A DNA stretch of 64,000 nt. It comes from an uncultured Alphaproteobacteria bacterium. Lineage in GTDB: Bacteria; Pseudomonadota; Alphaproteobacteria; Rs-D84. Positions 1 to 64,000 of this stretch are shown one piece after another (the first letter of the stretch is position 1; every line of letters begins with the position of its first letter). The notes under the pieces are model-generated. The model was given only the letters and a program-made list of their open reading frames with translations. It did not search any database and was not told the DNA's origin. The translations under genes and the position numbers were made by a program. The DNA is taken from positions 11,406 to 75,405 of the forward strand of contig CALXMA010000002.1 of NCBI GenBank assembly GCA_944389345.1, written 5' to 3'.

Positions 1-18
1 GTTTAATATTTCTTGTGG

Positions 19-867
19 TTATATTGTGAAATCTGTTTTGGCGTGGAATTGGCCACCATGCGGTCCACATGGGCGTATCGGTGTCGGTATTGCGCATATC
101 GCGCCCGCAACCGCATCCAATCCGTCGTCGTGTGTTGTACCACCCATTGGTGTCCAACCCAACATTTCTGAAATCAGTGGTGTGGACCGAACCCGTTGAT
201 GCGCGTACAGGCGTCCCGACGTTAACAGTGGTTCCAGTGCATCCAAAATTCTGGTTTCTTTGTTTTTAGTGTTTGTCGTTTTCTGGACGGATATGCGCAT
301 ATTATGGCGCGACGATACGTCCCGCATAATTTCAGGTAATGCGTTCCCCATACCATTGGTTTCTATGTATATGCGACGCAGGCAATGACGTGATAAAAAT
401 TCCAACACCATTTCACACTGGTGCGCCAATGGATACAGTTCTGAATCCGATACAACCATGTACATAACATCGTGAATAAAAACACGTCTGGTTTTGTCGT
501 CGCGGTATATTAATACGCACACACTGGCATCAGAATTTTTACGACCAGATGACGGGTCCCAATATACCGTTGCGCCCGTAATATCCCAATTGTCCACACG
601 GGCCACAGTATGCACAAAATCGCCATCGTACAAATGCAACGCACCCGGGTCCAGACGTACCCGTTCCGGCGCAATGTATTCCAGCATCATTTGCGCAGAA
701 AAGCACCGCGTACCAACGGTTTGGCGCAGTTCTTCTATGCGTGATAACGGGAATTTTTCTGGCCATGTGGGTGTGCCGTCTGGGGAAATTATGGGCATCT
801 TTAACTGGCGATATCCGCACAAAAAAGGCGTTGAAAATTTGAAATTTTTATATACTATATCTGACAT
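19..867 (-). pseudogene. Terminase large subunit, C-terminal RNase H-like nuclease half only (gene split by insertion)
   Basis: Motifs seen are WPEKFPLSRIEELRQTVGTRCFSAQMMLEY, ATVYWDPSSG, RIYIETNGMG and THDDGLDAVAGAI. There is no ATPase domain. The possible restart ATGs at 867 and 798 have no convincing SD. Confidence 0.7.
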
Positions 868-2434
868 GGACTTTACCCCAAAAACTTTGCCCACAAATCT
901 GGAAGCGGAACAGGCCGTATTGGCCGCGGTTCTGATGAACAACCGCGCGTTGGAACGTATATCTGAATTTTTAAGGCCTGAACATTTTTACCACCCCGCA
1001 CACCAGGAAATTTACAAGTTGGCAGAACGACAATTTTCTGCGGGAATTCCATTCGATATTATTACCGCCAAAAATTATCTGGAACAGCAAGGCGTCCTGG
1101 AATCTGTGGGCGGTGTTGATTACCTGACACAATTGGCCAATGCCGGTGCAACCGTCGTTAATGTCGAAGAATATGGTCGCATCGTTTATGATAATGCCAT
1201 GCGTCGCGAATTAATAAACCTGGGCCAGTCTATTATGGACGACGCATTCGTCGAAGACCTGGACAAACCCGTGTCCGCACAAATAGAAGTCGCAGAACAA
1301 AAACTGTTCGAAATGGCGTCGTCTGGTGTTTCTGAACGCGAAGTGTCATCCATCGCAACCGCATTGAACAGCGCATTGAAAGAGGCGGAAATCGCGTACA
1401 AGGCCGACGGAAAGTTGTCTGGGTTGACCACGGGTCTGACCGCGTTGGACAAATCTATCAGTGGTCTGCATCATTCCGATTTGATAATTATCGCCGGACG
1501 TCCCGCGATGGGAAAAACGACACTGGCAATGAATATCGCATTTAATGCCGCCAATGCAATTCTGTATGGGCGGGCAAATGAACGGTACAAGGGCGCGGTC
1601 GTGTTTTTCAGTTTGGAAATGTCCGCATCACAGTTGGCCGCGCGCGTACTGTCTTCGCAGTCCAAGGTGCCGGCATCCGCCATGCGCGAAGGTTCGTTGA
1701 CAGACGAAGATTTCTTGAAACTGTCCCAATATTCTGATGCCATCAGCAAGGTACCGTTGTTTATCGATGATACACCGGGTATGTCTGTGCCGATGATACG
1801 CACACGCGCACGACGTCTGGCGCGGAAATGTGGCGGGATTGCATTGATTGTTATTGACTATCTGCAACTGATGACGTCGCCGGGCGGAAAAAACCGCGAC
1901 AATCGTGTCCAGGAAATTTCCGAAATTACACGTGGTCTGAAAATGCTGGCCAAGGAATTAGATGTGCCGGTCATCGCCCTGTCCCAGTTGTCGCGCAGTG
2001 TGGAATCACGTGATGATAAACGCCCACAATTGTCGGATTTGCGTGAATCTGGGTCTATTGAACAGGACGCCGATATTGTTATGTTTACGTATCGCGAAGA
2101 ATACTATCTGGACAATCGTGATCCATCACAACGCATTTCGGGTAATACCAACGAAAAAATTATGGAAAGTTATCAAAAACGTCTGGAACGCGCACGGGGC
2201 AAGGCCGATGTTATAATTGGTAAAAACCGTCATGGTCGACCGGAAACCGTCAAAATGGCATTCTTTGGCGAATACAGTTTGTTCGATAACCTGGACGAAA
2301 TGGCCGCACGTGGCGAAAATCCGTTCGATGCACAATCGGGTGGCGCCCAGATGGATGTTGCGCCGATGGATGATTCTGGGTATGCAACAGAATCTATTAA
2401 CGTCGATGATATTCCCGACGATATGCCGTTGTAG
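866..2434 (+). CDS. dnaB: Replicative DNA helicase DnaB
   Basis: Motifs seen are LPTNLEAEQAVLAAVL (N-domain), Walker A GRPAMGKTT, SLEMS, Walker B VIDYLQLM and GKNRHGRP, plus an acidic C-terminal tail. An alternative ATG at 791 has a GGGGAA SD. The track ORF start at 494 is an antisense-overlap extension. Confidence 0.9.
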   Translation: MDFTPKTLPTNLEAEQAVLAAVLMNNRALERISEFLRPEHFYHPAHQEIYKLAERQFSAGIPFDIITAKNYLEQQGVLESVGGVDYLTQLANAGATVVNVEEYGRIVYDNAMRRELINLGQSIMDDAFVEDLDKPVSAQIEVAEQKLFEMASSGVSEREVSSIATALNSALKEAEIAYKADGKLSGLTTGLTALDKSISGLHHSDLIIIAGRPAMGKTTLAMNIAFNAANAILYGRANERYKGAVVFFSLEMSASQLAARVLSSQSKVPASAMREGSLTDEDFLKLSQYSDAISKVPLFIDDTPGMSVPMIRTRARRLARKCGGIALIVIDYLQLMTSPGGKNRDNRVQEISEITRGLKMLAKELDVPVIALSQLSRSVESRDDKRPQLSDLRESGSIEQDADIVMFTYREEYYLDNRDPSQRISGNTNEKIMESYQKRLERARGKADVIIGKNRHGRPETVKMAFFGEYSLFDNLDEMAARGENPFDAQSGGAQMDVAPMDDSGYATESINVDDIPDDMPL

Positions 2435-2501
2435 CATTTTCTGCTTGCCATACTCGTAAAAATTGACTAATATTTTGTCAAGAAATTCAAGGAGATTTAC
2501 G

Positions 2502-3509
2502 ATGGCGCAAGAAGAAATTATTTTCCCAAACAATATCAGAAATATTCGTCTGGCCAATGGAATGAAAATGACAGAACTGGCGCGTCAGGCTAACTTGTCG
2601 CTGTCGGCGGTTTCCAAAATTGAAAAAGGCGTGCGTCGTCTGAACCAAAAACAATTACTGAACATCTGTAATATTTTGGGATGCAAACTGTCCGACATTT
2701 TTATCAAAGAATCTGACGAAGTGGCCGGTCAATGGCAAAATGAAATCAAACGCAGATTGTCTGATAACGAAAACAGCGGACTGAAAATTTTTGGCAGTGG
2801 GTTGCGTAAAATCCGTCAACATTCTGGGAAAACTATCGCCCAGGCCGCCCGTGATGCCGGTATGACGCTGTCTGTGTATCACAAGATAGAAGTTGGCCAA
2901 CGCGAAGTTTACCAGGACGAAATCGAACAATTGGCGAAATCTTTTGGATATACAGAAGACGCATTGTTTAACAAAATCGCAACACTGTACAAATCCGGCG
3001 AATTAACAAAGCAAATTGACAAGGTCAAAGAACGCGTCAAATCTGTGTTGGTGCCGGGGAATCCACTGTCGGGCATGGATATGCACAGCAGTTTATATGG
3101 CGCAAAATTATACGACAGCGCACGAAAAAAACTGGTGCCGGTGTTCGGTGTGCCGTCTGGCAAGGCAATCGCATTCAAAAAATCTGATAAAACCATGATT
3201 GTCGCACCAATGCCACTGGAAGGTCATAAAAGCATTTATGCCGTTATTCCTAACTCTAAGCGGTTGGGTGGTTTTATCCCTGAAAAATCTTATGTCTTTG
3301 CCGATGCCGATACGCCCGCACGTGTTGGGGATTTGGCCGTGTGCATAGATTCTGATTTCGAATCTATGGATGATAACGCGTCCGCAATGGCCCAGATTGT
3401 CAGCGTACGCCAAGATTCCAAGGGCAAGGTTTACGGACAAATTTCATCACCCGAAGAAAAAATTATCGGCCAAACAATGCATAAAATTGTTATGATTGTT
3501 ATGGAATAA
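2502..3509 (+). CDS. Regulator with two tandem Cro/CI-type HTH domains and a C-terminal LexA/CI (S24)-like domain
   Basis: Two HTH repeats are present (MTELARQANLSLSAVSKIEKG and IAQAARDAGMTLSVYHKIEVG). The SD AAGGAG lies 8 nt upstream of the ATG at 2502. The C-terminal beta-rich domain (VGDLAVCID...) resembles the S24 fold, but I could not confirm the catalytic dyad. Confidence 0.6.
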   Translation: MAQEEIIFPNNIRNIRLANGMKMTELARQANLSLSAVSKIEKGVRRLNQKQLLNICNILGCKLSDIFIKESDEVAGQWQNEIKRRLSDNENSGLKIFGSGLRKIRQHSGKTIAQAARDAGMTLSVYHKIEVGQREVYQDEIEQLAKSFGYTEDALFNKIATLYKSGELTKQIDKVKERVKSVLVPGNPLSGMDMHSSLYGAKLYDSARKKLVPVFGVPSGKAIAFKKSDKTMIVAPMPLEGHKSIYAVIPNSKRLGGFIPEKSYVFADADTPARVGDLAVCIDSDFESMDDNASAMAQIVSVRQDSKGKVYGQISSPEEKIIGQTMHKIVMIVME

Positions 3510-3533
3510 TCCGCAACAGAGAGGGAGTGAACA

Positions 3534-4193
3534 ATGAAGGCACGCGCCAGCACAGTTGCACAAAAACTGTTAAACCTGTATCGCCAAGAACACGTTATTT
3601 TTGGCGGTTGGGCCGCCGTGAACCAGGTATTCGTTGACGAAGCAACACCGGATGTTCTGCGCGAATTACGCGATTTACCCACGGGAAAAAATCTGATACG
3701 GCACATCGAAAACCTGCGCAGTGGAAAAACGCCGATGGATTCTATTGAACGCGAACTGTTGCCATATGGCGGAATGATGACAGAAACCGTCGCGACCGTG
3801 CCGTTAACCCCAGAAGAATGGCAAGAACTGGAACAAGGTATCGAAAATTTTACAACAGACCAAGATGGTCTGGACAAAATTCAGCAGTTGTCTGTTATTA
3901 AAAAATTCGGCGACCAGTGGTTGGTGGCTATTCGTTCCGCCCTGGCCCAGCGACCCGATTTGATGGATAAATGGTCCATCGTTAACAAAACGTATCGCGC
4001 GTATTATCTGTGGAAGGTTGCCAGCGACATGTTAAATCAACCATTGTCTGAACGTGCACGCGCACAATTACAGGCGGACATGCCAGAATACGAAACATAT
4101 TTGCCTATGTTCGGCGACCAGGGTACAGAATTACTGAACCATTTGCGCGATGCAATTACAACAATGCGTCCAGATGACGAAACTGATGCATAG
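3534..4193 (+). CDS. Hypothetical protein (219 aa), last gene of the dnaB cassette
   Basis: The ORF has an AGAGGGAG SD and follows the regulator gene by 24 nt. I recognise no family. Confidence 0.5.
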   Translation: MKARASTVAQKLLNLYRQEHVIFGGWAAVNQVFVDEATPDVLRELRDLPTGKNLIRHIENLRSGKTPMDSIERELLPYGGMMTETVATVPLTPEEWQELEQGIENFTTDQDGLDKIQQLSVIKKFGDQWLVAIRSALAQRPDLMDKWSIVNKTYRAYYLWKVASDMLNQPLSERARAQLQADMPEYETYLPMFGDQGTELLNHLRDAITTMRPDDETDA

Positions 4194-4196
4194 CAA

Positions 4197-4820
4197 TCAA
4201 TCCGTGGTACGGTATATCGTGTCCAATGTATGCGGTGTGCCGATATAAATCATTGTACCCGTTGGCGACAAGATAAAATCCAGTTCCCGTAATCGTTCCC
4301 GCAATGCCGTACGTTTTTGTGCGGTGTTGCTGGTATTTGGGACCTCTACGTCATCACATATAATTAAATCTGCACGCATACCGGTTATGTTTCCGTGTAC
4401 ACCCTGGCATATAACAGACGGTTCACGAATACCAATTGGACGTTTTACTGTTATACAATCGTGGGCCCATTCTTTTTTTGTGGTCGGGACCAAATCGGTG
4501 CACATCGGATGATTTTCCAAAATATGCCTGACGTGGGCAACCATGCGCGACGCCAGGTTTGATTCCGCCGACAATACCAATATACGTGTTTCTGGGTGCA
4601 AACGTAATACGCACGCAACAAATATTCCAACAACTGTTGATTTACCAGAATGACGAAACGCCTGTAACAGACCACGATGTGGCGGTGTGGTCAGAACAGA
4701 CACTAAAAATTCCATAATTTTCCGATGGTGTTCGGGTGTCGTCAACCCCAGCACGTCATTCCACGCGTCCATAAATTCATAAAACGCCGTAATCATCGCG
4801 ATTTTCGTTTGGGGCAACAT
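4197..4820 (-). pseudogene. Terminase large subunit, N-terminal ATPase half only
   Basis: Motifs seen are a deviant Walker A (FRHSGKST), Walker B (ADLIICDDVE) and the coupling motif IYIGTPHT. It terminates at ...DTIYRTTD, 3 nt from the converging plus-strand gene's stop codon. Confidence 0.75.
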
Positions 4821-5325
4821 CTGTTATCAGACCATAATCGTTTATCAAATTTGGCAACGCCCCATTCAATACAGATACCAGATTATTATACAGCCCCAAT
4901 GCACCGCCACCCGTCGTTTTGTCTTGGATTAATTCCAACGCGTATTCGATTTCTTGCTTAATCGTGTCATGCGTGTTTGCCCATTCTGCTAAATCCAAAT
5001 CAACACCACGCAAATCAGAAAATGCCGACAATAAAAAATTAAAGTCTGAATTCAGACATTCTGGATCTATTTCCGCCGTCGGCTGATAATCTATGACGCG
5101 GTTAAGTGCAATTTGCCGAAAGATATCCATACGTACCCCAGATGCAGGCGCACTGTTTAACAATACCGACCCACCCGTAAAATCAGAATTCGGAAATACC
5201 GTATACTGTTCAGGCGAAATCACCGTATCGTCCAACGCAATGCGAACATCGGCATTTTGAAAAAACGGAAACACAAAATTATAACTTTGCGTTTCGCCAT
5301 CACAAATATATGTTATTTTGTACAT
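4777..5325 (-). CDS. Tail-fiber N-terminal (tail-attachment) domain-like protein, apparently truncated
   Basis: The N-terminus YKITYICDGETQSYNFVFPFFQNADVRIALDDTVISPEQYTV matches the T7 gp17-type N-domain pattern. It is only 182 aa and overlaps the TerL-N start by 44 nt. Confidence 0.5.
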   Translation of the reverse strand: MYKITYICDGETQSYNFVFPFFQNADVRIALDDTVISPEQYTVFPNSDFTGGSVLLNSAPASGVRMDIFRQIALNRVIDYQPTAEIDPECLNSDFNFLLSAFSDLRGVDLDLAEWANTHDTIKQEIEYALELIQDKTTGGGALGLYNNLVSVLNGALPNLINDYGLITDVAPNENRDDYGVL

Positions 5326-5345
5326 TGTTTTATTCCCCTTTTTTT

Positions 5346-5693
5346 TTAGCCCAACAAATCGTCAAATCTGTTCAACAATGTTTGCAATAAATTTGGACGC
5401 TGGGCACGGGTTTGCTTTAATTTTTCCAGATTAGATTTGCGACGCTGGTCATATGGCTGGGCCGTTTCTGATTTTAATCTGCGCAATACGGCGCCGGTAC
5501 TGGTACTGCGTCCGGACGCACCAGACGCACCATATTTTGCACGCTGGGTCGCCAATGTTTGTTTTATTAAATTACGTTTTTCTTTTTCATCGTCTGCCAT
5601 TTCCGCCAGAATTTTTTGGCGTTCGTTTTCGGCACTGCGTTTATTATCTTTATAATCTAATACTGTTTTTACATCAGACACAAGTTGTCCCAT
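5346..5693 (-). CDS. Hypothetical charged phage protein (115 aa)
   Basis: The ORF sits in the phage late block and is Lys/Arg/Glu-rich. I recognise no family. Confidence 0.4.
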   Translation of the reverse strand: MGQLVSDVKTVLDYKDNKRSAENERQKILAEMADDEKEKRNLIKQTLATQRAKYGASGASGRSTSTGAVLRRLKSETAQPYDQRRKSNLEKLKQTRAQRPNLLQTLLNRFDDLLG

Positions 5694-5726
5694 TTTCTTT
5701 TCCCCCTTGGTTTATGTTATTCGAAC

Positions 5727-7445
5727 CTAGACCGTGTAATATCCGTATGTGCATACAGACAATATCGTCGTTGGCAATTGTTCATTGCTGGAAATTTCCC
5801 ATGGCGACGTTATACTGTTGCGACGTTTTCCCAATATATTCACAGAAACATCACCGCTGTATCCGGGACTGGATTGGCCGTATATTTCATTCGGGAATAC
5901 CACGCGCATACCATTTATGTACAGCGTTTTTGTGTTCAGTACCCGAACAGATACTTTTCTGACCCGGGCCAAACGCGCATTATGCCCTGACACGCGCAAT
6001 GGCAACGCAACCGCAGTGTATGCGAAACTGTATTCGCCCGCATCCAATGTCGTATCCGCAGAAAATTTTTCCAGGCAATATTCATCCCCGCGCAAAACAA
6101 CAACGTATGTTTCATTATCTATGGTCGCAACAGATGTAAATTTGCCATGCGTCGTATATCGTGCCCACCCAGATATCCCCAAACTGGAATTCTGGTTCAA
6201 TGTCGCCATTTGCCCGTCTGACATCACAACGTACAATCTGTGTGCACGTTCGTTATATGATATATCCACAGGATCGCACATTAAATGTTTTGCCTGGGGA
6301 CACAAATCACGCGCGTTATAATTTTCACCCAATGCGTCCAGGCTTAGTTCACGTATATCAGTGCGGGTGGCAGAAATAAATGCTGTGGCGCCTTCGATTT
6401 TCTGGCACGGCAGATAGCGGGCGGATACACTGCCCACGGATGTGTGTTGTTTTATGTCCACAGACGACGGGGTTAATGGTTTACTGGAAATCGCCCATTC
6501 GCCCGCGTTTGTTAGAATCTGTAAATTATCACTGCTGACCAGGGTGCAAATTTGTTGGCGCGTCTGTGATAATAATGTTATTGATATCGCTTCGTCATCC
6601 AGACCAGTGCCAGAATCAAAATTGTTATGACGTCCAACCTGGGACAGCCACAACCCACCCGGCCATGAACGCGTCCCACCAAACACCAGTCTGTCTTGGT
6701 GAAATGTTATACTGCGTGGCCAACCGCGACGTTTACTGAACGCGGATTCATACCATTCTGATACGGGTTCGTCCGGCAAATCGTATCCGCCATTCACGTA
6801 TGCGTATACCACGCGCGGACTGATGTACTGGGTGATGGTCCACTGTTTACCCAATATTTGCAGGCGACCATCTATGCAATCTGATGTCCAAAAATCTGCG
6901 TCTGTGGTCAATGTGGCGGTATTCGGGCCGGACGCATTTGTTGTTATTGTGATTTTTATACCGTCTGAATCATCGAAACGCATGAACGGCATTCGCAAAG
7001 ACATATCCGTATCATTACGAGAAAACGCAAATTCCACCAGTTCAAATCCTGAACCCGTTTTTCTTAATACCTGGGGCGGATAATCAGAATGCACAAAAAT
7101 CATGGTGCCAAAGCGTTGAGCATACTGAACCTGGGCCAGGTCCGAGAGTTTCCATGGCGTTATCAATAAATATGTCGATTCTTGGCCCGGCGCATAGATG
7201 CGCATACTGTAATCCATCAATATCAACAAATAGTTATGCGTGTCATCAACCGAAAACGGTACCAGGCGCGCATTCGACGGCAATGTCGATACAGATGACA
7301 ATCCGTCACGGCGTGTTAACCCACCCCCGGGGGTAATATCCATATTTTCCAAACGCGCCAAGCCATTCAAATTATCGCGTGCAAAAAATTCTGGGGATAC
7401 TTCGCCGTCGGCAAAAGAGTTTTGGGTTTTGATAAAATCTGACAT
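5727..7445 (-). CDS. Tail tubular protein B-like (T7 gp12-like)
   Basis: The N-terminus is GEVSPEFFARDNLNGLARLENMDITPGGGLTRRDG and an internal segment reads HQDRLVFGGTRSWPGGLWLSQVGRHNNFD, analogous to T7 gp12 NRLGFLSGENIILSRTAKYFNF. It lies directly downstream of the tubular A-like gene. Confidence 0.65.
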   Translation of the reverse strand: MSDFIKTQNSFADGEVSPEFFARDNLNGLARLENMDITPGGGLTRRDGLSSVSTLPSNARLVPFSVDDTHNYLLILMDYSMRIYAPGQESTYLLITPWKLSDLAQVQYAQRFGTMIFVHSDYPPQVLRKTGSGFELVEFAFSRNDTDMSLRMPFMRFDDSDGIKITITTNASGPNTATLTTDADFWTSDCIDGRLQILGKQWTITQYISPRVVYAYVNGGYDLPDEPVSEWYESAFSKRRGWPRSITFHQDRLVFGGTRSWPGGLWLSQVGRHNNFDSGTGLDDEAISITLLSQTRQQICTLVSSDNLQILTNAGEWAISSKPLTPSSVDIKQHTSVGSVSARYLPCQKIEGATAFISATRTDIRELSLDALGENYNARDLCPQAKHLMCDPVDISYNERAHRLYVVMSDGQMATLNQNSSLGISGWARYTTHGKFTSVATIDNETYVVVLRGDEYCLEKFSADTTLDAGEYSFAYTAVALPLRVSGHNARLARVRKVSVRVLNTKTLYINGMRVVFPNEIYGQSSPGYSGDVSVNILGKRRNSITSPWEISSNEQLPTTILSVCTYGYYTV

Positions 7446-7460
7446 TGTTGGCCCCCAAAT

Positions 7461-7982
7461 TTAGAATCGTGCGTTAATTAATGAAAATGTTTCTATTCTG
7501 CTGTGGTTTGGCGCAGATGTACTGTCTATGAATTTAGCGGTTTGCAATTCTGTTTCGTACAGTGCCGCCAACATACTGAATATGTTTTGTTCACCAATTA
7601 ACGGGATACAAAATTCCATCGCCAGTTTCGATACCAATACGGGTATAAAATATTCTGGCAAAGATTCTGGTGGGACGCGCACAATCGACCGAATTGTAAT
7701 ACGGGTTGACGGCGCGTGAATTTTATCGCCGATTATATCGCCCGGCGCCTGTATCACCCGCAGGCATTCCGATGGTATTTGAAATTCGCCATCCGCATTT
7801 TTTATTAAATCTGTATCGCGACATGCAAAACGCCATGGGTGTACACACAATAACGCATCCAATATCGCATCAAATAATGTACGGGCCAACTGGGCCGACG
7901 GAACATCTGCCATCAAAGATTGGATTGGTGATTCACCCAATTTTAACAGCGCCATAGAACATAAATCTATTTTTGTATACAT
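7461..7982 (-). CDS. Tail tubular protein A-like (T7 gp11-like)
   Basis: The pattern CSMALLKLGESPIQSL ... HPWRF ... LPEYFIPVLVSKLAMEF parallels T7 gp11 VNDILASIGEPPVSTL ... GWTF ... MPECFRYWIVTKASRQF. Confidence 0.6.
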   Translation of the reverse strand: MYTKIDLCSMALLKLGESPIQSLMADVPSAQLARTLFDAILDALLCVHPWRFACRDTDLIKNADGEFQIPSECLRVIQAPGDIIGDKIHAPSTRITIRSIVRVPPESLPEYFIPVLVSKLAMEFCIPLIGEQNIFSMLAALYETELQTAKFIDSTSAPNHSRIETFSLINARF

Positions 7983-8041
7983 TGCAAAATTCCCAAAATA
8001 AAAATGGGGTCGAATGACATCGACCCCAATATGTAAAACTA

Positions 8042-8269
8042 TTACGACAATGCAGAAACAGATACACTGTCGGCAACCTTGATTGTCTTGATAGCAGTAC
8101 TGTCAGACGCATTGATTATGACTATGTCGCCCGAATTCATCAGCGTAGATACACCATCAAAATATCCCGACGCAGTGATTGTCGTCATCGTTTCGTTCGC
8201 AGTATAGTGCCACAATGTAAACCCATTCGCATACGCAATTACAGACAAATTTTTATTTTGAAATGCCAT
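8042..8269 (-). CDS. Small hypothetical phage protein (75 aa) between the capsid and tail genes
   Basis: The ORF has matching position and orientation. I recognise no family. Confidence 0.4.
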   Translation of the reverse strand: MAFQNKNLSVIAYANGFTLWHYTANETMTTITASGYFDGVSTLMNSGDIVIINASDSTAIKTIKVADSVSVSALS

Positions 8270-8298
8270 TGTTATCCCCCGTTTAATGTTTAACGTGA

Positions 8299-9132
8299 TT
8301 AATTAGAACCATCTGTGTCTTTGCATTTAATGCGCACTATGCCGGCGTCATCAATCAAGACCGCACCCTGGGACATACTGTTGCTGATGAAATGCGCGGC
8401 GCGTTCGCCATGCCATGTGATGTCTGTTTTGACATCTTGGCCAGACGCATGACCGATACTGGTTGCGTGATACATAAAGCAATCACGCTGGGCCGTGGTC
8501 GCCGACGGTAAATCGTTATACAAAACCCATGTAATGCCCAACCATTTCTTGGATGCGCCACCGGAAATTAACGGCAATGAATCACCAACATAATCCGCAG
8601 ATATAAATTCTTCGATAGACAACAGTTCATTCCACTGGTGCACACCAACAACCGCAAATCTGCGCCCGTCATCAGGAACATCGTTTTCGTTCAATACCTG
8701 TAATGCAGACAAAATTAAGTCTTTGGTCAGACCGGTTGAATAATCGCCCACAGATGTCGTTGCATCAGACATCGCATCAACAATTAATTCATCTGTTTTA
8801 CGACCCAATGCATACGCCCCCGCAGACGCAACAACCTGGCGTTCATCAACGTTGGTCTTTAATTCGTCCAACGCGTCAACCCAATCACCGGCATAGTAAT
8901 CTTGCAAAACACATTCAACCGGTTCATGGTCCAGGTTCATTACCGGCACAATTCCATGACGCGATTTAGTACTGGCCATACCACGACCAACCTTTTGAAA
9001 CGTTGTGGACGCGCCGACAACACCCGTTTTACTGCGTACCGTAGAACGCAGTTTGGTGCCCATCTGTTGATATGCCAGATGAACGTCGGCTTCGAACTGT
9101 TTTATAAAAATGTTATCAACTGAAACAGACAT
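8299..9132 (-). CDS. Major capsid protein-like
   Basis: The start MSVSVDNIFIKQFEADVHLAYQQ... at ATG 9132 has an AAGGGG SD. It lies after the scaffold gene and before the tail-tube genes. The sequence pattern resembles podoviral HK97-fold coat proteins, but this assignment is from memory only. Confidence 0.6.
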   Translation of the reverse strand: MSVSVDNIFIKQFEADVHLAYQQMGTKLRSTVRSKTGVVGASTTFQKVGRGMASTKSRHGIVPVMNLDHEPVECVLQDYYAGDWVDALDELKTNVDERQVVASAGAYALGRKTDELIVDAMSDATTSVGDYSTGLTKDLILSALQVLNENDVPDDGRRFAVVGVHQWNELLSIEEFISADYVGDSLPLISGGASKKWLGITWVLYNDLPSATTAQRDCFMYHATSIGHASGQDVKTDITWHGERAAHFISNSMSQGAVLIDDAGIVRIKCKDTDGSN

Positions 9133-9310
9133 TATTTTCCCCTTGGTTATAAAAAACAAATGGCGCAATAAAAATTACGCCGAATTTTTTGCATGTGTGG
9201 TTATGCATTATTAAAAACGCGCCATACGCAAAAATGTATTTGGGTTCTGAATCAGAATTATCCAAAATAAAATATCCAGTCCGACAAAAAAATCAGACTG
9301 AAAATTTTAT

Positions 9311-9361
9311 AAAAAAAACCGACATAATGTCGGCCCAAAGAAAAACCCCGGAAACCCGGGG
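9311..9361 (-). terminator. Two tandem rho-independent terminators after the Lys/Ala-rich gene
   Basis: On the minus strand, the hairpin CCCCGG-GTTT-CCGGGG is followed by TTTTT, and then CCGAC-ATTAT-GTCGG is followed by TTTTTTTT. Confidence 0.65.
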
Positions 9362-9368
9362 AATTTTA

Positions 9369-9743
9369 TTATTTTTTCTTTGCACAAGCCTTTTTAGCAA
9401 CTGGCTTTTTTGCAACTGGTTTTTTCGCGGCGACTTTTTTTACCGCAACTTTTTTCGCGGGTGCCTTTTTTGCAACCGGCTTTTTCGCGGCAACTTTTTT
9501 CACTGCAACTTTTTTCGCAGGTGCTTTTTTTGCAACTGGTTTTTTCACTGCAACTTTTTTCACAGCGACTTTTTTCGCAGGTGCTTTTTTTGCAACTGGT
9601 TTTTTAGCGGCAACTTTTTTTGCAGGTGCCTTGGCCGCAACAGCCTTTTTCACGGCCGGTTTTTTTGCAACAGGTTTCGCCGCAGGTTTTGCAACCGGTT
9701 TTTTTGCAACGGGCTTTTTCGCAGCAAAGATTTTGAATGCCAT
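9369..9743 (-). CDS. Lys/Ala-rich histone H1-like (Hc1/AlgP-like) basic repeat protein
   Basis: The 124-aa protein is almost entirely (A/P/V)KK repeats, with three 20-aa units [19 protein letters not shown](A/V) from a 60-nt DNA period. It has a strong SD (AAAGGAGAG), a possible own promoter (TTTACT-N17-TAAAAT) and its own terminators. Confidence 0.7.
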
Positions 9744-9847
9744 TCTTCTCTCCTTTTTAAGTTTTGGGATAGAACAAACTTTTTTGTTCTTACTTATATT
9801 TTATATGAAAGAAAAAAATTAGTAAAGAAGAAAGTGCATTTTTTTCA

Positions 9848-10504
9848 CTACGAATATAATTTTTTGAAACCGTTTTCTATTTTTCTGACGTATTCAGGAT
9901 CATGATCACGCCAATATTTTGGATCGCGCATCATGCGACGTAAATCTGAGTCTGTTAAATTTTCTGTGTCATCATGTGTCGTGCGAACCGTTGGTTCCAT
10001 TGATTGCATCATCGCGTAAACACTGCGGATTCCCTGGGGTGTGGCGCACAATGCATCAAACGCATCACGTGGTAAATATTTTTCACCAAACGCATTTATT
10101 GCATTTAATGCATTACACATTTTTTCTGTATCACCAAAAAATTTTTCTAATTCTGATATCGCATTCGTTTCATTTTGCACATCAAATAAATCTGTAATTA
10201 TTGGTGATAAAAAATCTTGGGCAATTTGATAAATCTTTTCAACCTGGGTTGATGTTAACCCAATTTCAAAAAATTTTTCGCGTAATTCTGGATCATCGAA
10301 CAATGCATTTGTCGGATAATCTGTCGCAGATTCTGGGACACCAATTGCACGATTAAATTTCGTGCGCGCATCTTGGTCAGAATTTTCATCCGGCACAGAT
10401 ACCATCGTCCCCAGTTTCTTTTCTAGTTCAGAATATGACTTTAACAACGCGTCCGTGTTTAATGTACCATCGGATTTAAGAAATTTTGCTGGAATTTTTT
10501 CCAT
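9848..10504 (-). CDS. Head scaffolding protein-like
   Basis: The start MEKIPAKFLKSDGTLNTDALLKSYSELEKKLG is a typical scaffold N-terminal pattern. A GGGGGA SD precedes the ATG at 10504, and the gene lies upstream of the capsid gene. Confidence 0.55.
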   Translation of the reverse strand: MEKIPAKFLKSDGTLNTDALLKSYSELEKKLGTMVSVPDENSDQDARTKFNRAIGVPESATDYPTNALFDDPELREKFFEIGLTSTQVEKIYQIAQDFLSPIITDLFDVQNETNAISELEKFFGDTEKMCNALNAINAFGEKYLPRDAFDALCATPQGIRSVYAMMQSMEPTVRTTHDDTENLTDSDLRRMMRDPKYWRDHDPEYVRKIENGFKKLYS

Positions 10505-10697
10505 TTGTTTTTCCCCCTGATTCATTGGATTTGCGCAGAAAATAAATTCCGCCAAATGTAAATATAGATTGAAACATCGTGAATATATCTGTATCGCCAA
10601 CCATGTATGCGCCAACCGCGTACAGTATGCCCAGACCAGATATTATGCATGTTCTGTGTCCTGATAAAAAACCACCACTGATTATTTTACGTATCAT
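10476..10697 (-). CDS. Holin-like small membrane protein
   Basis: The 73-aa protein has two hydrophobic segments (IISGLGILYAVGAYMV and MFQSIFTFGGIYFL) and a charged tail. It lies directly downstream of the cell-wall hydrolase gene. Confidence 0.35.
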   Translation of the reverse strand: MIRKIISGGFLSGHRTCIISGLGILYAVGAYMVGDTDIFTMFQSIFTFGGIYFLRKSNESGGKTNGKNSSKIS

Positions 10698-10714
10698 AAT
10701 GTTTTCTTTGTTGT

Positions 10715-11125
10715 TCACAGGTAAAATAATAATCCGTCTATGTCCGCAATATATCCACGCGACGTCGCCCAATCTGGTATAGTATCTGCATGATGAAATC
10801 GCGTCGCGCCAAAGCATGTGTCTGGTAAATTTCCATGCAACATTCGTCCAACTGTGCGCAGGCACATTTCAAAACCACTGTTCGTTATATCAATATTTAA
10901 CAATTCGTGATTTGACGACGTCGGACACAGCGATGGAAATATAGACGCATCACATACCATATTTTCAATCGGGCATTCAAACGCACGTGAAAAATTTGCA
11001 ATCATTGATGTCAGTGCTTCGACAACGCGCAAGGATGATGCATGCGTTTCTGCGTATACTATGCGCGCGATTTTATACATCAACGATTTCGATGTATCTG
11101 GATTTTTTATCAGTGTCAGTTTCAT
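10715..11125 (-). CDS. Cell wall hydrolase, SleB-like (endolysin candidate)
   Basis: The pattern IARIVYAETHASSLRVVEALTSMIANF ... GATRFHHADTIPDWA matches the SleB/CwlJ-type hydrolase pattern. Confidence 0.7.
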   Translation of the reverse strand: MKLTLIKNPDTSKSLMYKIARIVYAETHASSLRVVEALTSMIANFSRAFECPIENMVCDASIFPSLCPTSSNHELLNIDITNSGFEMCLRTVGRMLHGNLPDTCFGATRFHHADTIPDWATSRGYIADIDGLLFYL

Positions 11126-11150
11126 GTTTGGACAATTCCCGTATTCTTGT

Positions 11151-11210
11151 AAAAATAAAACGGGTCACACCGTGTGCGACCCGCAATAAAAAAACCGCAT
11201 ATTAATGCGG
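11151..11210 (-). terminator. Tandem terminators downstream of birA
   Basis: On the minus strand, CCGCAT-TAAT-ATGCGG is followed by TTTTTTT, and then GGGTCGCACACGGTGTGACCC is followed by a T-rich run. Confidence 0.6.
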
Positions 11211-11262
11211 ACAAAATTCTTCTTTTTGAATGCCCTTATTGTATCATATTTTCACATAAATG

Positions 11263-11943
11263 TCAAGATGTTTTTTTGTCATCCGTGGATGTTGGCATAC
11301 TGATTTCATCGCCATACGCCAAAATATACCGCGTGCCGTCGCGCAAAATTAATGCCCCGGTCGTATTTATCCCGATTAATTCAACATTTGTTCCGCGGTA
11401 TTTTACAATTCTGTTCAAACCCGCCGCCAATTCTGTCCAACGCGCGCGCACATCCGCAAACGGCACACGGCGCCATTTATCCAGGTTCTTCATCAATTTA
11501 ACCAATAAATCAGAACAATCCACATCTGTATACTTATCCAGTTTAGTGGTTTTATATGACGACACCGTGGGATTTGATTTTACATTTATCCCAATTCCCA
11601 CAACGACAAAACGTCCCGCATATTCAATTAAAACACCCGCAACCTTTTTCCCGTCTATCAAAATATCATTAGGCCATTTTATCTGGGGGGTGATGCCAAA
11701 CGCAATCAGTGTTTCTGCAATCGCAACCGCAACAACATACGACAAACATGGATCACGTTCTTCGGCGTTGAAAATAAAACTGGCATACAGATTGCCATGA
11801 TGCGACACCCATGTGCGTCTGTACCGACCGCGCCCCGCAGACTGGGCCAGTGCAACCACAACCGTATGGTCGCGCGCATCACCCGATGCAACCAAGTCCA
11901 ATGCATAATCTTGGGTACTGGGGATTTTATCAAAAGATATCAT
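11263..11943 (-). CDS. birA: Biotin--[acetyl-CoA-carboxylase] ligase
   Basis: Motifs seen are QSAGRGRYRRTW and KWPNDILIDGKKVAGVLIE. The ATG at 11943 abuts the upstream gene's stop codon. Confidence 0.85.
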   Translation of the reverse strand: MISFDKIPSTQDYALDLVASGDARDHTVVVALAQSAGRGRYRRTWVSHHGNLYASFIFNAEERDPCLSYVVAVAIAETLIAFGITPQIKWPNDILIDGKKVAGVLIEYAGRFVVVGIGINVKSNPTVSSYKTTKLDKYTDVDCSDLLVKLMKNLDKWRRVPFADVRARWTELAAGLNRIVKYRGTNVELIGINTTGALILRDGTRYILAYGDEISMPTSTDDKKTS

Positions 11944-11944
11944 C

Positions 11945-12415
11945 TTATACCCGGCCAAGTTTATACACCCCGTTTTCATTTTGAATAAAATCACGACCAA
12001 ATGTACGGCGCAACTGGTATATTGCGGTATCAACCGTGTGTGTTGTCGCGTTCGGCGAATATCCCAATGCCGTACGCAAATCACCAGATGTCATTCCACC
12101 AGACCGGTACAGTAATATAACAATCTGGGCCTGGATATGTGGCAATGAAACCGCATGACCAAAAATATGTGTCAGAATTCGAATATTACCGTCCATTGCA
12201 CGCATAACCGCGGTCTTGATCGCCAATGGCGTCGCAGGCAAAGAAATATCCAACGCATCAAAATCCAGACATGTGGCATCGGGCGCATCGCACAGCGTCG
12301 CCCCCAGGTCAGATAATATCTGGCGCCAGATTTCGTCTGATGAATAAATCTTGATACCGTTTAACATATTTGCAGAATAATAAAACATCACAGAATTGTC
12401 CATAAAAAAGACCAT
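11945..12415 (-). CDS. Winged-helix (OmpR/PhoB C-terminal-type) DNA-binding protein
   Basis: The C-terminus SGDLRTALGYSPNATTHTVDTAIYQLRRTFGRDFIQNENGVYKLG matches the Trans_reg_C pattern. I see no receiver domain. Confidence 0.5.
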   Translation of the reverse strand: MVFFMDNSVMFYYSANMLNGIKIYSSDEIWRQILSDLGATLCDAPDATCLDFDALDISLPATPLAIKTAVMRAMDGNIRILTHIFGHAVSLPHIQAQIVILLYRSGGMTSGDLRTALGYSPNATTHTVDTAIYQLRRTFGRDFIQNENGVYKLGRV

Positions 12416-12459
12416 GATTATTACAATTCATGGTCTGGTACGTATCCAAAACCGACGGT

Positions 12460-12705
12460 TTATTCGCGCCCTTTGTCCGGGGTATCGATAAACTTGGTAA
12501 AATCTTGGATACTGGCACCCGTTGACGACAATATTTTTGAAATACTGTTCGTGGACGGCCATCGTGGTTGACCTTCTTTGGACCAGCGTTTGCTTTTATT
12601 AAACGTGGTCGGGTCCAGTCCACTGCATTTCGCCAATCCAGAACACGACATACCGTGTTCCGTGGCAAAACGTTCTATGGCGTGCCAAACATCATCATGG
12701 GTCAT
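12460..12705 (-). CDS. Small HTH protein resembling the N-terminal domain of alphaproteobacterial S24/CI-like repressors (no peptidase domain)
   Basis: The sequence is VWHAIERFATEHGMSCSGLAKCSGLDPTTFNKSKRWSKEGQPRWPSTNSISKIL. A paralog lies at 27002-27232. Confidence 0.6.
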   Translation of the reverse strand: MTHDDVWHAIERFATEHGMSCSGLAKCSGLDPTTFNKSKRWSKEGQPRWPSTNSISKILSSTGASIQDFTKFIDTPDKGRE

Positions 12706-12911
12706 TTTCTCTCTCCTGTGGTTAACATTCCGGATTTAATCCGAAAATCTGGATATATTCTTGATATATCTGGTATTGATTTTATTCCAATATTAAACCG
12801 CAGGCAACAAGGACGATTTCCTATTTTCCCCAGATTTTGGGCTTTTTTTGGCTTTTATACCTATATTTGGGAATAAGATAAAATAATTTTGACAAAAATA
12901 CTTGACAAATA

Positions 12912-12940
12912 CCAAAAAATGTATTACATTTCGATTCGTC
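12912..12940 (+). promoter_or_regulatory. Sigma70-like promoter for the candidate sRNA
   Basis: TTGACA (12912-12917) is followed by a 17-nt spacer and TACATT (12935-12940). Confidence 0.4.
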
Positions 12941-12946
12941 AAAGGG

Positions 12947-13141
12947 GGAAACCCCGGCGACGGGGTGAAAACCCCATGGGGTTCAGGGATTCAGACTCCC
13001 TCCTACATTCTCTCTCCTCTGGACTCTGGGCCCCACAAATTGGTTTAGAATGCCCAATTTCTTTTTCTCCTTTCCTTCCTTTCGGGGCATTCGGAAACAC
13101 CGCCGACGCAACAGCATCGGCGGCGTTTTTTATAATGCAAA
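12947..13141 (+). ncRNA. Candidate trans-acting sRNA (about 195 nt) with CU-rich loops
   Basis: A promoter lies upstream. The 5' part has alternating G4/C4 runs forming mutually exclusive GNRA-type hairpins. The stem GAATGCCC/GGGCATTC encloses a CU-rich loop. An intrinsic terminator (CCGCCGA...TCGGCGG plus a T6 run) closes it. There is no plus-strand gene downstream. Confidence 0.4.
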
Positions 13142-13146
13142 ATCCG

Positions 13147-14073
13147 CTATCTTTCAAAAACAGAAAATAATTCCCAATGCGCACTGGCCACGAATTGGTC
13201 AACAGGGATTAACCGCGTCATTTTATATCCGCCACGTGTCAGTATCGCGCAATCGCGACGCCATGTTGCCGGATTACATGAAACATATATCACACGACCG
13301 GTTGTGGAACGCGCCAATTGTTCACACTGGGCACGTGCGCCCGCGCGTGGCGGATCCATTACCACACAATCGTATTCTTTCAACATTCCAACGGTTAACG
13401 GGTGTGTAAATAAATCGCGCGTTGTCCCAATGCCCGCAATATCAAAACCATCCGCATTTAACGCAAATGTAAAATTACCCAATCCACAAAACAAGTCCGC
13501 CGTATGACGCGCCCCACGGGCAGATTCCACCACCATATTACGCAGTGTCTGTTCACTGGCCAATGTGGGCTGTAAAAATGCGCCCGCGGGATATTCAACA
13601 ACATGTCCATCAAAGTTCACCGTTGGTGTCGCACGCCGAACGACATCGCGACCGTTCCAGGTTATTCTGATGACATCTGTTTTTTCCGCACTGTGTTTGA
13701 ATTCTGTGGTAAAATACGGCACAGTCGATGTAATCGCAACATCCACGCCGTTATCGCACACCGTTACCAGGCATGAACCCGCCCCACCCCACGGCAATTC
13801 CGCAATTTGTGGTAAAATTTTATTTATTTCATCCATTAACAGCGGACAATGACGCACGGGGACGATATTCTTGCTGTGCGCCATATAAAAACCAAAGGCA
13901 CCGGGTGCGAACGCAAAATCCGCACGACGACGTCCACCGGGCGCGAACCATATCGCATCATCCGTGATTGGCAAATCGCCCAGTTCTGATAATTTTTTGG
14001 CGCGGTAATCAGGCGATGCAAAATCAAATTTGCAACCACCACAAATTCCAAAAAATGGACAAGTATTTATCAC
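13147..14073 (-). CDS. SAM-dependent RNA (uracil-5-)-methyltransferase, TrmA/RlmD family
   Basis: Features seen are the N-terminal Cys cluster CPFFGICGGCKF, FCGLGNFTF, DPPRAG and YVSCNPAT. Confidence 0.8.
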   Translation of the reverse strand: MINTCPFFGICGGCKFDFASPDYRAKKLSELGDLPITDDAIWFAPGGRRRADFAFAPGAFGFYMAHSKNIVPVRHCPLLMDEINKILPQIAELPWGGAGSCLVTVCDNGVDVAITSTVPYFTTEFKHSAEKTDVIRITWNGRDVVRRATPTVNFDGHVVEYPAGAFLQPTLASEQTLRNMVVESARGARHTADLFCGLGNFTFALNADGFDIAGIGTTRDLFTHPLTVGMLKEYDCVVMDPPRAGARAQCEQLARSTTGRVIYVSCNPATWRRDCAILTRGGYKMTRLIPVDQFVASAHWELFSVFER

Positions 14074-14079
14074 AGCACG

Positions 14080-14724
14080 TCAGAAATGTACACGGGCACC
14101 CAATCTGAACTGGTGCGCGACAGGCGCAAAATCAGATATCACATCGAATTCTGGGGAAAACATATACATATATCTGTACCCCAGGTCCAACGCAAAATGT
14201 TCGCCCAGTTCCACCCCCAGACCGGCCATAGCAGATATAACCGGACTGATTTTATTTTCTATTTTTGCGCCGTCCGCAGAATTCCACGATACGCCCGCAC
14301 CCACGCCGACGTACGGAACCATACGCTGGCGATAAAACAGGCGGTACATACTGTCTATTCTGGCATCAAAGTACGCGTTTATCATTGCCGTATCACCCGT
14401 CATATCAAACGCGTCCCATTTGGCCGATGTACGAATGTAATTCGCGTCCAGGCGGAAAATGTCCGTAACACGCATACCAACAACCGCTTCGAACGAAGAT
14501 GTGTTTTTACCACTGATACCGACCGCGTCATCAGCGCCGTTATTCCACATTGAAAAATCATACGCGCCACCAACATAAAACCGGCGCAGTCGGGCCAATG
14601 CCTGGTCATCGTTGACGGGCGTCGTATCAACCGGCATATTAACCTGTTCTGTACGATATGGAATCGCCGCATTTGCCACCATCGGCATCATACACATAAT
14701 ACTAAACAATATTTTCGATTTCAT
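14080..14724 (-). CDS. Outer-membrane beta-barrel protein
   Basis: It has the signal peptide MKSKILFSIMCMMPMVANA, alternating beta-strand patterns and a C-terminal ...LGARVHF. Confidence 0.7.
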   Translation of the reverse strand: MKSKILFSIMCMMPMVANAAIPYRTEQVNMPVDTTPVNDDQALARLRRFYVGGAYDFSMWNNGADDAVGISGKNTSSFEAVVGMRVTDIFRLDANYIRTSAKWDAFDMTGDTAMINAYFDARIDSMYRLFYRQRMVPYVGVGAGVSWNSADGAKIENKISPVISAMAGLGVELGEHFALDLGYRYMYMFSPEFDVISDFAPVAHQFRLGARVHF

Positions 14725-14747
14725 TTTTATTCCCCGTACTTAGCCCA

Positions 14748-15509
14748 TCAGAAATTCACACGGAACGACGCCATGATATTACTGATATTATCAACACCAC
14801 CGGCGCGAACATCCCAACCAAAACCATTGCCTATCATCATCTGGTACTGATACATAATATCAATTCCAATCAATTCATTCAGCATTACATTAAACCCAAG
14901 CGTGGCACGTGGCGCACCAATCACAAAGCCATCCGCCCCACCAGGACCACTGAACCGATAAAATCCCGCCGATGCGCCCAAGCCCATAAATGGAACAAAA
15001 CGACGACGATATGTTATATCGCCCATTTGCACATAACGGCGCGCAAAGTCAAAATACAGCATTCCACCAATCGTTTGGTACGTGGCATCCATTCCGGATA
15101 TATCAGAAAATTCAAACGTAGATTCTTGGAAATCTAGTTCTGTACGCACATAGGACGACAAATTCCACCCCAGGCCAATTTGGGTTGTCCAACTGCCCGC
15201 CGTGCTGAATTTTTCGCCGTTAAACGTTGCCTGGTCCGTGGCGAACGGCAGATTCAACCCCGCACCCGCACGCATATACATAGATGTCGGGACAAAAACC
15301 TGGACATCGGAATTATACCCCGCGTCCGCCGTCTGGTACACGTCCAGTCCCAACGCACCCGGCGCCGGATCAGGATTATCAATCGTATTGCGGGCACCGA
15401 CTAAATCAACACCCTCTAACACTTCGGCGCGAAATTTATCCGCATCATATGCCATCGCAGGCGTCGCCAATAATATCGCAAAAATCCCCAAGTATGATAT
15501 TTTCTGCAT
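14748..15509 (-). CDS. Outer-membrane beta-barrel protein
   Basis: It has the signal peptide MQKISYLGIFAILLATPAMA and a C-terminal ...ASFRVNF. Confidence 0.65.
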   Translation of the reverse strand: MQKISYLGIFAILLATPAMAYDADKFRAEVLEGVDLVGARNTIDNPDPAPGALGLDVYQTADAGYNSDVQVFVPTSMYMRAGAGLNLPFATDQATFNGEKFSTAGSWTTQIGLGWNLSSYVRTELDFQESTFEFSDISGMDATYQTIGGMLYFDFARRYVQMGDITYRRRFVPFMGLGASAGFYRFSGPGGADGFVIGAPRATLGFNVMLNELIGIDIMYQYQMMIGNGFGWDVRAGGVDNISNIMASFRVNF

Positions 15510-15597
15510 ATTTTTCCATCCAACTGTTAACATCAATAGAAAGTTTAACATAAATTGAAACTTGATTCCAGCGCGTTTTATTCGTACCATTCGAAAT

Positions 15598-16431
15598 ATG
15601 AAGAAGACAAATAAAGCATCTGATAAAAAAATTGCACTGATTGCGGGTGCCCTGGATTTACCGTTTTTTACACGCGATGCGTTGCGTCGCGCGGGTTGGG
15701 ACGTGTATGTTGTGGGGTTAAAACCATTCTATGACCCGCGATTGGACCCGGATATTGCCGTGCGTCCCGCCGGCGGGTGGCCGGCCGTGCGCCAATTCAG
15801 ACGACGCGGAATAAAAAAACTGACGTTTGTTGGCGCGTTGGGACACCCGAACCTGGGCGATATGCGACCAGATTTGTGGTCAATCGGGTTACTGGTCAGT
15901 ATTCTTAGACATCAAAAGGGGTATGATTCTATGGCGGTTGCATTAAACAAGGCATTAGAAAAACGTGGTTTTGAAATTGTCGCGGCCCAAGATGTGGCGC
16001 CGGAACTGACATTCCAAAAACCGGGTGTTCAAACACGAACAAAACCATCGGCACGCGATGAACGCGACATAAAACGCGCGATTGATGTTTCGCATACAAT
16101 TGGTGTTGCGGATATCGGCGCATCTGTGGTCGTTGACAGGCAAGTTATCGCAGTCGAAGCGGCCGAAGGAACCGCAAAAATGTTGGAACGCGTTGTAGAA
16201 ATGCGCAAGGGCCACAAACGCCCCAGTGGCGTATTCGCAAAAATGACTAAACCAGGTCAGGATTTAAGAATAGACATTCCTGCGATTGGGGTCGATACCG
16301 TTAACGCGGTGGCGGCGGCTAAATTACGCGGTATTGTTGTTAATACTAAAACATGCTTTGTCGTCGACAAAGACGCCGTTATTCGTCGCGCGAATGAATT
16401 AAAAATATTTATCGTCGCGGTAAACGAATAG
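15598..16431 (+). CDS. lpxI: UDP-2,3-diacylglucosamine diphosphatase LpxI (DUF1009)
   Basis: Motifs seen are KIALIAGALDLPFF, VVVDRQVIAVEAAEGT and DLRIDIPAIGVDTV. Confidence 0.75.
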   Translation: MKKTNKASDKKIALIAGALDLPFFTRDALRRAGWDVYVVGLKPFYDPRLDPDIAVRPAGGWPAVRQFRRRGIKKLTFVGALGHPNLGDMRPDLWSIGLLVSILRHQKGYDSMAVALNKALEKRGFEIVAAQDVAPELTFQKPGVQTRTKPSARDERDIKRAIDVSHTIGVADIGASVVVDRQVIAVEAAEGTAKMLERVVEMRKGHKRPSGVFAKMTKPGQDLRIDIPAIGVDTVNAVAAAKLRGIVVNTKTCFVVDKDAVIRRANELKIFIVAVNE

Positions 16432-16442
16432 TGAATTAAAAC

Positions 16443-16476
16443 AAAAAAACGGTCGGATTATTCCGACCGTTTTTTA
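16443..16476. terminator. Bidirectional intrinsic terminator
   Basis: The sequence is A7-CGGTCGGA-TTAT-TCCGACCG-T6, lying between convergent lpxI and the PPIase gene. Confidence 0.7.
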
Positions 16477-16490
16477 TTGTTGTGGAAAAA

Positions 16491-16823
16491 TTATTCCGCC
16501 TTGACAATGTCATTAACCGTAACGGTAAACACAACATCTTTGCCCGCCAAATCTGGGACATAATTTTCCGGGAATGTAATGTTAATGTCGCGTGTTTCGC
16601 CCTTTTCCATGCCGACCAATTGTTCTTCAAAACCGGGGACAAACTGACCACTGCCCAAGACCAATGGGAAATTCTGGGCGGTGCCACCTTCGAATGCAAC
16701 ACCATCCAAATATCCGGCGAAATCAATTACAACAGTATCACCGTTTTGTGCCCCAGCATTGCTGTCACAAGCGGACAAAAACATCGCACCACATATTGCA
16801 AATACAGACATTATTTTCTTCAT
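16491..16823 (-). CDS. FKBP-type peptidyl-prolyl isomerase lipoprotein
   Basis: It has the lipobox LSAC. The sequence [45 protein letters not shown] matches the FKBP/trigger-factor PPIase pattern. Confidence 0.7.
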
Positions 16824-16864
16824 ATTTGACCCCTTTTGTTCACATTTATTTATGTGATTTCAGT

Positions 16865-17164
16865 TTAGCGTATTTTTTTATCCGCACGCAACATATTATT
16901 TACAATCGCCATATTACGTTCGTTTGACGTGGCAATCCGTTCATCAGATTTGCGCATGGCGATTTCTATCATTTTTTTGTACTGGGACATAATTTGAACA
17001 TTCTGGGGATTTTTTGCGCCCGCCAATGGGTTATACCCAGACGACTGTAAAAACTGGGACGCACGACGCAAATCGCGCGCCAACATTTTATCTTCGGCAA
17101 CGGCTTCGTCTTGCATCATTCGATTCAGCCATTCCATAGCGGTGGCGTATTCATCTGTTTTCAT
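16865..17164 (-). CDS. Hypothetical protein (99 aa)
   Basis: This is an ORF only, and I recognise no family. Confidence 0.35.
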   Translation of the reverse strand: MKTDEYATAMEWLNRMMQDEAVAEDKMLARDLRRASQFLQSSGYNPLAGAKNPQNVQIMSQYKKMIEIAMRKSDERIATSNERNMAIVNNMLRADKKIR

Positions 17165-17176
17165 GGCAAAAATATA

Positions 17177-17740
17177 TTAATTGTTATAAACACATCTGAA
17201 ACCGTATTCACGCATGGTGGAACCTTCGGCTTCGACCCTGTAATCAAAGAACGGCGTTGGACGCATAACATCAAACGACGGACGGTCGTATACCATAACA
17301 ATACTGTCCGCGTTGCGGCCACAAATACGTTTCATTTCATAATCTGCAACCTTGGCCAATACGGTACGCGCATCGCCATCAATATCCATTCCGTCGGCAT
17401 TTTGAATCAGGCGCAGACGCATTTCACGCACATCGGAATTTCCCAACAATATCTGAACCCGGACCATTGTGCCACGGTATTCTTGCCAGCGTGTTTCCAT
17501 ACGCGACGTGTTCCAGCGGTTATTGCTGGCCTCCTTTTCGGCGGCGGTTTTTGGTTTGTATGAATCAATATTGGAATACTGATTTTCCGCCTGCATAAAC
17601 GTGCTGGTCCGTTCGTTATACAATGGTGCATCGGCACCGCCGGCGGCGAAATCATCCGCGTTATACGGCGCATCTGTGTCCGTTGCACACGCACCCAACA
17701 ACACCGCAGAACAAAGCATTATCAACCAAGATTTTTTCAT
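17177..17740 (-). CDS. Hypothetical lipoprotein
   Basis: The sequence MKKSWLIMLCSAVLLGAC gives a lipobox. Confidence 0.5.
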   Translation of the reverse strand: MKKSWLIMLCSAVLLGACATDTDAPYNADDFAAGGADAPLYNERTSTFMQAENQYSNIDSYKPKTAAEKEASNNRWNTSRMETRWQEYRGTMVRVQILLGNSDVREMRLRLIQNADGMDIDGDARTVLAKVADYEMKRICGRNADSIVMVYDRPSFDVMRPTPFFDYRVEAEGSTMREYGFRCVYNN

Positions 17741-17816
17741 AGTTATCTCTCTTTTTTTCAATTTTATCAAATAAAGCGTTTTGATTCAAGTCAGGATTTA
17801 TGATAAAATTAGAACA

Positions 17817-18776
17817 ATGTCAAATGTTGTTCTGGAATCTTTGCTGAAACCGCTGGAAGAATTCTATAAACCGTCGTTCGTAGAAGAAATTGCCATAAAC
17901 CACGCGGGCCAGGTATGGATGCGTCTGCACGGCGCACGCGTACCATGGGTGGCGTATAATGCAGAAAATCTGACAAAACAATATTTAATAGATCTGATTC
18001 ATACCGTCGCAAATATATACGAACGGCCGTTTGACCCAATTCACGGTATGCCCGTCGTATATGCGACGTTGCCCGGGAATCATCGATTTACCGCAATTGC
18101 CGGGCCGAATGTTCAATATGACGAACGCGACATTACCGGCGGTGTGGCATTGAATATCCGCGGAACATCCGCACCTGAAACATCTTTTGAGCAATATCAT
18201 CTGGAACGTGGGAAAAAATTATTGGTCGTAAATCCGCGAAAATCTGAACGCCCAGATGACCCGTATGAAAGACTGATGTCCGCCATTAATGATGGCAGTC
18301 CGATTTTAATCAGTGGCGCAACCGCAACCGGTAAAACAACGTTTTTGAATCATATGTTGACACTGATTGATAAAAACAGTCGTGTCATAACCGTCGAAGA
18401 CGCCCGCGAAATCAGTGTTCCACAACCAAATCACGTGCATTTTATACTGTCGCGCACAGAACAAACAAACGATTTTAACTATGCGCGGTTGCTGGACCTG
18501 GTTGTGCGTATGACCCCAGATATCATTATCGGTGGCGAAATTTCCACAGATAATGCGTCCGCACTGTGGGAAATGCTGGGGACGGGACACGATCATTTCT
18601 ATACCACAATACATGCAGAAAATGCCGAAGCCGCGTATTCCGCGTTCGCAGACCGCATCCTGCATACCCAGCCTGCGTACAATCGCGCCGAATTAATCGC
18701 GGAAATGAAGAAAAAAATCCGCGTTGTGCAATTATCTCGCGATGGGGCCTTGCGCGCCGTCACAGAAGTACTATAA
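17817..18776 (+). CDS. VirB11/TrbB-family secretion ATPase (orphan)
   Basis: Motifs seen are Walker A SGATATGKTTFLN, Walker B RVITVEDARE and the His box GTGHDHFYTTIHA. No other type IV secretion genes are nearby. Confidence 0.75.
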   Translation: MSNVVLESLLKPLEEFYKPSFVEEIAINHAGQVWMRLHGARVPWVAYNAENLTKQYLIDLIHTVANIYERPFDPIHGMPVVYATLPGNHRFTAIAGPNVQYDERDITGGVALNIRGTSAPETSFEQYHLERGKKLLVVNPRKSERPDDPYERLMSAINDGSPILISGATATGKTTFLNHMLTLIDKNSRVITVEDAREISVPQPNHVHFILSRTEQTNDFNYARLLDLVVRMTPDIIIGGEISTDNASALWEMLGTGHDHFYTTIHAENAEAAYSAFADRILHTQPAYNRAELIAEMKKKIRVVQLSRDGALRAVTEVL

Positions 18777-18824
18777 TAATATTTGTACAAACTTAATATT
18801 TAACTTAAAAATTAAGGATAAAAA

Positions 18825-19019
18825 ATGGAAAACAAAGCAAAAAGTCCTTGGTTGGACGATCGACTGGATGCCGCAAAATCCGAAGCGGAACGCCAGGCTA
18901 TACTGAGAGAATGGGGCGAACAGAAACTGGAATACGCACGCCAAAGAGAAGAAGCGTGGCTGAACGGGCCGTCTTTGTTCGATAAAATAAAATCCCTGTT
19001 CCGCGGGAATCAGCGTTAA
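18825..19019 (+). CDS. Small hypothetical protein (64 aa)
   Basis: The ORF has an AAGGA SD and is followed by a terminator. Confidence 0.35.
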   Translation: MENKAKSPWLDDRLDAAKSEAERQAILREWGEQKLEYARQREEAWLNGPSLFDKIKSLFRGNQR

Positions 19020-19020
19020 T

Positions 19021-19048
19021 AAAAGGCGTCGTTTTGACGCCTTTTATT
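19021..19048. terminator. Bidirectional intrinsic terminator
   Basis: The hairpin GGCGTC-GTTTT-GACGCC is flanked by A and T runs. Confidence 0.65.
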
Positions 19049-19065
19049 ATTCCCATATTGGGATA

Positions 19066-21279
19066 TCACATAAAATTCTGGGGGTTAACGTCGATTTTTA
19101 TCCTGACATTCGCGGGTATGCGCACCCCGGACAACCAACGACTGACCACCGGTTGCAACATCGCGCGCGCGTCGCCCGCAACCAAAAAACGCATTCTGTA
19201 CCAATTACGTATCTGGTAAATCTGGGCGGCGATGGGCCCCATTATCTTGACCCCGTTCGCAATTGGGGCGCGCGCCGACATATCCGCACAGACACGACGC
19301 AATGTTTGTTCCTTGTCCGCTTCGACCACGATGGCAATTAGCTGGCCATACGGGGGCATTTTTGCCGTGCGACGCGCGGACATATCAGATGCCATAAACG
19401 CATCACGATCGCCATTGCATATCGCATTCAGCACCGGATTGTCCGGTTGATACGTTTGCATCAATACCGTCCCAGGAATTGCACCACGACCCGCACGACC
19501 AGCGACCTGGAACAACTGTTGAAACGTGTGTTCGGCCGCACGAAAATCGGTACCGAACAACCCCATATCCGCATCAACCACACCAACCAGTGTCAGGTTC
19601 GGGAAATGGTGTCCCTTGGCCAGAATCTGGGTACCGATAACAATATCGATGTCCCCCGATTCCATTTTACCGACCAGACGTTCCAGTGCCTGGCGCGACA
19701 TAATCGTATCACTGGACACCAAGGCGGTACGCGCATTGGGAAATTTCACAGAAACTTCTTCGGCGATTTTTTCCAGCCCCGCCCCGCGACACGAAACAGT
19801 ATCGCCACACGACGGGCAATGTTCTGGCATTGGCGATGTGCGCCCGCACATGTGGCACAGTAATTTTCCCATCTGTTTATGGTATGTCATACCGACACTG
19901 CAATCCGGGCACTGGGCCACCCAGCCACATTTTTTACACTGAACAATCGGGGCAAAGCCACGACGATTTATAAACAACATAACCTGTTGCGATGCATTCA
20001 ATGTATTGGATATCGCATCACACAGCGGGGGCGACAGATATCCCGCACGCGGTTGGGCATCGTCCGAATCCGTTGGCAATGTATATTGCGTTGGGCGGTT
20101 TTCACGCATATCGATTGTTTTTATCGTTGGCAATGTCGCCCCACCAAAACGCGATGTTAATTTCAATCGGATGTATTTACCATCTGCAACATTTTGCAAC
20201 GTTTCCGCAGACGGGGTCGCAGACGCCAAAACAATCGGAAATCCAGAAATTTTTGCACGCAATACCGCCATGTCACGCGCGTGATAGTTCCCCATATCTT
20301 CCTGTTTATATGACCCGTCGTGTTCTTCGTCCACGACAACCAGGCCCAAATTCTGCCACGGTAAAAACAGCGCACTGCGCGTGCCGACAACCATTCGAAT
20401 TTTTCCGCGCAATACACCGCGCCAAATTTCGCGACGGCGCGCAGATGTTAAATTACTGTGCCAGACGACCGGGGGCGCGCCAAAGCGTGATGCATACCGC
20501 GACATAAACTGGGCCGTCAGGGCAATTTCCGGCATCATTAATAACACAGACGCACCACGACTGTATGCGCGCCACGCAGAATCAAAATAAACCTGGGTTT
20601 TACCACTGCCCGTGATGCCGTCCAACAGGTACGCAGAAAAACCGCCACGCGATATGGCATCGCCAATCTGGGCCGCGGCCGCAGACTGTTCCGCATTCAG
20701 TTCCACGTTGCCCATGTCATGATATTCATACTGAAACGCGTCTGAATCACGTGGACGCATCGTCGTTGGTGTTAAAATTCCGCGGTCAATCATACCACGA
20801 ACAACGGCGCCACTGACGTGCGCAATGTTCTGGATATCCGACGCAGACATCGCATCATTATCATTGGACGAAAACGCATCCGCAACACGTTCGCGCGCGT
20901 CCGTCATACGCGATTTAACATCCGGATTATAAACGTACAACTGGTCCATTCGCGGTGGCGAAAATGCATCTGGGACATTTACAATTAATCGTAATACCGC
21001 ACCCGGCGTCATTAATGTCCATGCAGACATTTTCTGAATCCACGTCAAATCATCAATCGATAAATGTTCGGGAAATACATCAATTGTATCTTTGATTTTA
21101 TCGGGGGCGCGACCACTGTCCCCCAGGCCGTACACGACGCCAATATACGGACGATTCATAACAGACACGCGGACAAAACTGCCCAAATCAGCCGGCGCAT
21201 TTAACCGATAGTCATAGCCGGTATTCACAACGTTCGGAATCAAGACTTTTACAATATCACCCGTTTTGAACATGCCCAT
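19066..21279 (-). CDS. priA: Primosomal protein N' (replication restart helicase PriA)
   Basis: Features seen are GITGSGKTQVY, VVDEEHD, the Zn-finger region CKKCGWVAQCPDCSVGMTYH...CHMCG...CPSCG, and QVAGRAGR. Confidence 0.9.
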   Translation of the reverse strand: MGMFKTGDIVKVLIPNVVNTGYDYRLNAPADLGSFVRVSVMNRPYIGVVYGLGDSGRAPDKIKDTIDVFPEHLSIDDLTWIQKMSAWTLMTPGAVLRLIVNVPDAFSPPRMDQLYVYNPDVKSRMTDARERVADAFSSNDNDAMSASDIQNIAHVSGAVVRGMIDRGILTPTTMRPRDSDAFQYEYHDMGNVELNAEQSAAAAQIGDAISRGGFSAYLLDGITGSGKTQVYFDSAWRAYSRGASVLLMMPEIALTAQFMSRYASRFGAPPVVWHSNLTSARRREIWRGVLRGKIRMVVGTRSALFLPWQNLGLVVVDEEHDGSYKQEDMGNYHARDMAVLRAKISGFPIVLASATPSAETLQNVADGKYIRLKLTSRFGGATLPTIKTIDMRENRPTQYTLPTDSDDAQPRAGYLSPPLCDAISNTLNASQQVMLFINRRGFAPIVQCKKCGWVAQCPDCSVGMTYHKQMGKLLCHMCGRTSPMPEHCPSCGDTVSCRGAGLEKIAEEVSVKFPNARTALVSSDTIMSRQALERLVGKMESGDIDIVIGTQILAKGHHFPNLTLVGVVDADMGLFGTDFRAAEHTFQQLFQVAGRAGRGAIPGTVLMQTYQPDNPVLNAICNGDRDAFMASDMSARRTAKMPPYGQLIAIVVEADKEQTLRRVCADMSARAPIANGVKIMGPIAAQIYQIRNWYRMRFLVAGDARAMLQPVVSRWLSGVRIPANVRIKIDVNPQNFM

Positions 21280-21339
21280 AAAGTACTTGTTTTTTTATTT
21301 TTTTTCAATAATATTTATGCGTGAGCAAGGTTGTGATTT

Positions 21340-22068
21340 ATGTGGAAACTGTTTTTTGAAATATGTGATGTGTTATGCTGTTTAATTCCAAACCGTCGTG
21401 TGCGCGAAGATATCAGACGCCGTAAACTGTTCGATTGGCGTAAAAAATATAATGCATTGCGCAAACACTATCCCGAATTAGACTTTCGGCACGTTGTCAT
21501 GATAAAAGGCGGGTGGAATATCGGATTTATCGTTGACAAGAAATACGTTTTCAAAATCAAAAAGTTCTTTGATGCGTCTGTGCCAATGGAAAAAATCGTG
21601 CGCGAAAAGCGTATAACAGATGCGTTTCAAAATATTTCGCCATTGGCTATTCCAAAAATCGATATCGTTAATGCCGATGGATATACTTTCTTTAAGTATA
21701 ATTTTATGCCGGGCAAGAACCTGAATACTTGTTCGTATAAACAGATTAGACAGCATCGGCAGAAACTGGGGCAACAATTGGCAGAATTTATCTATGCCGT
21801 GCACAACGCGCGCCCCACAGAAATAGAAGACCTGCGCGATGAACGTCCCGGCGATGGATGGAACCATAATGATATATGCAACAATATTATCATAGATAAA
21901 AAAAGTATGCGCATCGTCGGACTGATTGACTGGGAATATGCCGGATGGAATACGTTGGAAACAGAATTTAACAATATCACCAGATTTTCAAAAAACATGG
22001 CGAAATCGGGCATTCTGGACGAAGTCCGCAAACATTACGAATTTTTAACCCAGTCGTCCAAAAAATAA
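21340..22068 (+). CDS. APH/choline-kinase-family phosphotransferase
   Basis: The Brenner-type motif HNDICNNIII and GLIDWEYAGW are present. Confidence 0.65.
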   Translation: MWKLFFEICDVLCCLIPNRRVREDIRRRKLFDWRKKYNALRKHYPELDFRHVVMIKGGWNIGFIVDKKYVFKIKKFFDASVPMEKIVREKRITDAFQNISPLAIPKIDIVNADGYTFFKYNFMPGKNLNTCSYKQIRQHRQKLGQQLAEFIYAVHNARPTEIEDLRDERPGDGWNHNDICNNIIIDKKSMRIVGLIDWEYAGWNTLETEFNNITRFSKNMAKSGILDEVRKHYEFLTQSSKK

Positions 22069-22152
22069 TTCCAAGGTTCCCTTTTATTCTGTTGACAAAA
22101 CACAGATTTGTGCTATTATGTTTTTGTCAAGCATAAAACAAGGGGCGTATCT

Positions 22153-22677
22153 ATGACCAAAAACAGCAAAAAGCAGACCGCAACCCAGCGCATATTTGCA
22201 GCATACACAAAATATATCAGCGAATTAGTATTGGACAAATATGGTCCATCTTATTCAACCCAGGAAGAAATGCGAAATTCTTGGCGTCATAAAATCCAGT
22301 ACAGCAGTGAAATTGAAAATTTCTTGATATTCAAAACACAGATGTTTATTCGGTTCTTGGATTCGCGCGATTCTAATTCCACAAATCCCCAGGTATTGGA
22401 TGCATTAACACGGGAAATCGCAGATTATCTGTCGGCGTATACTATGCGGGCACCAAATGTCCCGACACGCAAAAAGGCGAAAGCAATATTAAAGCATACG
22501 TTGTACGATAATTCTTCATATATTCGATATCTGTTAATCAACCAAGAATTAAAACGAAATGACCGCGACAAAAGACGCAAAAGATATGTCAACGCAAAAC
22601 GTTGTGTACGTGATTTTGAACATACTAAATCTGACACGGTGCGCGGTGTTATTGAAATCGTAATTCGTAAACGTTAA
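22153..22677 (+). CDS. Hypothetical basic protein (174 aa)
   Basis: The ORF has an AAGGGG SD, and I recognise no family. Confidence 0.4.
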   Translation: MTKNSKKQTATQRIFAAYTKYISELVLDKYGPSYSTQEEMRNSWRHKIQYSSEIENFLIFKTQMFIRFLDSRDSNSTNPQVLDALTREIADYLSAYTMRAPNVPTRKKAKAILKHTLYDNSSYIRYLLINQELKRNDRDKRRKRYVNAKRCVRDFEHTKSDTVRGVIEIVIRKR

Positions 22678-22679
22678 TT

Positions 22680-23564
22680 TTATTCAAAATCTGGCAAATC
22701 GCACGACGCATCGGCGATTTCTGTATCGGCAACGAATTGGGTACGAAACCACGTTCGTTGCCGTTTTGCGTATTGATTGGTCTTGGTCGTCCAATCCGCA
22801 ATACATTCGTCATACGAAATTTTACCGCGAATATAGTCGCATAACTGGGGCGCACCAATCGCACGGCGCGCATCCCAACCAGATTCCAGAATTCTGCGCG
22901 CATCGTCCAACGCACCGTCCGCAACCATTTCTGGGATGCGCGTTGCAATTCTGTGGCGCAACGTATCGGCATCAGGATTAATCAAAATCTTATGCGGTGT
23001 TGGTGTAATCGCACCAGTACGTGGCAATTTTTGCCACTGGGTAATATGTTGGCCCGTTTGTAAAAATACCTCTATCCCGCGGGCAACACGTTGCGGGTCT
23101 GTTGCGGTAAATTCGGGTGGCAACATACGGCGCGCAGACACAATGTCGCGGGCAACCATTTCACGTGCACGCGCGCGATTTTCCGGTGATATTTCCGGCA
23201 TTGGTGATATGCCCGCGATAATCGCATTCAGATAATATCCCGTTCCACCAACAAATATCGGTGTACGTCCAGATGATATCGCGTGTTCGTATTCTGTACG
23301 TGCCATGCGCAAATAGTCAACCACGCTGATTTGTTCAGACAATGGTAATACAGAAAATAATCTGTATGGTATACCGTCCAGTTCTGCTGTGATTTCACGT
23401 GTGGCGAACGGACTGGCGGAAATAACCTCTATCCCACGATATATTTGAACACTGTCGCAGTTTATGATGGTGCCATTCACCGCGCGGGCCAATCTGTGGG
23501 CGAACCCAGATTTCCCCGATGCGGTCGGTCCCGTGATTATAAAAGATGTGTGTTTTTTCATCAT
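22680..23564 (-). CDS. miaA: tRNA dimethylallyltransferase
   Basis: The P-loop GPTASGKS, IINCDSVQIY and VGGTGYY are present. Confidence 0.9.
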   Translation of the reverse strand: MMKKHTSFIITGPTASGKSGFAHRLARAVNGTIINCDSVQIYRGIEVISASPFATREITAELDGIPYRLFSVLPLSEQISVVDYLRMARTEYEHAISSGRTPIFVGGTGYYLNAIIAGISPMPEISPENRARAREMVARDIVSARRMLPPEFTATDPQRVARGIEVFLQTGQHITQWQKLPRTGAITPTPHKILINPDADTLRHRIATRIPEMVADGALDDARRILESGWDARRAIGAPQLCDYIRGKISYDECIADWTTKTNQYAKRQRTWFRTQFVADTEIADASCDLPDFE

Positions 23565-23696
23565 TTTGCCTGATTATACAAATCTTTCCCCGGATTTTCA
23601 ACATTTTGCGCCGGGTGTAAATTTTCAGATTGAACATTTCATATCAGATGATAAAATACCCACCGTCCAATTAAGAAAAAACGAAAGGAATTAAAA

Positions 23697-24698
23697 ATGT
23701 CTAAGATAAGAGTTGCTATTAATGGATTCGGCCGTATCGGTCGTTTGGTGTTGCGCGCCGCGTTGGTGTCTGGGCGTGATGACATCGAATTTGTTGCGGT
23801 AAACGATCTGGCGCCGGCGGAACAAAATGCATATTTGTTACAGTATGATTCTGTGCATGGAAAATTGCCGATGGACGTGAAACTGGACGGTGAATACATC
23901 ATCGTCGGTAATCAGAAAATTAAATGCATTGCCGAAAAAGATCCAACTAAATTGCCTTGGCGTGATTTGGATATCGATGTCGTCATGGAATGCACCGGTA
24001 TCTTTACCGCCGCCGAAAAGGCACGCGTACATCTGGAATGTGGCGCAAAGCGTGTGTTGGTATCCGCACCGTCGGCCGGCGCAGATAAAACCATTGTATA
24101 TGGCGTAAATCAAGACACTTTGACATCCGATGATTTGATTGTGTCAAACGCATCTTGCACAACAAACTGTCTGGCACCAGTGGCCAAAGTTCTGGACGAA
24201 AAATTTGGTATCGTGTCCGGGTGGATGACAACCGTGCACGCGTATACCGGCGATCAACAGTTGCTGGACAAAAATCACAAAGATTTCCGTCGCGCACGTG
24301 CGGCCGGTCTGTCTATGATACCAACCAGCACCGGCGCCGCCAAGGCAATCGGACTGGTTCTGCCGAATTTGGCGGGTAAACTGGACGGAATGGCCATTCG
24401 TGTTCCAACACCAGATGTGTCTGTGGTCGAACTGGTTGTTAATTTGGCCCAAGACGCAACCGTCGACGAAATCAATAACGCGATGAAATCGGCCCAATCC
24501 AAAACATTTGGATACAATGATTTGCCGATGGTTTCTGTGGATTTCAAGGGCGACGCACACAGTTCTATATTTGACGCGTCCCAGACCAAGGTGTTGGGCG
24601 ACCGTCTGGTACATGTGACCGCGTGGTACGACAATGAATGGGGATTTTCAAACCGTATGGGCGATACAGCCGTTGCGATTGGGAATCTGATTAAATAA
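23697..24698 (+). CDS. gap: Glyceraldehyde-3-phosphate dehydrogenase
   Basis: Motifs seen are INGFGRIGR, the active site SNASCTTNCLAP, and WYDNEWGFS. Confidence 0.95.
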   Translation: MSKIRVAINGFGRIGRLVLRAALVSGRDDIEFVAVNDLAPAEQNAYLLQYDSVHGKLPMDVKLDGEYIIVGNQKIKCIAEKDPTKLPWRDLDIDVVMECTGIFTAAEKARVHLECGAKRVLVSAPSAGADKTIVYGVNQDTLTSDDLIVSNASCTTNCLAPVAKVLDEKFGIVSGWMTTVHAYTGDQQLLDKNHKDFRRARAAGLSMIPTSTGAAKAIGLVLPNLAGKLDGMAIRVPTPDVSVVELVVNLAQDATVDEINNAMKSAQSKTFGYNDLPMVSVDFKGDAHSSIFDASQTKVLGDRLVHVTAWYDNEWGFSNRMGDTAVAIGNLIK

Positions 24699-24800
24699 TA
24701 ATGGGCGCCCCGTTTGGGGCGTTCTTGATTTTATACATTACAACAAAACATTCCCCCCAAAATGGGGGAATGCTTTTTGGGGGAAAAGCATGTTGGGGTT

Positions 24801-25409
24801 TTAGTTCTTCCAATAACAATTCGACGTATATTTGTACGTACCCGTGGAATCAGAACCCGTTGTCCCCGATGGGATATAGCACCCCGTTGCAGATGTTGTG
24901 CCCGCGGATGATGTACCACCACTGGGGCATGGACTGCACCCGGACGTGCCGTTTGATGAAGAACCATAGTATCCCGCCGCACAACGATATGAATATGTGG
25001 TTTTGCATGTGGTGCTGTCGGAACATGAACGGTTTGCCTTTCTTTGATATCCCGTGCCATAAGATGACCATGACGTGTCGCTTTTACAATTTGAAGTGGT
25101 ACAGGTGAGTAAACATGTATTATATGTCGCGTTTATCGTACCGCCCCCACAGCTTAGGACTGTTGATCTGGATACCTTGGTATATCCACTTTCGCAGGTC
25201 GTGCATGATTCAACACCCGTTTTGTAGGAGCCACTGCCCCAACATGTGGCGGTTGACATTGCACAATTTAAGCCCCGGACCTCGATGCTGGAATCAGATG
25301 GCATACATGCCATTTGTCTACAGACTGTAACTAGTCCAAAAGCCGTATTGGGGATTGTTAATATTCCCATCATTACCGATGGTATGATTAGCAGTGATGA
25401 TTTTTTCAT
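24801..25409 (-). CDS. Secreted Cys-rich repeat protein (GCC2/GCC3- or VSP-like CxxC...GYY repeats)
   Basis: It has the signal peptide MKKSSLLIIPSVMMGILTIPNTAFG. Repeats include CTTCESGYTK and CAAGYYGSSSNGTSGCSPCPSGGTS...GCY. An AAGGGA SD precedes the ATG at 25409. Confidence 0.55.
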   Translation of the reverse strand: MKKSSLLIIPSVMMGILTIPNTAFGLVTVCRQMACMPSDSSIEVRGLNCAMSTATCWGSGSYKTGVESCTTCESGYTKVSRSTVLSCGGGTINATYNTCLLTCTTSNCKSDTSWSSYGTGYQRKANRSCSDSTTCKTTYSYRCAAGYYGSSSNGTSGCSPCPSGGTSSAGTTSATGCYIPSGTTGSDSTGTYKYTSNCYWKN

Positions 25410-25798
25410 TTTTCTGTTCCCTTTTTTGTTTTTGTTAAACAAAAAACCACCAAAACCTTGGTGGTCGGGAGTTAGAAAAATCATAGAAGTTAATGATCCG
25501 TCGGATTTCGGTGCGCCCAGGGCAACACCTGTTGTATGACCGACACATCCCGACCCGATACAGTCAGGAACAAATGCGCATAAATGCACATGCATAATTC
25601 TAACGACCCAGGCAATAATCATACCCACGCCGAACTTCTAAGGGATTTTCTAAGTCCCAAAACCAATATTCATCGGTTTCGTTCCCAGTATAACCAAACA
25701 CCAATGCAAAAACAAGACATTAAACATCTTTTTCTATATTTTCATAAAAAACTGCTTGCATTTTATCAAACAACAGTATATTATATGCCTTGCTCTTT

Positions 25799-25876
25799 GG
25801 GGTTGTAGCTCAGCTGGTTTAGAGCGTCTGCCTGTCACGCAGAAGGTCGCGGGTTCGAGCCCCGTCAATCCCGCCA
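25799..25876 (+). tRNA. tRNA-Asp (GUC), CCA encoded
   Basis: A cloverleaf is readable, with acceptor GGGGTTG/CAATCCC, anticodon loop CUGUCAC and T-loop TTCGAGC. Confidence 0.9.
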
Positions 25877-25881
25877 GTATT

Positions 25882-25906
25882 ACACCGCCGTGTGCGGTGT
25901 TTTTTA
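25882..25906 (+). terminator. Intrinsic terminator after tRNA-Asp
   Basis: The hairpin ACACCGC-CGTGT-GCGGTGT is followed by TTTTT. Confidence 0.7.
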
Positions 25907-25988
25907 TTGCGCACGCGGAATAATATTCTGTTGATATATTTGACTGGATTGATATACTGTTCCCATAAACATAAAAAAAGGGGAAAAT

Positions 25989-26462
25989 ATGAACATCAAA
26001 TCTTTTGCTATGTTGGCCGGGGTTTTGGCACTGACCGCGTGTGGCGACGGTACACCAAACCCAGAATTGTTAAAGGGCGCAAACTTTGTCGCGGCTGGTA
26101 ACGATGTTGATATCACATTAAACTTTGACGCCAATGAAATGCGCGTCAATGGCCAGGTTGTAAATCTGTACAATGGTTCGTACCAGGTGGACGGTGATAA
26201 AATCACGTTCAGCCCATTCGCATCAACCATGATGATGGGCCCGATGGAGGCAATGCAAACAGAACAAGACTATTTCCAGTTCATGACAACCGTCGAATCG
26301 TATGACTTGAAAGACGGTCGGTTGACACTGAAAAATGCGGACGGCAAAGAAATTGTGTTCCAACAGGTTGAACAACCCGCGGAATCAGCAGAATCCGCAG
26401 AATCCGCAGACGGTGCCCAAGACGCCCCCGCGGACGCGGTTGCAATTCCGGTTGCAGAATAA
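25989..26462 (+). CDS. META-domain (HslJ-like) lipoprotein
   Basis: It has the lipobox LTAC. The sequence MRVNGQVVNLYNGSYQVDGDKITFSPFASTMMMGP matches the META pattern. The tail is acidic and ESA-repeat-rich. Confidence 0.7.
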   Translation: MNIKSFAMLAGVLALTACGDGTPNPELLKGANFVAAGNDVDITLNFDANEMRVNGQVVNLYNGSYQVDGDKITFSPFASTMMMGPMEAMQTEQDYFQFMTTVESYDLKDGRLTLKNADGKEIVFQQVEQPAESAESAESADGAQDAPADAVAIPVAE

Positions 26463-26491
26463 TAAATTTTGAAACGACCGGCATTTATGCC

Positions 26492-26520
26492 TTGACATTA
26501 CGGCAAATGCCGGTTATAAT
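26492..26520 (+). promoter_or_regulatory. Consensus sigma70 promoter for tRNA-Glu
   Basis: TTGACA (26492-26497) is followed by a 17-nt spacer and TATAAT (26515-26520). Confidence 0.6.
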
Positions 26521-26566
26521 TTGCCGGCGTTTTGTGGTTGTATGCACCCACACGCATGGCAGTTTT

Positions 26567-26642
26567 GGCCCCATCGTCTAGAGGCCCAGGACACCGCCCT
26601 TTCAAGGCGAGAACACCAGTTCGAATCTGGTTGGGGCTGCCA
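26567..26642 (+). tRNA. tRNA-Glu (UUC), CCA encoded
   Basis: The sequence GGCCCCATCGTCTAGAGGCCCAGGACACCGCCCTTTCAAGGCG... is close to canonical tRNA-Glu. The anticodon loop is CUUUCAA. Confidence 0.9.
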
Positions 26643-26681
26643 AGATAAACAACGACCCTTGTGGTCGTTTTTTATTTTGCT
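26624..26681 (+). repeat. Direct repeat copy 1 (58 nt): last 19 nt of tRNA-Glu plus its terminator
   Basis: It is identical to 26807-26864 (AATCTGGTTGGGGCTGCCAAGATAAACAACGACCCTTGTGGTCGTTTTTTATTTTGCT). Confidence 0.85.
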
Positions 26682-26806
26682 GTCAGTTCCCCAGATTTGA
26701 ACTGGTACAGTTCGTGCGCGAAGTTGGTAAAAATACGCGTAGCGTGTTTGAACCTTACGAGCCGAAAGGGGCCCACCACGCCTGATATGGCGTGGTGGGA
26801 ATTTAC

Positions 26807-26864
26807 AATCTGGTTGGGGCTGCCAAGATAAACAACGACCCTTGTGGTCGTTTTTTATTTTGCT
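26807..26864 (+). repeat. Direct repeat copy 2 (58 nt): orphan tRNA-Glu 3' end plus terminator
   Basis: It is identical to 26624-26681. It is preceded by an 11-bp hairpin (26772-26799). Confidence 0.85.
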
Positions 26865-27001
26865 TGGAATGCCGGTATCTGGTGGGGGAAATTGGGTTTG
26901 GGAAATTTAGGAATTTTTACCCCTGTACTTTTACGGGATTTTAGGATACAATTCAACCTGTCCTTGACATCAATCAAGATTTTACAAAGGAGAGAGCAAA
27001 A

Positions 27002-27232
27002 ATGACACCAAAAGACGTTTGGTCAGCGGTCGATCGCATCGCAGAAAAAATGGGACTGAGTTGCTCGGGTCTGGCCAAGGCTTGTGGTATGAGTCCGACC
27101 GCATTTAACAAAAGCAAACGCGTTTCAAAATATGGAAAGCCACACTGGCCGTCTGGTAATACATTATACAAAATCGCATCGTTTGCTAAATTAAGCCCAG
27201 AAGAGTTTGGAAGAATTGTATATCATGCATAA
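27002..27232 (+). CDS. Small HTH protein, paralog of 12460-12705
   Basis: VWSAVDRIAEKMGLSCSGLAKACGMSPTAFNKSKRVSKYGKPHWPSGNTLYKI aligns residue for residue with the other copy. The SD context is similar (AGGAGAGAG). Confidence 0.6.
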   Translation: MTPKDVWSAVDRIAEKMGLSCSGLAKACGMSPTAFNKSKRVSKYGKPHWPSGNTLYKIASFAKLSPEEFGRIVYHA

Positions 27233-27256
27233 AAAACCGCCCAAACGGGCGGTTTC

Positions 27257-29029
27257 TTATATCAATTTTGCATCGCGTAATAACTGTTCCAGGTATGTTC
27301 CTTGGACGTATTTCATACCCTGGTGTTCCAATAATTTCAAAACCCACGGAACATCTATTTCACGCAACTTTTTCCCGTCGTTTAAGTAATATATGCTTTG
27401 CAACAGCATACGTATGTCAAAGCAAGAATCAAAGACTTCGGGTACGCCACGGTCAATATTCAACAGTGTATAGACCGCCTGCATTGCGGTGCGGACCGAA
27501 TATTCGGTTGTGAACACTGTATCGCGTTCGGTTTCTGCGTAATTGCCGATAAACGCCAAGTTTACCGAACCGTGCGGAACAACCAATGGTCGGTCCCCCA
27601 ACGCGCGTGGCATAAAATATGTCGTGATATACGGCATACGCGACGGTATGGTACTGGAACGATTATGTGCAATATCCGATATTTGTGATTCTGGGACACC
27701 GATATGATACAACCATTCCGCACATAATTCTGCGCCAGTACAATCGGCAATCTTTTTTTTGACATAATTCCCGTCTGTGTCAGACAACAAACCGTACGTC
27801 CAGACAACGATTTCATTCGGTTTTTGTGCGCGAAAATGCGGTTGACGGGAAATACTGAATCCGTATAACCAATTAGAATCTTTTATAGTTACGGGACCAC
27901 TGCTGACAATAGATCCACTGTGTGGATTCTTTTTACAGATTTTTTCTATGTATGGAACAACCGTATCGTCAAACAATGTAATCGTCGCAGATATTACCCA
28001 ATTCGCGTCTGGGATATTATCGCAGAATTTTTCAGGACGACCGAATTCCGGACTTTGTTTGGCCAGATTTTTCCACAACTGCCAAGAAGCCCCCAGTTCT
28101 GATGCCTGTTCGGCGGGCGTGTCGTTGTCGCCGTATGTCGTGCTTTCCGTTATGGAACCGTTTGTCACAAACACCAAATCATCCGGGGTCAGTTTTATTT
28201 CACGTTTACGCCCAGATTTTATCAGTTCTATTTTTTGGGCGATTTTTTTATTCTGTTTGCAATTTACGTCTATGTTCAAAACCGTCGTGTCAAAATGGAA
28301 CTTTACACCCTGGGATTCCAACCACCGCACCAATGGGGTTATCAAAGATTCGTACTGGTTATATTTAGTGAATTTTAACGCGGACATATCTGCCAGTTTC
28401 CCAACATGGTGGATAAAGCGCAAAATATAGCGACGCATTTCCATCGCACTGGACCATTTTTCAAACGCAAACATAGTTGCCCAATACAACCAAAAATTTG
28501 ATTCAAAAAATTCGGAACCGAATACCTGGTCTATTTGAACATCTTGCAATTTTTCTTCGGGTGTTAATGCCAAATCTATCAGTTCACGAATTGCCGTCGG
28601 TGTCAGTGTTAATTTGCCATCATTGCGCATACGATGCCCCCGACGTTCTATGGCGCGACAGTGCGAAAAACTGGGGTCGGATTTGTTCAACCAATAAAAT
28701 TCATCCAGCACGGATACATCCGGGTTTTCCAATGACGGAATCGAACGAAACAAGTCCCACAGGGTTTCAAAGTGCGCCTCCATTTCACGGCCACCACGGA
28801 TGATAAAACCGCGCTGGGGATTTTTTATGCCGTCCATACTGCCCCCGGCGATGGGTAATTCTTCGAAAATATGAATCTTGGAACCACGCATTTTGCCATC
28901 GCGTATCATAAACACCGCCGCCGCCAGTCCGGCCAATCCACCGCCCACGATATAGGCGGATTTTTTATTCGCATTTTCTGGGGGAATTGGTTTGGCGAAT
29001 GCTTCGTAATTACCGTTGCTGTAATACAT
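27257..29029 (-). CDS. ohyA: Oleate hydratase (MCRA family, FAD-dependent)
   Basis: The N-terminus is [14 protein letters not shown]...[21 protein letters not shown]...[27 protein letters not shown] precedes the ATG at 29029. Confidence 0.9.
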
Positions 29030-29149
29030 AATCTCTCTCCTTTGTTTTATATTATGCACGCGATAATTTTATCCAAACGTGGTCCCATAAATAAACAGGA
29101 CCGTTTTCACAATTTGACATTTACGGTATAACGGGCATATAATGTGGGT

Positions 29150-29269
29150 ATGCAAAAGTTATTATTAGGATTTTTACTGGTTTCTGTATTAGTGGTGTCG
29201 GCATGCGGGGTGAAATCAGACCTGGTACGGCCGGACCCGTCATATCCGCGCAACTATCCAGTTTATTAA
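29150..29269 (+). CDS. Small lipoprotein (39 aa), LptM/YifL-like
   Basis: The protein is MQKLLLGFLLVSVLVVSACGVKSDLVRPDPSYPRNYPVY with lipobox VSAC. The promoter TTGACA (29114)-N18-TATAAT (29138-29143) places the predicted TSS at or near the ATG. This ORF is absent from the ORF track because it is under 60 aa. Confidence 0.5.
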   Translation: MQKLLLGFLLVSVLVVSACGVKSDLVRPDPSYPRNYPVY

Positions 29270-29285
29270 TATATTTTGGGATTTT

Positions 29286-29370
29286 TGGTGCGGGTGCAGG
29301 GATTTGAACCCTGATGGGTTGCCCCACTGGAACCTAAATCCAGCGCGTCTGCCAATTTCGCCACACCCGC
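29286..29370 (-). tRNA. tRNA-Leu (UAG), CCA encoded
   Basis: The reverse complement is GCGGGTGTGGCGAAATTGGCAGACGCGCTGGATTTAGGTTCCAG..., with a long variable arm and T-loop TTCAAAT. Confidence 0.9.
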
Positions 29371-29457
29371 GTATTTGCCATACTATGATAAAAAGTACTT
29401 GATTTCCAGTAAAATTTAACCTAAAATCCGTGTCAGCATAAACAAAGGTTTAATAAA

Positions 29458-29637
29458 ATGGCATCTAAGAAAGGCAGTAAAGAAGTTGTAAAGCTGGAAA
29501 ATAAAGAAACCGGCTATTTCTATACAACAACAAAAAATACTCGTTCGGAAAATACCGCGGGTAAAATGAAATTCCGCAAGTATGACCCGAAATTGCGCAA
29601 GCATGTCGTTATGACCGAAGGTAAAATGCCTCACTAG
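29458..29637 (+). CDS. rpmG: 50S ribosomal protein L33
   Basis: The protein is [59 protein letters not shown], which shows the L33 pattern (YTTTKN ... KYDP..RKHV). This 59-aa ORF is not in the ORF track. Confidence 0.85.
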
Positions 29638-29664
29638 GTTGGTTGTACGGCGATTTCAGTTTTA

Positions 29665-29696
29665 TAAAAAACGGTGTCAATTGACGCCGTTTTTTA
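29665..29696. terminator. Bidirectional intrinsic terminator
   Basis: The sequence is A6-CGGTGTCA-AT-TGACGCCG-T6, lying between rpmG and the convergent lipoprotein gene. Confidence 0.7.
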
Positions 29697-29714
29697 TACC
29701 CACCCATATCAGAC

Positions 29715-31016
29715 CTATTTTATCGAATTTTGTATTGAATTTTTCACACCAAACGACATATCCATTCTGACACCGTCGGGGCCTTCGTCCGCGGTGGCAA
29801 TGCCCGTGGCCTCAGACGGGATTTTGTTTTCCATGTTGGGGCCATAATAATTTACGTCCAGTGTCCCAGGTACGGTCGCGTGCATTAATACCTCGGACGC
29901 GAATTGGAAATCTGTGTCGTATGCGCCACCAGAAAAATTAGAAAATTCAAAATCTACATTACGTTCGCCGATGTCTGTCGTCGCATGAACCGTGTACCAA
30001 TTGTTCAAATACGCACTGAACGACAATGTGCCGTCCCGCTTATTCAGGTACATATCGGCCGTCCCAGATACTATTTTCGATTTTGGTCCGTCGTTGCCAC
30101 GATTTGTCGTGATTAACGCCGTTGCATTACCACCGAACCACATGTAATCATAACCGTCCGGAAATGCCACGTCCGCGACGTCTATTTTATGTGAATCATA
30201 TCCGCCCGCAAATACGCCATAGGTATATGAATTATGTGCGGTATCGTCCGCGTCAAATGTGGTATCTTTGATACGGTACGAACCAAAATCAGAATATGTT
30301 AATTCTTGATTATTACTGATATATTCAAATTCCCGGGTTGTGTCGCCGTTTTGGTATTCAAAATTTTTGTATTCTGTGGGATTACCGCCGTCCGCATCGG
30401 CCATGGTTATCCCGGTTATCAACCCCGTAGAATCATCAACTGTTAACGTTAATTTATGATTGTCCATTGTCATCATATTCGCGTTATTCGCCGTCAAGAC
30501 AATCGCATTTTCATTAAATTCGTCCGAAATCGCATCGAATACCCCACGATTTTTATCGCGCCACTGGACAAAACAACGCGCGGAATTTGTCCCGGAATCA
30601 AAGCAAGAATTCAACGCATTATTTATTGCGTATACCGCCATGTGGAACAATTCCGGTGTGTCCGCAAAATGGTCTTCTATGTCATATTCCGTCAATTCTG
30701 GGTCCATCAAATACAGTGCAGAATTCGCAATGTCCAGGCGATTTATTCCCGCCCCAACATCTGGATTAAATTCGTCCCATTCGTTTAATCTGTAATTTAT
30801 ATAATCCACAACCTGGGCATTATTACGCGAATACATATGTGTGATTCTGTTATTAGATTCAATCGTGCGATAATTCTGGGTTTCGGAAAAATCCATGGTC
30901 GGGTTCAATGGACCGTTTTCATATATATCAGACCCCAGCGGGTACGTCGGCGAATCTGAATTCGTACATCCAACCAACATCACAACCGCCAAAAGCATCC
31001 ACCAAGATTTATACAT
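29715..31016 (-). CDS. Surface-lipoprotein-like protein (433 aa) with a TbpB/fHbp-like C-terminal segment
   Basis: It has the lipobox LVGC. The C-terminus is YYGPNMENKIPSEATGIATA...MDMSFGVKN. It is a paralog of the neighbouring gene. Confidence 0.5.
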   Translation of the reverse strand: MYKSWWMLLAVVMLVGCTNSDSPTYPLGSDIYENGPLNPTMDFSETQNYRTIESNNRITHMYSRNNAQVVDYINYRLNEWDEFNPDVGAGINRLDIANSALYLMDPELTEYDIEDHFADTPELFHMAVYAINNALNSCFDSGTNSARCFVQWRDKNRGVFDAISDEFNENAIVLTANNANMMTMDNHKLTLTVDDSTGLITGITMADADGGNPTEYKNFEYQNGDTTREFEYISNNQELTYSDFGSYRIKDTTFDADDTAHNSYTYGVFAGGYDSHKIDVADVAFPDGYDYMWFGGNATALITTNRGNDGPKSKIVSGTADMYLNKRDGTLSFSAYLNNWYTVHATTDIGERNVDFEFSNFSGGAYDTDFQFASEVLMHATVPGTLDVNYYGPNMENKIPSEATGIATADEGPDGVRMDMSFGVKNSIQNSIK

Positions 31017-31047
31017 ATGTCCCCCGCAATAAATTTTTATGCGAACA

Positions 31048-32229
31048 TTATTTCCGTGCACCAAACGCAACGTCCATATTTATACCACTGGCGTCATTTT
31101 TGTATTGGACCAGACCCGTGGCCTCGGACGGGGTGCCGGTTGATGGGTTCGCACCATAATATCCTATATTCATATTTGCGGGCGCGTTGTCAACGCCATC
31201 GGGCAATTTGAATTCATCCGTGCCCTGGTAATTAGAAAACCCGATATTTGTATCCGTTGCATCTATGTTTTGGTTGACCGTGATTTTATACCAATTTGCA
31301 AATGTCGCCGTCAGTGTAGAATCACCCGTTTCGTGATTAAATGTCAAAGATGCACGATCGTCACGAACATCCAAGTTGTCCGTCGCATTTGATACCGCAC
31401 CAACCGCGACACCCGAAAATTCCAAATCTGTGCCAATATCTGTGGTGGCGATACGTTTCTGGTCGTAACCACCCGCGAATGGAATATTACGCGTTATTTC
31501 GTCGCCTGTCTGAATCTGGTACACACCAAAATCAGAATACGACAACCCCGGCAGACCCGTGTCCGCATCCATAACCGCGGATTTATATGTCAATGTGGAG
31601 GTACCATCCGAAAACGTTGAATCGCCAACACGTGCATAGGTTGCATCACGTGTCGAAATACCCGTGATTTTTCCGTCGGCATCCAATGAAAACTGAACAT
31701 AATCCGTGCCGTCCGTTGTGGTGTTAAAATGCACAGACCCGATATCCAACGCATCCGCACGCGCACGCAATTCGGTCAGACGCGACGCCAAAACCGATGC
31801 GTTATCCGTACGCCATTTATCAATGCACGACGTAATGTCGCCCGTATCACCGCACGACGTGAACAAATCCGAACTGACCACGTACATGGCGGCATCAATC
31901 ACGCCGTCCGACGCGTCCAGATTCTGGTTTCCGTCGGCAATTGCCAACGCCGTACGCGCAATTTCACCCATATCCAGGCCCGTTGTATCCCCAGAAAAAC
32001 CGCGTAATTTATTTTGCACATAGGCAGAAATCTGGGTATCCCCCAGCGCAATCATCATATTAATTTTTTTATTACTGTTGCCGATTGGGTCTATGAATCT
32101 GTTTTGGTCCGGTTTCATATCGCCATAACCATCACACGTTCCATCCGGCCCAACACACGTTGGTGTTCCGCCGTCATTACACGCCACCAGTAATGCCATA
32201 AACATCAACAAATATGGAAAACGCTTCAT
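31048..32229 (-). CDS. Surface-lipoprotein-like protein (393 aa), paralog of 29715-31016
   Basis: It has the lipobox LVAC. The C-terminus is GYYGANPSTGTPSEATGLVQY...NMDVAFGARK. Both paralogs share the internal motif LTYSDFG.Y...../FAGGYD. Confidence 0.5.
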   Translation of the reverse strand: MKRFPYLLMFMALLVACNDGGTPTCVGPDGTCDGYGDMKPDQNRFIDPIGNSNKKINMMIALGDTQISAYVQNKLRGFSGDTTGLDMGEIARTALAIADGNQNLDASDGVIDAAMYVVSSDLFTSCGDTGDITSCIDKWRTDNASVLASRLTELRARADALDIGSVHFNTTTDGTDYVQFSLDADGKITGISTRDATYARVGDSTFSDGTSTLTYKSAVMDADTGLPGLSYSDFGVYQIQTGDEITRNIPFAGGYDQKRIATTDIGTDLEFSGVAVGAVSNATDNLDVRDDRASLTFNHETGDSTLTATFANWYKITVNQNIDATDTNIGFSNYQGTDEFKLPDGVDNAPANMNIGYYGANPSTGTPSEATGLVQYKNDASGINMDVAFGARK

Positions 32230-32333
32230 AGTCTGCCCCCTTTCGTTAATAGTATTCTAGAAAGTTTGGCATTATTAAACAAGCAAATTTTTTAACACAA
32301 AAAGGGCGCGGAACAAAATCCCGCGCCATATAA

Positions 32334-34565
32334 TTACCGCCCGAATTTTCCACTGCGTGGAAAACCAACAGGAACGGTTCGGCCCTGGGACGCGCGACGT
32401 CCAACCCACGGTTGCCAATCATCCAGTCGGGTTGTGCCCCGCCCCGTTGTCCAACCAAAACCGTCAGCGTTATTAAAGAACATAACATCCAAAACATATG
32501 TGCGTTCAGCATTATATTTTTGCAGAATCACACCCTTGCCACGGGTCATTTCTGGGATTTCAGATACCGGGAATATCAACAATTTATCATTGGACCCAGA
32601 CATCGCAATCATATCGCCCGTCACACGCACGCACATTATCGCAGGATTACGTTCATCTGTATTCATAACCTGTTTTCCGGTACGCGTCTGGGCCAAGCAG
32701 TTTTCACCCGACACCATAAATCCCGTACCATGACGTCCAACCAACAAATATTTTGCAGATGTATCCAGCACGAATGCAGAAACGATGTTTTCATCCGCAC
32801 CAATGTCCGCCATCATTCGCACAGATTCACCAAACCCGCGCGCCGACGGTAATTCGTTCGCAGACAGTGTAAACATTTTTCCACCACTGGCGAATAAATT
32901 AACCTTGTCCGTTGACATGGCATGGAATGCGAATTGCAATTCATCACCTTCTTTGAATTTCAAATCCAGGTTATTTATGTCCAAGTGCCCCTTGGCCGCG
33001 CGAATCCAACCCATTGTCGACAAGATAATTGTCAAAGGTTCTTTTTCAATAAATTCATCCGTATTAACGACAATATCTGTGGTTTGTGGTACCCACTGGG
33101 TCCGACGACGACCCAACGTCGTTTTTTTGTCATAGCGTTTTTTTATGTCCGCAAACCATGCCTTTAACTGGTCATTTTGCATTTCCGGACTGGCCAACAA
33201 TTCGCGCAGATTTTTCTGTTCCGCCAACAATTCCGCATCTTCGCGACGAATTTCCATTTCTTCCAGTTTGCGCAACGAACGCAGGCGTGTGTTTAATATC
33301 GCCTCTACCTGAATATCCGTCAGTTTGAATTCAGAAATCAATACCGATTTAGGATCGTCTTCATTTCGTATGATTTCTATGACGCGGTCCAGATTCAAAT
33401 ATACGATTAACAATCCGCCCAATATTTCCAAACGACGTTCTATGTTCCCCAGTCGCCAATTCGTACGACGTATTAAAACATTTTTCTGGTGCGCAATAAA
33501 TTCACGTAAAACATCCCCTATGCCCATAACACGCGGAACGCCACGCGAATCAATCACGTTGAAATTCATATTGAATTTATATTCCAAATCCGTCATCGCA
33601 AACAAGTGCGCCATCATCTTGTCCGCGGGGACATTACGACTTTTAGGCGTAATGACAATGCGAATATCAGTTGTGGATTCATCAGAAATATCATCAACCA
33701 ACGGCAATTTTTTCGCATCTATCAGATTGGCGATTTGTTCCACCAATTTAGATTTTATTATACCGTATGGGATTTCGGTTATAACAACCTGTTCCGCGCC
33801 ACGGTCCAGTTTTTCTGTTTCCCATTTCGCACGAATGCGAAACGCGCCACGGCCGGTATCATAATTTTTTACAATTGTTTCAAAAGAATCAGTCAATATT
33901 CCACCCGTTGGAAAGTCGGGCCCAATCATTTTCTTCATAATCTGGGCCGTGGTGGCGTCCGGATTATCCACAACCAGTGTTAATGCATCACAAACTTCGG
34001 CCACGTTGTGGGTCGGAATATTGGTTGCCATACCAACCGCAATTCCCATTCCGCCGTTCGCCAACAGGTTCGGAAACGCCCCCGGCATAACCACAGGTTC
34101 CGTGGTCGTACCATCAAAGTTTGGCATCATATCAACACTGTTTTCATCGATACCTTCCATAATCAGCATCGCGGCATCGGTCATCTTGGATTCAGTATAA
34201 CGATACGCCGCCTGGGGGTCGCCATCTATGTTTCCAAAATTACCCTGGCCATCAATTAACGGATATCGAACGGAAAAATCTTGGGCCAATCGAACCATCG
34301 CGTCATATACAGAAGAATCACCGTGCGGGTGGTAATGCCCCAGCACGTCCCCAACAACCGTCGCACATTTACGAAATGCCGCCGATGGGGATAATTTCTG
34401 GCGCAACATAGAATATAAAATACGACGATGTACGGGTTTTAACCCGTCACGAACATCAGGCAATGCGCGGGATACAATCGTACTGACCGCGTATGACAAA
34501 TACCGTTCAGACAACGCGTCTGATAATTGTTGACTGTCTATTCTTTCGATAATTTCTTTACTCAT
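32334..34565 (-). CDS. parC: DNA topoisomerase IV subunit A
   Basis: The sequence is [30 protein letters not shown]...[20 protein letters not shown]...AAYRYTE, with the catalytic Tyr context visible. No GyrA box is seen. At about 743 aa, the ATG at 34565 is preferred over the track start. Confidence 0.85.
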
Positions 34566-34912
34566 GGCAAGACAGAATTTATAACATTTGCAAAAAAATA
34601 ACAACTGAAAAAAGTGCCCCAGATTTACGTAAAAATCGTAAAAATTACAAAAAATTGCATTTTTTTTGTATTTTTTACTTGAAATTCCAATTTTTATCAT
34701 TATATGTATATACAACTTTGGTTCCCCTGTGCGGGGCGGGCTGTCCAAAAGATATGGGCAAGTCGGGGTATCGCCACGGTATTTTAGGCGGTATTTGAAT
34801 GTACGTCGCAGATTGCTCTGCTGTGACGAACCAATCAAACAAAATGAACAAGGTATAAATTCGCAAACCGGCAAGTCCGGTCTGTTGATTTGATTGCAAA
34901 GAGAGGTATAAA

Positions 34913-35689
34913 ATGAGTTTTAATCGCACTTTTCCGTACTTTTTAACCAGCGCGGCTATGTTTTTTTCGACCGGTACACCGTTAAGTTCCAGTGTCAAAA
35001 GTTCTGGTGGTGTAATGGCAAACAAGTTCGTGCCGACGGCGCGTGTGGTTAACGTTCATCCTGACATCAGTCCGAACGATAGCCATAACGCAGATGCAAA
35101 ACCCGTCGCAGATGTAGTTATTGCCGAACATGTTATCCAGGCAATTGCACATAATAAGTATGATGTTGTATATACACGCGCGAACGGAAAACGCTTTAAG
35201 CGCAGTGGTGGTACACGCGCATGGCGCAATAATAACCCGGGATGCTTGCGGTATTCTGATTTCACAAAACAGTTGGGCGCCGTTGGTCGGGCCGGCGGTT
35301 TTGCCGTGTTCCCAGACGAAGAAACCGGTGCACGCGCAATTGCCACCCTGTTGCGGTCCGATGCGTACAGAAATCTGACCATGGCCCAGGCCATATATAA
35401 ATACGCACCGCCACACGAAAACAACACCAGAAACTATAACGCCAGACTGCGTGAAATGACCGGTTTGTCGTCATCTATGCGTATACGCGATATGAATGAC
35501 GCGCAATTGGCCAAAGTGGTCCAGGCCATCCGTGTTGTCGAAGGTTGGCGCGAAGGTAAAGAAATCGCCATGGCGTCTATTGAAATGCCAAAGCGCGAAA
35601 CAAAACGCGATACTATTAACTTTCAGGACGCTTTGCGCGACACAACAACGTTGATTGCCAATAATTTGGCCGCGCAACGTACACGTTAA
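34913..35689 (+). CDS. Hypothetical protein carrying a conserved [12 protein letters not shown] domain
   Basis: Residues 85-217 align with residues 234-362 of the 37447-38568 product. I cannot name the family with confidence. Confidence 0.5.
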
Positions 35690-35727
35690 AACGCAAAATA
35701 AAAAAACGCGCATTTCGCGCGTTTTTT

Positions 35728-36003
35728 TTAACCTATTTTATTCTTGATTTCACGAATTCGGGCCAATATTTCCCGTAAATCGGCATCCGTCACAGATGGC
35801 GCGGGGCGATTGTGAATTTCATCCGCCAAAACAATGCACAATGTCGCCAATAACGCATTTTCTGGCAACGGACCAATCTTATCCAGAATTTCGCGCGCAC
35901 GCGCATCAACCATTTTACCCAATTCTATCAGACGGGATTCTTGACCGTCTTCGCATCCCATTGGATAGTTCTTGTTCACAATCGGTATTGATACAACACT
36001 CAT
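35728..36003 (-). CDS. zapA: Cell division protein ZapA
   Basis: The sequence VSIPIVNKNYPMGCEDGQESRLIELGKMVDARAREI... matches the ZapA pattern. Confidence 0.65.
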   Translation of the reverse strand: MSVVSIPIVNKNYPMGCEDGQESRLIELGKMVDARAREILDKIGPLPENALLATLCIVLADEIHNRPAPSVTDADLREILARIREIKNKIG

Positions 36004-36209
36004 TTCAAGTTCTTTAATATTGATATTGATTTATCTATCATTTCCGTTGCCGTGGCATTGCGTTCGCGCAATGTGCGTACCTGTTCTGTCAGGATTGCAA
36101 CCTCTAAATCCGTTTGTTTTCCCGCATTTATTGCCACAGAACGCAATTTCGCAACCGCGTCATCCAATGCGGACAGTTCTTGGAAAATCTGTTGTTTTAT
36201 GTCAGACAT
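36000..36209 (-). CDS. Small coiled-coil protein upstream of zapA (DUF4164/ZapB-like)
   Basis: It is a 69-aa heptad-rich protein. Its stop overlaps the zapA start by 4 nt. Confidence 0.45.
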   Translation of the reverse strand: MSDIKQQIFQELSALDDAVAKLRSVAINAGKQTDLEVAILTEQVRTLRERNATATEMIDKSISILKNLK

Positions 36210-36292
36210 ATTTCCAGTTTAAGATATTTTTTGCATGCGTTCAACACCAAAATGTGATATAATGTTCGCATCTGGTGGGGGGATTTGTTCCA

Positions 36293-37426
36293 ATGAAGAC
36301 TAAAATCATATACATTTCCGGTAATGAAGTATTTGATATGGCGGATATTCGCGTCGCTTTTGAAGAGGTCAGACGTACATTGGGTCTGGGACGCGATACG
36401 ATTATGTTCGGCGTGCCTGTCGATAATGATGACGCGTTGGCCAATGGTGCAAATGCCACCGAAACCGATGACTGTACGGTTTCATCGGCCATGGTCGCGG
36501 ATGACAATATTTACAACGACGATAACGACATTGTCCCAGAAATTAATAATAATGACACCGTCGTCGCAAATATTGATAATCCCCAAATTGAACAGCAAAA
36601 TACACCAGATGATGAAAATACAGACATTGTGGACACAGACGATAATTCGGACATGGTTGCCCAGGTGATTGATATTAATGAATTGGCCACGATGACATCT
36701 GATAAAACGGCGGATCTTATCACCGACCAGGTGGTCGATACAGAAATCTCAGAACCAGAAATGCCAACACCAGATACAGAAATTTCCAAGGCTGAGGGCG
36801 ATGATGCGCCCGCGGACCGGGTTATTCCAATATTGTCTGTGTTGGCCGGTAAAAAGGCAGAAGTGCCACAACCCCAGGTGGACGATGTCGTCGTTGACGA
36901 TGTACCGGAAATGGATGTGGACGTTATTGAATCTGAACAGGTCGTGACGGAAATGCCATCTGATGACGATGTTATATCCGACAATACGGACGAAATCAAA
37001 GAAAGTCTGGATGACGACGTAATTGACACGGATGCCCCGGTTGCCCCAATGGAAAAAACATTGGAACAATTATTGGAAAGCATGACGCCCCTGCGCGAAG
37101 ATGTTATCGAAGAACACCAGGCCCAGGATACCACCCAAGATAATCCCGCCGACATAGAAGAAATAATGGGGGCGGATACACTGGACACGGATGCAACACT
37201 GGAAAAACTGGCTGCGGAATTTGCCGAAAACCGCGATAAAATTCAATCTGCGCCAAAGGGCGAAGGACACAGCAAAATTGGTAAACTGAAAAACATTTTG
37301 CCGTTCAAAAAGGCCAAACGCGATGATACGGGTCTGATGGGCGATTTGTTCGGATGGGCCGGTGTTGCCGCAAATGATGATGATTTCGCAATGCCTGGGT
37401 TCTTTACAGGAACCACAAAAAAATAG
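36293..37426 (+). CDS. Highly acidic low-complexity protein with structured N- and C-termini
   Basis: The N-terminus is MKTKIIYISGNEVFDMADIRVAFEEV. A long D/E/T/V-rich middle follows. The C-terminus is LMGDLFGWAGVAANDDDFAMPGFFTGTTKK. Confidence 0.45.
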   Translation: MKTKIIYISGNEVFDMADIRVAFEEVRRTLGLGRDTIMFGVPVDNDDALANGANATETDDCTVSSAMVADDNIYNDDNDIVPEINNNDTVVANIDNPQIEQQNTPDDENTDIVDTDDNSDMVAQVIDINELATMTSDKTADLITDQVVDTEISEPEMPTPDTEISKAEGDDAPADRVIPILSVLAGKKAEVPQPQVDDVVVDDVPEMDVDVIESEQVVTEMPSDDDVISDNTDEIKESLDDDVIDTDAPVAPMEKTLEQLLESMTPLREDVIEEHQAQDTTQDNPADIEEIMGADTLDTDATLEKLAAEFAENRDKIQSAPKGEGHSKIGKLKNILPFKKAKRDDTGLMGDLFGWAGVAANDDDFAMPGFFTGTTKK

Positions 37427-37446
37427 GCGTGTTCGTATGAGTCCCA

Positions 37447-38568
37447 ATGAATACAGAAACCATTATTAGATTATTACAAAATTCCGGATTCCACATCTTG
37501 GGGGCGGATGGGGCGTACTTGTATCTGGAAGATCCGTCTTGTATCCTGCGCAGTTTTTCTGATTTTCTGGAATATGCATGGGTTGTAATTGTATGTATTA
37601 CTGGGCTGTTGCTGTTTGGATGGGCAATATCCATGATACGGGGCGCAAAAAATGATATTTTTATCAATCTGCGTAATTTACTGATTATATTCGGAACATT
37701 GGCCGCGGTCGGACCAATTGTAAATCTGATTTTTGGCGATAATTTATTTGCACGTGGTTGCCGAACCATTCGGGTATCTTTGGATGAATTAAATACAGTA
37801 TTGGACGCACGTAATTTGAAACTGGCGCAATATGATGAATTTAATTTGTATGAAAATCTGGATATCGATGATTCTGGGGCATGGCAAGAAATGCCCTATG
37901 CCGATGCGCCGTTGGCGACATCTGATGTCCCCGCGGATTTGACCGATGTGTCCGTTACCCCGGATGGCAACGGCATTGTACGTACCCCGTTGTCTGACGA
38001 CAATGTACCAACTGATATGGCCGGGGACGCGACACCGAAATTAACCGAAACAACCGAAACGGATACCCCCACCAACGTGGGTTCTCCATCGCCAATTCCC
38101 GTATCAAACGCACGTCCAACGATGGCGCGCGCGTCAAATCGCGACGTGATATACACCAACGCGGACGGTTCCGCATTTCGCAAAATCGGCGGGACACGTG
38201 CATGGCGCAATACTAACCCGGGAAATATCAGATATTCTGAATTTTCACGACGTGCCGGTGCAATCGGCCAGGCCGGCGGTTTCGCCGTATTCCCAGATGA
38301 AGAAACCGGTATGCGCGCAATTGAATCACTGTTGCGCAGTGGCAGTTATAGTCGTCTGACCGTGGCCGGCGCAATCAGTCGATATGCCCCGCCCGTCGAA
38401 AACGATACCGCCGCATATCACAGAAAAATACAAAGACTGACCGGACTGTCTATTAATCGCAGAATGAGTGATTTAACCGATGCAGAACTGGCGCGGGTTG
38501 CGTCGGCAATTCGCACTATCGAAGGTTGGAAACCCGGAACCATTCGCAACGAAGGAAAAAGGAAATGA
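37447..38568 (+). CDS. Membrane protein with a C-terminal [12 protein letters not shown] domain
   Basis: It has two N-terminal TM segments (WVVIVCITGLLLFGWAI and LLIIFGTLAAVGPIVNLIF). The C-terminal domain is paralogous to that of 34913-35689. Confidence 0.5.
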   Translation: MNTETIIRLLQNSGFHILGADGAYLYLEDPSCILRSFSDFLEYAWVVIVCITGLLLFGWAISMIRGAKNDIFINLRNLLIIFGTLAAVGPIVNLIFGDNLFARGCRTIRVSLDELNTVLDARNLKLAQYDEFNLYENLDIDDSGAWQEMPYADAPLATSDVPADLTDVSVTPDGNGIVRTPLSDDNVPTDMAGDATPKLTETTETDTPTNVGSPSPIPVSNARPTMARASNRDVIYTNADGSAFRKIGGTRAWRNTNPGNIRYSEFSRRAGAIGQAGGFAVFPDEETGMRAIESLLRSGSYSRLTVAGAISRYAPPVENDTAAYHRKIQRLTGLSINRRMSDLTDAELARVASAIRTIEGWKPGTIRNEGKRK

Positions 38569-39209
38569 ACCAGCAACGCGGAAACATTTTATTCAATACT
38601 TTATTGGTCGTATTGTGCGCGGTTATCGCGGTATTGATTTACATGTTGGCCGGTGGCCCAATGCCAGGCGAAAAAAAATCTGTGGGCGTGGCGTCCCCAC
38701 AAATGGATATATCTGATTCTGGGGCCGATATTTCCACCAACGATACATACGCGGGTGAATTTTCAGATGGACTGGGGGTGCCAGATTCCGCCCAGGAATT
38801 TGCATTGGATGAATTTGGTGCGGGAATATCAGAACGCGATGTATTTAATCGCGATATTAACAACGACGGCCGAATTGACCGAATAACGCGTACACGAAAT
38901 GAAAATGGTACGGTACATTTCTTTTATGAATACGTTATCGAATTAAACACCGGGAATGGTTTTGTCGACATAACCCCGGACGGATTCAGAACCACCGAAG
39001 GCGCGGATTGCGCGTTGCAAAAACTGAAATTCATATTCCAACCGGAATTTCGCGTTATAAAAATTTCCAGAAAATGGCAGGAAACGTGGGACACACCAAC
39101 AATGGCCCAACGAACAGAATATACGTTGAACAACAACCAATTGGTTCCGGGAAACACCGTTGATATGCGCACAGTGTGCGATGTTTCCGAACTATTTTAT
39201 CAAGAATAA
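38565..39209 (+). CDS. Membrane-anchored hypothetical protein
   Basis: Its ATG overlaps the upstream stop codon (ATGA). It has the TM anchor ILFNTLLVVLCAVIAVLIYML and an FG-GAP-like NRDINNDGRIDRI motif. Confidence 0.45.
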   Translation: MNQQRGNILFNTLLVVLCAVIAVLIYMLAGGPMPGEKKSVGVASPQMDISDSGADISTNDTYAGEFSDGLGVPDSAQEFALDEFGAGISERDVFNRDINNDGRIDRITRTRNENGTVHFFYEYVIELNTGNGFVDITPDGFRTTEGADCALQKLKFIFQPEFRVIKISRKWQETWDTPTMAQRTEYTLNNNQLVPGNTVDMRTVCDVSELFYQE

Positions 39210-39887
39210 ATTTCGCGCAGAATACACAACGCCACCTGATACAACAAAGTGATCGTACACGTGTATTCCCAATGGCGACAACATATCAGATACTTTATCC
39301 GTTAATTCTATGTCCGCCGTAGAAAATGACGTATTCGGTCGCGGATGATTATGCATCATCACGATTGAATGCGCATTCAATTCCAATGCACGACGCAATA
39401 TTTCACGCGGATATGCCGCCGCCCAATCTGATGTACCCATACTGTGCAAATCATCCGCCAACAGACGCATTTCATCGTCCAAGTACAAAATATGTATTTC
39501 TTCTTGGGTTTTACCAGACAATTGCAACAGGCAATAATTTCGCAATATTTTTTCATTATGAAATACAGGACGCGAATCCAAATCCGCACGATACCCCAGT
39601 ATCATAATCTGGTGAATTGATTTAATAAAAATTGCAACGTTTTTGCCAACACCATCGTACGCCATTAAATCACCAATTGGTGCCGTTAATACCGGATACA
39701 CACCACCAAATCGTGCAATCAATCCACGCGCCAATGGCCGAACATCACGACGAGGTATGACATACGTCAACAATAATTCCAGCAATTCATAATCCGCCAA
39801 TTTACCGTCCAGAAATTTCTGGCGCAGGCGTTCGCGATGTCCAACGTGAAAAGATAAATCGGTATCTTGTTTTTTCACGGCCGTCAT
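39192..39887 (-). CDS. radC: RadC-family (JAB/MPN) protein
   Basis: Motifs seen are GHRERLRQKF...ELLELLL and the JAB motif HNHPRPNTSFSTADIELT. Confidence 0.85.
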   Translation of the reverse strand: MTAVKKQDTDLSFHVGHRERLRQKFLDGKLADYELLELLLTYVIPRRDVRPLARGLIARFGGVYPVLTAPIGDLMAYDGVGKNVAIFIKSIHQIMILGYRADLDSRPVFHNEKILRNYCLLQLSGKTQEEIHILYLDDEMRLLADDLHSMGTSDWAAAYPREILRRALELNAHSIVMMHNHPRPNTSFSTADIELTDKVSDMLSPLGIHVYDHFVVSGGVVYSARNLFLIK

Positions 39888-39899
39888 AGCAATTATCGT

Positions 39900-40661
39900 T
39901 TAATTCATTTTTTCGGTAAATATTATAACACCGTCTTCGGTAATTCCCAATGTGTGTTCCCACTGGGCAGACCATCCACCATCAACCGTACGCGCGGTCC
40001 ATCCATCTGCATCTATCTTGCATTCTGGGCGTCCCATATTTATCATCGGTTCAATCGTGAAAACCAACCCCGGCACCATCTTGATTTTATCATAGTGTTT
40101 GTCATAAAAATGCAAAATTTGCGGATCGTCATGCATAACCTTGCCTATGCCGTGGCCGACAAAATCGCGCGAAATAGAAAAACCATGTGGCGCGACAACT
40201 GATTCTATGGTTCTGCCAATTTCGGACAACGGCACCCCAGGCGCACAAACGGCAATCGCACTGTTCAATGCATCTTGGCACGTTTGCACCAATTCACGCG
40301 CACGTGGGGAAACATTGCCAATCATAAACATACGTGATGCGTCGCCGTGAAAACCCTTGTATTCTGCGGTCAGGTCAACATTCACTATATCGCCATCTTG
40401 TAATATAACATCATCACTGGGGATGCCGTGGACAATAACATCGTTTACCGATGTGCATATACTTTTAGGATAACCCTGGTACCCCAGGTCCGACGAACGG
40501 GCACCATTTTCACGCAGAAATTCCGCAACCATACGATCTATTTCGCCCGTTGATATACCGGCACGAATATGCGGGGTTATATAATCAAAACAGCGGGCAA
40601 CCAAATCGCCCACAACACGCAAACGCTTGAAATCTTTGGGTGCATACACAGATGATAACAT
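39900..40661 (-). CDS. map: Type I methionine aminopeptidase
   Basis: Motifs seen are NDVIVHGIP, GDIVNVDL, GFHGD, FVGHGIG, FTIEP and QWEHT. Confidence 0.95.
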   Translation of the reverse strand: MLSSVYAPKDFKRLRVVGDLVARCFDYITPHIRAGISTGEIDRMVAEFLRENGARSSDLGYQGYPKSICTSVNDVIVHGIPSDDVILQDGDIVNVDLTAEYKGFHGDASRMFMIGNVSPRARELVQTCQDALNSAIAVCAPGVPLSEIGRTIESVVAPHGFSISRDFVGHGIGKVMHDDPQILHFYDKHYDKIKMVPGLVFTIEPMINMGRPECKIDADGWTARTVDGGWSAQWEHTLGITEDGVIIFTEKMN

Positions 40662-40663
40662 TT

Positions 40664-41653
40664 TTATTTCCTTCGTTTTGTGGCCATTTTGGCGGCACGC
40701 ATTGCCAATTTTAATGAAAAGTCGCGTAATAATACCTCGTCCGGCATACCCTTGGTTCTGATCTGGCGTTCCAGTTCATTCAGACGTTCCAATACCGCAA
40801 CAATGTCGGATTCAGACCATATCCGCACCGCCAGGTTGAATTTATCTTGGACCTTCCAAAACAGGCGCGGTAATTGTCCCTGGACCACGGCGGTCAACAA
40901 CCGCTTGAAATGCGTGTCCAGCATACGAACCAATACGTTCGGCAACACGCCGTTATACAATAATCTGTCCAGTGCGGTCATCGTCTGTTGTACATGGCCG
41001 GCCGTCAAAGAATACAAAAAATCGTCCGTGTTGGCCGCCCCCGTATCGGGCAAGCATTTTTCAACGTCGTCCAATTCAACCGTCTTTTTATCATCAACAT
41101 ACAGCGCGATTTTCGCCAAAAAACCACGCGTTATTCCACGGTCACCCCCCAAATGCGCCGTCATATACGCCATTGCATCTGGGGTTATTTGCTGAATCCC
41201 CGCGTCCGCCGACAATTCACGACGTATCAATGCCGCCAACGCACGTGCATCGTCCGTATAACATGCCAATGTCGCAATGTTGTCAGACGTTTCAAATAAC
41301 CCGCGCAAATCACCACCCGCACGTAAATCGCCCGCCGTAATTATAACCGTTGCGCACAACCCAGAATGACATACCAGATCAGAAATATATTTTGCATCGC
41401 CGTCCGACGCATTAGAAATTATAACCATCTTGCGACCGCCGAACATCGACGGACTGCACGCCTCGGCAAACAGGGCATTTTGCTTTTCCCGCAAATCGTC
41501 CGCGTCCAATGTGAACAAGTTATCTTTTTCAATGCCTAATTTTTCCACCGCACGATCGCGATACTCATCAACCTGGCCCGCATCAGGACCGTAAATCAAT
41601 AACGCACGAACCGTGTCTATGCCGGTGTTAAAATCAGAATCTTTCCATTTCAT
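40664..41653 (-). CDS. holA: DNA polymerase III subunit delta
   Basis: The call rests on size, the ALLIYGPDAG N-terminus and the conserved position downstream of lptE (1-nt TAATG overlap). Confidence 0.8.
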   Translation of the reverse strand: MKWKDSDFNTGIDTVRALLIYGPDAGQVDEYRDRAVEKLGIEKDNLFTLDADDLREKQNALFAEACSPSMFGGRKMVIISNASDGDAKYISDLVCHSGLCATVIITAGDLRAGGDLRGLFETSDNIATLACYTDDARALAALIRRELSADAGIQQITPDAMAYMTAHLGGDRGITRGFLAKIALYVDDKKTVELDDVEKCLPDTGAANTDDFLYSLTAGHVQQTMTALDRLLYNGVLPNVLVRMLDTHFKRLLTAVVQGQLPRLFWKVQDKFNLAVRIWSESDIVAVLERLNELERQIRTKGMPDEVLLRDFSLKLAMRAAKMATKRRK

Positions 41654-42147
41654 TATTTTTTGGCCGTATCAGATATGTTGTTTTCATAACTGTATGTTTC
41701 TGTGATTACACGCGCACCAATTTTATCAGACAATACCTGAATCGTGTTTTGAACCGCGTTATTATATGACGCATTCGACGCAACCAGATAACGCACAAAC
41801 GAATATGATTCTGATGCGGTTTCTGTGCCACGCGCAATCGTTTTACCGTCCGCTGTTAACGTATAACTGGCCGTCAGCATAATCTGTTGCCATGACGCGT
41901 CGCCGGTTGTTTCCAGTGCCTTGTACTGGGTAACCGGTTCACGCAGATTTACCGTCAGTGTATATCGTGCCGTCGCATCGCGAACCCCGCCAAACTTTGC
42001 GTTCAGGCTGTTGCGTAAATCGATACCGTTAATGCCACTGATGGGGGCAACATATATGTCTGTATCCGTGTCAGTATACATCGGGCGAAAACCGCAACCA
42101 CACAATAATCCGGCACCAAGCAAAACAATTATTTTTTTATTAAACAA
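41653..42147 (-). CDS. lptE: LPS-assembly lipoprotein LptE
   Basis: The lipobox is LLCGCGFRPMY. A TTG at 42147 with an AGGAAA SD is preferred over the track TTG at 42204. The lptE-holA synteny is conserved. Confidence 0.6.
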   Translation of the reverse strand: MFNKKIIVLLGAGLLCGCGFRPMYTDTDTDIYVAPISGINGIDLRNSLNAKFGGVRDATARYTLTVNLREPVTQYKALETTGDASWQQIMLTASYTLTADGKTIARGTETASESYSFVRYLVASNASYNNAVQNTIQVLSDKIGARVITETYSYENNISDTAKK

Positions 42148-42213
42148 ATCTGATTTCCTATTGCTTTTTATCCTTATATTACCTAGACTTTTAATAAATC
42201 GCAAGGGGGAAAG

Positions 42214-43464
42214 ATGAATATTTTTATGATGATATTAGTGGCGGTTTTTATGGTGGGATTCTATATGATCAGCAGTCCCAGCCAACGCGTCCCCGAACAA
42301 GAAACAGAATACGCAATCAATAAATCTGATATGCGCGCCGTTGCAGAATGCGCGTCGGCACAACATAATGCACAAATACGTGGTACAACATTCCAAGATG
42401 TGTGTATTGAACAAAACTATGTGCGCAGTCAATTTATATGCCTGGGGTCCGGTATGCGCGTTACCAGTTGCGAAATTCTGCGTAACAAACGGCCGGAATA
42501 CAGTTATATTGTCACGGCCACGGGAATTCTGCCCGATGGCAGTTATAATGATATGTTAAGTATTCTGGAAGAATATTTCCCAGATGCGGGCGCATTTGGT
42601 GTGTTTATGGACGGGAAAATTATGACCGGCGGAACGGCCGGGGCACGCATCGTCCCAGATGCCATAATCGATGAAATGGAATTGGAAAACGGGCAATTGG
42701 TATATTTAACCCAATACGAAATTCCAACCGAAGATACGGTGTTTTCTGTGCCCGTTGACACGGATATAGTGTGTCCGGTGGGCACGGTAAAAACATACAA
42801 ATTCGGACGCTGGCAATGCGTTGGATACAATACAAAAATAGACTGTGGCGGGGACACGATTTGGGATTCGGAATTAATGACCTGTGTCGCAGATGAATCA
42901 AAAAAACCACTGTGTGCGGAACAACAAACCGCCGTATTGGTGGACAGTGTGTGGGAATGCGTAAACCCATTCCCTGAAAAGGTTTGCCCCAGCGGGTGGA
43001 TTGCACGGCTGAATTATAGTACGCTGGAATGGGAATGTGTCGCAGACCCCAGTCAAACACCTGATGTAAAAAAATGCGACACGGTCAGTCATGGGGTAAT
43101 ATTTGGGCCCGTTGGTACAACCCCGCGCGTGCCGTCTACGTCATGCACCGATTGCGAAGTTATGATTACAAACCCCGATACGTGTGTGTCCACGTGCGTG
43201 CCAGACCCGTCCAAGGTTAATAACCCGGCATGTTTTCCGGGCGACGCCGACGAATGCACCGGGCCACACAAGGGTATATATTTCGGTTTTCCAAACCGGG
43301 CATACGCAACCAGCATTGACGAAATCCGTGGATATACAATACCGCTGGACGCACAACATTCACAAAACAGAATGTTTAACTGTTTGGATTGCGGAAACGC
43401 AGAAATAGATTCCGGCCGTTCTGTGCCACCATATATTTCTGTATGCAAAGCATCGGCACAATAA
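42214..43464 (+). CDS. Membrane-anchored Cys-rich protein with repeated W(Q/E)CV modules
   Basis: It has the N-terminal TM anchor IFMMILVAVFMVGFYMI and about 30 Cys residues. The repeats are GRWQCVGYN, SVWECVNPF and TLEWECVADP. The SD is AGGGGGAAAG. Confidence 0.45.
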   Translation: MNIFMMILVAVFMVGFYMISSPSQRVPEQETEYAINKSDMRAVAECASAQHNAQIRGTTFQDVCIEQNYVRSQFICLGSGMRVTSCEILRNKRPEYSYIVTATGILPDGSYNDMLSILEEYFPDAGAFGVFMDGKIMTGGTAGARIVPDAIIDEMELENGQLVYLTQYEIPTEDTVFSVPVDTDIVCPVGTVKTYKFGRWQCVGYNTKIDCGGDTIWDSELMTCVADESKKPLCAEQQTAVLVDSVWECVNPFPEKVCPSGWIARLNYSTLEWECVADPSQTPDVKKCDTVSHGVIFGPVGTTPRVPSTSCTDCEVMITNPDTCVSTCVPDPSKVNNPACFPGDADECTGPHKGIYFGFPNRAYATSIDEIRGYTIPLDAQHSQNRMFNCLDCGNAEIDSGRSVPPYISVCKASAQ

Positions 43465-43471
43465 TCGCGCA

Positions 43472-44026
43472 TTAACGTGCGCGGTACATCGACATCTGGC
43501 GCGCCAATTCGTCCATACGCTGGATAATAGAATTATATTCTTGGGTGTACAGGTTCAAATCATTACGCGCGTCGTCGCATGTTGCGGTGGAACGTGCACT
43601 GGCATCCATATTAACCTGGCATGCGAACATTAAATCAGATAATTTATCCGCACGCGCGTCCAGTTCTTCATATTCCGCGCGCAAATCGGCCAATTGGCGC
43701 GCGTTTAATACCGTGTTGTACGTTTTATAAAATTGAACCACGTGTGTTAATTCTTGGTGTGCCATGTCCGCACGGCGGGCCGCAGAACGCAAATTGGCAA
43801 TTTTCATGTTGCATTCTTCGATTTCTGATTCAGCCTCGATCGTGTCGGCGCGGTCATAACGATTGTTTGCAATAAATGATTGCAAATCATAAATCTGGGA
43901 TTGCAGACGCACAATTTCAGCATCCGCGCCCGAATATTTGCGCAGATCATATTCTATTGATGGGATACGTCTGTCCACCAGTGAACGCAGTATCTGGAAT
44001 AACGCAGGATTTGCACGTCGTTTCAT
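43472..44026 (-). CDS. Coiled-coil hypothetical protein (184 aa)
   Basis: This is a heptad-rich ORF and I recognise no family. Confidence 0.4.
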   Translation of the reverse strand: MKRRANPALFQILRSLVDRRIPSIEYDLRKYSGADAEIVRLQSQIYDLQSFIANNRYDRADTIEAESEIEECNMKIANLRSAARRADMAHQELTHVVQFYKTYNTVLNARQLADLRAEYEELDARADKLSDLMFACQVNMDASARSTATCDDARNDLNLYTQEYNSIIQRMDELARQMSMYRAR

Positions 44027-44180
44027 AATAACCCCCTGTTTGATACTAAATATAATACATAAATTATTTTTGTCAATATCTTTGTATCGCCTGCCCTGTT
44101 TTATTTGTGTGGGGAATTATTAAACAGCGCCCCGAATGAACCGGGGCGCTGGGTATGTTATGCATATCAACAGACGGGTG

Positions 44181-45773
44181 TCAACGTTCCATTATGGTAT
44201 ATTCACCACGGTCCAGTTTTTCACGAACCGCGAAATGTTTAACCTTGCGCGCAGACGTCTGGGGCAATTCGTCTGTTGTTATCGCAAAATGGCGCACCCA
44301 TTTATATGGCGCGATTTTCAAATTCGACGCCTTTAATAACGTTGCGACCTTGGTAATAGGCGTACCGGGCGCGACCTGGAATACCGCAAACGGAACCGTT
44401 TTGCCGTCTATGACATATTCGAATACCGCCGCAGACAATATTTCCGGGTTTTGCAGGTATAAATCTTCCAGTTCGTCTGGGTATACATTTTTACCACTGT
44501 CCAGAACGATAACCTGTTTTTTGCGCCCTTTGACAATCAGACGGCCATATTTATCCAATTTGCCCAAATCACCCGTTTTGAACCAACCATTTTCAAATGC
44601 CGCCGAATTTGCGTCTTGGTTATCCACGTATCCCGGCATAACCAGATTTCCACGAACCCAAATTTCGCCAACACCGTGTTTGTCTGGGTTGTGAATTTCA
44701 ATCTCGTTCCCGGGCAACGGACCCGCATAATGCATCGACCCGTCGGGTTTTCTGAATGCAAAATTAAAATTCGCGGGCCCCGTTGTTTCTGTCAATCCAT
44801 AGCAATCACCAACAACAAAACCCATGCGTTCATAGAATTTACGTATTGATGGCTTTAACGTGGCGCCGGCCGATACCAACACGCGCGTATTACCACCAAA
44901 CAGGTCATGCACCGGTTGGGTCACGCGACGCACCAATCCGCCCAGACCAATCGCACGCAACACGTGGCGCATAGACAGCACAACGCGCATCAATGTATAA
45001 ACGTGTTTTTCTTTGGCGGTATCGATAATGCGTTTATAAAACGTTTCCCAAATACGCGGAACCGCGGGGATAACCTCTGGCTTGTACTGCTTAAAATCCG
45101 CCAAGAATTCACGCGGATTCAATACCGGTTGCAACAATAATTTTCCACGCAGTACCAGTGGCGCAACTATATTAATAACAACACCATATATATGGTACAG
45201 TGGTAAAAATCCATAAAACGTATACCCCGGATGAATCACAGGTTCGTAAAACAACGCCCCAGCCCCCAGGGACAAAATATTATCGTGGGTCAGTCCAACA
45301 ACCTTTGGATTGCCGGTTGAACCCGATGTAAACGACAACATCGCAATATCATTACGCGTCGCCGGCGCAGGTTTGAATTCACGGGCATCTGTGTCGTCCA
45401 GGTTTTCTATGTCGAACATTTTTACCCCGCGACACCGATTAATGAAATATTCACGCTGGGCCAGGACCAATTTGCAACCCGTACGACGTATCATGTTCAC
45501 ATGTTCCGCCGTTGACAATCCCGTATCCAACATCAAAACACGCGCGCCCTGGGACGTGATAGCAAAATAAGAACGAATAAAATCTGGGGTATTGCCAGAC
45601 AAAATCGCAACCGTATCACCACGTTTAACCCCGAACTTTTTTGCCAACAGTACCGCACGCTGTTTCACGCGTCTTAATAAATCGGCATATGTTTCGTTTT
45701 GCCGAACAAAGAAAATCCTGTCCTTGTTCTGGGTGCAAACCTGGTGCAACATGCCATAGATATTCTTTATCAT
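44181..45773 (-). CDS. AMP-dependent acyl-CoA synthetase (long-chain fatty acid-CoA ligase-like)
   Basis: AMP-binding motifs seen are SFTSGSTGNPKVV, YGLTET, FKTGDLG and GRKKQVI. Confidence 0.85.
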   Translation of the reverse strand: MIKNIYGMLHQVCTQNKDRIFFVRQNETYADLLRRVKQRAVLLAKKFGVKRGDTVAILSGNTPDFIRSYFAITSQGARVLMLDTGLSTAEHVNMIRRTGCKLVLAQREYFINRCRGVKMFDIENLDDTDAREFKPAPATRNDIAMLSFTSGSTGNPKVVGLTHDNILSLGAGALFYEPVIHPGYTFYGFLPLYHIYGVVINIVAPLVLRGKLLLQPVLNPREFLADFKQYKPEVIPAVPRIWETFYKRIIDTAKEKHVYTLMRVVLSMRHVLRAIGLGGLVRRVTQPVHDLFGGNTRVLVSAGATLKPSIRKFYERMGFVVGDCYGLTETTGPANFNFAFRKPDGSMHYAGPLPGNEIEIHNPDKHGVGEIWVRGNLVMPGYVDNQDANSAAFENGWFKTGDLGKLDKYGRLIVKGRKKQVIVLDSGKNVYPDELEDLYLQNPEILSAAVFEYVIDGKTVPFAVFQVAPGTPITKVATLLKASNLKIAPYKWVRHFAITTDELPQTSARKVKHFAVREKLDRGEYTIMER

Positions 45774-46166
45774 TAATTATCTCTTTATTTTCTGGTTTGT
45801 TATACTGCATATACGCATAACGCATATATACAGACTATACACGTTATCGCGTGGGAATAACAACCTATTTTATGATTCGAATCATAATTTTGTCGGTTTG
45901 ATATCCATACGCAAAAAAGTGCCACTTAGGCACATTTTGTCAAAATATAGATATTGATTCGCAAAAAAACGTCTATATTTTGTATTTTTTATCAAAAACC
46001 GAATCATTTCCCATGAATAAAATTTCATTTTATTGACACAAAATAACGTTTGGTATGCGATTTGAATGAATCGCATATACACCAACATCGCAGAAAACCC
46101 CCTTTTCTAAAAGTAAAGCGAAAAATGAAAAAAATTTTATTTTTTATTTATTGCGACCTATATCGT

Positions 46167-46180
46167 AATACTATATATTG
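46167..46180 (+). promoter_or_regulatory. NrdR box 1
   Basis: The core of AATACTATATATTG is CTATATATTG, which fits the published NrdR consensus CwAtATaTwG. Confidence 0.55.
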
Positions 46181-46199
46181 TTATCAAATAGGGAAAAAC

Positions 46200-46213
46200 A
46201 ATACTATATATTG
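46200..46213 (+). promoter_or_regulatory. NrdR box 2
   Basis: An identical 14-mer lies 33 bp downstream of box 1 and 27 nt upstream of the nrdD ATG. Confidence 0.55.
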
Positions 46214-46239
46214 AATTTTTAAGTAATCGGAGTGTTAAA

Positions 46240-48279
46240 ATGTCAACACCAGAAAATGAGAATAAAATGCAGATTATTCCGACACTTACCACCAGTCTGG
46301 TTGCGGTGCAAAAGCGTTCGGGGGAAACCGTACCATTTGATTCGAAAAAGATTTTTGATGCAATAAAAAAGGCCGTGGCCGTTACACACGAAATTTCAGA
46401 CGAACAAATTGTCGATATTACGCAGTCTGCCCTGAAAAAGTTAGAGGCCAAGTATGCCGGCCAAACGCCAACGGTTGAAAATGTACAGGAATCTGTTATC
46501 GAATCATTGATGGATGCGCGCGCGTACAAAACCGCAGAAGCATATATTATCTATCGTCAAAAGCGGACAGAAATCCGCGATTCTTATGTTGACGCCGTCG
46601 AAGTAATCGAAGGATATGTCGGTGGTTCTAATTGGCGCATCAAAGAAAATGCAAATATTGGATATTCCATTGGCGGGTTGATTTTGCGTACGTCTGAACG
46701 CGTAACCGCGGAATATTGGTTGAATCTGTATCCGCGTGAAATCGCCGAAGCGCACAAAAACGCATCTATTCACATTCATGACCTGGGGTGGTTGACGGGA
46801 TACTGTGCCGGTTGGTCTTTGCGCGAACTGCTGTACGAAGGATTTAACGGCGTTCCGGGATATTTACAGTGCGAACCCGCCAAGCATATGGCCACCGCAA
46901 TTTCGCATATGGTGAATTTCTTGGGCACATTGCAGAATGAATTTGCCGGCGCCCAGGCGTTTTCGTCCGTCGATACATATCTGGCCCCGTATGTCAGAAT
47001 TGATAATCTGTCATACGCAGATGTGAAAAACGCGATGCAGACATTAATATTCAACTGTGCCGTGCCTTGTCGTTGGGGAACCCAAACACCGTTTATCAAT
47101 TTCACATTTGACTGGACATGCCCAGAAGATTTGAAAAACCAACGTCCGTTCGTCGGTAAAAAACAGGTAGATTTCACGTATGGCGATTTACAGGCGGAAA
47201 TGGACACTATTAATCGTGCATTCTTAGAGGTTATGACCGAAGGCGATGCATTGGGGCGTCCGTTTACGTTTCCCATACCAACATATAACATAACCAAAGA
47301 TTTCCCATGGGAACATCCGAACGTCAAACCGTTGTTTGATTTGGCGGCTAAATACGGTATCCCCAATTTCCAGAATTTCTTGAATTCTGATTTGAACCCG
47401 ACCGATGTGCGTTCTATGTGTTGTCGGTTGCGTCTGGACGTGCGCGAATTGTTAAAGCGCGGTGGCGGATTGTTTGGTTCGGCGGAAAAAACGGGTTCTA
47501 TTGGTGTGGTTACAATCAACCTGGCCCGGTTGGGATACACGCACAAGGGCGACCGCGAAGGATTGTTCCGTGAACTGAAACGCTTGTTAGATTTGGCGCG
47601 TGATTCACTGGAAATCAAGCGTCGCATAATCAGCAAAAATATGGAACGCGGTTTGTATCCATTTACACGTCGGTATTTGGGGAACTGGGATCATCACTTC
47701 TCTACGATTGGCGTGAATGGCGCGAATGAAATGGTGCGTAATTTCACAAATGACCGTGAAAACATCGCGACACCAATGGGTAAAAAGCTGGTTCTGGATT
47801 TGATGGACTTTATACGTGAAAACCTGGCCACGTTCCAAGAACAGACCGGAAACCTGTATAATTTAGAGGCAACCCCGGCCGAAGGTTGTTCGTATCGTTT
47901 CGCAAAAACGGACGTCAAGAATTTCCCGGATATCATAACCGCCGGAACAGCAGACGCACCGTACTATACGAATTCGACACAGTTGCCGGTGAACTATACC
48001 GATGATCCGTTCGTCGCGTTGGAACACCAAGAAGAATTACAGCGCAAATACACGGGTGGAACAATGTTGCATCTGTATATGGGCGAACCTGTATCCAGCG
48101 GAGAGGCCGCAGAAAAAATCGTCCGTACGATTTTCGAAAATTACAAGATTCCATATATGACGTTAACACCGACATTCTCGATTTGTCCGAAACACGGGTA
48201 TCTGCCGGGACGTCATGAATTCTGCCCGAAATGCGACGCGGAAATCGCCGCAAATCAAAACGCAGAATCGGAAAAGTAG
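46240..48279 (+). CDS. nrdD: Anaerobic ribonucleoside-triphosphate reductase (class III), body lacking the glycyl-radical motif
   Basis: It has an N-terminal ATP-cone-like segment (VQKRSGETVPFDSKKIFDAIKKA), class III core motifs and a C-terminal Zn-ribbon remnant (CPKHGY...FCPKCD). It ends at the TAG at 48277-48279, before any RxxGY motif. Confidence 0.9.
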   Translation: MSTPENENKMQIIPTLTTSLVAVQKRSGETVPFDSKKIFDAIKKAVAVTHEISDEQIVDITQSALKKLEAKYAGQTPTVENVQESVIESLMDARAYKTAEAYIIYRQKRTEIRDSYVDAVEVIEGYVGGSNWRIKENANIGYSIGGLILRTSERVTAEYWLNLYPREIAEAHKNASIHIHDLGWLTGYCAGWSLRELLYEGFNGVPGYLQCEPAKHMATAISHMVNFLGTLQNEFAGAQAFSSVDTYLAPYVRIDNLSYADVKNAMQTLIFNCAVPCRWGTQTPFINFTFDWTCPEDLKNQRPFVGKKQVDFTYGDLQAEMDTINRAFLEVMTEGDALGRPFTFPIPTYNITKDFPWEHPNVKPLFDLAAKYGIPNFQNFLNSDLNPTDVRSMCCRLRLDVRELLKRGGGLFGSAEKTGSIGVVTINLARLGYTHKGDREGLFRELKRLLDLARDSLEIKRRIISKNMERGLYPFTRRYLGNWDHHFSTIGVNGANEMVRNFTNDRENIATPMGKKLVLDLMDFIRENLATFQEQTGNLYNLEATPAEGCSYRFAKTDVKNFPDIITAGTADAPYYTNSTQLPVNYTDDPFVALEHQEELQRKYTGGTMLHLYMGEPVSSGEAAEKIVRTIFENYKIPYMTLTPTFSICPKHGYLPGRHEFCPKCDAEIAANQNAESEK

Positions 48280-48321
48280 GCAGTTTTACATAACAAAAAA
48301 ACAGAAAGGGAGGAAAACATT

Positions 48322-48510
48322 ATGGCAGCCACAGAAAATGCACAAAGAACACGTTGTGAAGTATTCTCACGTTCTATGGGCTTTATCAGACCAGTATCTA
48401 ATTTCAATATTGGTAAATATTCTGAATTCTGCGAAAGAAAAACATTCACAGAATCTAACAGTTTGACCGCCGGTCAAAGACACTGTGAATTGATGAAGAA
48501 AGCTGCGTAA
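48322..48510 (+). CDS. Stand-alone NrdD C-terminal glycyl-radical domain (62 aa)
   Basis: The sequence RCEVFSRSMGFIRPVSNFNIGKYSEFCERKTF matches the NrdD radical-site pattern (R..GY...... N.GK..E...R). It is in the same reading frame as nrdD. A GGGAGG SD lies 8 nt upstream of its ATG. Confidence 0.75.
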   Translation: MAATENAQRTRCEVFSRSMGFIRPVSNFNIGKYSEFCERKTFTESNSLTAGQRHCELMKKAA

Positions 48511-48513
48511 GTT

Positions 48514-49215
48514 ATGAGAGATATACAGATAGGTGGGTTGGTTTCATTCACAACAATCGATTACCCAGGAAAATTGGCCGCGGTGCTGTTTCTGGTCGGG
48601 TGTCCGTTGCGCTGTGCGTATTGTTCCAACCCACATCTGTTAAATGTTGGCGACGGCGAATATGACCCAGACAAGGTTTTTGAATGGCTGAAATCACGGG
48701 TCGGAAAATTAGAGGCCGTCGTTTTTTCTGGGGGCGAGGCATTGATGCAAGGCGACGCGTTAATTGACTATATGCGACGCGTACGCGAATTGGGCTTTGC
48801 CATCGGATTACATACAAATGGTTTCTATCCAGATACACTGGCGCGGGTCGCGGACATTGTTGACTGGATAGGACTGGATTACAAGGCCACACGTGCAAAA
48901 TATCCCGAATTGGTCGGTCAAAATATTGCCTATGACCACATGATGCGCAGTTTGGACGTATGGTTGGCCACCGGGAAAGAATTTGAGGTTCGTATTACAT
49001 GCGATCCGCGTTTTGTTTCTAAAATGGACCTGATGGAAATTGCAAACGATTTGCATGCACGTGGCGTTAAAAAATTCGCTGTTCAAAAATATGTACCGCA
49101 TTTCGAAGATTATGAACACGGCACAACGTCCGAACAAAGAAATCAATTTTTTGCAGACGAAAATTTACGCGCGACAATAAATGCGTTGTTTGATTCCGTG
49201 ATTTGGCGCGAATAG
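48514..49215 (+). CDS. nrdG: Anaerobic RNR activating protein (radical SAM)
   Basis: The CPLRCAYCSNP (CxxxCxxC) cluster is present, with GGEAL, and the gene is adjacent to nrdD. Confidence 0.9.
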   Translation: MRDIQIGGLVSFTTIDYPGKLAAVLFLVGCPLRCAYCSNPHLLNVGDGEYDPDKVFEWLKSRVGKLEAVVFSGGEALMQGDALIDYMRRVRELGFAIGLHTNGFYPDTLARVADIVDWIGLDYKATRAKYPELVGQNIAYDHMMRSLDVWLATGKEFEVRITCDPRFVSKMDLMEIANDLHARGVKKFAVQKYVPHFEDYEHGTTSEQRNQFFADENLRATINALFDSVIWRE

Positions 49216-49296
49216 TACGTCATTACATTTTTTCGTATAAAAGCATATTTACTGTTTCTGCACCACATTGCCACGTACGTGGATTTTGATACCAAT

Positions 49297-49869
49297 CTAT
49301 TTATGGTACAGGTGGCACATCGGTTCGTGCGAATTTATCACGCCCGCAGATTGCAGGTACGCGTATACCGTCGTTGTTCCAACAAATCGCATTCCACGCG
49401 CGCGCAAATCATTTGCAATCTTATCCGATACCGCGTTTCGTGTTTCACCGTATTCGTATATAATTTGGCCATTCGTCCATCCCCACAGGTACTTTGAAAA
49501 CGTGCCGAATTCTGCCATTATATTCATAAATACACGCGCGTTATTTACCGTTGCATTTATTTTACGAACATTACGAATTATGCCAGAATCCTTGTACAAC
49601 TGATTTAATTTCGCGTCATCATATTTGACAATCTTGTGCATATCAAAGTTATCAAACGCACGACGAAATGCATCACGTCTGTTCAAAATACATTCCCAAG
49701 ACAGGCCCGCCTGGAACGTTTCCAGCATCAACATTTCAAACAGTTGATTATCATCATATGTCGGGCGCCCCCATTCTGTGTCATGATATTTAACATACGT
49801 CGGATTATTTAACTTAACCCAATGACACCGTGAAATATTATCCGATATAATTGTATTCTTGGTTTTCAT
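49297..49869 (-). CDS. tag: DNA-3-methyladenine glycosylase I
   Basis: Motifs seen are RCHWV...YHDTEWGRP and FEMLMLETFQAGLSW. Confidence 0.9.
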   Translation of the reverse strand: MKTKNTIISDNISRCHWVKLNNPTYVKYHDTEWGRPTYDDNQLFEMLMLETFQAGLSWECILNRRDAFRRAFDNFDMHKIVKYDDAKLNQLYKDSGIIRNVRKINATVNNARVFMNIMAEFGTFSKYLWGWTNGQIIYEYGETRNAVSDKIANDLRARGMRFVGTTTVYAYLQSAGVINSHEPMCHLYHK

Positions 49870-49986
49870 ATCGGTGATAATACCACACCCAACCCACCAC
49901 CGGGCAAGTTTTTTTATTGACTTATTTTTTCATATGGAATAGTCTTTGTTAGGTATCAATACCTATTAAAGTTCTAAGGAGAAACA

Positions 49987-50784
49987 ATGAAAAATAAAAT
50001 CGCAGTATTTATGGCAATGGCAATGTTCGCACCGTCTGCTTTCGCGGTCGAAATTTCGCCGTATGTTGGTTTGGGCATCGTTGTGGACAAGGCCGGCACA
50101 TCCGCCAAGCGGGTTGCGGTTGACGCAACAAAATTCGCCACGAGTGGCGATATGGCATCCGCATTCCAGGCGAACGCCGGGGATGACATGGATTTCGATA
50201 TGGCATTCGCGGGTGAAATTACCGCCGGTGTTAAAATTGACAATGTCCGCGCAGAATTAGAAGTCGCCCTGCGCAGTGCATCCGAAGATGATTACGAGGT
50301 TTATGCAGGAAATTTGCCGATTGAACCTTTAACAGTTCCGGCAGAAATCGAAACATCTACGTCCGTACGTCATAATTCATATTTGGCGAACGTTTGGTAT
50401 GATTTCGAATTGTCAAATTCTAATTGGACACCATATATCGGTGCCGGTGTTGGTTTCGGTGTGTACCATCAAAAGGCAACCGTCGAAATTGACATTGACG
50501 AAGAAATGGTGATGGCGCAGTTGATACCAACATTGGATCAAATGGGACCAGCGGGCCAAGTAATGATGGCACAAATGCAACAAAAATTAGCCAGTGTCGA
50601 AGGCGAAATGGAGGTTGCCAATGATACCCTGTATCGCTTTGAATGGCAGGTTGGTTTAGGCGCAACATACAACTTTAACGAAGATTGGGCGTTGGATATC
50701 GGATACCGCTTTAATTCATCCACCGTGGCCGACGAATTCGTTTATGCGCACGAAATCAAATTGGGTGCACGTTATACTTTCTAA
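49987..50784 (+). CDS. Outer-membrane beta-barrel protein
   Basis: It has the signal peptide MKNKIAVFMAMAMFAPSAFA and a C-terminal ...KLGARYTF. Confidence 0.7.
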   Translation: MKNKIAVFMAMAMFAPSAFAVEISPYVGLGIVVDKAGTSAKRVAVDATKFATSGDMASAFQANAGDDMDFDMAFAGEITAGVKIDNVRAELEVALRSASEDDYEVYAGNLPIEPLTVPAEIETSTSVRHNSYLANVWYDFELSNSNWTPYIGAGVGFGVYHQKATVEIDIDEEMVMAQLIPTLDQMGPAGQVMMAQMQQKLASVEGEMEVANDTLYRFEWQVGLGATYNFNEDWALDIGYRFNSSTVADEFVYAHEIKLGARYTF

Positions 50785-50803
50785 GACAGAAATGTATAAA
50801 AAT

Positions 50804-50835
50804 AAAAAATCCCGCGTCATGCGGGGTTTTTATTT
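50804..50835. terminator. Bidirectional intrinsic terminator
   Basis: The sequence is A6-TCCCGC-GTCAT-GCGGGG-T5. Confidence 0.7.
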
Positions 50836-50860
50836 TGCCTATAAAAATTTATAAAAATTA

Positions 50861-51046
50861 TCAACAATGCCGACTGTATAAAAAATAACCATTGTCGTCA
50901 TACACAAACACAGTGGAATCACGCCGAACACTGACCGAAGACCCCGTAAAATTGTGTAATGTACCAGACCGAGAAAACAGAAAACGACCATCTGTGTCAT
51001 ATACACAAACACTGCCCGCGCGATCAACCGCACAACCGATTGCCAT
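50861..51046 (-). CDS. Small hypothetical protein (61 aa) with an internal VYD..G.FL.SR repeat
   Basis: The ATG at 51046 lies 6 nt after an AGGAG SD. A competing overlapping frame (50839-51033) has no SD. Confidence 0.35.
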   Translation of the reverse strand: MAIGCAVDRAGSVCVYDTDGRFLFSRSGTLHNFTGSSVSVRRDSTVFVYDDNGYFLYSRHC

Positions 51047-51182
51047 GCCCATCTCCTTTTTATTGTTTTTATATTTCTATATAGAATATTATATTATATA
51101 TTTTTATATTTTCAAGTTTTTTTTGAAAAAATACAAAAACATATTATAATATATACAAACAGTTCGCCAAAGGACACGAAAA

Positions 51183-51902
51183 ATGAACAAAATTCAGGCA
51201 CTTGAAATATTTTGCAAATTTGTATTAAACGAAAATTTAATGCCCGCACAGATGGCACGTACTATAAAACTATCAAAAAAATATAGAAACAGTCATTCTG
51301 TAATCGCAAACTTGTTGTTGTATCGTGAAAACGCGGGTGCACATGTTGACGCTGATTTAGTCAACAATATGGACCTGGGGGGATTCGCATACGACGATGC
51401 GTTGGTTCAATGGCTGGGGACAATGGATGGGATATTGCACACCATCGCCGACGACGCGGGCGAACACTTGTTCGACAACAGTGATATGGTCATTGCCAGT
51501 GTAAAGACATTTATAAAAAATTGTGTACTGGTGGCGGACGATATTCGCGATGAATATTTAACCGGACCCAAAACGAACACGCAATATTATTATGATACAC
51601 TGGTTGTGCGCGATATTCGGACACAACGACAGAAAGAATTTGAATTCTATCTGGCACAAAACGCGTATAAAAGCACGACTATTAACGCGTACAAGTCGGC
51701 AATTAACACATTAAGCAAAGAGTTCAAAAATATAATCAATAATACCTATGGATTGTGGGGCGCGACGAATTTGACGAACCTGGCAGAAATGACTGACAAA
51801 TTCACGCACACAGATGCGTTTCACGAACTGGATGAAAAATCGCATAAAACGATGTCAAACGCCCTGAAACGCTATACCGAATTCATGCAAAATAGAGGAT
51901 AA
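51183..51902 (+). CDS. Hypothetical protein (239 aa), first gene of the HNH operon
   Basis: The ORF lies in an AT-rich context, 10 nt upstream of the HNH gene. I recognise no family. Confidence 0.45.
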   Translation: MNKIQALEIFCKFVLNENLMPAQMARTIKLSKKYRNSHSVIANLLLYRENAGAHVDADLVNNMDLGGFAYDDALVQWLGTMDGILHTIADDAGEHLFDNSDMVIASVKTFIKNCVLVADDIRDEYLTGPKTNTQYYYDTLVVRDIRTQRQKEFEFYLAQNAYKSTTINAYKSAINTLSKEFKNIINNTYGLWGATNLTNLAEMTDKFTHTDAFHELDEKSHKTMSNALKRYTEFMQNRG

Positions 51903-51912
51903 GGAATACAAC

Positions 51913-52575
51913 ATGGATACAAAACGTCTGCTGCACAGTATCGGTGCCACCACTTTCATTTTATGCTATGACGTATTCAAAAACAACTATGCCAGTAAAA
52001 CACGTAACGAACTGGCCACAATGTTGCCGGCACGTAATCCGAATTTACGCAGCAACGACCCAAACAATTCTTTGCCCAGAATTGCCAGTTTTGCAATACA
52101 ACTGTTTCGTGATGACGATCCTGTTGCGGCACTGGAACTGTGTACTAAATCAACGCGCCTGAATCCCGAACTGGTCGCAATGGCGCAACAACTGTTAACG
52201 CGAGAAAAATTCTGGGCCAATGTAAAAGACGATTTGAGCCCCATGGACAGCCGCCCTGCCCCAACCCCAATTATAAATGACACATCAACACAAAACCCGG
52301 CACCGGCGCCACGAACACAAATCAGTACATTTGCGTATAAGCGTAATCCAAAAGTTGTCGCCGCGGTATTAAAACGCGCAAACGGTAAATGCGAATGCTG
52401 TGGCGCACCCGCCCCGTTTATACGCCGGGGCGGCCCCATGGACGGCCAACCGTATCTTGAAGTCCATCACAAACAATGGCTGGTCGAAGGCGGTCCCGAC
52501 ACCGTCAATAATGCCGTTGCGCTGTGTCCCAATTGCCACTGTAACGAACACCACGGCGATCGCCATTATTTCTGA
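51913..52575 (+). CDS. McrA-type HNH endonuclease with an unassigned N-terminal domain
   Basis: The C-terminus FAYKRNPKVVAAVLKRANGKCECCGAPAPFIRRGGPMDGQPYLEVHHKQWLVEGGPDTVNNAVALCPNCHCNEHHG matches the HNH restriction-type pattern. Confidence 0.75.
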   Translation: MDTKRLLHSIGATTFILCYDVFKNNYASKTRNELATMLPARNPNLRSNDPNNSLPRIASFAIQLFRDDDPVAALELCTKSTRLNPELVAMAQQLLTREKFWANVKDDLSPMDSRPAPTPIINDTSTQNPAPAPRTQISTFAYKRNPKVVAAVLKRANGKCECCGAPAPFIRRGGPMDGQPYLEVHHKQWLVEGGPDTVNNAVALCPNCHCNEHHGDRHYF

Positions 52576-53072
52576 TGGCGCGCGGCGTATGTTCGTCTAT
52601 GCCATGGCGTGGGCCAAATCGTTCATTAACAATATTATCAGCATGCCAAGAATGCACGTCACTGGAACCCTGAAAATAGAATCTATATCAACAAACATTT
52701 CTCTCTTCCTTATCAAACGACAACCCATAGGTGTTTATTCACACTTTAACACGCATTACGTTAACAAACAACACAAAAATTAAAAAATACGCAAAAATTC
52801 AATAAAGCAAACAATTAATACTTGATTTTATCGTTTATATCGCGCAACAGTACACATATACTATAAGTTGTTAAAAGATAAAATATACCGTAATACTATA
52901 TAACCCGACCATACGTTTTATATTTTTCTGGTAATTGATTAATTGTATCTATTTCATAATTGCATTTATAAAAAATATATGTAAAATACTAAGGCTGTTT
53001 GTAGTTGACATGCAGGCATTCCAAAACGATACGACAATATGTCAGATGCGTTTTGGGATTGCCAACAGCAGT

Positions 53073-53111
53073 TTTGGATGGGTGGCAGAGCGGTCGATTG
53101 CGACGGTCTTG
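53073..53111 (+). repeat. Orphan copy of the tRNA-Ser 5' half (through anticodon position 35)
   Basis: The 39-nt sequence TTTGGATGGGTGGCAGAGCGGTCGATTGCGACGGTCTTG is identical to 53226-53264. It diverges after the UG of the UGA anticodon. Confidence 0.85.
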
Positions 53112-53228
53112 CATACGAGTCAGCAAGACAAGCGTAGCGCTGTCGAGCGTGAACGAGTGGTGAACAGCACCGCCAGGTGCGAACAGTGAACAAAACCGTA
53201 GGTTTGAAAGACCGGCGGCAAAAGGTTT

Positions 53229-53318
53229 GGATGGGTGGCAGAGCGGTCGATTGCGACGGTCTTGAAAACCGTTGTGGGGGCAACCCCACCGGGGGTTCGA
53301 ATCCCTCCCCATCCGCCA
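53229..53318 (+). tRNA. tRNA-Ser (UGA), CCA encoded
   Basis: It has acceptor GGATGGG/CCCATCC, anticodon loop CUUGAAA, a long variable arm (GTGGGGGCAACCCCAC) and T-loop TTCGAAT. Confidence 0.9.
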
Positions 53319-53327
53319 GGAATATGA

Positions 53328-53410
53328 CACATCCCGTGGTAATCACACGGGATGTTATTTTTCGCCCCGTTTCCGCCGTTTTTTATTGCCCGCCGCGTGC
53401 GCGGTTTTTT
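53328..53410 (+). terminator. Stacked intrinsic terminators after tRNA-Ser
   Basis: ACATCCCGTG...CACGGGATGT is followed by a T run. A T-rich segment follows, and then CCGCG-TG-CGCGG is followed by T8. Confidence 0.6.
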
Positions 53411-53433
53411 TTATTTACAAAAAGGAATCATAA

Positions 53434-54561
53434 ATGAAAACACCACAATTTTTGCGGCAACTTATGTCGTCATCCGAATATATGGATAAAAACAGCAAGG
53501 TGTATGCCATGGCGGAAAAATACCTGAATTTGCTGTATCCTGGCGCGGCACAACTTGACGCCACCGGTCGCATGACCGAACCCGAATACGATATGACATT
53601 AGAGCAATTTCGTATGGCCCAAAAGGCATTAGAGTCTGCGCTAGAAGAAGCAAAGCAAGAAGCTGAAGCGGAATATGAAGAAACCGGTCGCCAGATAGAT
53701 GTTGAAGACGATGTAGAATTAGAAGAAACCATAGATGTTCGCGTTCTTATGCCGTTGGGTACAATAGAAAATAAACAGCTAGAGGTTTATACCCTTGATC
53801 TGCCAGAAGACGATGATGATACGCCAAATAACAAAACGCGGCGCGTGTGGCGTTGGCACAGTGAGGATGGCGATAACACCTGTGATGAATGTGCATCGCG
53901 CGATGGCGAGATATATGACAGCGAAGAAGATATCCCGGAAATCCCGGTACACCCGAATTGTCGCTGTACAATAACAGAGGATGTAATAGGTCCAGATGGG
54001 CGCACACTAAGCAGTAAACCGTATTCGCCAAAGAAGTCAACAATTGTGACCGAAAAAGCGACCAATACACCAGCAGAAAAAGCAACCTTTGAAAAGCCGG
54101 TTAATACTAAACCCGGTTACTATGCAGTATTTGATGGCAAGAGATTTACATTGTATATAGATAATAAACCGGTAATCTCATGGGAAGCGGTGTCCGGTCG
54201 TTCCGGTTACCAAAGCCCAGAATATCAAGACCAGAAATCCACAGGTCCAATCCCAGAAGGAACGTATGTTGCAAGACAGGAAAAACTACAGTTTATGTCT
54301 GCTACAGATTGGCTTGTTGGCTGGACGACTAAAGTTACTGATAGGGGTGCTTGGCCCGGGTCTTCAATGTCTTGGGGAAGCTCGCGTGTCTGGTTAGAAC
54401 CAGCAAAAGAAACCAATACCTATGGTCGTGATAATTTCAGCATTCATGGCGGCTGGGCGCCTGGGTCTGCCGGTTGCATTGATATGACAAGTAATATTAA
54501 AAATTTTGTTGCGCTATTCGAATTTGTCGGTAAAGATTTAATTGTAGAGGTAAAATATTAG
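53434..54561 (+). CDS. Polymorphic toxin: MuF/SPP1-gp7-type motif fused to a Tlde1-like (DUF2778, L,D-transpeptidase-fold) toxin domain
   Basis: Residues 136-179 read RRVWRWHSEDGDNTCDECASRDGEIY...IPVHPNCRC, the Phage_Mu_F signature. Residues 228-375 read AVSGRSGY...STGPIPEGTYV...WLEP...GRDNFSIHGGWAPGSAGCID, which contains the His ... S-x-G-C catalytic pattern of Tlde1/YkuD-like enzymes. Confidence 0.7.
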   Translation: MKTPQFLRQLMSSSEYMDKNSKVYAMAEKYLNLLYPGAAQLDATGRMTEPEYDMTLEQFRMAQKALESALEEAKQEAEAEYEETGRQIDVEDDVELEETIDVRVLMPLGTIENKQLEVYTLDLPEDDDDTPNNKTRRVWRWHSEDGDNTCDECASRDGEIYDSEEDIPEIPVHPNCRCTITEDVIGPDGRTLSSKPYSPKKSTIVTEKATNTPAEKATFEKPVNTKPGYYAVFDGKRFTLYIDNKPVISWEAVSGRSGYQSPEYQDQKSTGPIPEGTYVARQEKLQFMSATDWLVGWTTKVTDRGAWPGSSMSWGSSRVWLEPAKETNTYGRDNFSIHGGWAPGSAGCIDMTSNIKNFVALFEFVGKDLIVEVKY

Positions 54562-54574
54562 GGACTAATGTAAC

Positions 54575-54913
54575 ATGAAAATAAATTGGCAAAAAACCAT
54601 GTATTGCAATGCTGTGATTCTGTGGGGGGCATTGTTTGCGTTTTTGATTGATTTATCGGCAATGGGACGTATTGCAAAATACGATGAAGTATGGTGGTAC
54701 TTTTGTAGTGATTTATCTGAAAAATCACGATATTTATGCATGGCTAACTATGATGTTGTCAGTATTATATGTGTATTGGCAGGACTCGTGTTTCTTACAT
54801 ATAAACTAGTCCCTGTATATAAAACACGATTGTTATGGATGCCATTAGCAGGATTATTTATAGGGATTTTTGTCTGGCCGATAATTCAATCGCTATTATA
54901 TTGGTTAATGTAA
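54575..54913 (+). CDS. Multi-pass membrane protein, candidate immunity protein
   Basis: It is a 112-aa protein with 3-4 hydrophobic helices. It starts 13 nt after the toxin's stop codon on the same strand. Confidence 0.45.
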   Translation: MKINWQKTMYCNAVILWGALFAFLIDLSAMGRIAKYDEVWWYFCSDLSEKSRYLCMANYDVVSIICVLAGLVFLTYKLVPVYKTRLLWMPLAGLFIGIFVWPIIQSLLYWLM

Positions 54914-55009
54914 AATATAATTGATGAAGAAGTATTTTGATTTTATTGGCAGTGTTGTATGTCTGGCTTTGTTCTTGTTTTTTTATACGATGATAACCAA
55001 ATGGTCAGT

Positions 55010-55435
55010 TTATAAATGCACAATTTCGGTATCTGGGATTTGTTTCGCAATATATTCGGTCGCGAGGCGGCGGTGGCATTGCAGTGCGGATTTTTCAGTG
55101 CATAACAGGCAAATGCGGTCAATGTCGATCGGGGCGAGTTCTGTGGTCGGATTGCGTGCGACCAGTAATTCGCGATACATTTTTTCATAATCGGACCAAC
55201 TGATGGCACCGTTTTTATATCCTGTCAATATTTCTGTGGTTGGTGCAAATTCGGGATGGTATTCGTAACGCGCGCCCAATACTGTGGCCAGATTTTCACC
55301 ACTGTAAAACGGAACGTACGCGCTGGCGCGCCACAGGCGTATGTCCCACACGGCGCGAACGCGTACCGCATTCAGGACTTCCATAAACGCGTCTGGGCTT
55401 TTACCACTGAAACCAATTGTGAATATTTTTTGCAT
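55010..55435 (-). CDS. DUF488-family protein
   Basis: The sequence MQKIFTIGFSGKSPDAFMEVLNAVRVRAVWDIRLW...LLCTEKSALQCHRRL matches the DUF488 pattern. Confidence 0.7.
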   Translation of the reverse strand: MQKIFTIGFSGKSPDAFMEVLNAVRVRAVWDIRLWRASAYVPFYSGENLATVLGARYEYHPEFAPTTEILTGYKNGAISWSDYEKMYRELLVARNPTTELAPIDIDRICLLCTEKSALQCHRRLATEYIAKQIPDTEIVHL

Positions 55436-55588
55436 ATCGCCATAATTATGTTGTGAAATTTGTCCATAATCAACCATCAATTGTTATCATTACCTGGCAT
55501 GCACGGGTGGCAATGAATTCCAGTTCAACAACACGTAAATGGCCTGTAATCATCATATCATATTCACCAAACGTGTATTATTTATTGA

Positions 55589-57259
55589 TTATACAATATA
55601 TTTGTTATATATTTTTGCCCATTTAAATAGGACATAAAGACCCCATATGGCCGTATAATCAGTATATTCTTTCAACGGTTTATTTATCAAATTTAATAAT
55701 TCTGGTTGTGAAACATTAAATAAATTACACAAAGATGTGTTGTTAAATGTACGTGTTATATCTTTGTGCAAACATCCGTCAATCCAATCGATCCAAGGCG
55801 ATGTAAATGGTTGTTTTTTACGGTTTACTATATCTGATGGCAATATATTGCTAAAATTTTCAATAAGTAGTTGTTTAGGCGGATTTGTGTAAAGCTTTCT
55901 TAAAGGAACTCCATATAAATAATTAACAATATCTTGGGACAAAAAGGGAACGCGACCCTCAATTGAACTGGCCATTGTCATTTTATCTAATCTAAACAAA
56001 TGATAGGCTGGTAATCTATAGTTGCGTTCAAAATCCATTATTGATTTCAAAGGCTCTTTAGAATTTTTTATTAAACGTAAATCACGTGTTTGTGTGTTGA
56101 ATAGTTTATTTTTAATTGTAGGCGACAACCATGCTATTTGCTGTTTATAGGTTTGTATTTCTTTTCCTGCATTATTCATGGCGGTTCGTATATAATTATA
56201 CCCGATGAACATTTCGTCTGCCCCATCGCCACTGATAATACCTTTGACATATTTTTTCGCAGATTTTGCCAACAAAAAAGTACTTATTGAGACAGTAGAA
56301 TATAAAGGTTCTTCTAATGACAAAATGGTTTTATCAAAAGTGTTTTTTATAATATTCTTTTGTGCATAAACTATATGATGTATTAAATCCTGTTTTTCTG
56401 CGACAAGTGTTGCAAACCTTGTTTCATCAATATGTTCATTTACATCATATTTTATTGTAAAAGCGTGTCTTTTGCCTTTTAATATTGTATTCAATATACT
56501 GGAATCCAAGCCACCACTTAAAAAAGTGCCTATTTTTACTTCTTGGCTGTCATAATTGTTGATGCTTTTTACCCATGTTTTTAAACTTTGTGTCGGTTTA
56601 ATATTTATTTTGTACTTTGATTTTTTGATGTTATGTTGGCTTATTTCTAATATTTGACAGGGTTCAATTTTGAAAATATCAGAAAATATAGTTAGCGGAT
56701 GTGCGATAAATCTATATTGCAAATAACTTGCTAAACCAGGCTTTGAAATCTCATGTTTCCCTGAAATCTTTAAGATAGGTCTTAATTCAGAACTAAAAAC
56801 AAATTTACCATCTGATAAAAAAGAATAATATAACGGTTTTATTCCAAATTTATCAGAAAACAATAATAATTTATCTTTATCCATAATAGCGATTGAAAAC
56901 ATACCATCAAGATACTTTACGAAATTTTTACCGTATGTTTCATACATCGGGATAATAATGTCCGCGTCATTATACTTTTTGTCTGAAACGATGTTTAAAC
57001 CTAAATTTTTTCGTAAATCTAGATGATTATATATTTCACCGTTAAATACACATAAAATATCGTTTTTTGTATTAGAGTGTACACGTGTCGGTGTTTTTAC
57101 AGAATTCATTGATAAACGCGTTAACCCCAAAGATACGAAATGATGATGTTTATACGCCTTACCATCGGGACCACGATGCTTCATGGCACGTAACATGCGT
57201 TTTACAAGTCGCTTGTTATCATGTTTGGATATATCAAAAATTCCGGCAATTCCACACAT
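55589..57259 (-). CDS. Asparagine synthase (glutamine-hydrolysing)-family amidotransferase
   Basis: It has the N-terminal nucleophile MCGIAGIF and the PP-loop FLSGGLDSS. Confidence 0.85.
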   Translation of the reverse strand: MCGIAGIFDISKHDNKRLVKRMLRAMKHRGPDGKAYKHHHFVSLGLTRLSMNSVKTPTRVHSNTKNDILCVFNGEIYNHLDLRKNLGLNIVSDKKYNDADIIIPMYETYGKNFVKYLDGMFSIAIMDKDKLLLFSDKFGIKPLYYSFLSDGKFVFSSELRPILKISGKHEISKPGLASYLQYRFIAHPLTIFSDIFKIEPCQILEISQHNIKKSKYKINIKPTQSLKTWVKSINNYDSQEVKIGTFLSGGLDSSILNTILKGKRHAFTIKYDVNEHIDETRFATLVAEKQDLIHHIVYAQKNIIKNTFDKTILSLEEPLYSTVSISTFLLAKSAKKYVKGIISGDGADEMFIGYNYIRTAMNNAGKEIQTYKQQIAWLSPTIKNKLFNTQTRDLRLIKNSKEPLKSIMDFERNYRLPAYHLFRLDKMTMASSIEGRVPFLSQDIVNYLYGVPLRKLYTNPPKQLLIENFSNILPSDIVNRKKQPFTSPWIDWIDGCLHKDITRTFNNTSLCNLFNVSQPELLNLINKPLKEYTDYTAIWGLYVLFKWAKIYNKYIV

Positions 57260-58455
57260 TATTTGTTAACCAATTTATTAAATTCACAGAATAGTTTTTC
57301 AGCTGTTTTTTCCGGGGAATATTTATGTGCCGATACAAAACATTGTTCTGACATTTGTTTTACAAAATTATCATTCGTTCGCAGTTTAGAAATAATTTTA
57401 TTTAATTGTCTTTTGTTTTTATACAATAAAGATTGCGGAACAAACTCTGGAAAAGCGGCCATGTTTGGGGCAACAACTGGTATGCCCAGCCCCATACAAT
57501 CCATACAAGCCATAGACCAAACACATGCTTTGCGCAAAGGTGCGAAACACGCAAAACCAGAATTCAATATTGATTTATATTCAATTCTGGTTTTATTATT
57601 TTGTGCAATGCTTATACCTGGCGTTTTTGACATAATTTTTGCAAAATCTGCGGGGGTGTTATTTTGTGATGCACGCTTTAGACTACGTTTTTGCATAGGG
57701 TCAAGGACAATGCAATTTATACCAAATTGTTTGTGTAATCTAGCAAAAACATCAATAAAATCTTGTGTTCCGTAAGTTTTATACAAACGATGGTTATATA
57801 TATAGTTTTCTCTGTTTGCTAATGTTGTGATATATCTGTTCTTTTTATCTAGAAATAACGGATCTGCTGGCGGGGCTAGCACAATAAATTTTTTAGAATC
57901 ATATGGAACTTTGTAATATTTTGCCGCTTTAACTATGAGTGATTTAGCAAATTCGCTTTGTATAATAAACAAATCAGACGTCTGTAATGCTGTCAATATA
58001 TCAAAAACAATTTTATTGCCCAGGTTCCCAGTATTAAGACTTTGGTCTATTTCTGGAATTCGTAATTTCATATTATTTGCCCACAATGCCGGATAATGAC
58101 AATATGTGACGATTGGTATATCTAATTTATTCCATACTAATACACTACGAATTGCAGAAGTTAGTTCAACCTGGGTATTAAATATCACATCTGGTTTTAC
58201 TTTTTGTATTAATTTTGCGATTTCATCTGAATTAAAATCAAATCTGGACGAAAATTTATTAGTACCCAGATTTATATATTCTTTCCCGCATTTTAATTCC
58301 TTGGCTTGTTTAAATTCAGGACAATTTGCCCCGGCGACAATATATTTATGGCCCATCTTTTTAAACTGGCTGGATAATATACATTGAAATATATAGCCAG
58401 AATCACAGCTAATATTATCTTTGTTAGATATATTCAATATAGATAAAATTTTCAT
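57259..58455 (-). CDS. Glycosyltransferase, GT4-like (GT-B fold)
   Basis: The C-terminal half reads FAPLRKACVWSMACMDCMGLGIPVVAPN, analogous to the E..G...lEAma.G.PvV motif. Confidence 0.65.
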   Translation of the reverse strand: MKILSILNISNKDNISCDSGYIFQCILSSQFKKMGHKYIVAGANCPEFKQAKELKCGKEYINLGTNKFSSRFDFNSDEIAKLIQKVKPDVIFNTQVELTSAIRSVLVWNKLDIPIVTYCHYPALWANNMKLRIPEIDQSLNTGNLGNKIVFDILTALQTSDLFIIQSEFAKSLIVKAAKYYKVPYDSKKFIVLAPPADPLFLDKKNRYITTLANRENYIYNHRLYKTYGTQDFIDVFARLHKQFGINCIVLDPMQKRSLKRASQNNTPADFAKIMSKTPGISIAQNNKTRIEYKSILNSGFACFAPLRKACVWSMACMDCMGLGIPVVAPNMAAFPEFVPQSLLYKNKRQLNKIISKLRTNDNFVKQMSEQCFVSAHKYSPEKTAEKLFCEFNKLVNK

Positions 58456-59762
58456 TTTGATACTTTTGCCCCCAATTTTATTAAATTTTCAATAAAACCA
58501 TCGTATCCACGTGTTATATTATCTATGTTTGTTATTTTAACTGTTTTGCCAGATTTTATTGCAGCAATACACAAAACCGCCGCAGCACGGGTGTCTGTCG
58601 CGTTCAGATTTATATCGGTTTGTAAAATATTGTGTTTATATGGTCTTATAATAATTTTATTTGAATACCTTTTAATAGAACAACCCAATTTATTTAATTC
58701 GGGTACGTACGCAAAACGAGAACGCCAAACAGTTTCTTTGATAACAGATTTATCGTTTGCAAACGATAACAGTAATGTCATAAACGGCTGATGATCACTT
58801 TGGATACCTTTATGCGTTATTGTAATCTCAGTACCAGATAACTGTTTTTGCTTTGGAACAATAATTTTATTATTTTTTAAGACAAGATTTACACCCATTT
58901 TATGTAATATTTTTAATTCTGGATATAATATATTTTGTAAGACATCTAAATTTGTAACACGAATAGTTAATTTTATATTATTTACAATAGCCAAAGTAAT
59001 AAAAGTCATTACTTCACTTTGACAATCTGATAAATTATAAACCATATTATCCGGTATGTTTTTGTTTTCTGTATTGATTATCAGTCTGTTGTGTATTTGT
59101 TTTATATCAATTCCACATAATTTTGCAAACTTTAATAAATCGTAAACATCGGTTCTGAAATAATAGTTTTTTATTATAGTCTTTGTATGTTTAGTTCCAA
59201 CGGCAACCAATATACATAATTTTGTTGCACTGCTAACCTTTTCACCAGTCAGACGGAACATACTGTCCGAAAACCGTTTAATATTTTGAACAATCTTTGT
59301 TTGTTTACAAGGTTTCCAGGAATACTCTATTTTATTTAACTTTTTCGTGGTTCCAAAAGAATTCAAAATATCTATCAGATGATTGTAAGGACGTACGCCT
59401 TGGGTACTTATGTTGCAGCCACCTGTTGGTACAACAGGAAACATGTGAAACCTTATTGCCAAAGCGAAAATAAAATACAAAGCCCCATGAATTTTATTAC
59501 ACAATTTATCATCAATTCGTCTATATTTTATGGACTTGGTATCCAGATATACTGTATTGTTTTTGAAACTGGCCTTACCGCCAAGTTTAATTATCAGCTT
59601 GCACAATATATTCGTATCATCGGTTTTGGGGACGTTGTGTATTATGCATTTAGTATTAAAAATTATTGTTGCGGCAACTAATTGAACAAAAGAGTGTTTG
59701 TGGCCTAAAACCTTTATCGTTTTAGCAGATTTTAATTTTGATGGTTTTATAACTATATTCAC
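58452..59762 (-). CDS. MurA-like enolpyruvyl transferase (EPSP synthase fold)
   Basis: It is 436 aa. The N-terminus is IKPSKLKSAKTIKVLGHKHSFVQLVAATII, and the Cys loop PTGGCNISTQGVRPYNHLIDIL is comparable to the MurA Cys115 loop. Confidence 0.7.
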   Translation of the reverse strand: MNIVIKPSKLKSAKTIKVLGHKHSFVQLVAATIIFNTKCIIHNVPKTDDTNILCKLIIKLGGKASFKNNTVYLDTKSIKYRRIDDKLCNKIHGALYFIFALAIRFHMFPVVPTGGCNISTQGVRPYNHLIDILNSFGTTKKLNKIEYSWKPCKQTKIVQNIKRFSDSMFRLTGEKVSSATKLCILVAVGTKHTKTIIKNYYFRTDVYDLLKFAKLCGIDIKQIHNRLIINTENKNIPDNMVYNLSDCQSEVMTFITLAIVNNIKLTIRVTNLDVLQNILYPELKILHKMGVNLVLKNNKIIVPKQKQLSGTEITITHKGIQSDHQPFMTLLLSFANDKSVIKETVWRSRFAYVPELNKLGCSIKRYSNKIIIRPYKHNILQTDINLNATDTRAAAVLCIAAIKSGKTVKITNIDNITRGYDGFIENLIKLGAKVSK

Positions 59763-59766
59763 AATA

Positions 59767-60360
59767 TTACCTTTGTTTAACCATGTAGTTATCTACACAT
59801 TCTAATAAACTGTTTGCAATCGGTATTGATAAATTCTGGGCAATTGCAATATGTTCTTTGTTTTGTGGCAGGCTTATAAAAACAGCATCATGTCCACAAC
59901 TGATAGCGTCTTGAATATTAAAAATGCTGTCATCTATTACAATACCATTTGGCAATTTCTTATATTGGGTCATTTTATTTGCCCACCCAAGTGGCAATAA
60001 TATGATATCATCAAACACATCACCAAATGCGTTATGTAAATTTTGCAATCTGTTGTTTCTGGCAACAGAATTTGTAGATATAGAACTTATCACAGAGAGT
60101 GAGGCACCAGTATTTTTTAATTTTTGAATTGCGGCCTTAGCACCAGAAATTGCAGGTACTTCTATAAAATAATGCGTTTGTGTAAACAATTCCGTGGATT
60201 TATTAAAATCCAGCCCCGAATTTGCTGGAAACACCCAATGGCTGGGATAAGCATTTTTATTAACAATTATATTGCATTCTTGCTGTAAAAACAGCGCATG
60301 AGTTTGGGCGGTTTGTAATAAAACCTCGTCACAGTCCAAATAAACATTGCGCCAGTTCAT
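59767..60360 (-). CDS. HAD-superfamily hydrolase, 5'(3')-deoxyribonucleotidase-like
   Basis: HAD motif I is YLDCDEVL, with VIDDS as motif IV-like. The ATG at 60360 is preferred. Confidence 0.55.
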   Translation of the reverse strand: MNWRNVYLDCDEVLLQTAQTHALFLQQECNIIVNKNAYPSHWVFPANSGLDFNKSTELFTQTHYFIEVPAISGAKAAIQKLKNTGASLSVISSISTNSVARNNRLQNLHNAFGDVFDDIILLPLGWANKMTQYKKLPNGIVIDDSIFNIQDAISCGHDAVFISLPQNKEHIAIAQNLSIPIANSLLECVDNYMVKQR

Positions 60361-60367
60361 ACGCAAA

Positions 60368-61396
60368 ATGGTAAAACCTATATTTATAAAGTCAAATAAT
60401 TTGTTGATTTTTCGGCACTTTGGACCTAAAATTAAACACGTGGACAAGAAAAAACAACAACAAATTGAAAAATTGCTTGGTGTTGACATCGTTTCAGCAG
60501 AACGAATCGGTGGGTTTTCTGCCGAAAATTATATTGTAAAAACAAGAGACAATCATGAATTTGTGGCAAAAATTTTACGAAACAATGCAAATGCATATGT
60601 TGAACAAATAGAAACAGTAAGTCGCTTGTTCAACAACAAAAGTGGTAAATTTTTTACGAAACCGATCAAAGAAGATGTTCAGCACAGAATTATTATATCC
60701 AAATTTATCAAAGGCGATGTATTACACGGTGATGATATAAAAGAATGTTTTTATAAGCCTGTCGCAAAAGTTTTAAAACATTATGAACATATAGAGCCGA
60801 ATAATAACCTGAAGACCAGTTTTGATTTATATTTCAATATAAAGGCAAGTCAGGATAAAATTAATGATACAAAAAGAAAACTAAAAAAGACAGATTCCTA
60901 TTACGAACTGGTAAAAAACATCTTGGAATTAAAAACTTCTATATTGAATAAATACAAGAAAAATGATGATTTGGTTAAATGGATAAAAAGTTCCAATTCG
61001 TTCGTTCACGGTGATTTTCATAATGAAAATATATTGTTTTCTAAATCTGGTGTAAAGGCGATATTAGATTTTGAGCTGTCTCACAAAGGGAATTCTGCAG
61101 AAGATATGGTGAACTTTGTTTGGTTTGCTTTTTTAAATAATGACTTGTCAGATAAATCATTATCCAAGGCACACGATTTCTTAAAAACATGTGAAAATGT
61201 AACAAAAGTTTCCAAAACAGATTTAGAAAATGCTTTCAAATTGACGTTTTTACGTTTCGTTCAATCATCCGTACTAGAAAATTCGTTAATTGAATATAAA
61301 GAACCTTTTTATGAAGGTTTATTGCAAAGAGATTTGAAAAAATTTAAAGAAATTGATAATCATATGCAAATTATATTAAATAAATTATTAGCATAA
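60368..61396 (+). CDS. APH/choline/sugar-kinase-family phosphotransferase
   Basis: Motifs seen are HGDFHNENILF and ILDFELSH. An alternative start is the GTG at 60440. Confidence 0.65.
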   Translation: MVKPIFIKSNNLLIFRHFGPKIKHVDKKKQQQIEKLLGVDIVSAERIGGFSAENYIVKTRDNHEFVAKILRNNANAYVEQIETVSRLFNNKSGKFFTKPIKEDVQHRIIISKFIKGDVLHGDDIKECFYKPVAKVLKHYEHIEPNNNLKTSFDLYFNIKASQDKINDTKRKLKKTDSYYELVKNILELKTSILNKYKKNDDLVKWIKSSNSFVHGDFHNENILFSKSGVKAILDFELSHKGNSAEDMVNFVWFAFLNNDLSDKSLSKAHDFLKTCENVTKVSKTDLENAFKLTFLRFVQSSVLENSLIEYKEPFYEGLLQRDLKKFKEIDNHMQIILNKLLA

Positions 61397-62229
61397 TGGA
61401 AAAGAAAGTATCTGTTATTATTTTGACTCATAATTCCTATAAAGACAAAGCCGGTTCCATAGAATTTGTCATAAATGCATATCTGCAACAAAAACATACA
61501 CCTCTTGAAATTATCGTTATTGATAACGCATCTGATGTCGATAATTCTGCAAAACTACAGTCTTTTTGTGCAGACAAAAAATTTGTACATATTGTTAAAT
61601 GTAATGCAAGTATAGGTGGTGCCAGAAATCTGGGTGTTAAACATTCAAAGGGAAAATATATAATATTTAATGATGACGATACTATCCCAATTCAAGACGA
61701 TGTATTAGAAATTGTTTCGCAATATTGTGATAATGGACAATATGGATACGGCGCAAACAGACTATGGAGCCCCGATATAAATTGGATAAAATCTCATGAG
61801 TCTAAGATAAATATTGCAATAGAAAATAAAAACTGGGATTTTTTACGTAAAATTTATCAAAGGCCATCTCAAGACATAAGACACAAAAATGAAATCTCTG
61901 TAAAAATGCTTACCCGGTCATTTATAGGAAATTTTGGTTTTATATCTGTTAAAGATTTTATTACTGTTGGGGGCTTTCCGGAATATCATGGGTATGGATG
62001 TGAAGACGATGCTTTCGCCTTTTTGTGTTATTTGAAACTTGGCAAACCAGTTATATTAAATGATAAAATCTCGGTATTGCATATTTCTCACCAAATTAAT
62101 GCCATAAATTTACAACAGTTGGAAACTAACAAGATTTTATTACAAAAATTGTTTGAACAACACGGTTATAAACACTTTCATATAAGCAGAGTGTTATTTC
62201 CATCCGACAAACCTGTTATCGACTACTGA
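61396..62229 (+). CDS. Glycosyltransferase family 2
   Basis: Motifs seen are VSVIILTHN, IIVIDNASD, GGARNLG and IIFNDDDT. The ATG overlaps the kinase stop codon. Confidence 0.8.
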   Translation: MEKKVSVIILTHNSYKDKAGSIEFVINAYLQQKHTPLEIIVIDNASDVDNSAKLQSFCADKKFVHIVKCNASIGGARNLGVKHSKGKYIIFNDDDTIPIQDDVLEIVSQYCDNGQYGYGANRLWSPDINWIKSHESKINIAIENKNWDFLRKIYQRPSQDIRHKNEISVKMLTRSFIGNFGFISVKDFITVGGFPEYHGYGCEDDAFAFLCYLKLGKPVILNDKISVLHISHQINAINLQQLETNKILLQKLFEQHGYKHFHISRVLFPSDKPVIDY

Positions 62230-62288
62230 TAGCAAAATTTATTGACTTTGACTATATTTGTTCTATTTTTACACAAAAGGCTTGAAAT

Positions 62289-63713
62289 ATGTCACATCAA
62301 CCTATAACTATTACTAATTTATCTCTAGATTTTCCGCACAAAGTATGTTTTGAAGGTTTTAACACACAAATATTGCCCGGTGACAGAATAGGAATAATCG
62401 GTCGTAACGGAAGTGGTAAATCGTCATTAGTCAAAATGTTGATGGGACAAATGGACCCTTCTGGTGGCAAAATTACAAATATTGATGATTTGACTGTTGG
62501 ATATGTTCCGCAAACTGTTTTGGAACACACCGAATTAAGTGGTGGTGAAAGATTTAATAAAGCATTTACAGAAGCTATCGCCACACAACCAGACTTGCTT
62601 ATTCTTGACGAACCTACAAATCATCTGGATCAAAATGTAAAATATTCTTTGTTGCGCAAGTTGGACGGTTACAATGGTACTTTGATAATAGTCAGCCATG
62701 ATTTGGACGTTTTGACACATACTGTTGATAAATTATGGCACATCAAAGACGGAAAAATAGTCGTATTTTCTGGTGATTATGATGATTACATGTATGAAAA
62801 TGGTTTAGCGTTGGCGTCCCAACAAAAAATACTTAACGATTTAAAAAAAGAAAAGAAAAAACTGAAAATTCAACGTCAACAAGAATCTCAAAAAGCCGGC
62901 AAAGCAGGTAAAAAGAAAGCCAAAGATAATGACAAATTGGGATTTGATGCAAAATCAGACAACGCGCAAGCCAAAGCAGATGCAAAAATCGCTAAATTAA
63001 ATGAACGCCTTGGGAATGTACAAAGTTCTTTGCAACAAAATCGTTTACCAGAAGAATATAAATTAAAATTCAATATTGACAATGCGTATGTGCAATCTGG
63101 TGCTAATTTAGTTTCTGTTTCTTTTGGTGAATGCTCTTATGGTGCACATATAGTTTTATCTGACGTATTCTTTTCTATGGCACCAATGGACAAGGTTTCG
63201 ATAAGTGGTAATAATGCCTCTGGTAAAACAACTTTTATAAAAGCAATAATGCAAAATAAATCAGTAAATGTTTCTGGTGATTGGTTTTTGCCAAAGCCAT
63301 CAGATATTGGATATTTGGAACAACATTACACCAATTTAAATCCAGACGATACAGTAGAGGAAGTCATACAAAAACATGCCCCATCAATGGACGCAAAGGC
63401 AATTCGTAAACACTTAAACGATTTCTTGTTCCGTAAAAACGAAGAAGTGTTCGCGAAAGTAAAAACATTATCTGGTGGAGAAAAAGCAAGATTATCTTTG
63501 GCTCAAATTGCGGCAAGACCTCCTAAGCTGTTAATATTAGATGAAATTACAAACAATATCGATTTAGAAACAAAAGAATACATTATTTCTGTGCTGAATG
63601 CCTATGCAGGTGCATTTATAATAGTATCACACGAAAATGGCTTTTTAGATAGATTGAATTTAACAAACAGATATTTTATACAAAATGGTTCATTAAAACA
63701 AAAATTTAGGTAA
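62289..63713 (+). CDS. ABC-F family ATPase (two ABC domains, no transmembrane domain)
   Basis: It has two Walker A sites (GRNGSGKSS and GNNASGKTT), two signature motifs (LSGGER and LSGGEK) and a Lys-rich interdomain linker. It is 474 aa. Confidence 0.85.
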   Translation: MSHQPITITNLSLDFPHKVCFEGFNTQILPGDRIGIIGRNGSGKSSLVKMLMGQMDPSGGKITNIDDLTVGYVPQTVLEHTELSGGERFNKAFTEAIATQPDLLILDEPTNHLDQNVKYSLLRKLDGYNGTLIIVSHDLDVLTHTVDKLWHIKDGKIVVFSGDYDDYMYENGLALASQQKILNDLKKEKKKLKIQRQQESQKAGKAGKKKAKDNDKLGFDAKSDNAQAKADAKIAKLNERLGNVQSSLQQNRLPEEYKLKFNIDNAYVQSGANLVSVSFGECSYGAHIVLSDVFFSMAPMDKVSISGNNASGKTTFIKAIMQNKSVNVSGDWFLPKPSDIGYLEQHYTNLNPDDTVEEVIQKHAPSMDAKAIRKHLNDFLFRKNEEVFAKVKTLSGGEKARLSLAQIAARPPKLLILDEITNNIDLETKEYIISVLNAYAGAFIIVSHENGFLDRLNLTNRYFIQNGSLKQKFR

Positions 63714-63722
63714 TGAATTATA

Positions 63723-64000
63723 AAAATTATTTATCTGCAACATGTATAATAAAAAACGAAGCGGAATATATGCCTGAATGGCTTGAATATCATTTGTTGG
63801 TTGGCTTTGAAAAGTTCTATATATGATAACGGCAGCACAGATAATATAAAGCAAGTTCTTGCCCCGTATGTTGATGCCGGCATACAAAGATTGTGTAAAC
63901 AAACATAAAAATGATACTTTCTGGTTGGCAGTGATTGATATAGATGAATTTGTTGTAGCAGATTGTAAAAATAATGATGGACGTGTATATTCATTTGGTA
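63723..64000 (+). pseudogene. GT92/DUF23-like glycosyltransferase, frameshifted (continues beyond the window)
   Basis: Frame 1 gives CIIKNEAEYMPEWLEYHLLVGFEKFYI then a stop at 63834-63836. The expected continuation DNGSTDNIKQVLAPYVDAG is in another frame, and FWLAVIDIDEFVV is in a third frame. Confidence 0.55.

Follow-up and report, generated by a model that had tools for sequence, protein, structure and literature searches.

The locus studied here lies in a genome of Candidatus Enterousia (order Rs-D84), gut Alphaproteobacteria with genomes of around 0.9 Mb, and was analysed within a window of 64,000 nucleotides, the whole stretch of DNA considered. On the minus strand, the gene for a T7-type terminase large subunit (TerL) occurs in two pieces, terL-N and terL-C, which are separated by a 3.3-kb plus-strand block that carries dnaB, a dual-HTH regulator and p219 (Table 1). 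The open reading frames (ORFs), motifs and intervening gene content listed in a first-pass annotation were all confirmed in the sequence: the ORF at 4820–4197 encodes FRHSGKST, LIICDDVE and IGTPHT and ends in ...DTIYRTTD, and the ORF at 942–19 encodes WPEKFP...FSAQMMLEY, VYWDPSSG, IYIETNGMG and HDDGLDAV.

Table 1 Features of the split terminase locus and the adjoining head–tail cluster (window coordinates; dN/dS values are approximate)
Feature	Position	Strand	Description
terL-C	19..867	-	282 aa; end of the ATPase domain (last strand, lid), linker, RNase H-like nuclease domain
Candidate dnaB promoter and 5' signals	808..858	+	Within terL-C codons 4–20
Shared start box CATG	865..868	.	dnaB ATG 866–868 (+) and terL-C ATG 867–865 (-), divergent
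dnaB	866..2434	+	522 aa; first gene of nested block; Pfam DnaB, DnaB_C
Dual-HTH regulator	2502..3509	+	335 aa; two HTH_3 (Cro/CI-type) domains; C-terminal domain of ~150 aa
p219	3534..4193	+	219 aa; all-helical, lineage-restricted; last gene of nested block
Convergent stop junction	4191..4199	.	p219 TAG 4191–4193; terL-N stop 4197–4199 (TCA, TGA on minus strand)
terL-N	4197..4820	-	207 aa; ATPase core, containing Walker A, Walker B and the GTPH coupling motif
Tail-fibre N-terminal (adaptor-like) protein	4777..5325	-	182 aa; 3' end overlaps terL-N start by 44 nt
p115	5346..5693	-	Small, conserved; order kept in all loci; dN/dS 0.19
Tail tubular protein B-like	5727..7445	-	572 aa; phrog_376 tail protein, E=9e-82; dN/dS 0.18
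Tail tubular protein A-like	7461..7982	-	173 aa; Pfam Tube, phrog_394
p75	8042..8269	-	Small conserved head-module protein; phrog_18004 (function unknown); dN/dS 0.09
Major capsid protein	8299..9132	-	277 aa; Pfam Phage_capsid_2, E=1e-74; dN/dS 0.07
p124	9369..9743	-	Lys/Ala/Pro-rich, histone H1-like; Pfam HC2, 60 bits (cutoff 40)
T7-type scaffolding (capsid assembly) protein	9848..10525	-	225 aa; PF05396 Phage_T7_Capsid on orthologous gene
p136	10715..11125	-	First gene of cluster; weak cell-wall hydrolase/endolysin likeness
Cluster leader	11160..11266	-	Promoter, conserved box, two tandem hairpins with T-runs

Two halves of one terminase

TerL-N is matched by Pfam Terminase_6N, and TerL-C by Terminase_6C and Terminase-T7_RNaseH-like. 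Both match phrog_38 (760 positions), of which TerL-N covers 270–459 and TerL-C 480–705, and the NCBIfam model termin_lrg_T7 (NF033889; 500 positions), of which they cover 2–190 and 330–500, respectively. The nearest intact relatives are around 500 aa in length, with 50–53% identity in the N half, and TerL-C aligns to their C-terminal ~290 aa. When the two Enterousia proteins were aligned to these relatives they abutted exactly, with no gap and no duplication, which bears out the proposal of a clean bisection with almost no terminase sequence missing. The break point coincides with a variable linker of the intact relatives, near residue 212 of the 586-aa T7-type TerL 8dgc_E and within the ATPase domain. 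TerL-N, equivalent to residues 46–212 of that protein, ends 10 residues past the GTPH coupling motif and therefore stops short of the final core strand and the lid of the ATPase domain; its orthologues all terminate at ...DTIYRT plus 2–10 variable residues. Half-length TerL families are also present among PHROGs. In the nearest phage contigs TerL is intact and closes the T7 gene order, which points to an intact ancestral state.

TerL-C had been described as the nuclease half only; the nuclease assignment stands, but the first ~65–100 residues form the end of the ATPase domain (ATPase end, residues ~1–65; then a linker; nuclease domain, ~98–260). The nuclease domain is predicted by AF2 with pLDDT values of 84–95, and Foldseek matches it best to the PhiV-1 terminase (8dgc_E, E=1e-12). 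The ATPase-derived segment has pLDDT values of 30–66 and is not confidently folded alone, yet its residues 21–65 are as constrained as the nuclease core (dN of 0.28 versus 0.32).

Junctions and the nested dnaB block

The CATG start box has an SD-like GGRG upstream and is kept in nearly all of 73 species, and a second species group has an in-frame insertion of 5–6 codons after the same ATG. The possible TerL-C restart codon at 867 is its own ATG, and orthologues in other species are called at 279–282 aa. At the other end, the stops of p219 and terL-N are 3 nt apart in the window and overlap in one 4-nt box (TTAA, CTAG or TTAG) in 51 of 81 species; the junctions are thus as tight as first noted. 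With start and stop codons of their own at the two junctions, TerL-N and TerL-C are, at the level of coding signals, independently translated genes.

A promoter-like TTGAAA-N16-TACTAT (831–858, plus strand), the −10 box of which ends 8 nt upstream of the dnaB ATG, overlaps codons 6–20 of terL-C, where synonymous-site entropy falls to 0.06–0.26 against a gene mean of 0.74. These sequence patterns show a dnaB-proximal non-coding signal embedded in terL-C. Synonymous variation is also suppressed in terL-N codons 6–20, reflecting the overlap with the tail-fibre gene. Terminator-like sites are essentially absent from the TerL strand across the block.

The dnaB product, a replicative DNA helicase, is of the cellular type by its profile scores: it exceeds the cutoffs of the cellular equivalog models NF006606 (NCBIfam; 623 bits against 540) and TIGR00665 (519 against 385) but stays below that of phage_DnaB TIGR03600 (422 against 499). 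Its dN/dS (around 0.06) is the lowest among the genes measured. The satellite-like interference considered in the first-pass annotation does not fit a block that is led by such a gene and not by mobile-element cargo. The regulator (dN/dS around 0.08) matches PHROG repressor and regulator families; its C-terminal domain has no match in Pfam or the PDB and is therefore not a recognisable S24 peptidase. For p219 (dN/dS around 0.21) there was no match in Pfam, PHROG or NCBIfam. It has 1,267 homologues; among the 120 matches listed, none carries a Pfam domain and the informative names lead to the same MAG lineage. Its AF2 model is all-helical (pLDDT 79), with no structural match below E=1.5 in the PDB or BFVD.

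No integrase or transposase was found in the 10 kb on either side of the split gene, and no direct or inverted repeats flank the block at its junctions in the window. The longest strings shared between the junctions are 6.4–7.0 nt, against 7.6 nt in random windows (73 species). Rfam returned no intron and no other family over positions 1–5400, even at E≤1, and alignment of both halves to intact TerL shows no additional blocks that could represent an intein. The reported lack of a recombinase, an intein and terminal repeats is thereby upheld.

The head–tail cluster and its leader

Upstream of terL-N lies a set of head and tail genes. Tail and tail-fibre families of PHROG match the N-terminal ~100 residues of the adaptor-like protein, the similarity of p115 to Pfam T7_gp14 is faint and sub-threshold (E=0.38), the major capsid protein is 76–90% identical across species and the reading frame of the scaffolding gene was confirmed. 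The likeness of p136 to endolysins comes from phrog_938 (E=4e-5) and Pfam Hydrolase_2 (E=0.005, under its cutoff). The leader comprises a promoter (TTGACA-N17-TACAAT with an upstream TG, 11266–11238) and hairpins at 11210–11195 and 11184–11160, each followed by a T-run. This layout is kept in 33 of 33 species, with compensatory changes in 8 of 10 hairpin pairs; the first hairpin or hairpins could merely be the lipB terminator.

The cluster contains no integrase, replication or early genes and lies between housekeeping genes in genomes of ~0.9 Mb, a setting at odds with the prophage assumed at first. Searches of Pfam and PHROG recognised no small terminase, lysis cassette or T7-type internal core proteins in the cluster; these may be missing, encoded elsewhere or present but unrecognised. 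No antiterminator was found, and p219 resembles no Q protein in the PDB or BFVD. Gene content, synteny and selection make the cluster a candidate GTA-like element.

Fixation and selection

Without exception, each of the 72 complete species-level loci has the same gene order and strands at the same position in the chromosome, with a spacing of 3,313–3,400 bp; eight further loci are truncated yet consistent with the split arrangement. This answers the call to compare the syntenic locus in related genomes. The full 15-gene order, including the flanking lipB, is visible in 55 loci, and TerL-N of this type occurs in at least 496 species genomes. In IMG/VR, all 58 contigs that were long enough (70–83% identity) have the split. 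The exact TerL-N protein is present on 23 contigs, and the arrangement recurs in 10 of the 10 of those listed. It is also found on a closed long-read chromosome (OZ007020.1).

Purifying selection acts on both halves to a degree comparable with housekeeping genes, as judged from dN/dS values of 0.09 for TerL-N, 0.17 for TerL-C and 0.13 for lipB, which are approximate because dS is largely saturated between species. This selection covers both halves over their full length, as well as a dozen other genes of the cluster (66–81 species). Walker A, Walker B and GTPH are invariant in 81 of 81 species, and the acidic residues of WDP, ETNG and DDGLDA in 71 of 71; none of these 71 species has an internal stop in TerL-C. 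TerL-C evolves faster than TerL-N (median identities across species of 58% and 78%). Halves that are well conserved and fixed across the lineage therefore represent an arrangement that is old and maintained, rather than a broken prophage. A recent cassette insertion that inactivated a prophage packaging gene, the initial inference, is not supported, given this fixation and the selection and invariant motifs in both halves. The host genomes themselves are reduced (0.75–1.0 Mb, coding density ~0.90), and pseudogene accumulation is reported as absent from them (PMC12306168).

In a separate bacterium, TerL is split in the same linker into adjacent ORFs that overlap in ATGGGTGA, which suggests that the linker is a permissive split site. 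This lineage is more distant (45% identity, versus 51–53% for the intact relatives); its fission was probably independent of that in Enterousia and is no proof of the order in which events took place there.

Origin of the split and alternatives

The arrangement is best read as a two-chain terminase that arose by ancient gene fission, with a dnaB operon nested between its halves. We consider this reading, in which the terminase belongs to a domesticated, fixed, podovirus-like (T7/BPP-1-like) cluster of GTA-like candidate type, probable as a whole; of the readings offered at first, prophage domestication or a regulated split gene fits best. In this explanation, terL would have broken anciently in a surface linker just past the ATPase coupling motif, and the two chains would reassemble non-covalently into a working terminase, with the N-terminal segment of TerL-C completing the ATPase fold of TerL-N. 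Fission may have come first, as in the second lineage with its adjacent halves; the break would then have been a gene boundary like any other, and the dnaB block would have moved in later. Antitermination at the promoter and double-terminator leader would switch the cluster on, and the antiterminated polymerase would run through terL-N, antisense over the dnaB block, and on through terL-C, portal, Bbp19 and p86.

Both halves could instead be functional without forming one terminase, as a minimal ATPase and a free-standing nuclease, perhaps in a role other than packaging. Each gene keeps a start, a stop and intact catalytic motifs of its own, the AF2 model of the nuclease domain folds confidently alone and the faster evolution of TerL-C is compatible with partly different constraints. 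We nevertheless regard this as unlikely, given an N half without the last strand and lid of its ATPase domain, an ATPase-derived segment in TerL-C that is conserved like the nuclease core but has no predicted lone fold, and the place of both genes in a set of portal, scaffold, capsid and tail genes conserved together in every species. It is less likely again that the split killed the terminase and left a decaying prophage remnant, kept by chance or through overlap with signals of the dnaB operon. The promoter-like region in terL-C and the overlapping stops do tie the ends of both halves to the nested operon, and terS, lysis and core proteins are not recognised in the cluster. However, the overlap constrains only ~20 codons, whereas selection and invariant catalytic residues extend across both halves and selection reaches a dozen other genes; TerL-C is free of internal stops, and the hosts are streamlined with no reported build-up of pseudogenes.

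We see little prospect that the block is excised, or rearranged in another way, in particle-producing cells to restore a continuous terL, as in skin/sigK or active lysogeny. The bisection is clean, the halves are on the same strand, so that a deletion could join them, and the loss of dnaB might be tolerable in a cell about to lyse. Against this, the junctions lack repeats and share strings no longer than random, no recombinase gene lies within 10 kb, stop and start codons fill both junctions with no sequence to spare, and a rejoined gene would not need the conserved ATG and SD of TerL-C. Joining of the halves as RNA or protein, through a giant or trans-spliced intron or a split intein, is slightly more remote still. 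Natural split inteins do occur in phage terminase genes (PMC2677866), but Rfam detected no intron, TerL-C begins directly with sequence homologous to intact TerL, TerL-N ends within 2–10 residues of DTIYRT, and the DNA that flanks both halves codes on the opposite strand; the alignment, free of additional blocks, leaves no room even for an atypical split intein (~25 + 100 aa).

An assembly chimera or two side-by-side prophage remnants, raised beforehand as readings that would undo the split, have practically no probability. The same arrangement occurs in independent assemblies from many samples, in 72 other species and on a closed chromosome, and the halves are non-overlapping and of one TerL lineage.

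Relation to known systems

In Aeromonas phage Aeh1, nrdA is split by the homing-endonuclease gene mobE with no intein, and the two polypeptides are reported to form a functional enzyme (PMC2677866). As there, inserted DNA divides a conserved enzyme gene into two ORFs that keep their original order and orientation at one locus, each with its own stop and start and no splicing element; reassembly of the chains would be a further parallel. Unlike in Aeh1, the Enterousia insert is 3.3 kb long, lies on the opposite strand, carries a cellular dnaB operon and no homing endonuclease, and belongs to a chromosomal, domesticated cluster fixed across a lineage rather than to a phage genome. The ‘fractured genes’ of Dassa et al. 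(2009) include a gp17-like terminase locus with a split intein (PMC2677866), so that TerL genes are among their known hosts. The Enterousia locus differs in having neither split-intein halves nor a free-standing homing endonuclease, in the opposite strand of its inserted genes and in junctions formed by overlapping stop/stop and start/start codons. The protein shares family, motifs and domain order with T7-type TerL (gp19; NF033889; 8DGC chain E), but is encoded as two chains (207 and 282 aa), with the break within the ATPase domain.

Like RcGTA, CcGTA, BaGTA and the podovirus-like FpGTA of Faecalibacterium (PMC12946183), the Enterousia cluster is phage-derived, lacks integration and replication functions, and occupies a syntenic, fixed site with vertical inheritance and purifying selection. 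Antitermination control is established for BaGTA (doi 10.1101/2024.11.20.624540) and the Caulobacter GTA, CcGTA (PMC11150451), and the promoter-plus-terminator leader resembles theirs. Unlike RcGTA and BaGTA, the cluster is T7/BPP-1-like, with no homology to their structural genes. The literature searched describes neither a split terminase nor a nested essential gene for any GTA, and no GTA in Rs-D84. The remark that no described class matches this element was therefore too broad, as intein-less fission and GTAs are both known; the combination of a split TerL with a nested dnaB operon in what appears to be a domesticated cluster was not found in that literature.

Across a whole lineage, a DNA-packaging enzyme is kept as two separately encoded, conserved halves around the operon of the cell’s replication helicase. 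If the proposed read-through is true, particle production would be coupled to interference with the helicase and regulator operon.

Complementary halves of one terminase

T7-type terminase large subunits (TerL) are normally single polypeptides of about 470–590 amino acids; here two minus-strand open reading frames (ORFs) of 207 and 282 amino acids, TerL-N and TerL-C, are 3.3 kb apart and have separate starts and stops in all species. The two match complementary parts of the same families. In Pfam, TerL-N is Terminase_6N and TerL-C is Terminase_6C/Terminase-T7_RNaseH-like; on the 760 positions of the PHROG family phrog_38 they cover 270–459 and 480–705, respectively, and on the 500 positions of the NCBIfam model termin_lrg_T7 (NF033889) they cover 2–190 and 330–500. 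Against NF033889, TerL-N scores 225 bits, above the cutoff of 150, and TerL-C alone scores 106 bits, under it. The ATPase motifs FRHSGKST, LIICDD-E and GTPH are invariant in 81 of 81 species, as are the D of WDP, the E of ETNG and the D residues of DDGLDA in the TerL-C nuclease (71 of 71).

Among 1.8 billion representative proteins, searched exhaustively, the closest unsplit relatives are TerL proteins of about 460–510 amino acids with around 50% identity. When the joined halves were aligned to six intact TerL proteins, the end of TerL-N (...GTPHTLDTIYRTTD) paired with ...GTPHxxxTIYA... and TerL-C (...FSTPFLCGYRQLKMPI...) paired with ...PYLDGYLALRLPL.... The break falls in a short variable linker and no residues are missing or doubled, so that the halves abut without gap or overlap. 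The first-pass annotation had judged that almost no terminase sequence is missing, and the ORFs and motifs that it described stand as described. An alignment without loss or duplication places the start of TerL-C at the ATG of a CATG, giving 282 amino acids, and gene callers independently called TerL-C at 279–282 amino acids in other species.

TerL-N corresponds to residues 46–212 of a 586-amino-acid T7-type TerL (PDB 8DGC). The Pfam ATPase model would extend about 90 positions past the end of TerL-N and the Pfam nuclease model begins only near TerL-C residue 100, which places the cut within the ATPase domain, 10 residues past the coupling motif, and off the domain boundary. TerL-C has no direct sequence match in the PDB. 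Its AF2 model, for the chain modelled alone, has a pLDDT of 84–95 in the nuclease domain and 30–66 in the first 70 or so residues; with this model, Foldseek retrieved 8dgc_E (PhiV-1 terminase, E = 1e-12) and the nuclease domains of the P22, RB49, SPP1 and Sf6 terminases. The ATPase-derived residues 21–65 of TerL-C are as constrained as the nuclease core (dN of 0.28 versus 0.32). A 5′ segment that is constrained, yet poorly folded alone, is expected if it completes the ATPase fold of TerL-N. We have moderate confidence that the halves form one working terminase.

P0271, a homologous protein of 402 amino acids, was considered as a fused TerL and rejected; it is a TerL-C orthologue with an internal tandem duplication. 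A stretch of about 120 residues is repeated exactly (SHITGSVLYWDPSSG... twice), probably through an assembly error, although the duplication could be genuine.

Features of the terminase locus, by window position, with median dN/dS between species (Nei–Gojobori; many pairs approach dS saturation, which makes the values rough, but the ranking is nonetheless clear)
Feature	Position	Strand	Description	Median dN/dS
TerL-C ORF	942-19	minus	WPEKFP...FSAQMMLEY, VYWDPSSG, IYIETNGMG, HDDGLDAV	0.17
Mis-called divergent starts	737-942		also L001 12388-14803	
dnaB expression signals	808-868		terL-C codons 4-20	
Promoter-like sequence	831-858		TTGAAA-N16-TACTAT	
CATG	865-868		ATG of dnaB and of TerL-C	
dnaB	866-2434	plus	between the terL halves	0.06
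DnaB C-terminal extension	2290-2434		acidic	
Two-HTH regulator	2502-3509	plus	between the terL halves	0.08
p219	3534-4193	plus	219 amino acids, unannotatable; between the terL halves	0.21
p219 stop codon	4191-4193		TAG	
TerL-N stop codon	4197-4199			
TerL-N ORF	4820-4197	minus	207 amino acids; FRHSGKST (Walker A), LIICDDVE (Walker B), IGTPHT; C-terminal end ...DTIYRTTD	0.09
Fibre-N/terL-N overlap	4777-4820		different frames	
124-amino-acid protein	9369-9743	minus	Lys/Ala/Pro-rich	
Cluster leader	11120-11270	minus	also L001 3540-3700	
Leader promoter	11266-11238	minus	near-consensus, extended -10	
Capsid				0.07
Portal				0.07
Tube A				0.16
Tube B				0.18
lipB			flanking housekeeping gene	0.13

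Junctions and the nested dnaB block

Between the halves lie the genes for DnaB, a regulator and p219 (small proteins are named by length). Both tight junctions noted previously were confirmed in the raw sequence: the stop codons of p219 and TerL-N are 3 nt apart, and a single CATG supplies the ATG of dnaB on one strand and that of TerL-C on the other. The convergent stops overlap in one 4-nt box (TTAA, CTAG or TTAG) in 51 of 81 species and are mostly a few nucleotides apart in the remainder, whereas the CATG common to the divergent starts is kept in nearly all of 73 species; one species group has an in-frame insertion of 5–6 codons following the same ATG. With overlapping stops and shared starts, non-coding DNA is absent at both junctions.

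In this species, automatic gene calls place both divergent starts wrongly, presumably because the true starts overlap: dnaB is called as 565 amino acids from the ATG at 737, and terL-C as 223 amino acids from MMLEY. Lengths of 522 amino acids for DnaB and 282 for TerL-C are supported by homology and by the gene calls of other species. At the other end of the terminase gene, 44 nt are common to the fibre-N gene and terL-N and are read in different frames. This overlap occurs in most loci (fibre-N is without a match in some) and is visible as reduced synonymous variation in terL-N codons 6–20.

DnaB passes the cellular equivalog models NF006606 (623 bits versus a cutoff of 540) and TIGR00665 (519 versus 385) but fails the phage_DnaB model (422 versus 499). 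Its gene is the most constrained that we measured and, judging from sequence, very probably encodes the replicative helicase of the cell in genomes of about 850–900 genes. The acidic C-terminal extension of about 45 residues (…GENPFDAQSGGAQMDVAPMDDSGYATESINVDDIPDDMPL) runs beyond all DnaB family-model matches, which end at residue ~483. In the regulator, two Cro/CI-type HTH domains are accompanied by a C-terminal domain without a family match; an S24/LexA-like peptidase was rejected for the latter, which has no Pfam or PDB match. p219 is lineage-restricted and predicted to be all-helical, and has no family in Pfam, PHROG or NCBIfam and no structural match in PDB or BFVD, and so finds no support as a Q-like antiterminator. 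No gene of the block matches an endonuclease family in Pfam, PHROG or NCBIfam.

Conservation across species

The exact TerL-N protein occurs in 247 indexed blocks of public assemblies, and the architecture is the same in all 10 loci shown of the 23 long contigs that carry it. Beyond the left edge of the window, TerL-C is followed by a T7-type portal gene, a Bbp19-family gene, an 86-amino-acid gene and housekeeping genes. TerL-N homologues comprise hundreds of proteins of around 200 amino acids on chromosomal contigs (76–83% identity), all of which terminate at DTIYRT plus a few (2–10) variable residues. A scan of one genome per species recovered a TerL-N relative in at least 496 genomes; the best 80 are all Candidatus Enterousia or gut alphaproteobacterial metagenome-assembled genomes, and include one closed chromosome of 958,618 bp. 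Enterousia belongs to the order Rs-D84 and has genomes of 0.75–1.0 Mb with a coding density of about 0.90 (PMC12306168).

The phage-derived head, tail and packaging genes around the terL halves (hereafter, the cluster) were compared by tblastn of all cluster proteins against 80 species loci. A single architecture was found: lipB, p136, scaffold, capsid, p75, tube A, tube B, p115, fibre-N and TerL-N, then p219, HTH and DnaB on the opposite strand, then TerL-C, portal, Bbp19 and p86. Gene order and strands are identical in the 72 of 72 loci that hold the five central genes, 8 further loci interrupted by contig ends are consistent and there are no exceptions; the 15-gene order that includes the flanking lipB is present in 55 species. 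The distance from TerL-N to TerL-C is 3,313–3,400 bp. Rough median dN/dS values are 0.07–0.24 for the phage-derived genes (scaffold left out) and 0.30 for p136. We have high confidence that the arrangement is old, fixed and selected.

Between the genes for scaffold and capsid lies that for the 124-amino-acid protein, which scores above the cutoff of the Pfam model HC2 (histone H1-like; 60 bits versus 40). The protein could condense DNA in the head; alternatively, the match may simply reflect low complexity.

Origin and a second split terminase

The nearest true phage contigs (L094, L177 and L178; 51–53% identity) have an uninterrupted TerL, which comes last in the canonical T7 order of portal, scaffold, capsid, tube A, tube B, fibre and TerL. 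Relative to this order, the Enterousia cluster is circularly permuted, with the portal block after TerL-C; the early genes are all gone and the dnaB block is inside terL. IMG/VR holds 334 related contigs, and all 58 that are long enough (70–83% identity) carry both the split and the nested block, which identifies them as provirus calls on the chromosomal cluster. Around 77 IMG/VR UViGs (L100–L176) of 4–16 kb are the chromosomal cluster including the host dnaB and sometimes lipB; virus-detection pipelines thus flag the cluster as a provirus.

In a different bacterium (contigs L096 and L097; 45% identity), the TerL break is in the same linker and leaves adjacent ORFs of 210 and 271–284 amino acids, with the stop and start overlapping in ATGGGTGA and no genes inserted. 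This split is kept in two assemblies that differ by a linker indel. PHROG includes half-length ‘terminase large subunit’ families, which, together with the second split lineage, point to the linker loop as a permissive fission site. We suggest that fission came first and that the dnaB block was inserted later, an order that would explain the clean look of the cut.

The split TerL of this second lineage (L096, 10001–11480; L097, 10001–11441) stands by itself on the chromosome; structural genes are otherwise lacking within 10 kb. It adjoins variable defence-like genes, encoding an OLD-family TOPRIM ATPase in L097 and an M78 peptidase and a Beta_protein in L096. An intact TerL of 505 amino acids with 51% identity (L091, 10001–11518) also occurs alone between housekeeping genes, accompanied only by small ORFs of unassigned function. 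Lone T7-type TerL genes may be a recurring feature of bacterial chromosomes.

Alternative explanations

The first-pass annotation had read the locus as a recombinase-less insertion that inactivated or re-wired a packaging gene, and offered satellite-like interference, prophage domestication and a regulated split gene as possible readings. Against inactivation stand the arrangement in 72 of 72 loci, the purifying selection on both halves and the invariant motifs. A phage satellite (PICI/P4-like) would be a mobile island with an integrase, a replication initiator or primase and genes that redirect packaging; the 3.3-kb block encodes only a cellular-type dnaB, the HTH regulator and p219, with no integrase and no mobility signal. 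An inducible prophage or excisable element (active lysogeny or skin-like) would bring a site-specific recombinase, att repeats at its boundaries and variable presence among strains; here the arrangement is invariant in all genomes examined, no recombinase was found and repeats do not exceed chance. Only short, imperfect and scattered repeats occur in positions 1–5,400, and none flanks the block in the window. Exact matches between the two junctions, compared as a candidate att core, reach on average 6.4 nt (direct) or 7.0 nt (inverted) at their longest over 73 species, below the 7.6 nt of random window pairs. No recombinase, integrase or transposase was found within 10 kb on either side.

Intein halves are rejected by the end-to-end alignment without extra blocks, in which the TerL-N tail of 2–10 residues leaves no room for one; Rfam gave no introns or RNA families in positions 1–5,400 at E ≤ 1 and only tRNAs at the gathering threshold. 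The earlier impression that integrase, transposase, intein and repeats are lacking is thus borne out. An assembly error is excluded because the same arrangement recurs in independent assemblies, including long-read ones. The Bartonella BaGTA/ROR system was suspected from the Pfam name ‘Phage_Bbp19’ and a GC content of about 45%, but the host is Enterousia. Published descriptions set the two apart: bgt encodes a lambda-like portal and terminase and ror a Twinkle-like helicase and an exonuclease, whereas the cluster is T7-like and its helicase is of the DnaB type (PMC3610622, PMC2697382). We reject a recent inactivating insertion; the locus is better read as a gene fission of ancient date that has been maintained within a domesticated particle cluster.

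Expression signals and a read-through model

Third-position entropy at conserved residues of terL-C codons 6–20 is 0.06–0.26, versus a gene mean of 0.74. These codons take up the ~45 nt that precede the dnaB ATG and coincide with a promoter-like sequence, the −10 box of which ends 8 nt before that ATG. Codons 6–20 of terL-N, in the overlap with the fibre-N gene, drop similarly and serve as a positive control. The first codons of dnaB show no such drop, and an internal terL-C promoter within them was rejected, as there is no synonymous-site constraint there. Candidate signals for dnaB expression lie within terL-C codons 4–20, at which synonymous variation is almost nil. In this species, the −10-like box 8 nt before the ATG and the lack of an SD sequence suggest a leaderless dnaB mRNA; in a second species group, an insertion of 15–18 nt provides an SD-like AAGGA instead.

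The cluster leader, upstream of the first cluster gene, has the same elements in the same order in 33 of 33 species: the promoter, a conserved box resembling CATAAACAG, a tandem pair of hairpins with T-runs (compensatory changes in 8 of 10 predicted pairs), and an SD and ATG. By analogy, late operons under antitermination control have this layout; the first hairpin may also serve to terminate lipB. The structural search with p219 against PDB and BFVD identified no antiterminator. Control by antitermination is established for the Caulobacter GTA (PMC11150451) and for BaGTA, in which it relies on a Q21-like protein together with a −10-like element (doi 10.1101/2024.11.20.624540).

On the TerL strand, no terminator-like hairpins occur over the nested block in 61 of 66 species and no separate terL-C promoter signal was detected, so an antiterminated polymerase could read through. 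Such a polymerase would run from terL-N, antisense over p219, HTH and dnaB, to terL-C and the portal gene. Turning on the particle genes would then oblige polymerase to traverse the genes for the replicative helicase and the repressor head-on. Such a passage might serve as an inherent switch that commits the cell to either replication or self-sacrificial particle production, with the terminase functioning as an obligate two-chain enzyme. Our confidence in read-through and commitment, as modelled from sequence features, is low to moderate.

Comparison with known systems

As in fractured genes, the TerL halves keep the parental order and orientation at one locus (PMC2677866). Fractured genes proper carry split-intein halves in frame and a homing endonuclease, all on the same strand; here both are absent and the intervening genes are on the opposite strand. 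The two-chain reassembly proposed here, without a splicing element, corresponds to the mechanism of intein-less phage genes that are cut by inserted DNA and have chains that reassemble (PMC2677866).

The cluster has the genomic hallmarks by which GTAs are recognized. Genes for scaffold, capsid, tube A, tube B, the fibre N terminus, TerL-N, TerL-C and portal are present; the 10 kb on either side contain no integrase, transposase or phage polymerase, and dnaB is of the cellular type; and the structural genes are syntenic across species, as under vertical inheritance, and subject to purifying selection. The behaviour that defines GTAs is packaging and transfer of essentially random host DNA without preference for the cluster itself, for which this cluster is a candidate. 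A podovirus-like GTA-like element was only recently described, in Faecalibacterium (PMC12946183). In a literature search that most subscription journals lay outside, we found neither the cluster itself, nor a report of a GTA in Rs-D84, nor any terminase with an essential host gene between its halves. The most inclusive reading, an order-wide, antitermination-controlled, podovirus-derived GTA-like system of reduced-genome gut Alphaproteobacteria with a late operon running antisense through the essential dnaB–regulator operon of the cell as a commitment switch and with a two-chain terminase, is in its entirety unlikely in our estimation.

Implications

If the two chains rebuild an active terminase, the locus is a natural, evolutionarily stable split of a packaging motor inside the ATPase fold, which would give insight into cooperation between the TerL ATPase and lid and a possible design point for split-protein engineering. 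For databases, IMG/VR files a cluster that bears a host dnaB under viral contigs, and gene callers mis-start dnaB and terL-C here. An essential replication operon nested in a late-gene operon, with overlapping starts and stops, is an extreme case of gene interleaving, and the nesting provides a testable model of regulation through transcriptional conflict. The locus points to an undescribed domesticated podovirus-like particle system in hundreds of uncultured, genome-reduced gut species. That about 12 kb of phage genes is kept in such genomes demands explanation, and the system would add both a new structural type and a new host group, one of the animal and human gut, to what is known of GTA-like biology.

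Follow-up and report, generated by a model that had tools for sequence, protein, structure and literature searches.

A MuF-motif, Tlde1-type polymorphic toxin of reduced-genome Alphaproteobacteria that may travel in a domesticated T7-like particle

We analysed a 64,000-nucleotide stretch of DNA from an uncultured alphaproteobacterium (hereafter the window) against about 100 related loci of Candidatus Enterousia (gut bacteria of the order Rs-D84, genomes <1 Mb). By this comparison, the gene at 53434-54561 on the forward strand is shown to belong to a true polymorphic toxin system, which appears restricted to Candidatus Enterousia and its Rs-D84 relatives. On balance, and with moderate confidence, we read its product as a modular antibacterial effector of that system that combines a carrier, a swappable cell-wall module, control by antitermination and a likely role as particle cargo. 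Its conserved carrier of ~200 aa, a family-specific N-terminus followed by a MuF-type Zn-ribbon, leads through a flexible linker into a swappable module directed against peptidoglycan. The initial annotation proposed a polymorphic toxin that combines a cut-down MuF motif with a Tlde1-type killing domain and is countered by a membrane immunity protein. This central proposal is supported by C-terminal domains that alternate between loci, by orphan cassettes and by a partner gene linked to the module.

A Tlde1-type domain on a carrier with a partial MuF motif

The open reading frame is intact, starts with ATG and encodes 375 aa. Its C-terminal module (residues 228-375 and the stop codon; 54115-54561, as all parts of the gene on the forward strand) had been matched from sequence alone to the Tlde1/DUF2778 pattern, and profile, conservation and fold searches agree: Pfam Tlde1_dom (PF10908/DUF2778) scored 36.7 bits over residues 251-364 against a gathering score of 30.1, and YkuD scored 25.5 bits over residues 230-366 against a cut-off of 23.4. 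A profile of the toxin family aligned with Salmonella Tlde1a (7uma; E 7.7e-5), pairing 'fsihGG..gsaGCid' with 'FYIHDSTKGYSHGCIEV' and placing H338 and C348 on the IH...HGC of 7uma. The proposed catalytic pair His338/Cys348 thus falls on the Tlde1a active-site motif, and both residues are invariant across 104 homologues, as are C150, C153, C176 and C178 of the carrier; H173 is kept in at least 90% of them. A fold search with the predicted structure gave the Tlde1a structures 7uo8 and 7uma as the top Foldseek matches (7uo8: E 4.4e-6, probability 1.0, TM 0.58 on the target), with a variable loop at residues 289-313 that is poorly modelled. The window's module is therefore predicted to adopt a Tlde1-type L,D-carboxypeptidase/transpeptidase fold and to attack peptidoglycan. 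Tlde1 is not confined to type VI secretion, to which it had been linked, and such domains occur in phage proteins too. The Tlde1-like genes of IMG/VR prophages belong to unrelated high-GC elements without the N-domain and were uninformative.

Upstream of this module, a MuF-type Zn-ribbon motif (residues 136-185, 53839-53988, including W139, W141, H142, C150, C153, H173, N175, C176 and C178) gave partial Pfam, TIGRFAM and PHROG head-morphogenesis matches. The MuF signature annotated earlier stands as a partial Zn-ribbon match, but not as a family assignment: Phage_Mu_F (PF04233) scored 25.8 bits over residues 134-180, under its gathering score of 29.6 and at profile positions 61-111 of 112 only, and TIGR01641 scored 27.4 bits, under its cut-off of 39.65. 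The MuF part of the toxin is thus only the last third of the domain, its Zn-ribbon scoring below cut-off, and because the similarity spans ~50 residues under the family cut-offs, the protein falls outside the MuF toxin family as that family is defined. Local structural matches of the Zn-ribbon were to minor capsid proteins (46-72 columns). The strongly conserved N-terminal region before it (residues 1-135; 53434-53838) is family-specific, with helices at residues 5-34, a long acidic helix at 56-84 and a beta-hairpin at 94-121; a structure search with these residues returned no match, and just 42 representative proteins match the region at E<=1e-10. The Lys/Pro/Thr-rich linker that follows the ribbon (residues 186-227, 53989-54114, pLDDT <50) has at its 3' end the junction at which N-domain and toxin module recombine.

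The toxin is without a signal peptide, and profile and structure searches recognised no trafficking or secretion domain in it. From the missing signal peptide, and from the fact that every alternative module attacks the cell wall, we infer that the toxin must reach the periplasm of another cell.

Toxin modules are exchanged together with their partner genes

Peptidoglycan hydrolases of four types occur fused to one and the same ~200-aa N-domain: Tlde1 (30 related loci and the window), Phage_lysozyme type A (16), GH108 with PG_binding_3 (10) and Phage_lysozyme type B (7), and Peptidase_M23 was found on further short MuF-motif proteins. The Tlde1 module occurs on three N-termini in all, the N-domain and two others, and the Zn-ribbon is found again in a second N-terminus that is otherwise unrelated, as well as in a 201-aa protein of the regulon described below. 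At a conserved chromosomal site by frr-uppS-cdsA-rseP-bamA the module differs between genomes, and some genomes hold at least two loci that differ in module. Partners are specific to the module type: small three-helix membrane proteins accompany Tlde1, a beta-rich lipoprotein accompanies lysozyme A, and other toxin types have secreted partners.

In the window, the partner is a candidate immunity protein of 112 aa (54575-54913, forward strand), read as an inner-membrane protein and with no Pfam match. Its description as a multi-pass membrane protein is borne out by hydropathy, which gives three hydrophobic segments, predicted to be transmembrane helices, and a predicted periplasmic loop of ~30 aa with two Cys; this Cys-containing loop would block an incoming toxin of the same type. 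The protein is 94-100% identical across five related loci. Promoter-less orphan toxin-immunity cassettes are present in four named relatives (L008, L024, L032 and L222) and in others, where toxin fragments 95-98% identical to the window toxin each precede a copy of the 112-aa gene that is 95-100% identical (100% in L008 and L024), and relatives also carry arrays of two to three partner genes. The window itself has no orphan cassette, only what is left of a second immunity-family gene for a small membrane protein, disrupted by a frameshift (54921-55190, forward strand): its residues 1-23 match the start of 105-aa immunity-family proteins, and its residues 21-89 match another reading frame in L024 and L005; L222, a strain with the same toxin allele, has an orphan array in its place. 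On the reverse strand, a DUF488 gene (55010-55480; Pfam, 61 bits) lies nearby, and DUF488 homologues adjoin the toxin locus in 17 related loci, a frequent neighbour associated by position only.

The window's DNA is a mosaic, 96.6% identical to the N-domain of L024, 98.5% identical to the orphan cassette of that same genome and 99.4% identical to the orphan cassette of L008, with homology breakpoints at 54032, 54140 and 54187, at the linker/toxin-module junction. Beyond the immunity gene, a junction sequence of ~85 nt (54900-54984, forward strand) recurs between the cassettes of relatives: it matches L024 twice (11628-11711 and ~12248-12332, the latter being the end of a longer match at 11714-12332) and, at the first position only, L005 (11558-11638) and L032 (11628-11711). 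These comparisons show, on the evidence of aligned DNA, that new toxin-immunity pairs are kept as promoter-less orphan cassettes and that they enter the expressed gene through recombination at two kinds of site, the linker and short junction repeats.

Loci whose N-domains are 86-91% identical and whose toxins are 55-71% identical have immunity proteins only 15-36% identical. Toxin-type and immunity-type clusters were associated when toxin modules were cut at 25-35% distance (adjusted Rand index, ARI, 0.28-0.69; permutation maximum 0.12-0.18), with no association at the coarsest cut (ARI 0.01-0.07). The global rank correlation of toxin and immunity divergence was weak (rho 0.13-0.23) because immunity proteins saturate quickly, and co-inheritance was judged instead by cluster association and near-identical cassettes. 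By these measures, the small membrane protein is shown to be inherited with the toxin module and not with the N-domain.

A cell-wall hydrolase that lacks a signal peptide and precedes a small membrane protein also has the look of endolysin and holin. The pair might then be a working particle part and no weapon, either a lysis cassette or a virion-associated hydrolase for DNA entry through the recipient wall; it lies in the same regulon as particle genes, and each alternative domain is a typical phage lysin domain. We consider this improbable. The partner of lysozyme A is a lipoprotein rather than a holin, and the secreted partners of other types fit no better; arrays of partner genes and promoter-less cassettes would be senseless for a lysis module; some genomes have two or more loci whose modules differ; partner proteins diversify far faster than the enzyme; and an endolysin needs no 200-aa carrier domain. 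We rejected a housekeeping cell-wall enzyme in view of the orphan cassettes, the rapid evolution of the partners and the range of domains that alternate at a single site.

A promoter-plus-two-terminator leader shared with tail-fibre-like genes

Nearly all family members carry a conserved leader in which a strong promoter is followed by two terminator-like hairpins, whose stems show compensatory changes among relatives. The same leader stands before tail-fibre-like (Mtd_N) genes and a small MuF-motif protein: a covariance model built from toxin leaders only found the leaders of Mtd_N genes at 38-53 bits (E down to 6e-7) and those of the 201-aa MuF-motif genes at 58-107 bits, as well as the leaders of other toxin types, and gave no match before housekeeping genes in 310 kb. 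A third match in the window, at 18972-19088, is merely the terminator region 3' of priA. A metagenome scan for the leader used too loose a pattern, 77 of the 80 fetched loci being unrelated promoter-plus-terminator sites; reused as a negative control for the covariance model, these unrelated loci reached 34-37 bits.

The leader strongly suggests that family members are normally held off by two tandem terminators right behind a strong promoter, and that leader-bearing toxins are switched on by antitermination together with the tail-fibre-like genes and the small MuF-motif protein. Antitermination past the two terminators would thus turn on this set as one, probably with the head-tail cluster described below. 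Gene-transfer-agent (GTA) loci are coordinated by antitermination in Caulobacter (GafYZ; PMC11150451) and in Bartonella (BrrG; bioRxiv 10.1101/2024.11.20.624540).

The window's copy has lost the promoter of this leader. Like 36 of 55 family toxin genes, which lie <=700 bp downstream of a co-oriented tRNA gene, it follows a tRNA-Ser (anticodon UGA; 53229-53318, forward strand; ARAGORN, and Rfam tRNA at 57 bits). A 47-nt duplicate of the tRNA's 5' half, up to the anticodon loop, lies 153 bp upstream of the tRNA gene (53070-53116, forward strand; direct repeat D1, 94% identical to 53223-53269). Directly 3' of the tRNA is a terminator-like hairpin with a 10-bp stem and a T-run (53329-53365, forward strand), kept with loop changes in three relatives (L223, L222 and L036), and then a truncated family leader (53374-53433, forward strand), recognised by covariance model and alignment of relatives, that consists of the 3' arm of hairpin 1 with its T-run, hairpin 2 (53392-53405) with its T-run and an AAGGA ribosome-binding site 8 nt before the toxin ATG. 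Neither the promoter nor the 5' arm of hairpin 1 is present: the covariance model, from 49 toxin leaders, matches at model positions 46-113 only (34 bits), DNA homology to relatives begins at 53374-53380, and alignment with relatives that have the same tRNA puts a deletion exactly where they carry a near-consensus promoter. The initial annotation was right to see no promoter here, and two of its three stacked terminators are hairpins with T-runs (53329-53355 and 53392-53405), but of the third only the 3' arm and T-run survive, its 5' arm having been deleted. By its sequence, this copy can only be transcribed by read-through from tRNA-Ser, and it may be silent.

That the gene is a decaying leftover, the toxin of a lost prophage neither expressed nor delivered any more, would suit a promoter-less copy behind terminators with a frameshifted immunity remnant downstream. 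We rate this as very improbable. The reading frame is intact with all invariant residues present; the promoter-less junction is found in two independent assemblies, and the identical protein with that junction in at least three assemblies; and 591 full-length homologues persist in genomes <1 Mb, where useless genes disappear (PMC12306168). No family member lies in a recognised viral contig: the N-domain was not found in 2.9 million viral contigs (IMG/VR), and the flanks of the toxin genes are housekeeping genes in 81 loci.

A vertically inherited T7-like head-tail cluster

The other end of the window carries a podovirus-like head-tail cluster (19-11266). The initial annotation had called it a podovirus-like remnant at 4.8-11 kb, and had noted the absence of a prophage head module; the latter is correct for the toxin gene's neighbourhood, but the cluster elsewhere in the window is no remnant. 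Head-tail genes of a T7-like element occupy 4197-11125 on the reverse strand (Pfam, PHROGs) and encode a scaffold (9848-10615), a capsid (8299-9168), tail tube A (7461-7982), a 572-aa tail protein (5727-7445), a 182-aa fibre N-terminal-like protein (4777-5325) and the ATPase half of the terminase (4197-4820), as well as a 136-aa hydrolase-like protein and a 115-aa protein. The nuclease half of the terminase (Pfam Terminase_6C) is separate, at 19-942 on the reverse strand, and genes between the halves lie on the other strand: dnaB (494-2434; Pfam DnaB), a double-HTH regulator (2463-3509; HTH_3) and a 219-aa gene (3534-4193). In relatives the portal (PF12236) and Bbp19 come next, which places the portal just beyond the window start, and the portal operon contains no toxin gene of this family.

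Head-tail synteny is identical in four other genomes, and every genome examined carries the cluster at the same chromosomal position, with no integrase or replication module seen in it. The capsid has 4519 homologues, the top 120 of which are 78-100% identical (all but one >=81%), some on contigs of up to ~1 Mb; within one genome pair the capsid is 82% identical, DnaB 62% and LplA 56%. On this comparative evidence, the cluster is a syntenic, vertically inherited element that diverges with its host and is interrupted by dnaB, and not a self-contained prophage.

The cluster has a leader of its own on the reverse strand (11136-11266), identified by promoter pattern match and architecture: a TTGACA-17-TATGATACAAT promoter, two hairpins with T-runs and then the first gene. 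It is the sole full match to the family promoter pattern within the window, and its architecture is kept in L095 and L097 despite different stem sequences (three diverged genomes in all). By covariance model it scored 26.7 bits in the window and 38.2 bits in L097 (range 23-38; not significant by score), and because control sequences reach 34-37 bits, the link of this leader to the family is drawn from architecture and position only. The T7-like cluster probably belongs to the same antitermination regulon. A sequence search of the PDB with the 219-aa cluster gene found no match, so no antiterminator candidate was identified. The window's 182-aa fibre-like protein showed no homology to the Mtd_N proteins.

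Routes of delivery

Delivery as cargo of a domesticated particle is the best-supported route, though unproven. The common leader of toxin and tail-fibre-like genes, and the like architecture of the cluster's leader, give hints of particle delivery from the podovirus-like genes, although shared regulation is no proof of physical packaging. Most likely, the Zn-ribbon carrier would load the toxin into the domesticated T7-like particle, from which it would be ejected into the target envelope, as T7 does with its cell-wall-cutting core protein. Tentatively, we go further and picture a phage-derived, strain-specific toxin injector: a domesticated T7-like particle with genes scattered in a <1 Mb genome, induced by antitermination, armed with swappable cell-wall toxins that dock by a minimal MuF-type Zn-ribbon, and sparing kin through membrane immunity. 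It could possibly double as a gene transfer agent.

The toxin may instead be a soluble bacteriocin resembling pesticin, colicin M or S-type pyocins, released by lysis and co-regulated with the particle but unpackaged, whose N-domain binds a receptor and translocates the enzyme across the outer membrane. The architecture fits, since the N-terminus is conserved, the killing domain can be exchanged and an immunity gene follows; every payload acts in the periplasm; and the common leader speaks for co-regulation only. In Pseudomonas, soluble pyocins and tail-like pyocins are under one regulon. Toxin genes, moreover, are unlinked to the head-tail cluster and never adjoin it in the loci examined. Among cultured phages, T7-like podophages of Pelagibacter come closest to the head module; no MuF protein was found in the nearest of them, and docking to this portal cannot for that reason be inferred by descent. 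The sole recognisable feature of the N-domain is nonetheless a module that otherwise belongs to head-internal phage proteins, it returns both in a second unrelated N-terminus and in the regulon's 201-aa protein, and no TonB-box, Tol-box, lysis gene or receptor-binding fold was recognised. We regard a free bacteriocin as rather unlikely.

Contact killing by a type IV (or other) secretion system, with the N-domain as secretion signal, is a further candidate. Xanthomonas X-Tfe/X-Tfi pairs are cell-wall hydrolase effectors with lipoprotein immunity, which the present pairs of hydrolase and lipoprotein resemble, and the window encodes a VirB11/T2SSE-type ATPase (17781-18776). A VirB8-like protein adjoins bamA in relatives, a weak match with no accompanying type IV genes that we kept as a lead for this reading only. 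VirB4, VirB9, VirB10 and VirD4 were not seen in the window or in any locus, however; there is no XVIPCD-like C-terminal signal, the conserved part being N-terminal and bearing a phage-head motif; and the leader is common to tail-fibre-like genes. A type IV substrate therefore strikes us as distinctly improbable, and cargo of the domesticated particle remains our preferred reading.

Implications

The system adds to polymorphic toxins a new carrier domain, a payload class made up only of periplasm-acting cell-wall enzymes, and an immunity type of tiny three-helix membrane proteins. Such systems are kept and diversified in <1 Mb genomes: Candidatus Enterousia and its relatives probably depend on other cells, at whose expense they are thought to live, and the toxins may therefore be tools against partners or rivals. 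The shared leader offers a sequence-searchable handle that defines a whole regulon in an uncultured lineage and connects toxin cassettes to a conserved podovirus-derived head-tail cluster, the cluster by architecture and position. If the particle link is true, this would be the first GTA-like element with T7 ancestry, and also the first armed with polymorphic toxins; capsid transport of MuF-type toxins, proposed long ago, would become directly testable. A phage-derived toxin injector of this sort would be of a kind not described so far.

Comparison with known systems

The internal core protein gp16 of T7 is a structural necessity of the infectious phage, a capsid-internal protein with a wall-cutting domain that is ejected into the target's envelope. 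The toxin is proposed here to act in the same way, but has no sequence relationship to gp16, which is not polymorphic and has no immunity partner.

The GTAs of Caulobacter (GafYZ; PMC11150451) and Bartonella (BrrG; bioRxiv 10.1101/2024.11.20.624540) likewise have a vertically inherited, phage-derived head-tail cluster in an alphaproteobacterial chromosome, dispersed accessory loci, and terminators behind the promoter and within the cluster. In contrast to the siphovirus-like GTAs, the module here is T7-like (podovirus) and its terminase is split into two genes around dnaB, and the particle is known from genes alone. The literature searched held no report of polymorphic toxin-immunity cassettes in a GTA's regulon.

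With Tlde1/Tldi1 type VI pairs (Salmonella Tlde1a, PMC9638812) the toxin appears to share an L,D-transpeptidase-derived fold, an aligned His...Cys motif, a peptidoglycan target and an immunity gene directly downstream, here a candidate. The toxin is, however, a C-terminal module on a 227-aa carrier-plus-linker, SHGC of Tlde1a is SAGC here (the His before Gly-Cys being replaced by Ala), and the partner is a three-helix membrane protein, whereas Tldi is Sec-exported, soluble and periplasmic. In agreement with the initial annotation, genes for T6SS, VgrG, Hcp, PAAR or Rhs were absent from the window's annotated parts and from the surroundings (within 10 kb) of 81 loci.

Compared with CDI, Rhs and MafB loci, the proteins here are far smaller (~375 aa), without repeats or a known secretion domain, and their loci lie behind tRNA genes with a promoter-plus-double-terminator leader. 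Shared with those loci are promoter-less C-terminal fragments arrayed downstream with intact immunity genes, near-identical cassettes behind diverged N-domains in different genomes, and short repeated junctions.

Set against the MuF toxins known from temperate phages (Jamet et al. 2017, PMC5576092; Zhang et al. 2012, PMC3482391), only the last ~50 MuF profile positions match here, below cut-off, after 135 residues of a new domain. The present gene is not beside a portal, in a prophage or in any IMG/VR contig, and its hosts are reduced-genome Alphaproteobacteria instead of Firmicutes. The payloads seen here are all periplasm-acting cell-wall enzymes, whereas the main text of Jamet et al. 2017 names nuclease toxin domains, for example, and mentions no peptidoglycan-targeting domain (PMC5576092). 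Both nevertheless join a head-protein-type N-terminal element to exchangeable C-terminal toxins followed by a small ORF (<150 aa), and for both, delivery with the contents of a phage capsid has been proposed.

Toxin domains, fold and hosts

The toxin gene (53434-54561, + strand) encodes 375 aa and starts 115 nt past tRNA-Ser(UGA) (53229-53318). The residues and motifs from which the initial annotation proposed a Tlde1-like enzyme are real: Pfam Tlde1_dom matched residues 251-364 at 36.7 bits (cut-off 30.1), YkuD scored 25.5 bits (cut-off 23.4), and a profile of the toxin family matched Tlde1a in the PDB (E 7.7e-5), aligning His338 and Cys348 to its IH...HGC motif. The closest structure to an AlphaFold model of the toxin, built from 104 homologues (pLDDT 72.7), was Salmonella Tlde1a (7uo8, E 4.4e-6). 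The accompanying MuF signature stood only as far as its Zn-ribbon motif. Phage_Mu_F scored 25.8 bits, under its cut-off of 29.6, and covered profile positions 61-111 of 112 only (residues 134-180); TIGR01641 likewise fell under its cut-off, and in PHROG head-morphogenesis families and phage genomes the match was limited to the same ~50 toxin residues. Minor capsid proteins matched the model over 45-75 columns only, and a structure search with residues 1-200 modelled separately (pLDDT 81) returned no match for residues 1-135. Because the match is partial, under cut-off and ~50 residues long, the ‘MuF’ part is, as judged from these profiles, a small Zn-ribbon module and not a MuF domain.

We found 591 full-length homologues, 50-90% identical, in gut and rumen metagenome-assembled Alphaproteobacteria, and in a scan of one genome per species the carriers were Candidatus Enterousia and unnamed relatives. 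These belong to the order Rs-D84, have genomes below 1 Mb without flagella or respiration, and are predicted to rely on partner cells (PMC12306168). The N-domain, a carrier of about 200 aa at toxin residues 1-200, was absent from IMG/VR viral contigs.

A carrier with exchangeable peptidoglycan-targeting modules

Many loci in the one-genome-per-species scan matched residues 1-200 alone or 205-375 alone, and several genomes held two toxin loci. When the C-terminal parts of the window protein and 63 other N-domain proteins were clustered, they fell into four types: Tlde1 (the window and 30 related loci), Phage_lysozyme type A (n = 16), GH108 with PG_binding_3 (n = 10) and a second Phage_lysozyme (n = 7). 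In short MuF-motif proteins that are more distant the payload is Peptidase_M23, and peptidoglycan is the target of every payload domain type seen. The Tlde1 module also occurs on two other N-termini, both with PG_binding_1: a shorter one that has the same Zn-ribbon, and one that has a different Cys motif. This exchange on both sides bears out the earlier proposal of a polymorphic toxin. The site beside frr-uppS-cdsA-rseP-bamA is itself conserved, and the module there differs between genomes.

Partner genes and orphan cassettes

Directly 3′ of the toxin gene, 54575-54913 encodes a 112-aa protein with three hydrophobic helices. Helices 1 and 2 are joined by a 30-residue loop containing two Cys, and Lys/Arg residues lie on the side predicted to be cytoplasmic. 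A small three-helix membrane protein follows every Tlde1 module at a spacing of -3 to +23 nt; next to lysozyme-A modules there is instead a lipoprotein of ~120 aa. Several genomes also hold orphan C-terminal toxin fragments that lack the N-domain, and in each case an intact partner gene comes next. One such fragment in the related locus L008 (1921-2292) is 98% identical to the window toxin, and the product of the gene after it matches the window's 112-aa protein at 100% identity; this arrangement recurs in L024 and L032. At the DNA level the window and L024 are 96.6% identical across the N-domain and differ in the toxin, and the window's toxin-partner region is 98.5% identical to the L024 orphan cassette. 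For L008 the corresponding values are 99.4% for the orphan cassette and 91.7% for the N-domains. Between cassettes, a junction sequence of ~85 nt recurs.

Partners diverge fast: loci with N-domains 86-91% and toxins 55-71% identical have partners just 15-36% identical. Toxin and partner clusters were associated when toxins were cut at 25-35% distance (ARI 0.28-0.69; permutation maximum 0.12-0.18) and showed no association at the coarsest toxin clustering (ARI 0.01-0.07), and the rank correlation of toxin with partner divergence was weak (rho 0.13-0.23). In its conserved company with Tlde1 modules and its near-identical orphan cassettes in L008 and L024, 54575-54913 behaves as a candidate immunity gene, as the initial annotation had suspected of this membrane protein. 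The toxin-immunity reading as a whole is well supported, and we hold it with considerable confidence.

At 54921-55190 stands what is left of a second partner gene, now frameshifted. At this place L222, a locus with an identical toxin protein, has a full orphan array: past its immunity gene lie an orphan Tlde1 fragment and two further small membrane genes (1778-2928). In L115, three immunity-family genes stand in a row (10158-11302). Immunity gene arrays therefore vary between strains.

Leader sequences and a probable common regulon

Upstream of almost every family member lies a leader consisting of TTGAttttt, a spacer, an extended -10 (TgTGaTATAAT), ~15 nt, a GC hairpin with T-run, a second GC hairpin with T-run and a ribosome-binding site. 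Of the five pairs in hairpin 1, two have changed in a compensatory way. The promoter pattern was present 105 times in 1.29 Mb of Enterousia DNA, and in 84 cases both hairpins accompanied it. A covariance model trained on 49 N-domain toxin leaders only and searched over 310 kb gave 30 matches at E ≤ 0.05, of which 29 lay upstream of toxin, MuF-motif or Mtd_N genes or of one family of unknown function; the remaining match, the weakest (L046 10868-11036, E 0.032), has no gene class assigned to it. Besides the N-domain toxins themselves, these classes comprise both remaining toxin types (62-106 bits), a set of 201-aa proteins whose MuF motif is significant in Pfam (58-107 bits), proteins of 187-197 aa that carry the Mtd_N tail-fibre domain (38-53 bits, with E as low as 6e-7) and the unknown family of ~187 aa without a Pfam match (L013 8980-9543 and L047 11463-12032; 53-69 bits). 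The matches thus join toxins to tail-fibre-type genes, and a regulon common to toxins, tail-fibre-like and MuF-motif genes is rather likely. In the window, two proteins without a Pfam match (34913-35689 and 37447-38568, the latter membrane-anchored) have in common a domain of ~130 aa that also forms the N-terminal part of the regulon's 201-aa proteins.

Because a strong promoter runs immediately into two terminators, the leader implies expression by antitermination. The same mode of coordination is described for gene-transfer-agent (GTA) loci of Caulobacter (PMC11150451) and Bartonella (bioRxiv 10.1101/2024.11.20.624540).

Promoter loss behind a tRNA gene

The window's own toxin lacks this promoter, as first noticed from the sequence: the model matches at positions 46-113 only (53347-53431). 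Relatives with the same tRNA-Ser keep the tRNA, a hairpin, a spacer, the promoter and both hairpins; in the window the tRNA terminator hairpin (53329-53355) is fused at ~53374 to the 3′ arm of hairpin 1. Copies encoding an identical protein have the same promoter-less junction in two independent assemblies, one of them behind a different tRNA-Ser, so the junction is not an artefact; it may be a selected arrangement relying on read-through from the tRNA.

Among loci L004-L081, 36 of 55 family toxin genes lie at most 700 bp downstream of a co-oriented tRNA gene, with six tRNA identities represented (three Ser isoacceptors, an Ala-His pair, an Asp-Glu pair and Lys) and no integrase near the tRNA-associated toxin genes. 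A 47-nt copy of the tRNA-Ser 5′ half (53070-53116) precedes the intact gene by 153 bp and may record past recombination or integration at the tRNA. Immediately upstream of the tRNA, 51183-52575 encodes a 239-aa protein without known function together with an HNH endonuclease of 220 aa; since related toxin loci have no equivalent of either gene, we regard this as a variable insert, possibly defence-related. In the relative L001 the corresponding position is taken by a type I restriction system. On the other side, a DUF488 gene (55010-55480, - strand) adjoins the toxin locus and also occurs in 17 related loci, on either side, with no functional link to the toxin evident. From 55589 to 64000 GC falls from ~45% to ~31% across asparagine synthase-like, GT4 glycosyltransferase, EPSP-synthase-family and APH-type kinase genes, probably a horizontally acquired surface-glycan island.

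The head-tail cluster and routes of delivery

The head-tail genes at 4197-11125 (- strand) encode a 136-aa hydrolase-like protein, a T7-type scaffold, capsid, tail tube A, a 572-aa tail protein, a fibre N-terminal-like protein and the ATPase half of the large terminase. Beyond them, a 219-aa gene, a double-HTH regulator and dnaB, all on the other strand, together separate these genes from the nuclease half of the terminase (19-942). Four other Enterousia genomes have the same gene order, and there a 407-aa portal and Bbp19 come next; for the window, the portal lies just outside. The initial annotation called this a podovirus-like remnant, a description that does not hold. For the capsid there are 4519 homologues; the top 120 share 78-100% identity with it (all but one ≥81%), and some lie on contigs up to 1.06 Mb. 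Capsid identity between the window and a ruminant genome is 82%, compared with 74% for the terminase ATPase, 62% for DnaB and 56% for LplA. By its synteny, the number of homologues and a capsid more conserved than DnaB and LplA, the cluster is fixed, vertically inherited and under purifying selection, a putative domesticated particle module and not a decaying prophage. Among cultured phages, T7-like Pelagibacter podophages come closest (28-33% identity in the portal), and the cluster looks like a GTA-like domesticated element of podovirus ancestry.

The sole full family-promoter match in the 64-kb window (11266-11238, - strand) is followed by two hairpins with T-runs and then by the cluster's first gene; L095 and L097 have the same leader architecture at the same position, with different stem sequences. 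Cluster leaders are among the model's best full-length matches (L097 38.2, window 26.7 and a third ~23 bits), against chance matches of 34-37 bits in a control of 550 kb with unrelated promoter-plus-terminator sites, so the link between toxin and cluster leaders is architectural, not statistical. Between the scaffold and capsid genes, 9170-9420 (- strand) holds several hairpins with T-runs; such terminator-like sites within it would be expected of a cluster that depends as a whole on processive antitermination.

Delivery of the toxin by the particle is the leading, unproven route, somewhat short of an even bet. In its favour, the Zn-ribbon module is found elsewhere in capsid-internal proteins, and the cluster has no counterpart of T7's large internal core proteins, among which one bears a wall-cutting domain. 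Against cargo, the T7-like relatives have no MuF protein, and toxin loci never adjoin the head-tail cluster. Co-regulation with particle genes is on its own also compatible with a soluble bacteriocin, which would fit if the toxin were co-released with particles, as with pyocins, instead of packaged. Room for a type IV secretion route is left by an isolated VirB11/T2SSE-type ATPase (17781-18776), together with a weak VirB8-like gene that relatives carry next to bamA; these may belong to a scattered system, as in Rickettsiales.

Comparison with known toxin families

In sequence and fold the window protein is of the Tlde1 kind, and it departs from Tlde1 in lacking a type VI context and the Tlde1 type of immunity protein. 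From the MuF toxin family it differs in both domain and context, yet it probably works like a member of that family. There is a real chance that it belongs to a system so far undescribed.
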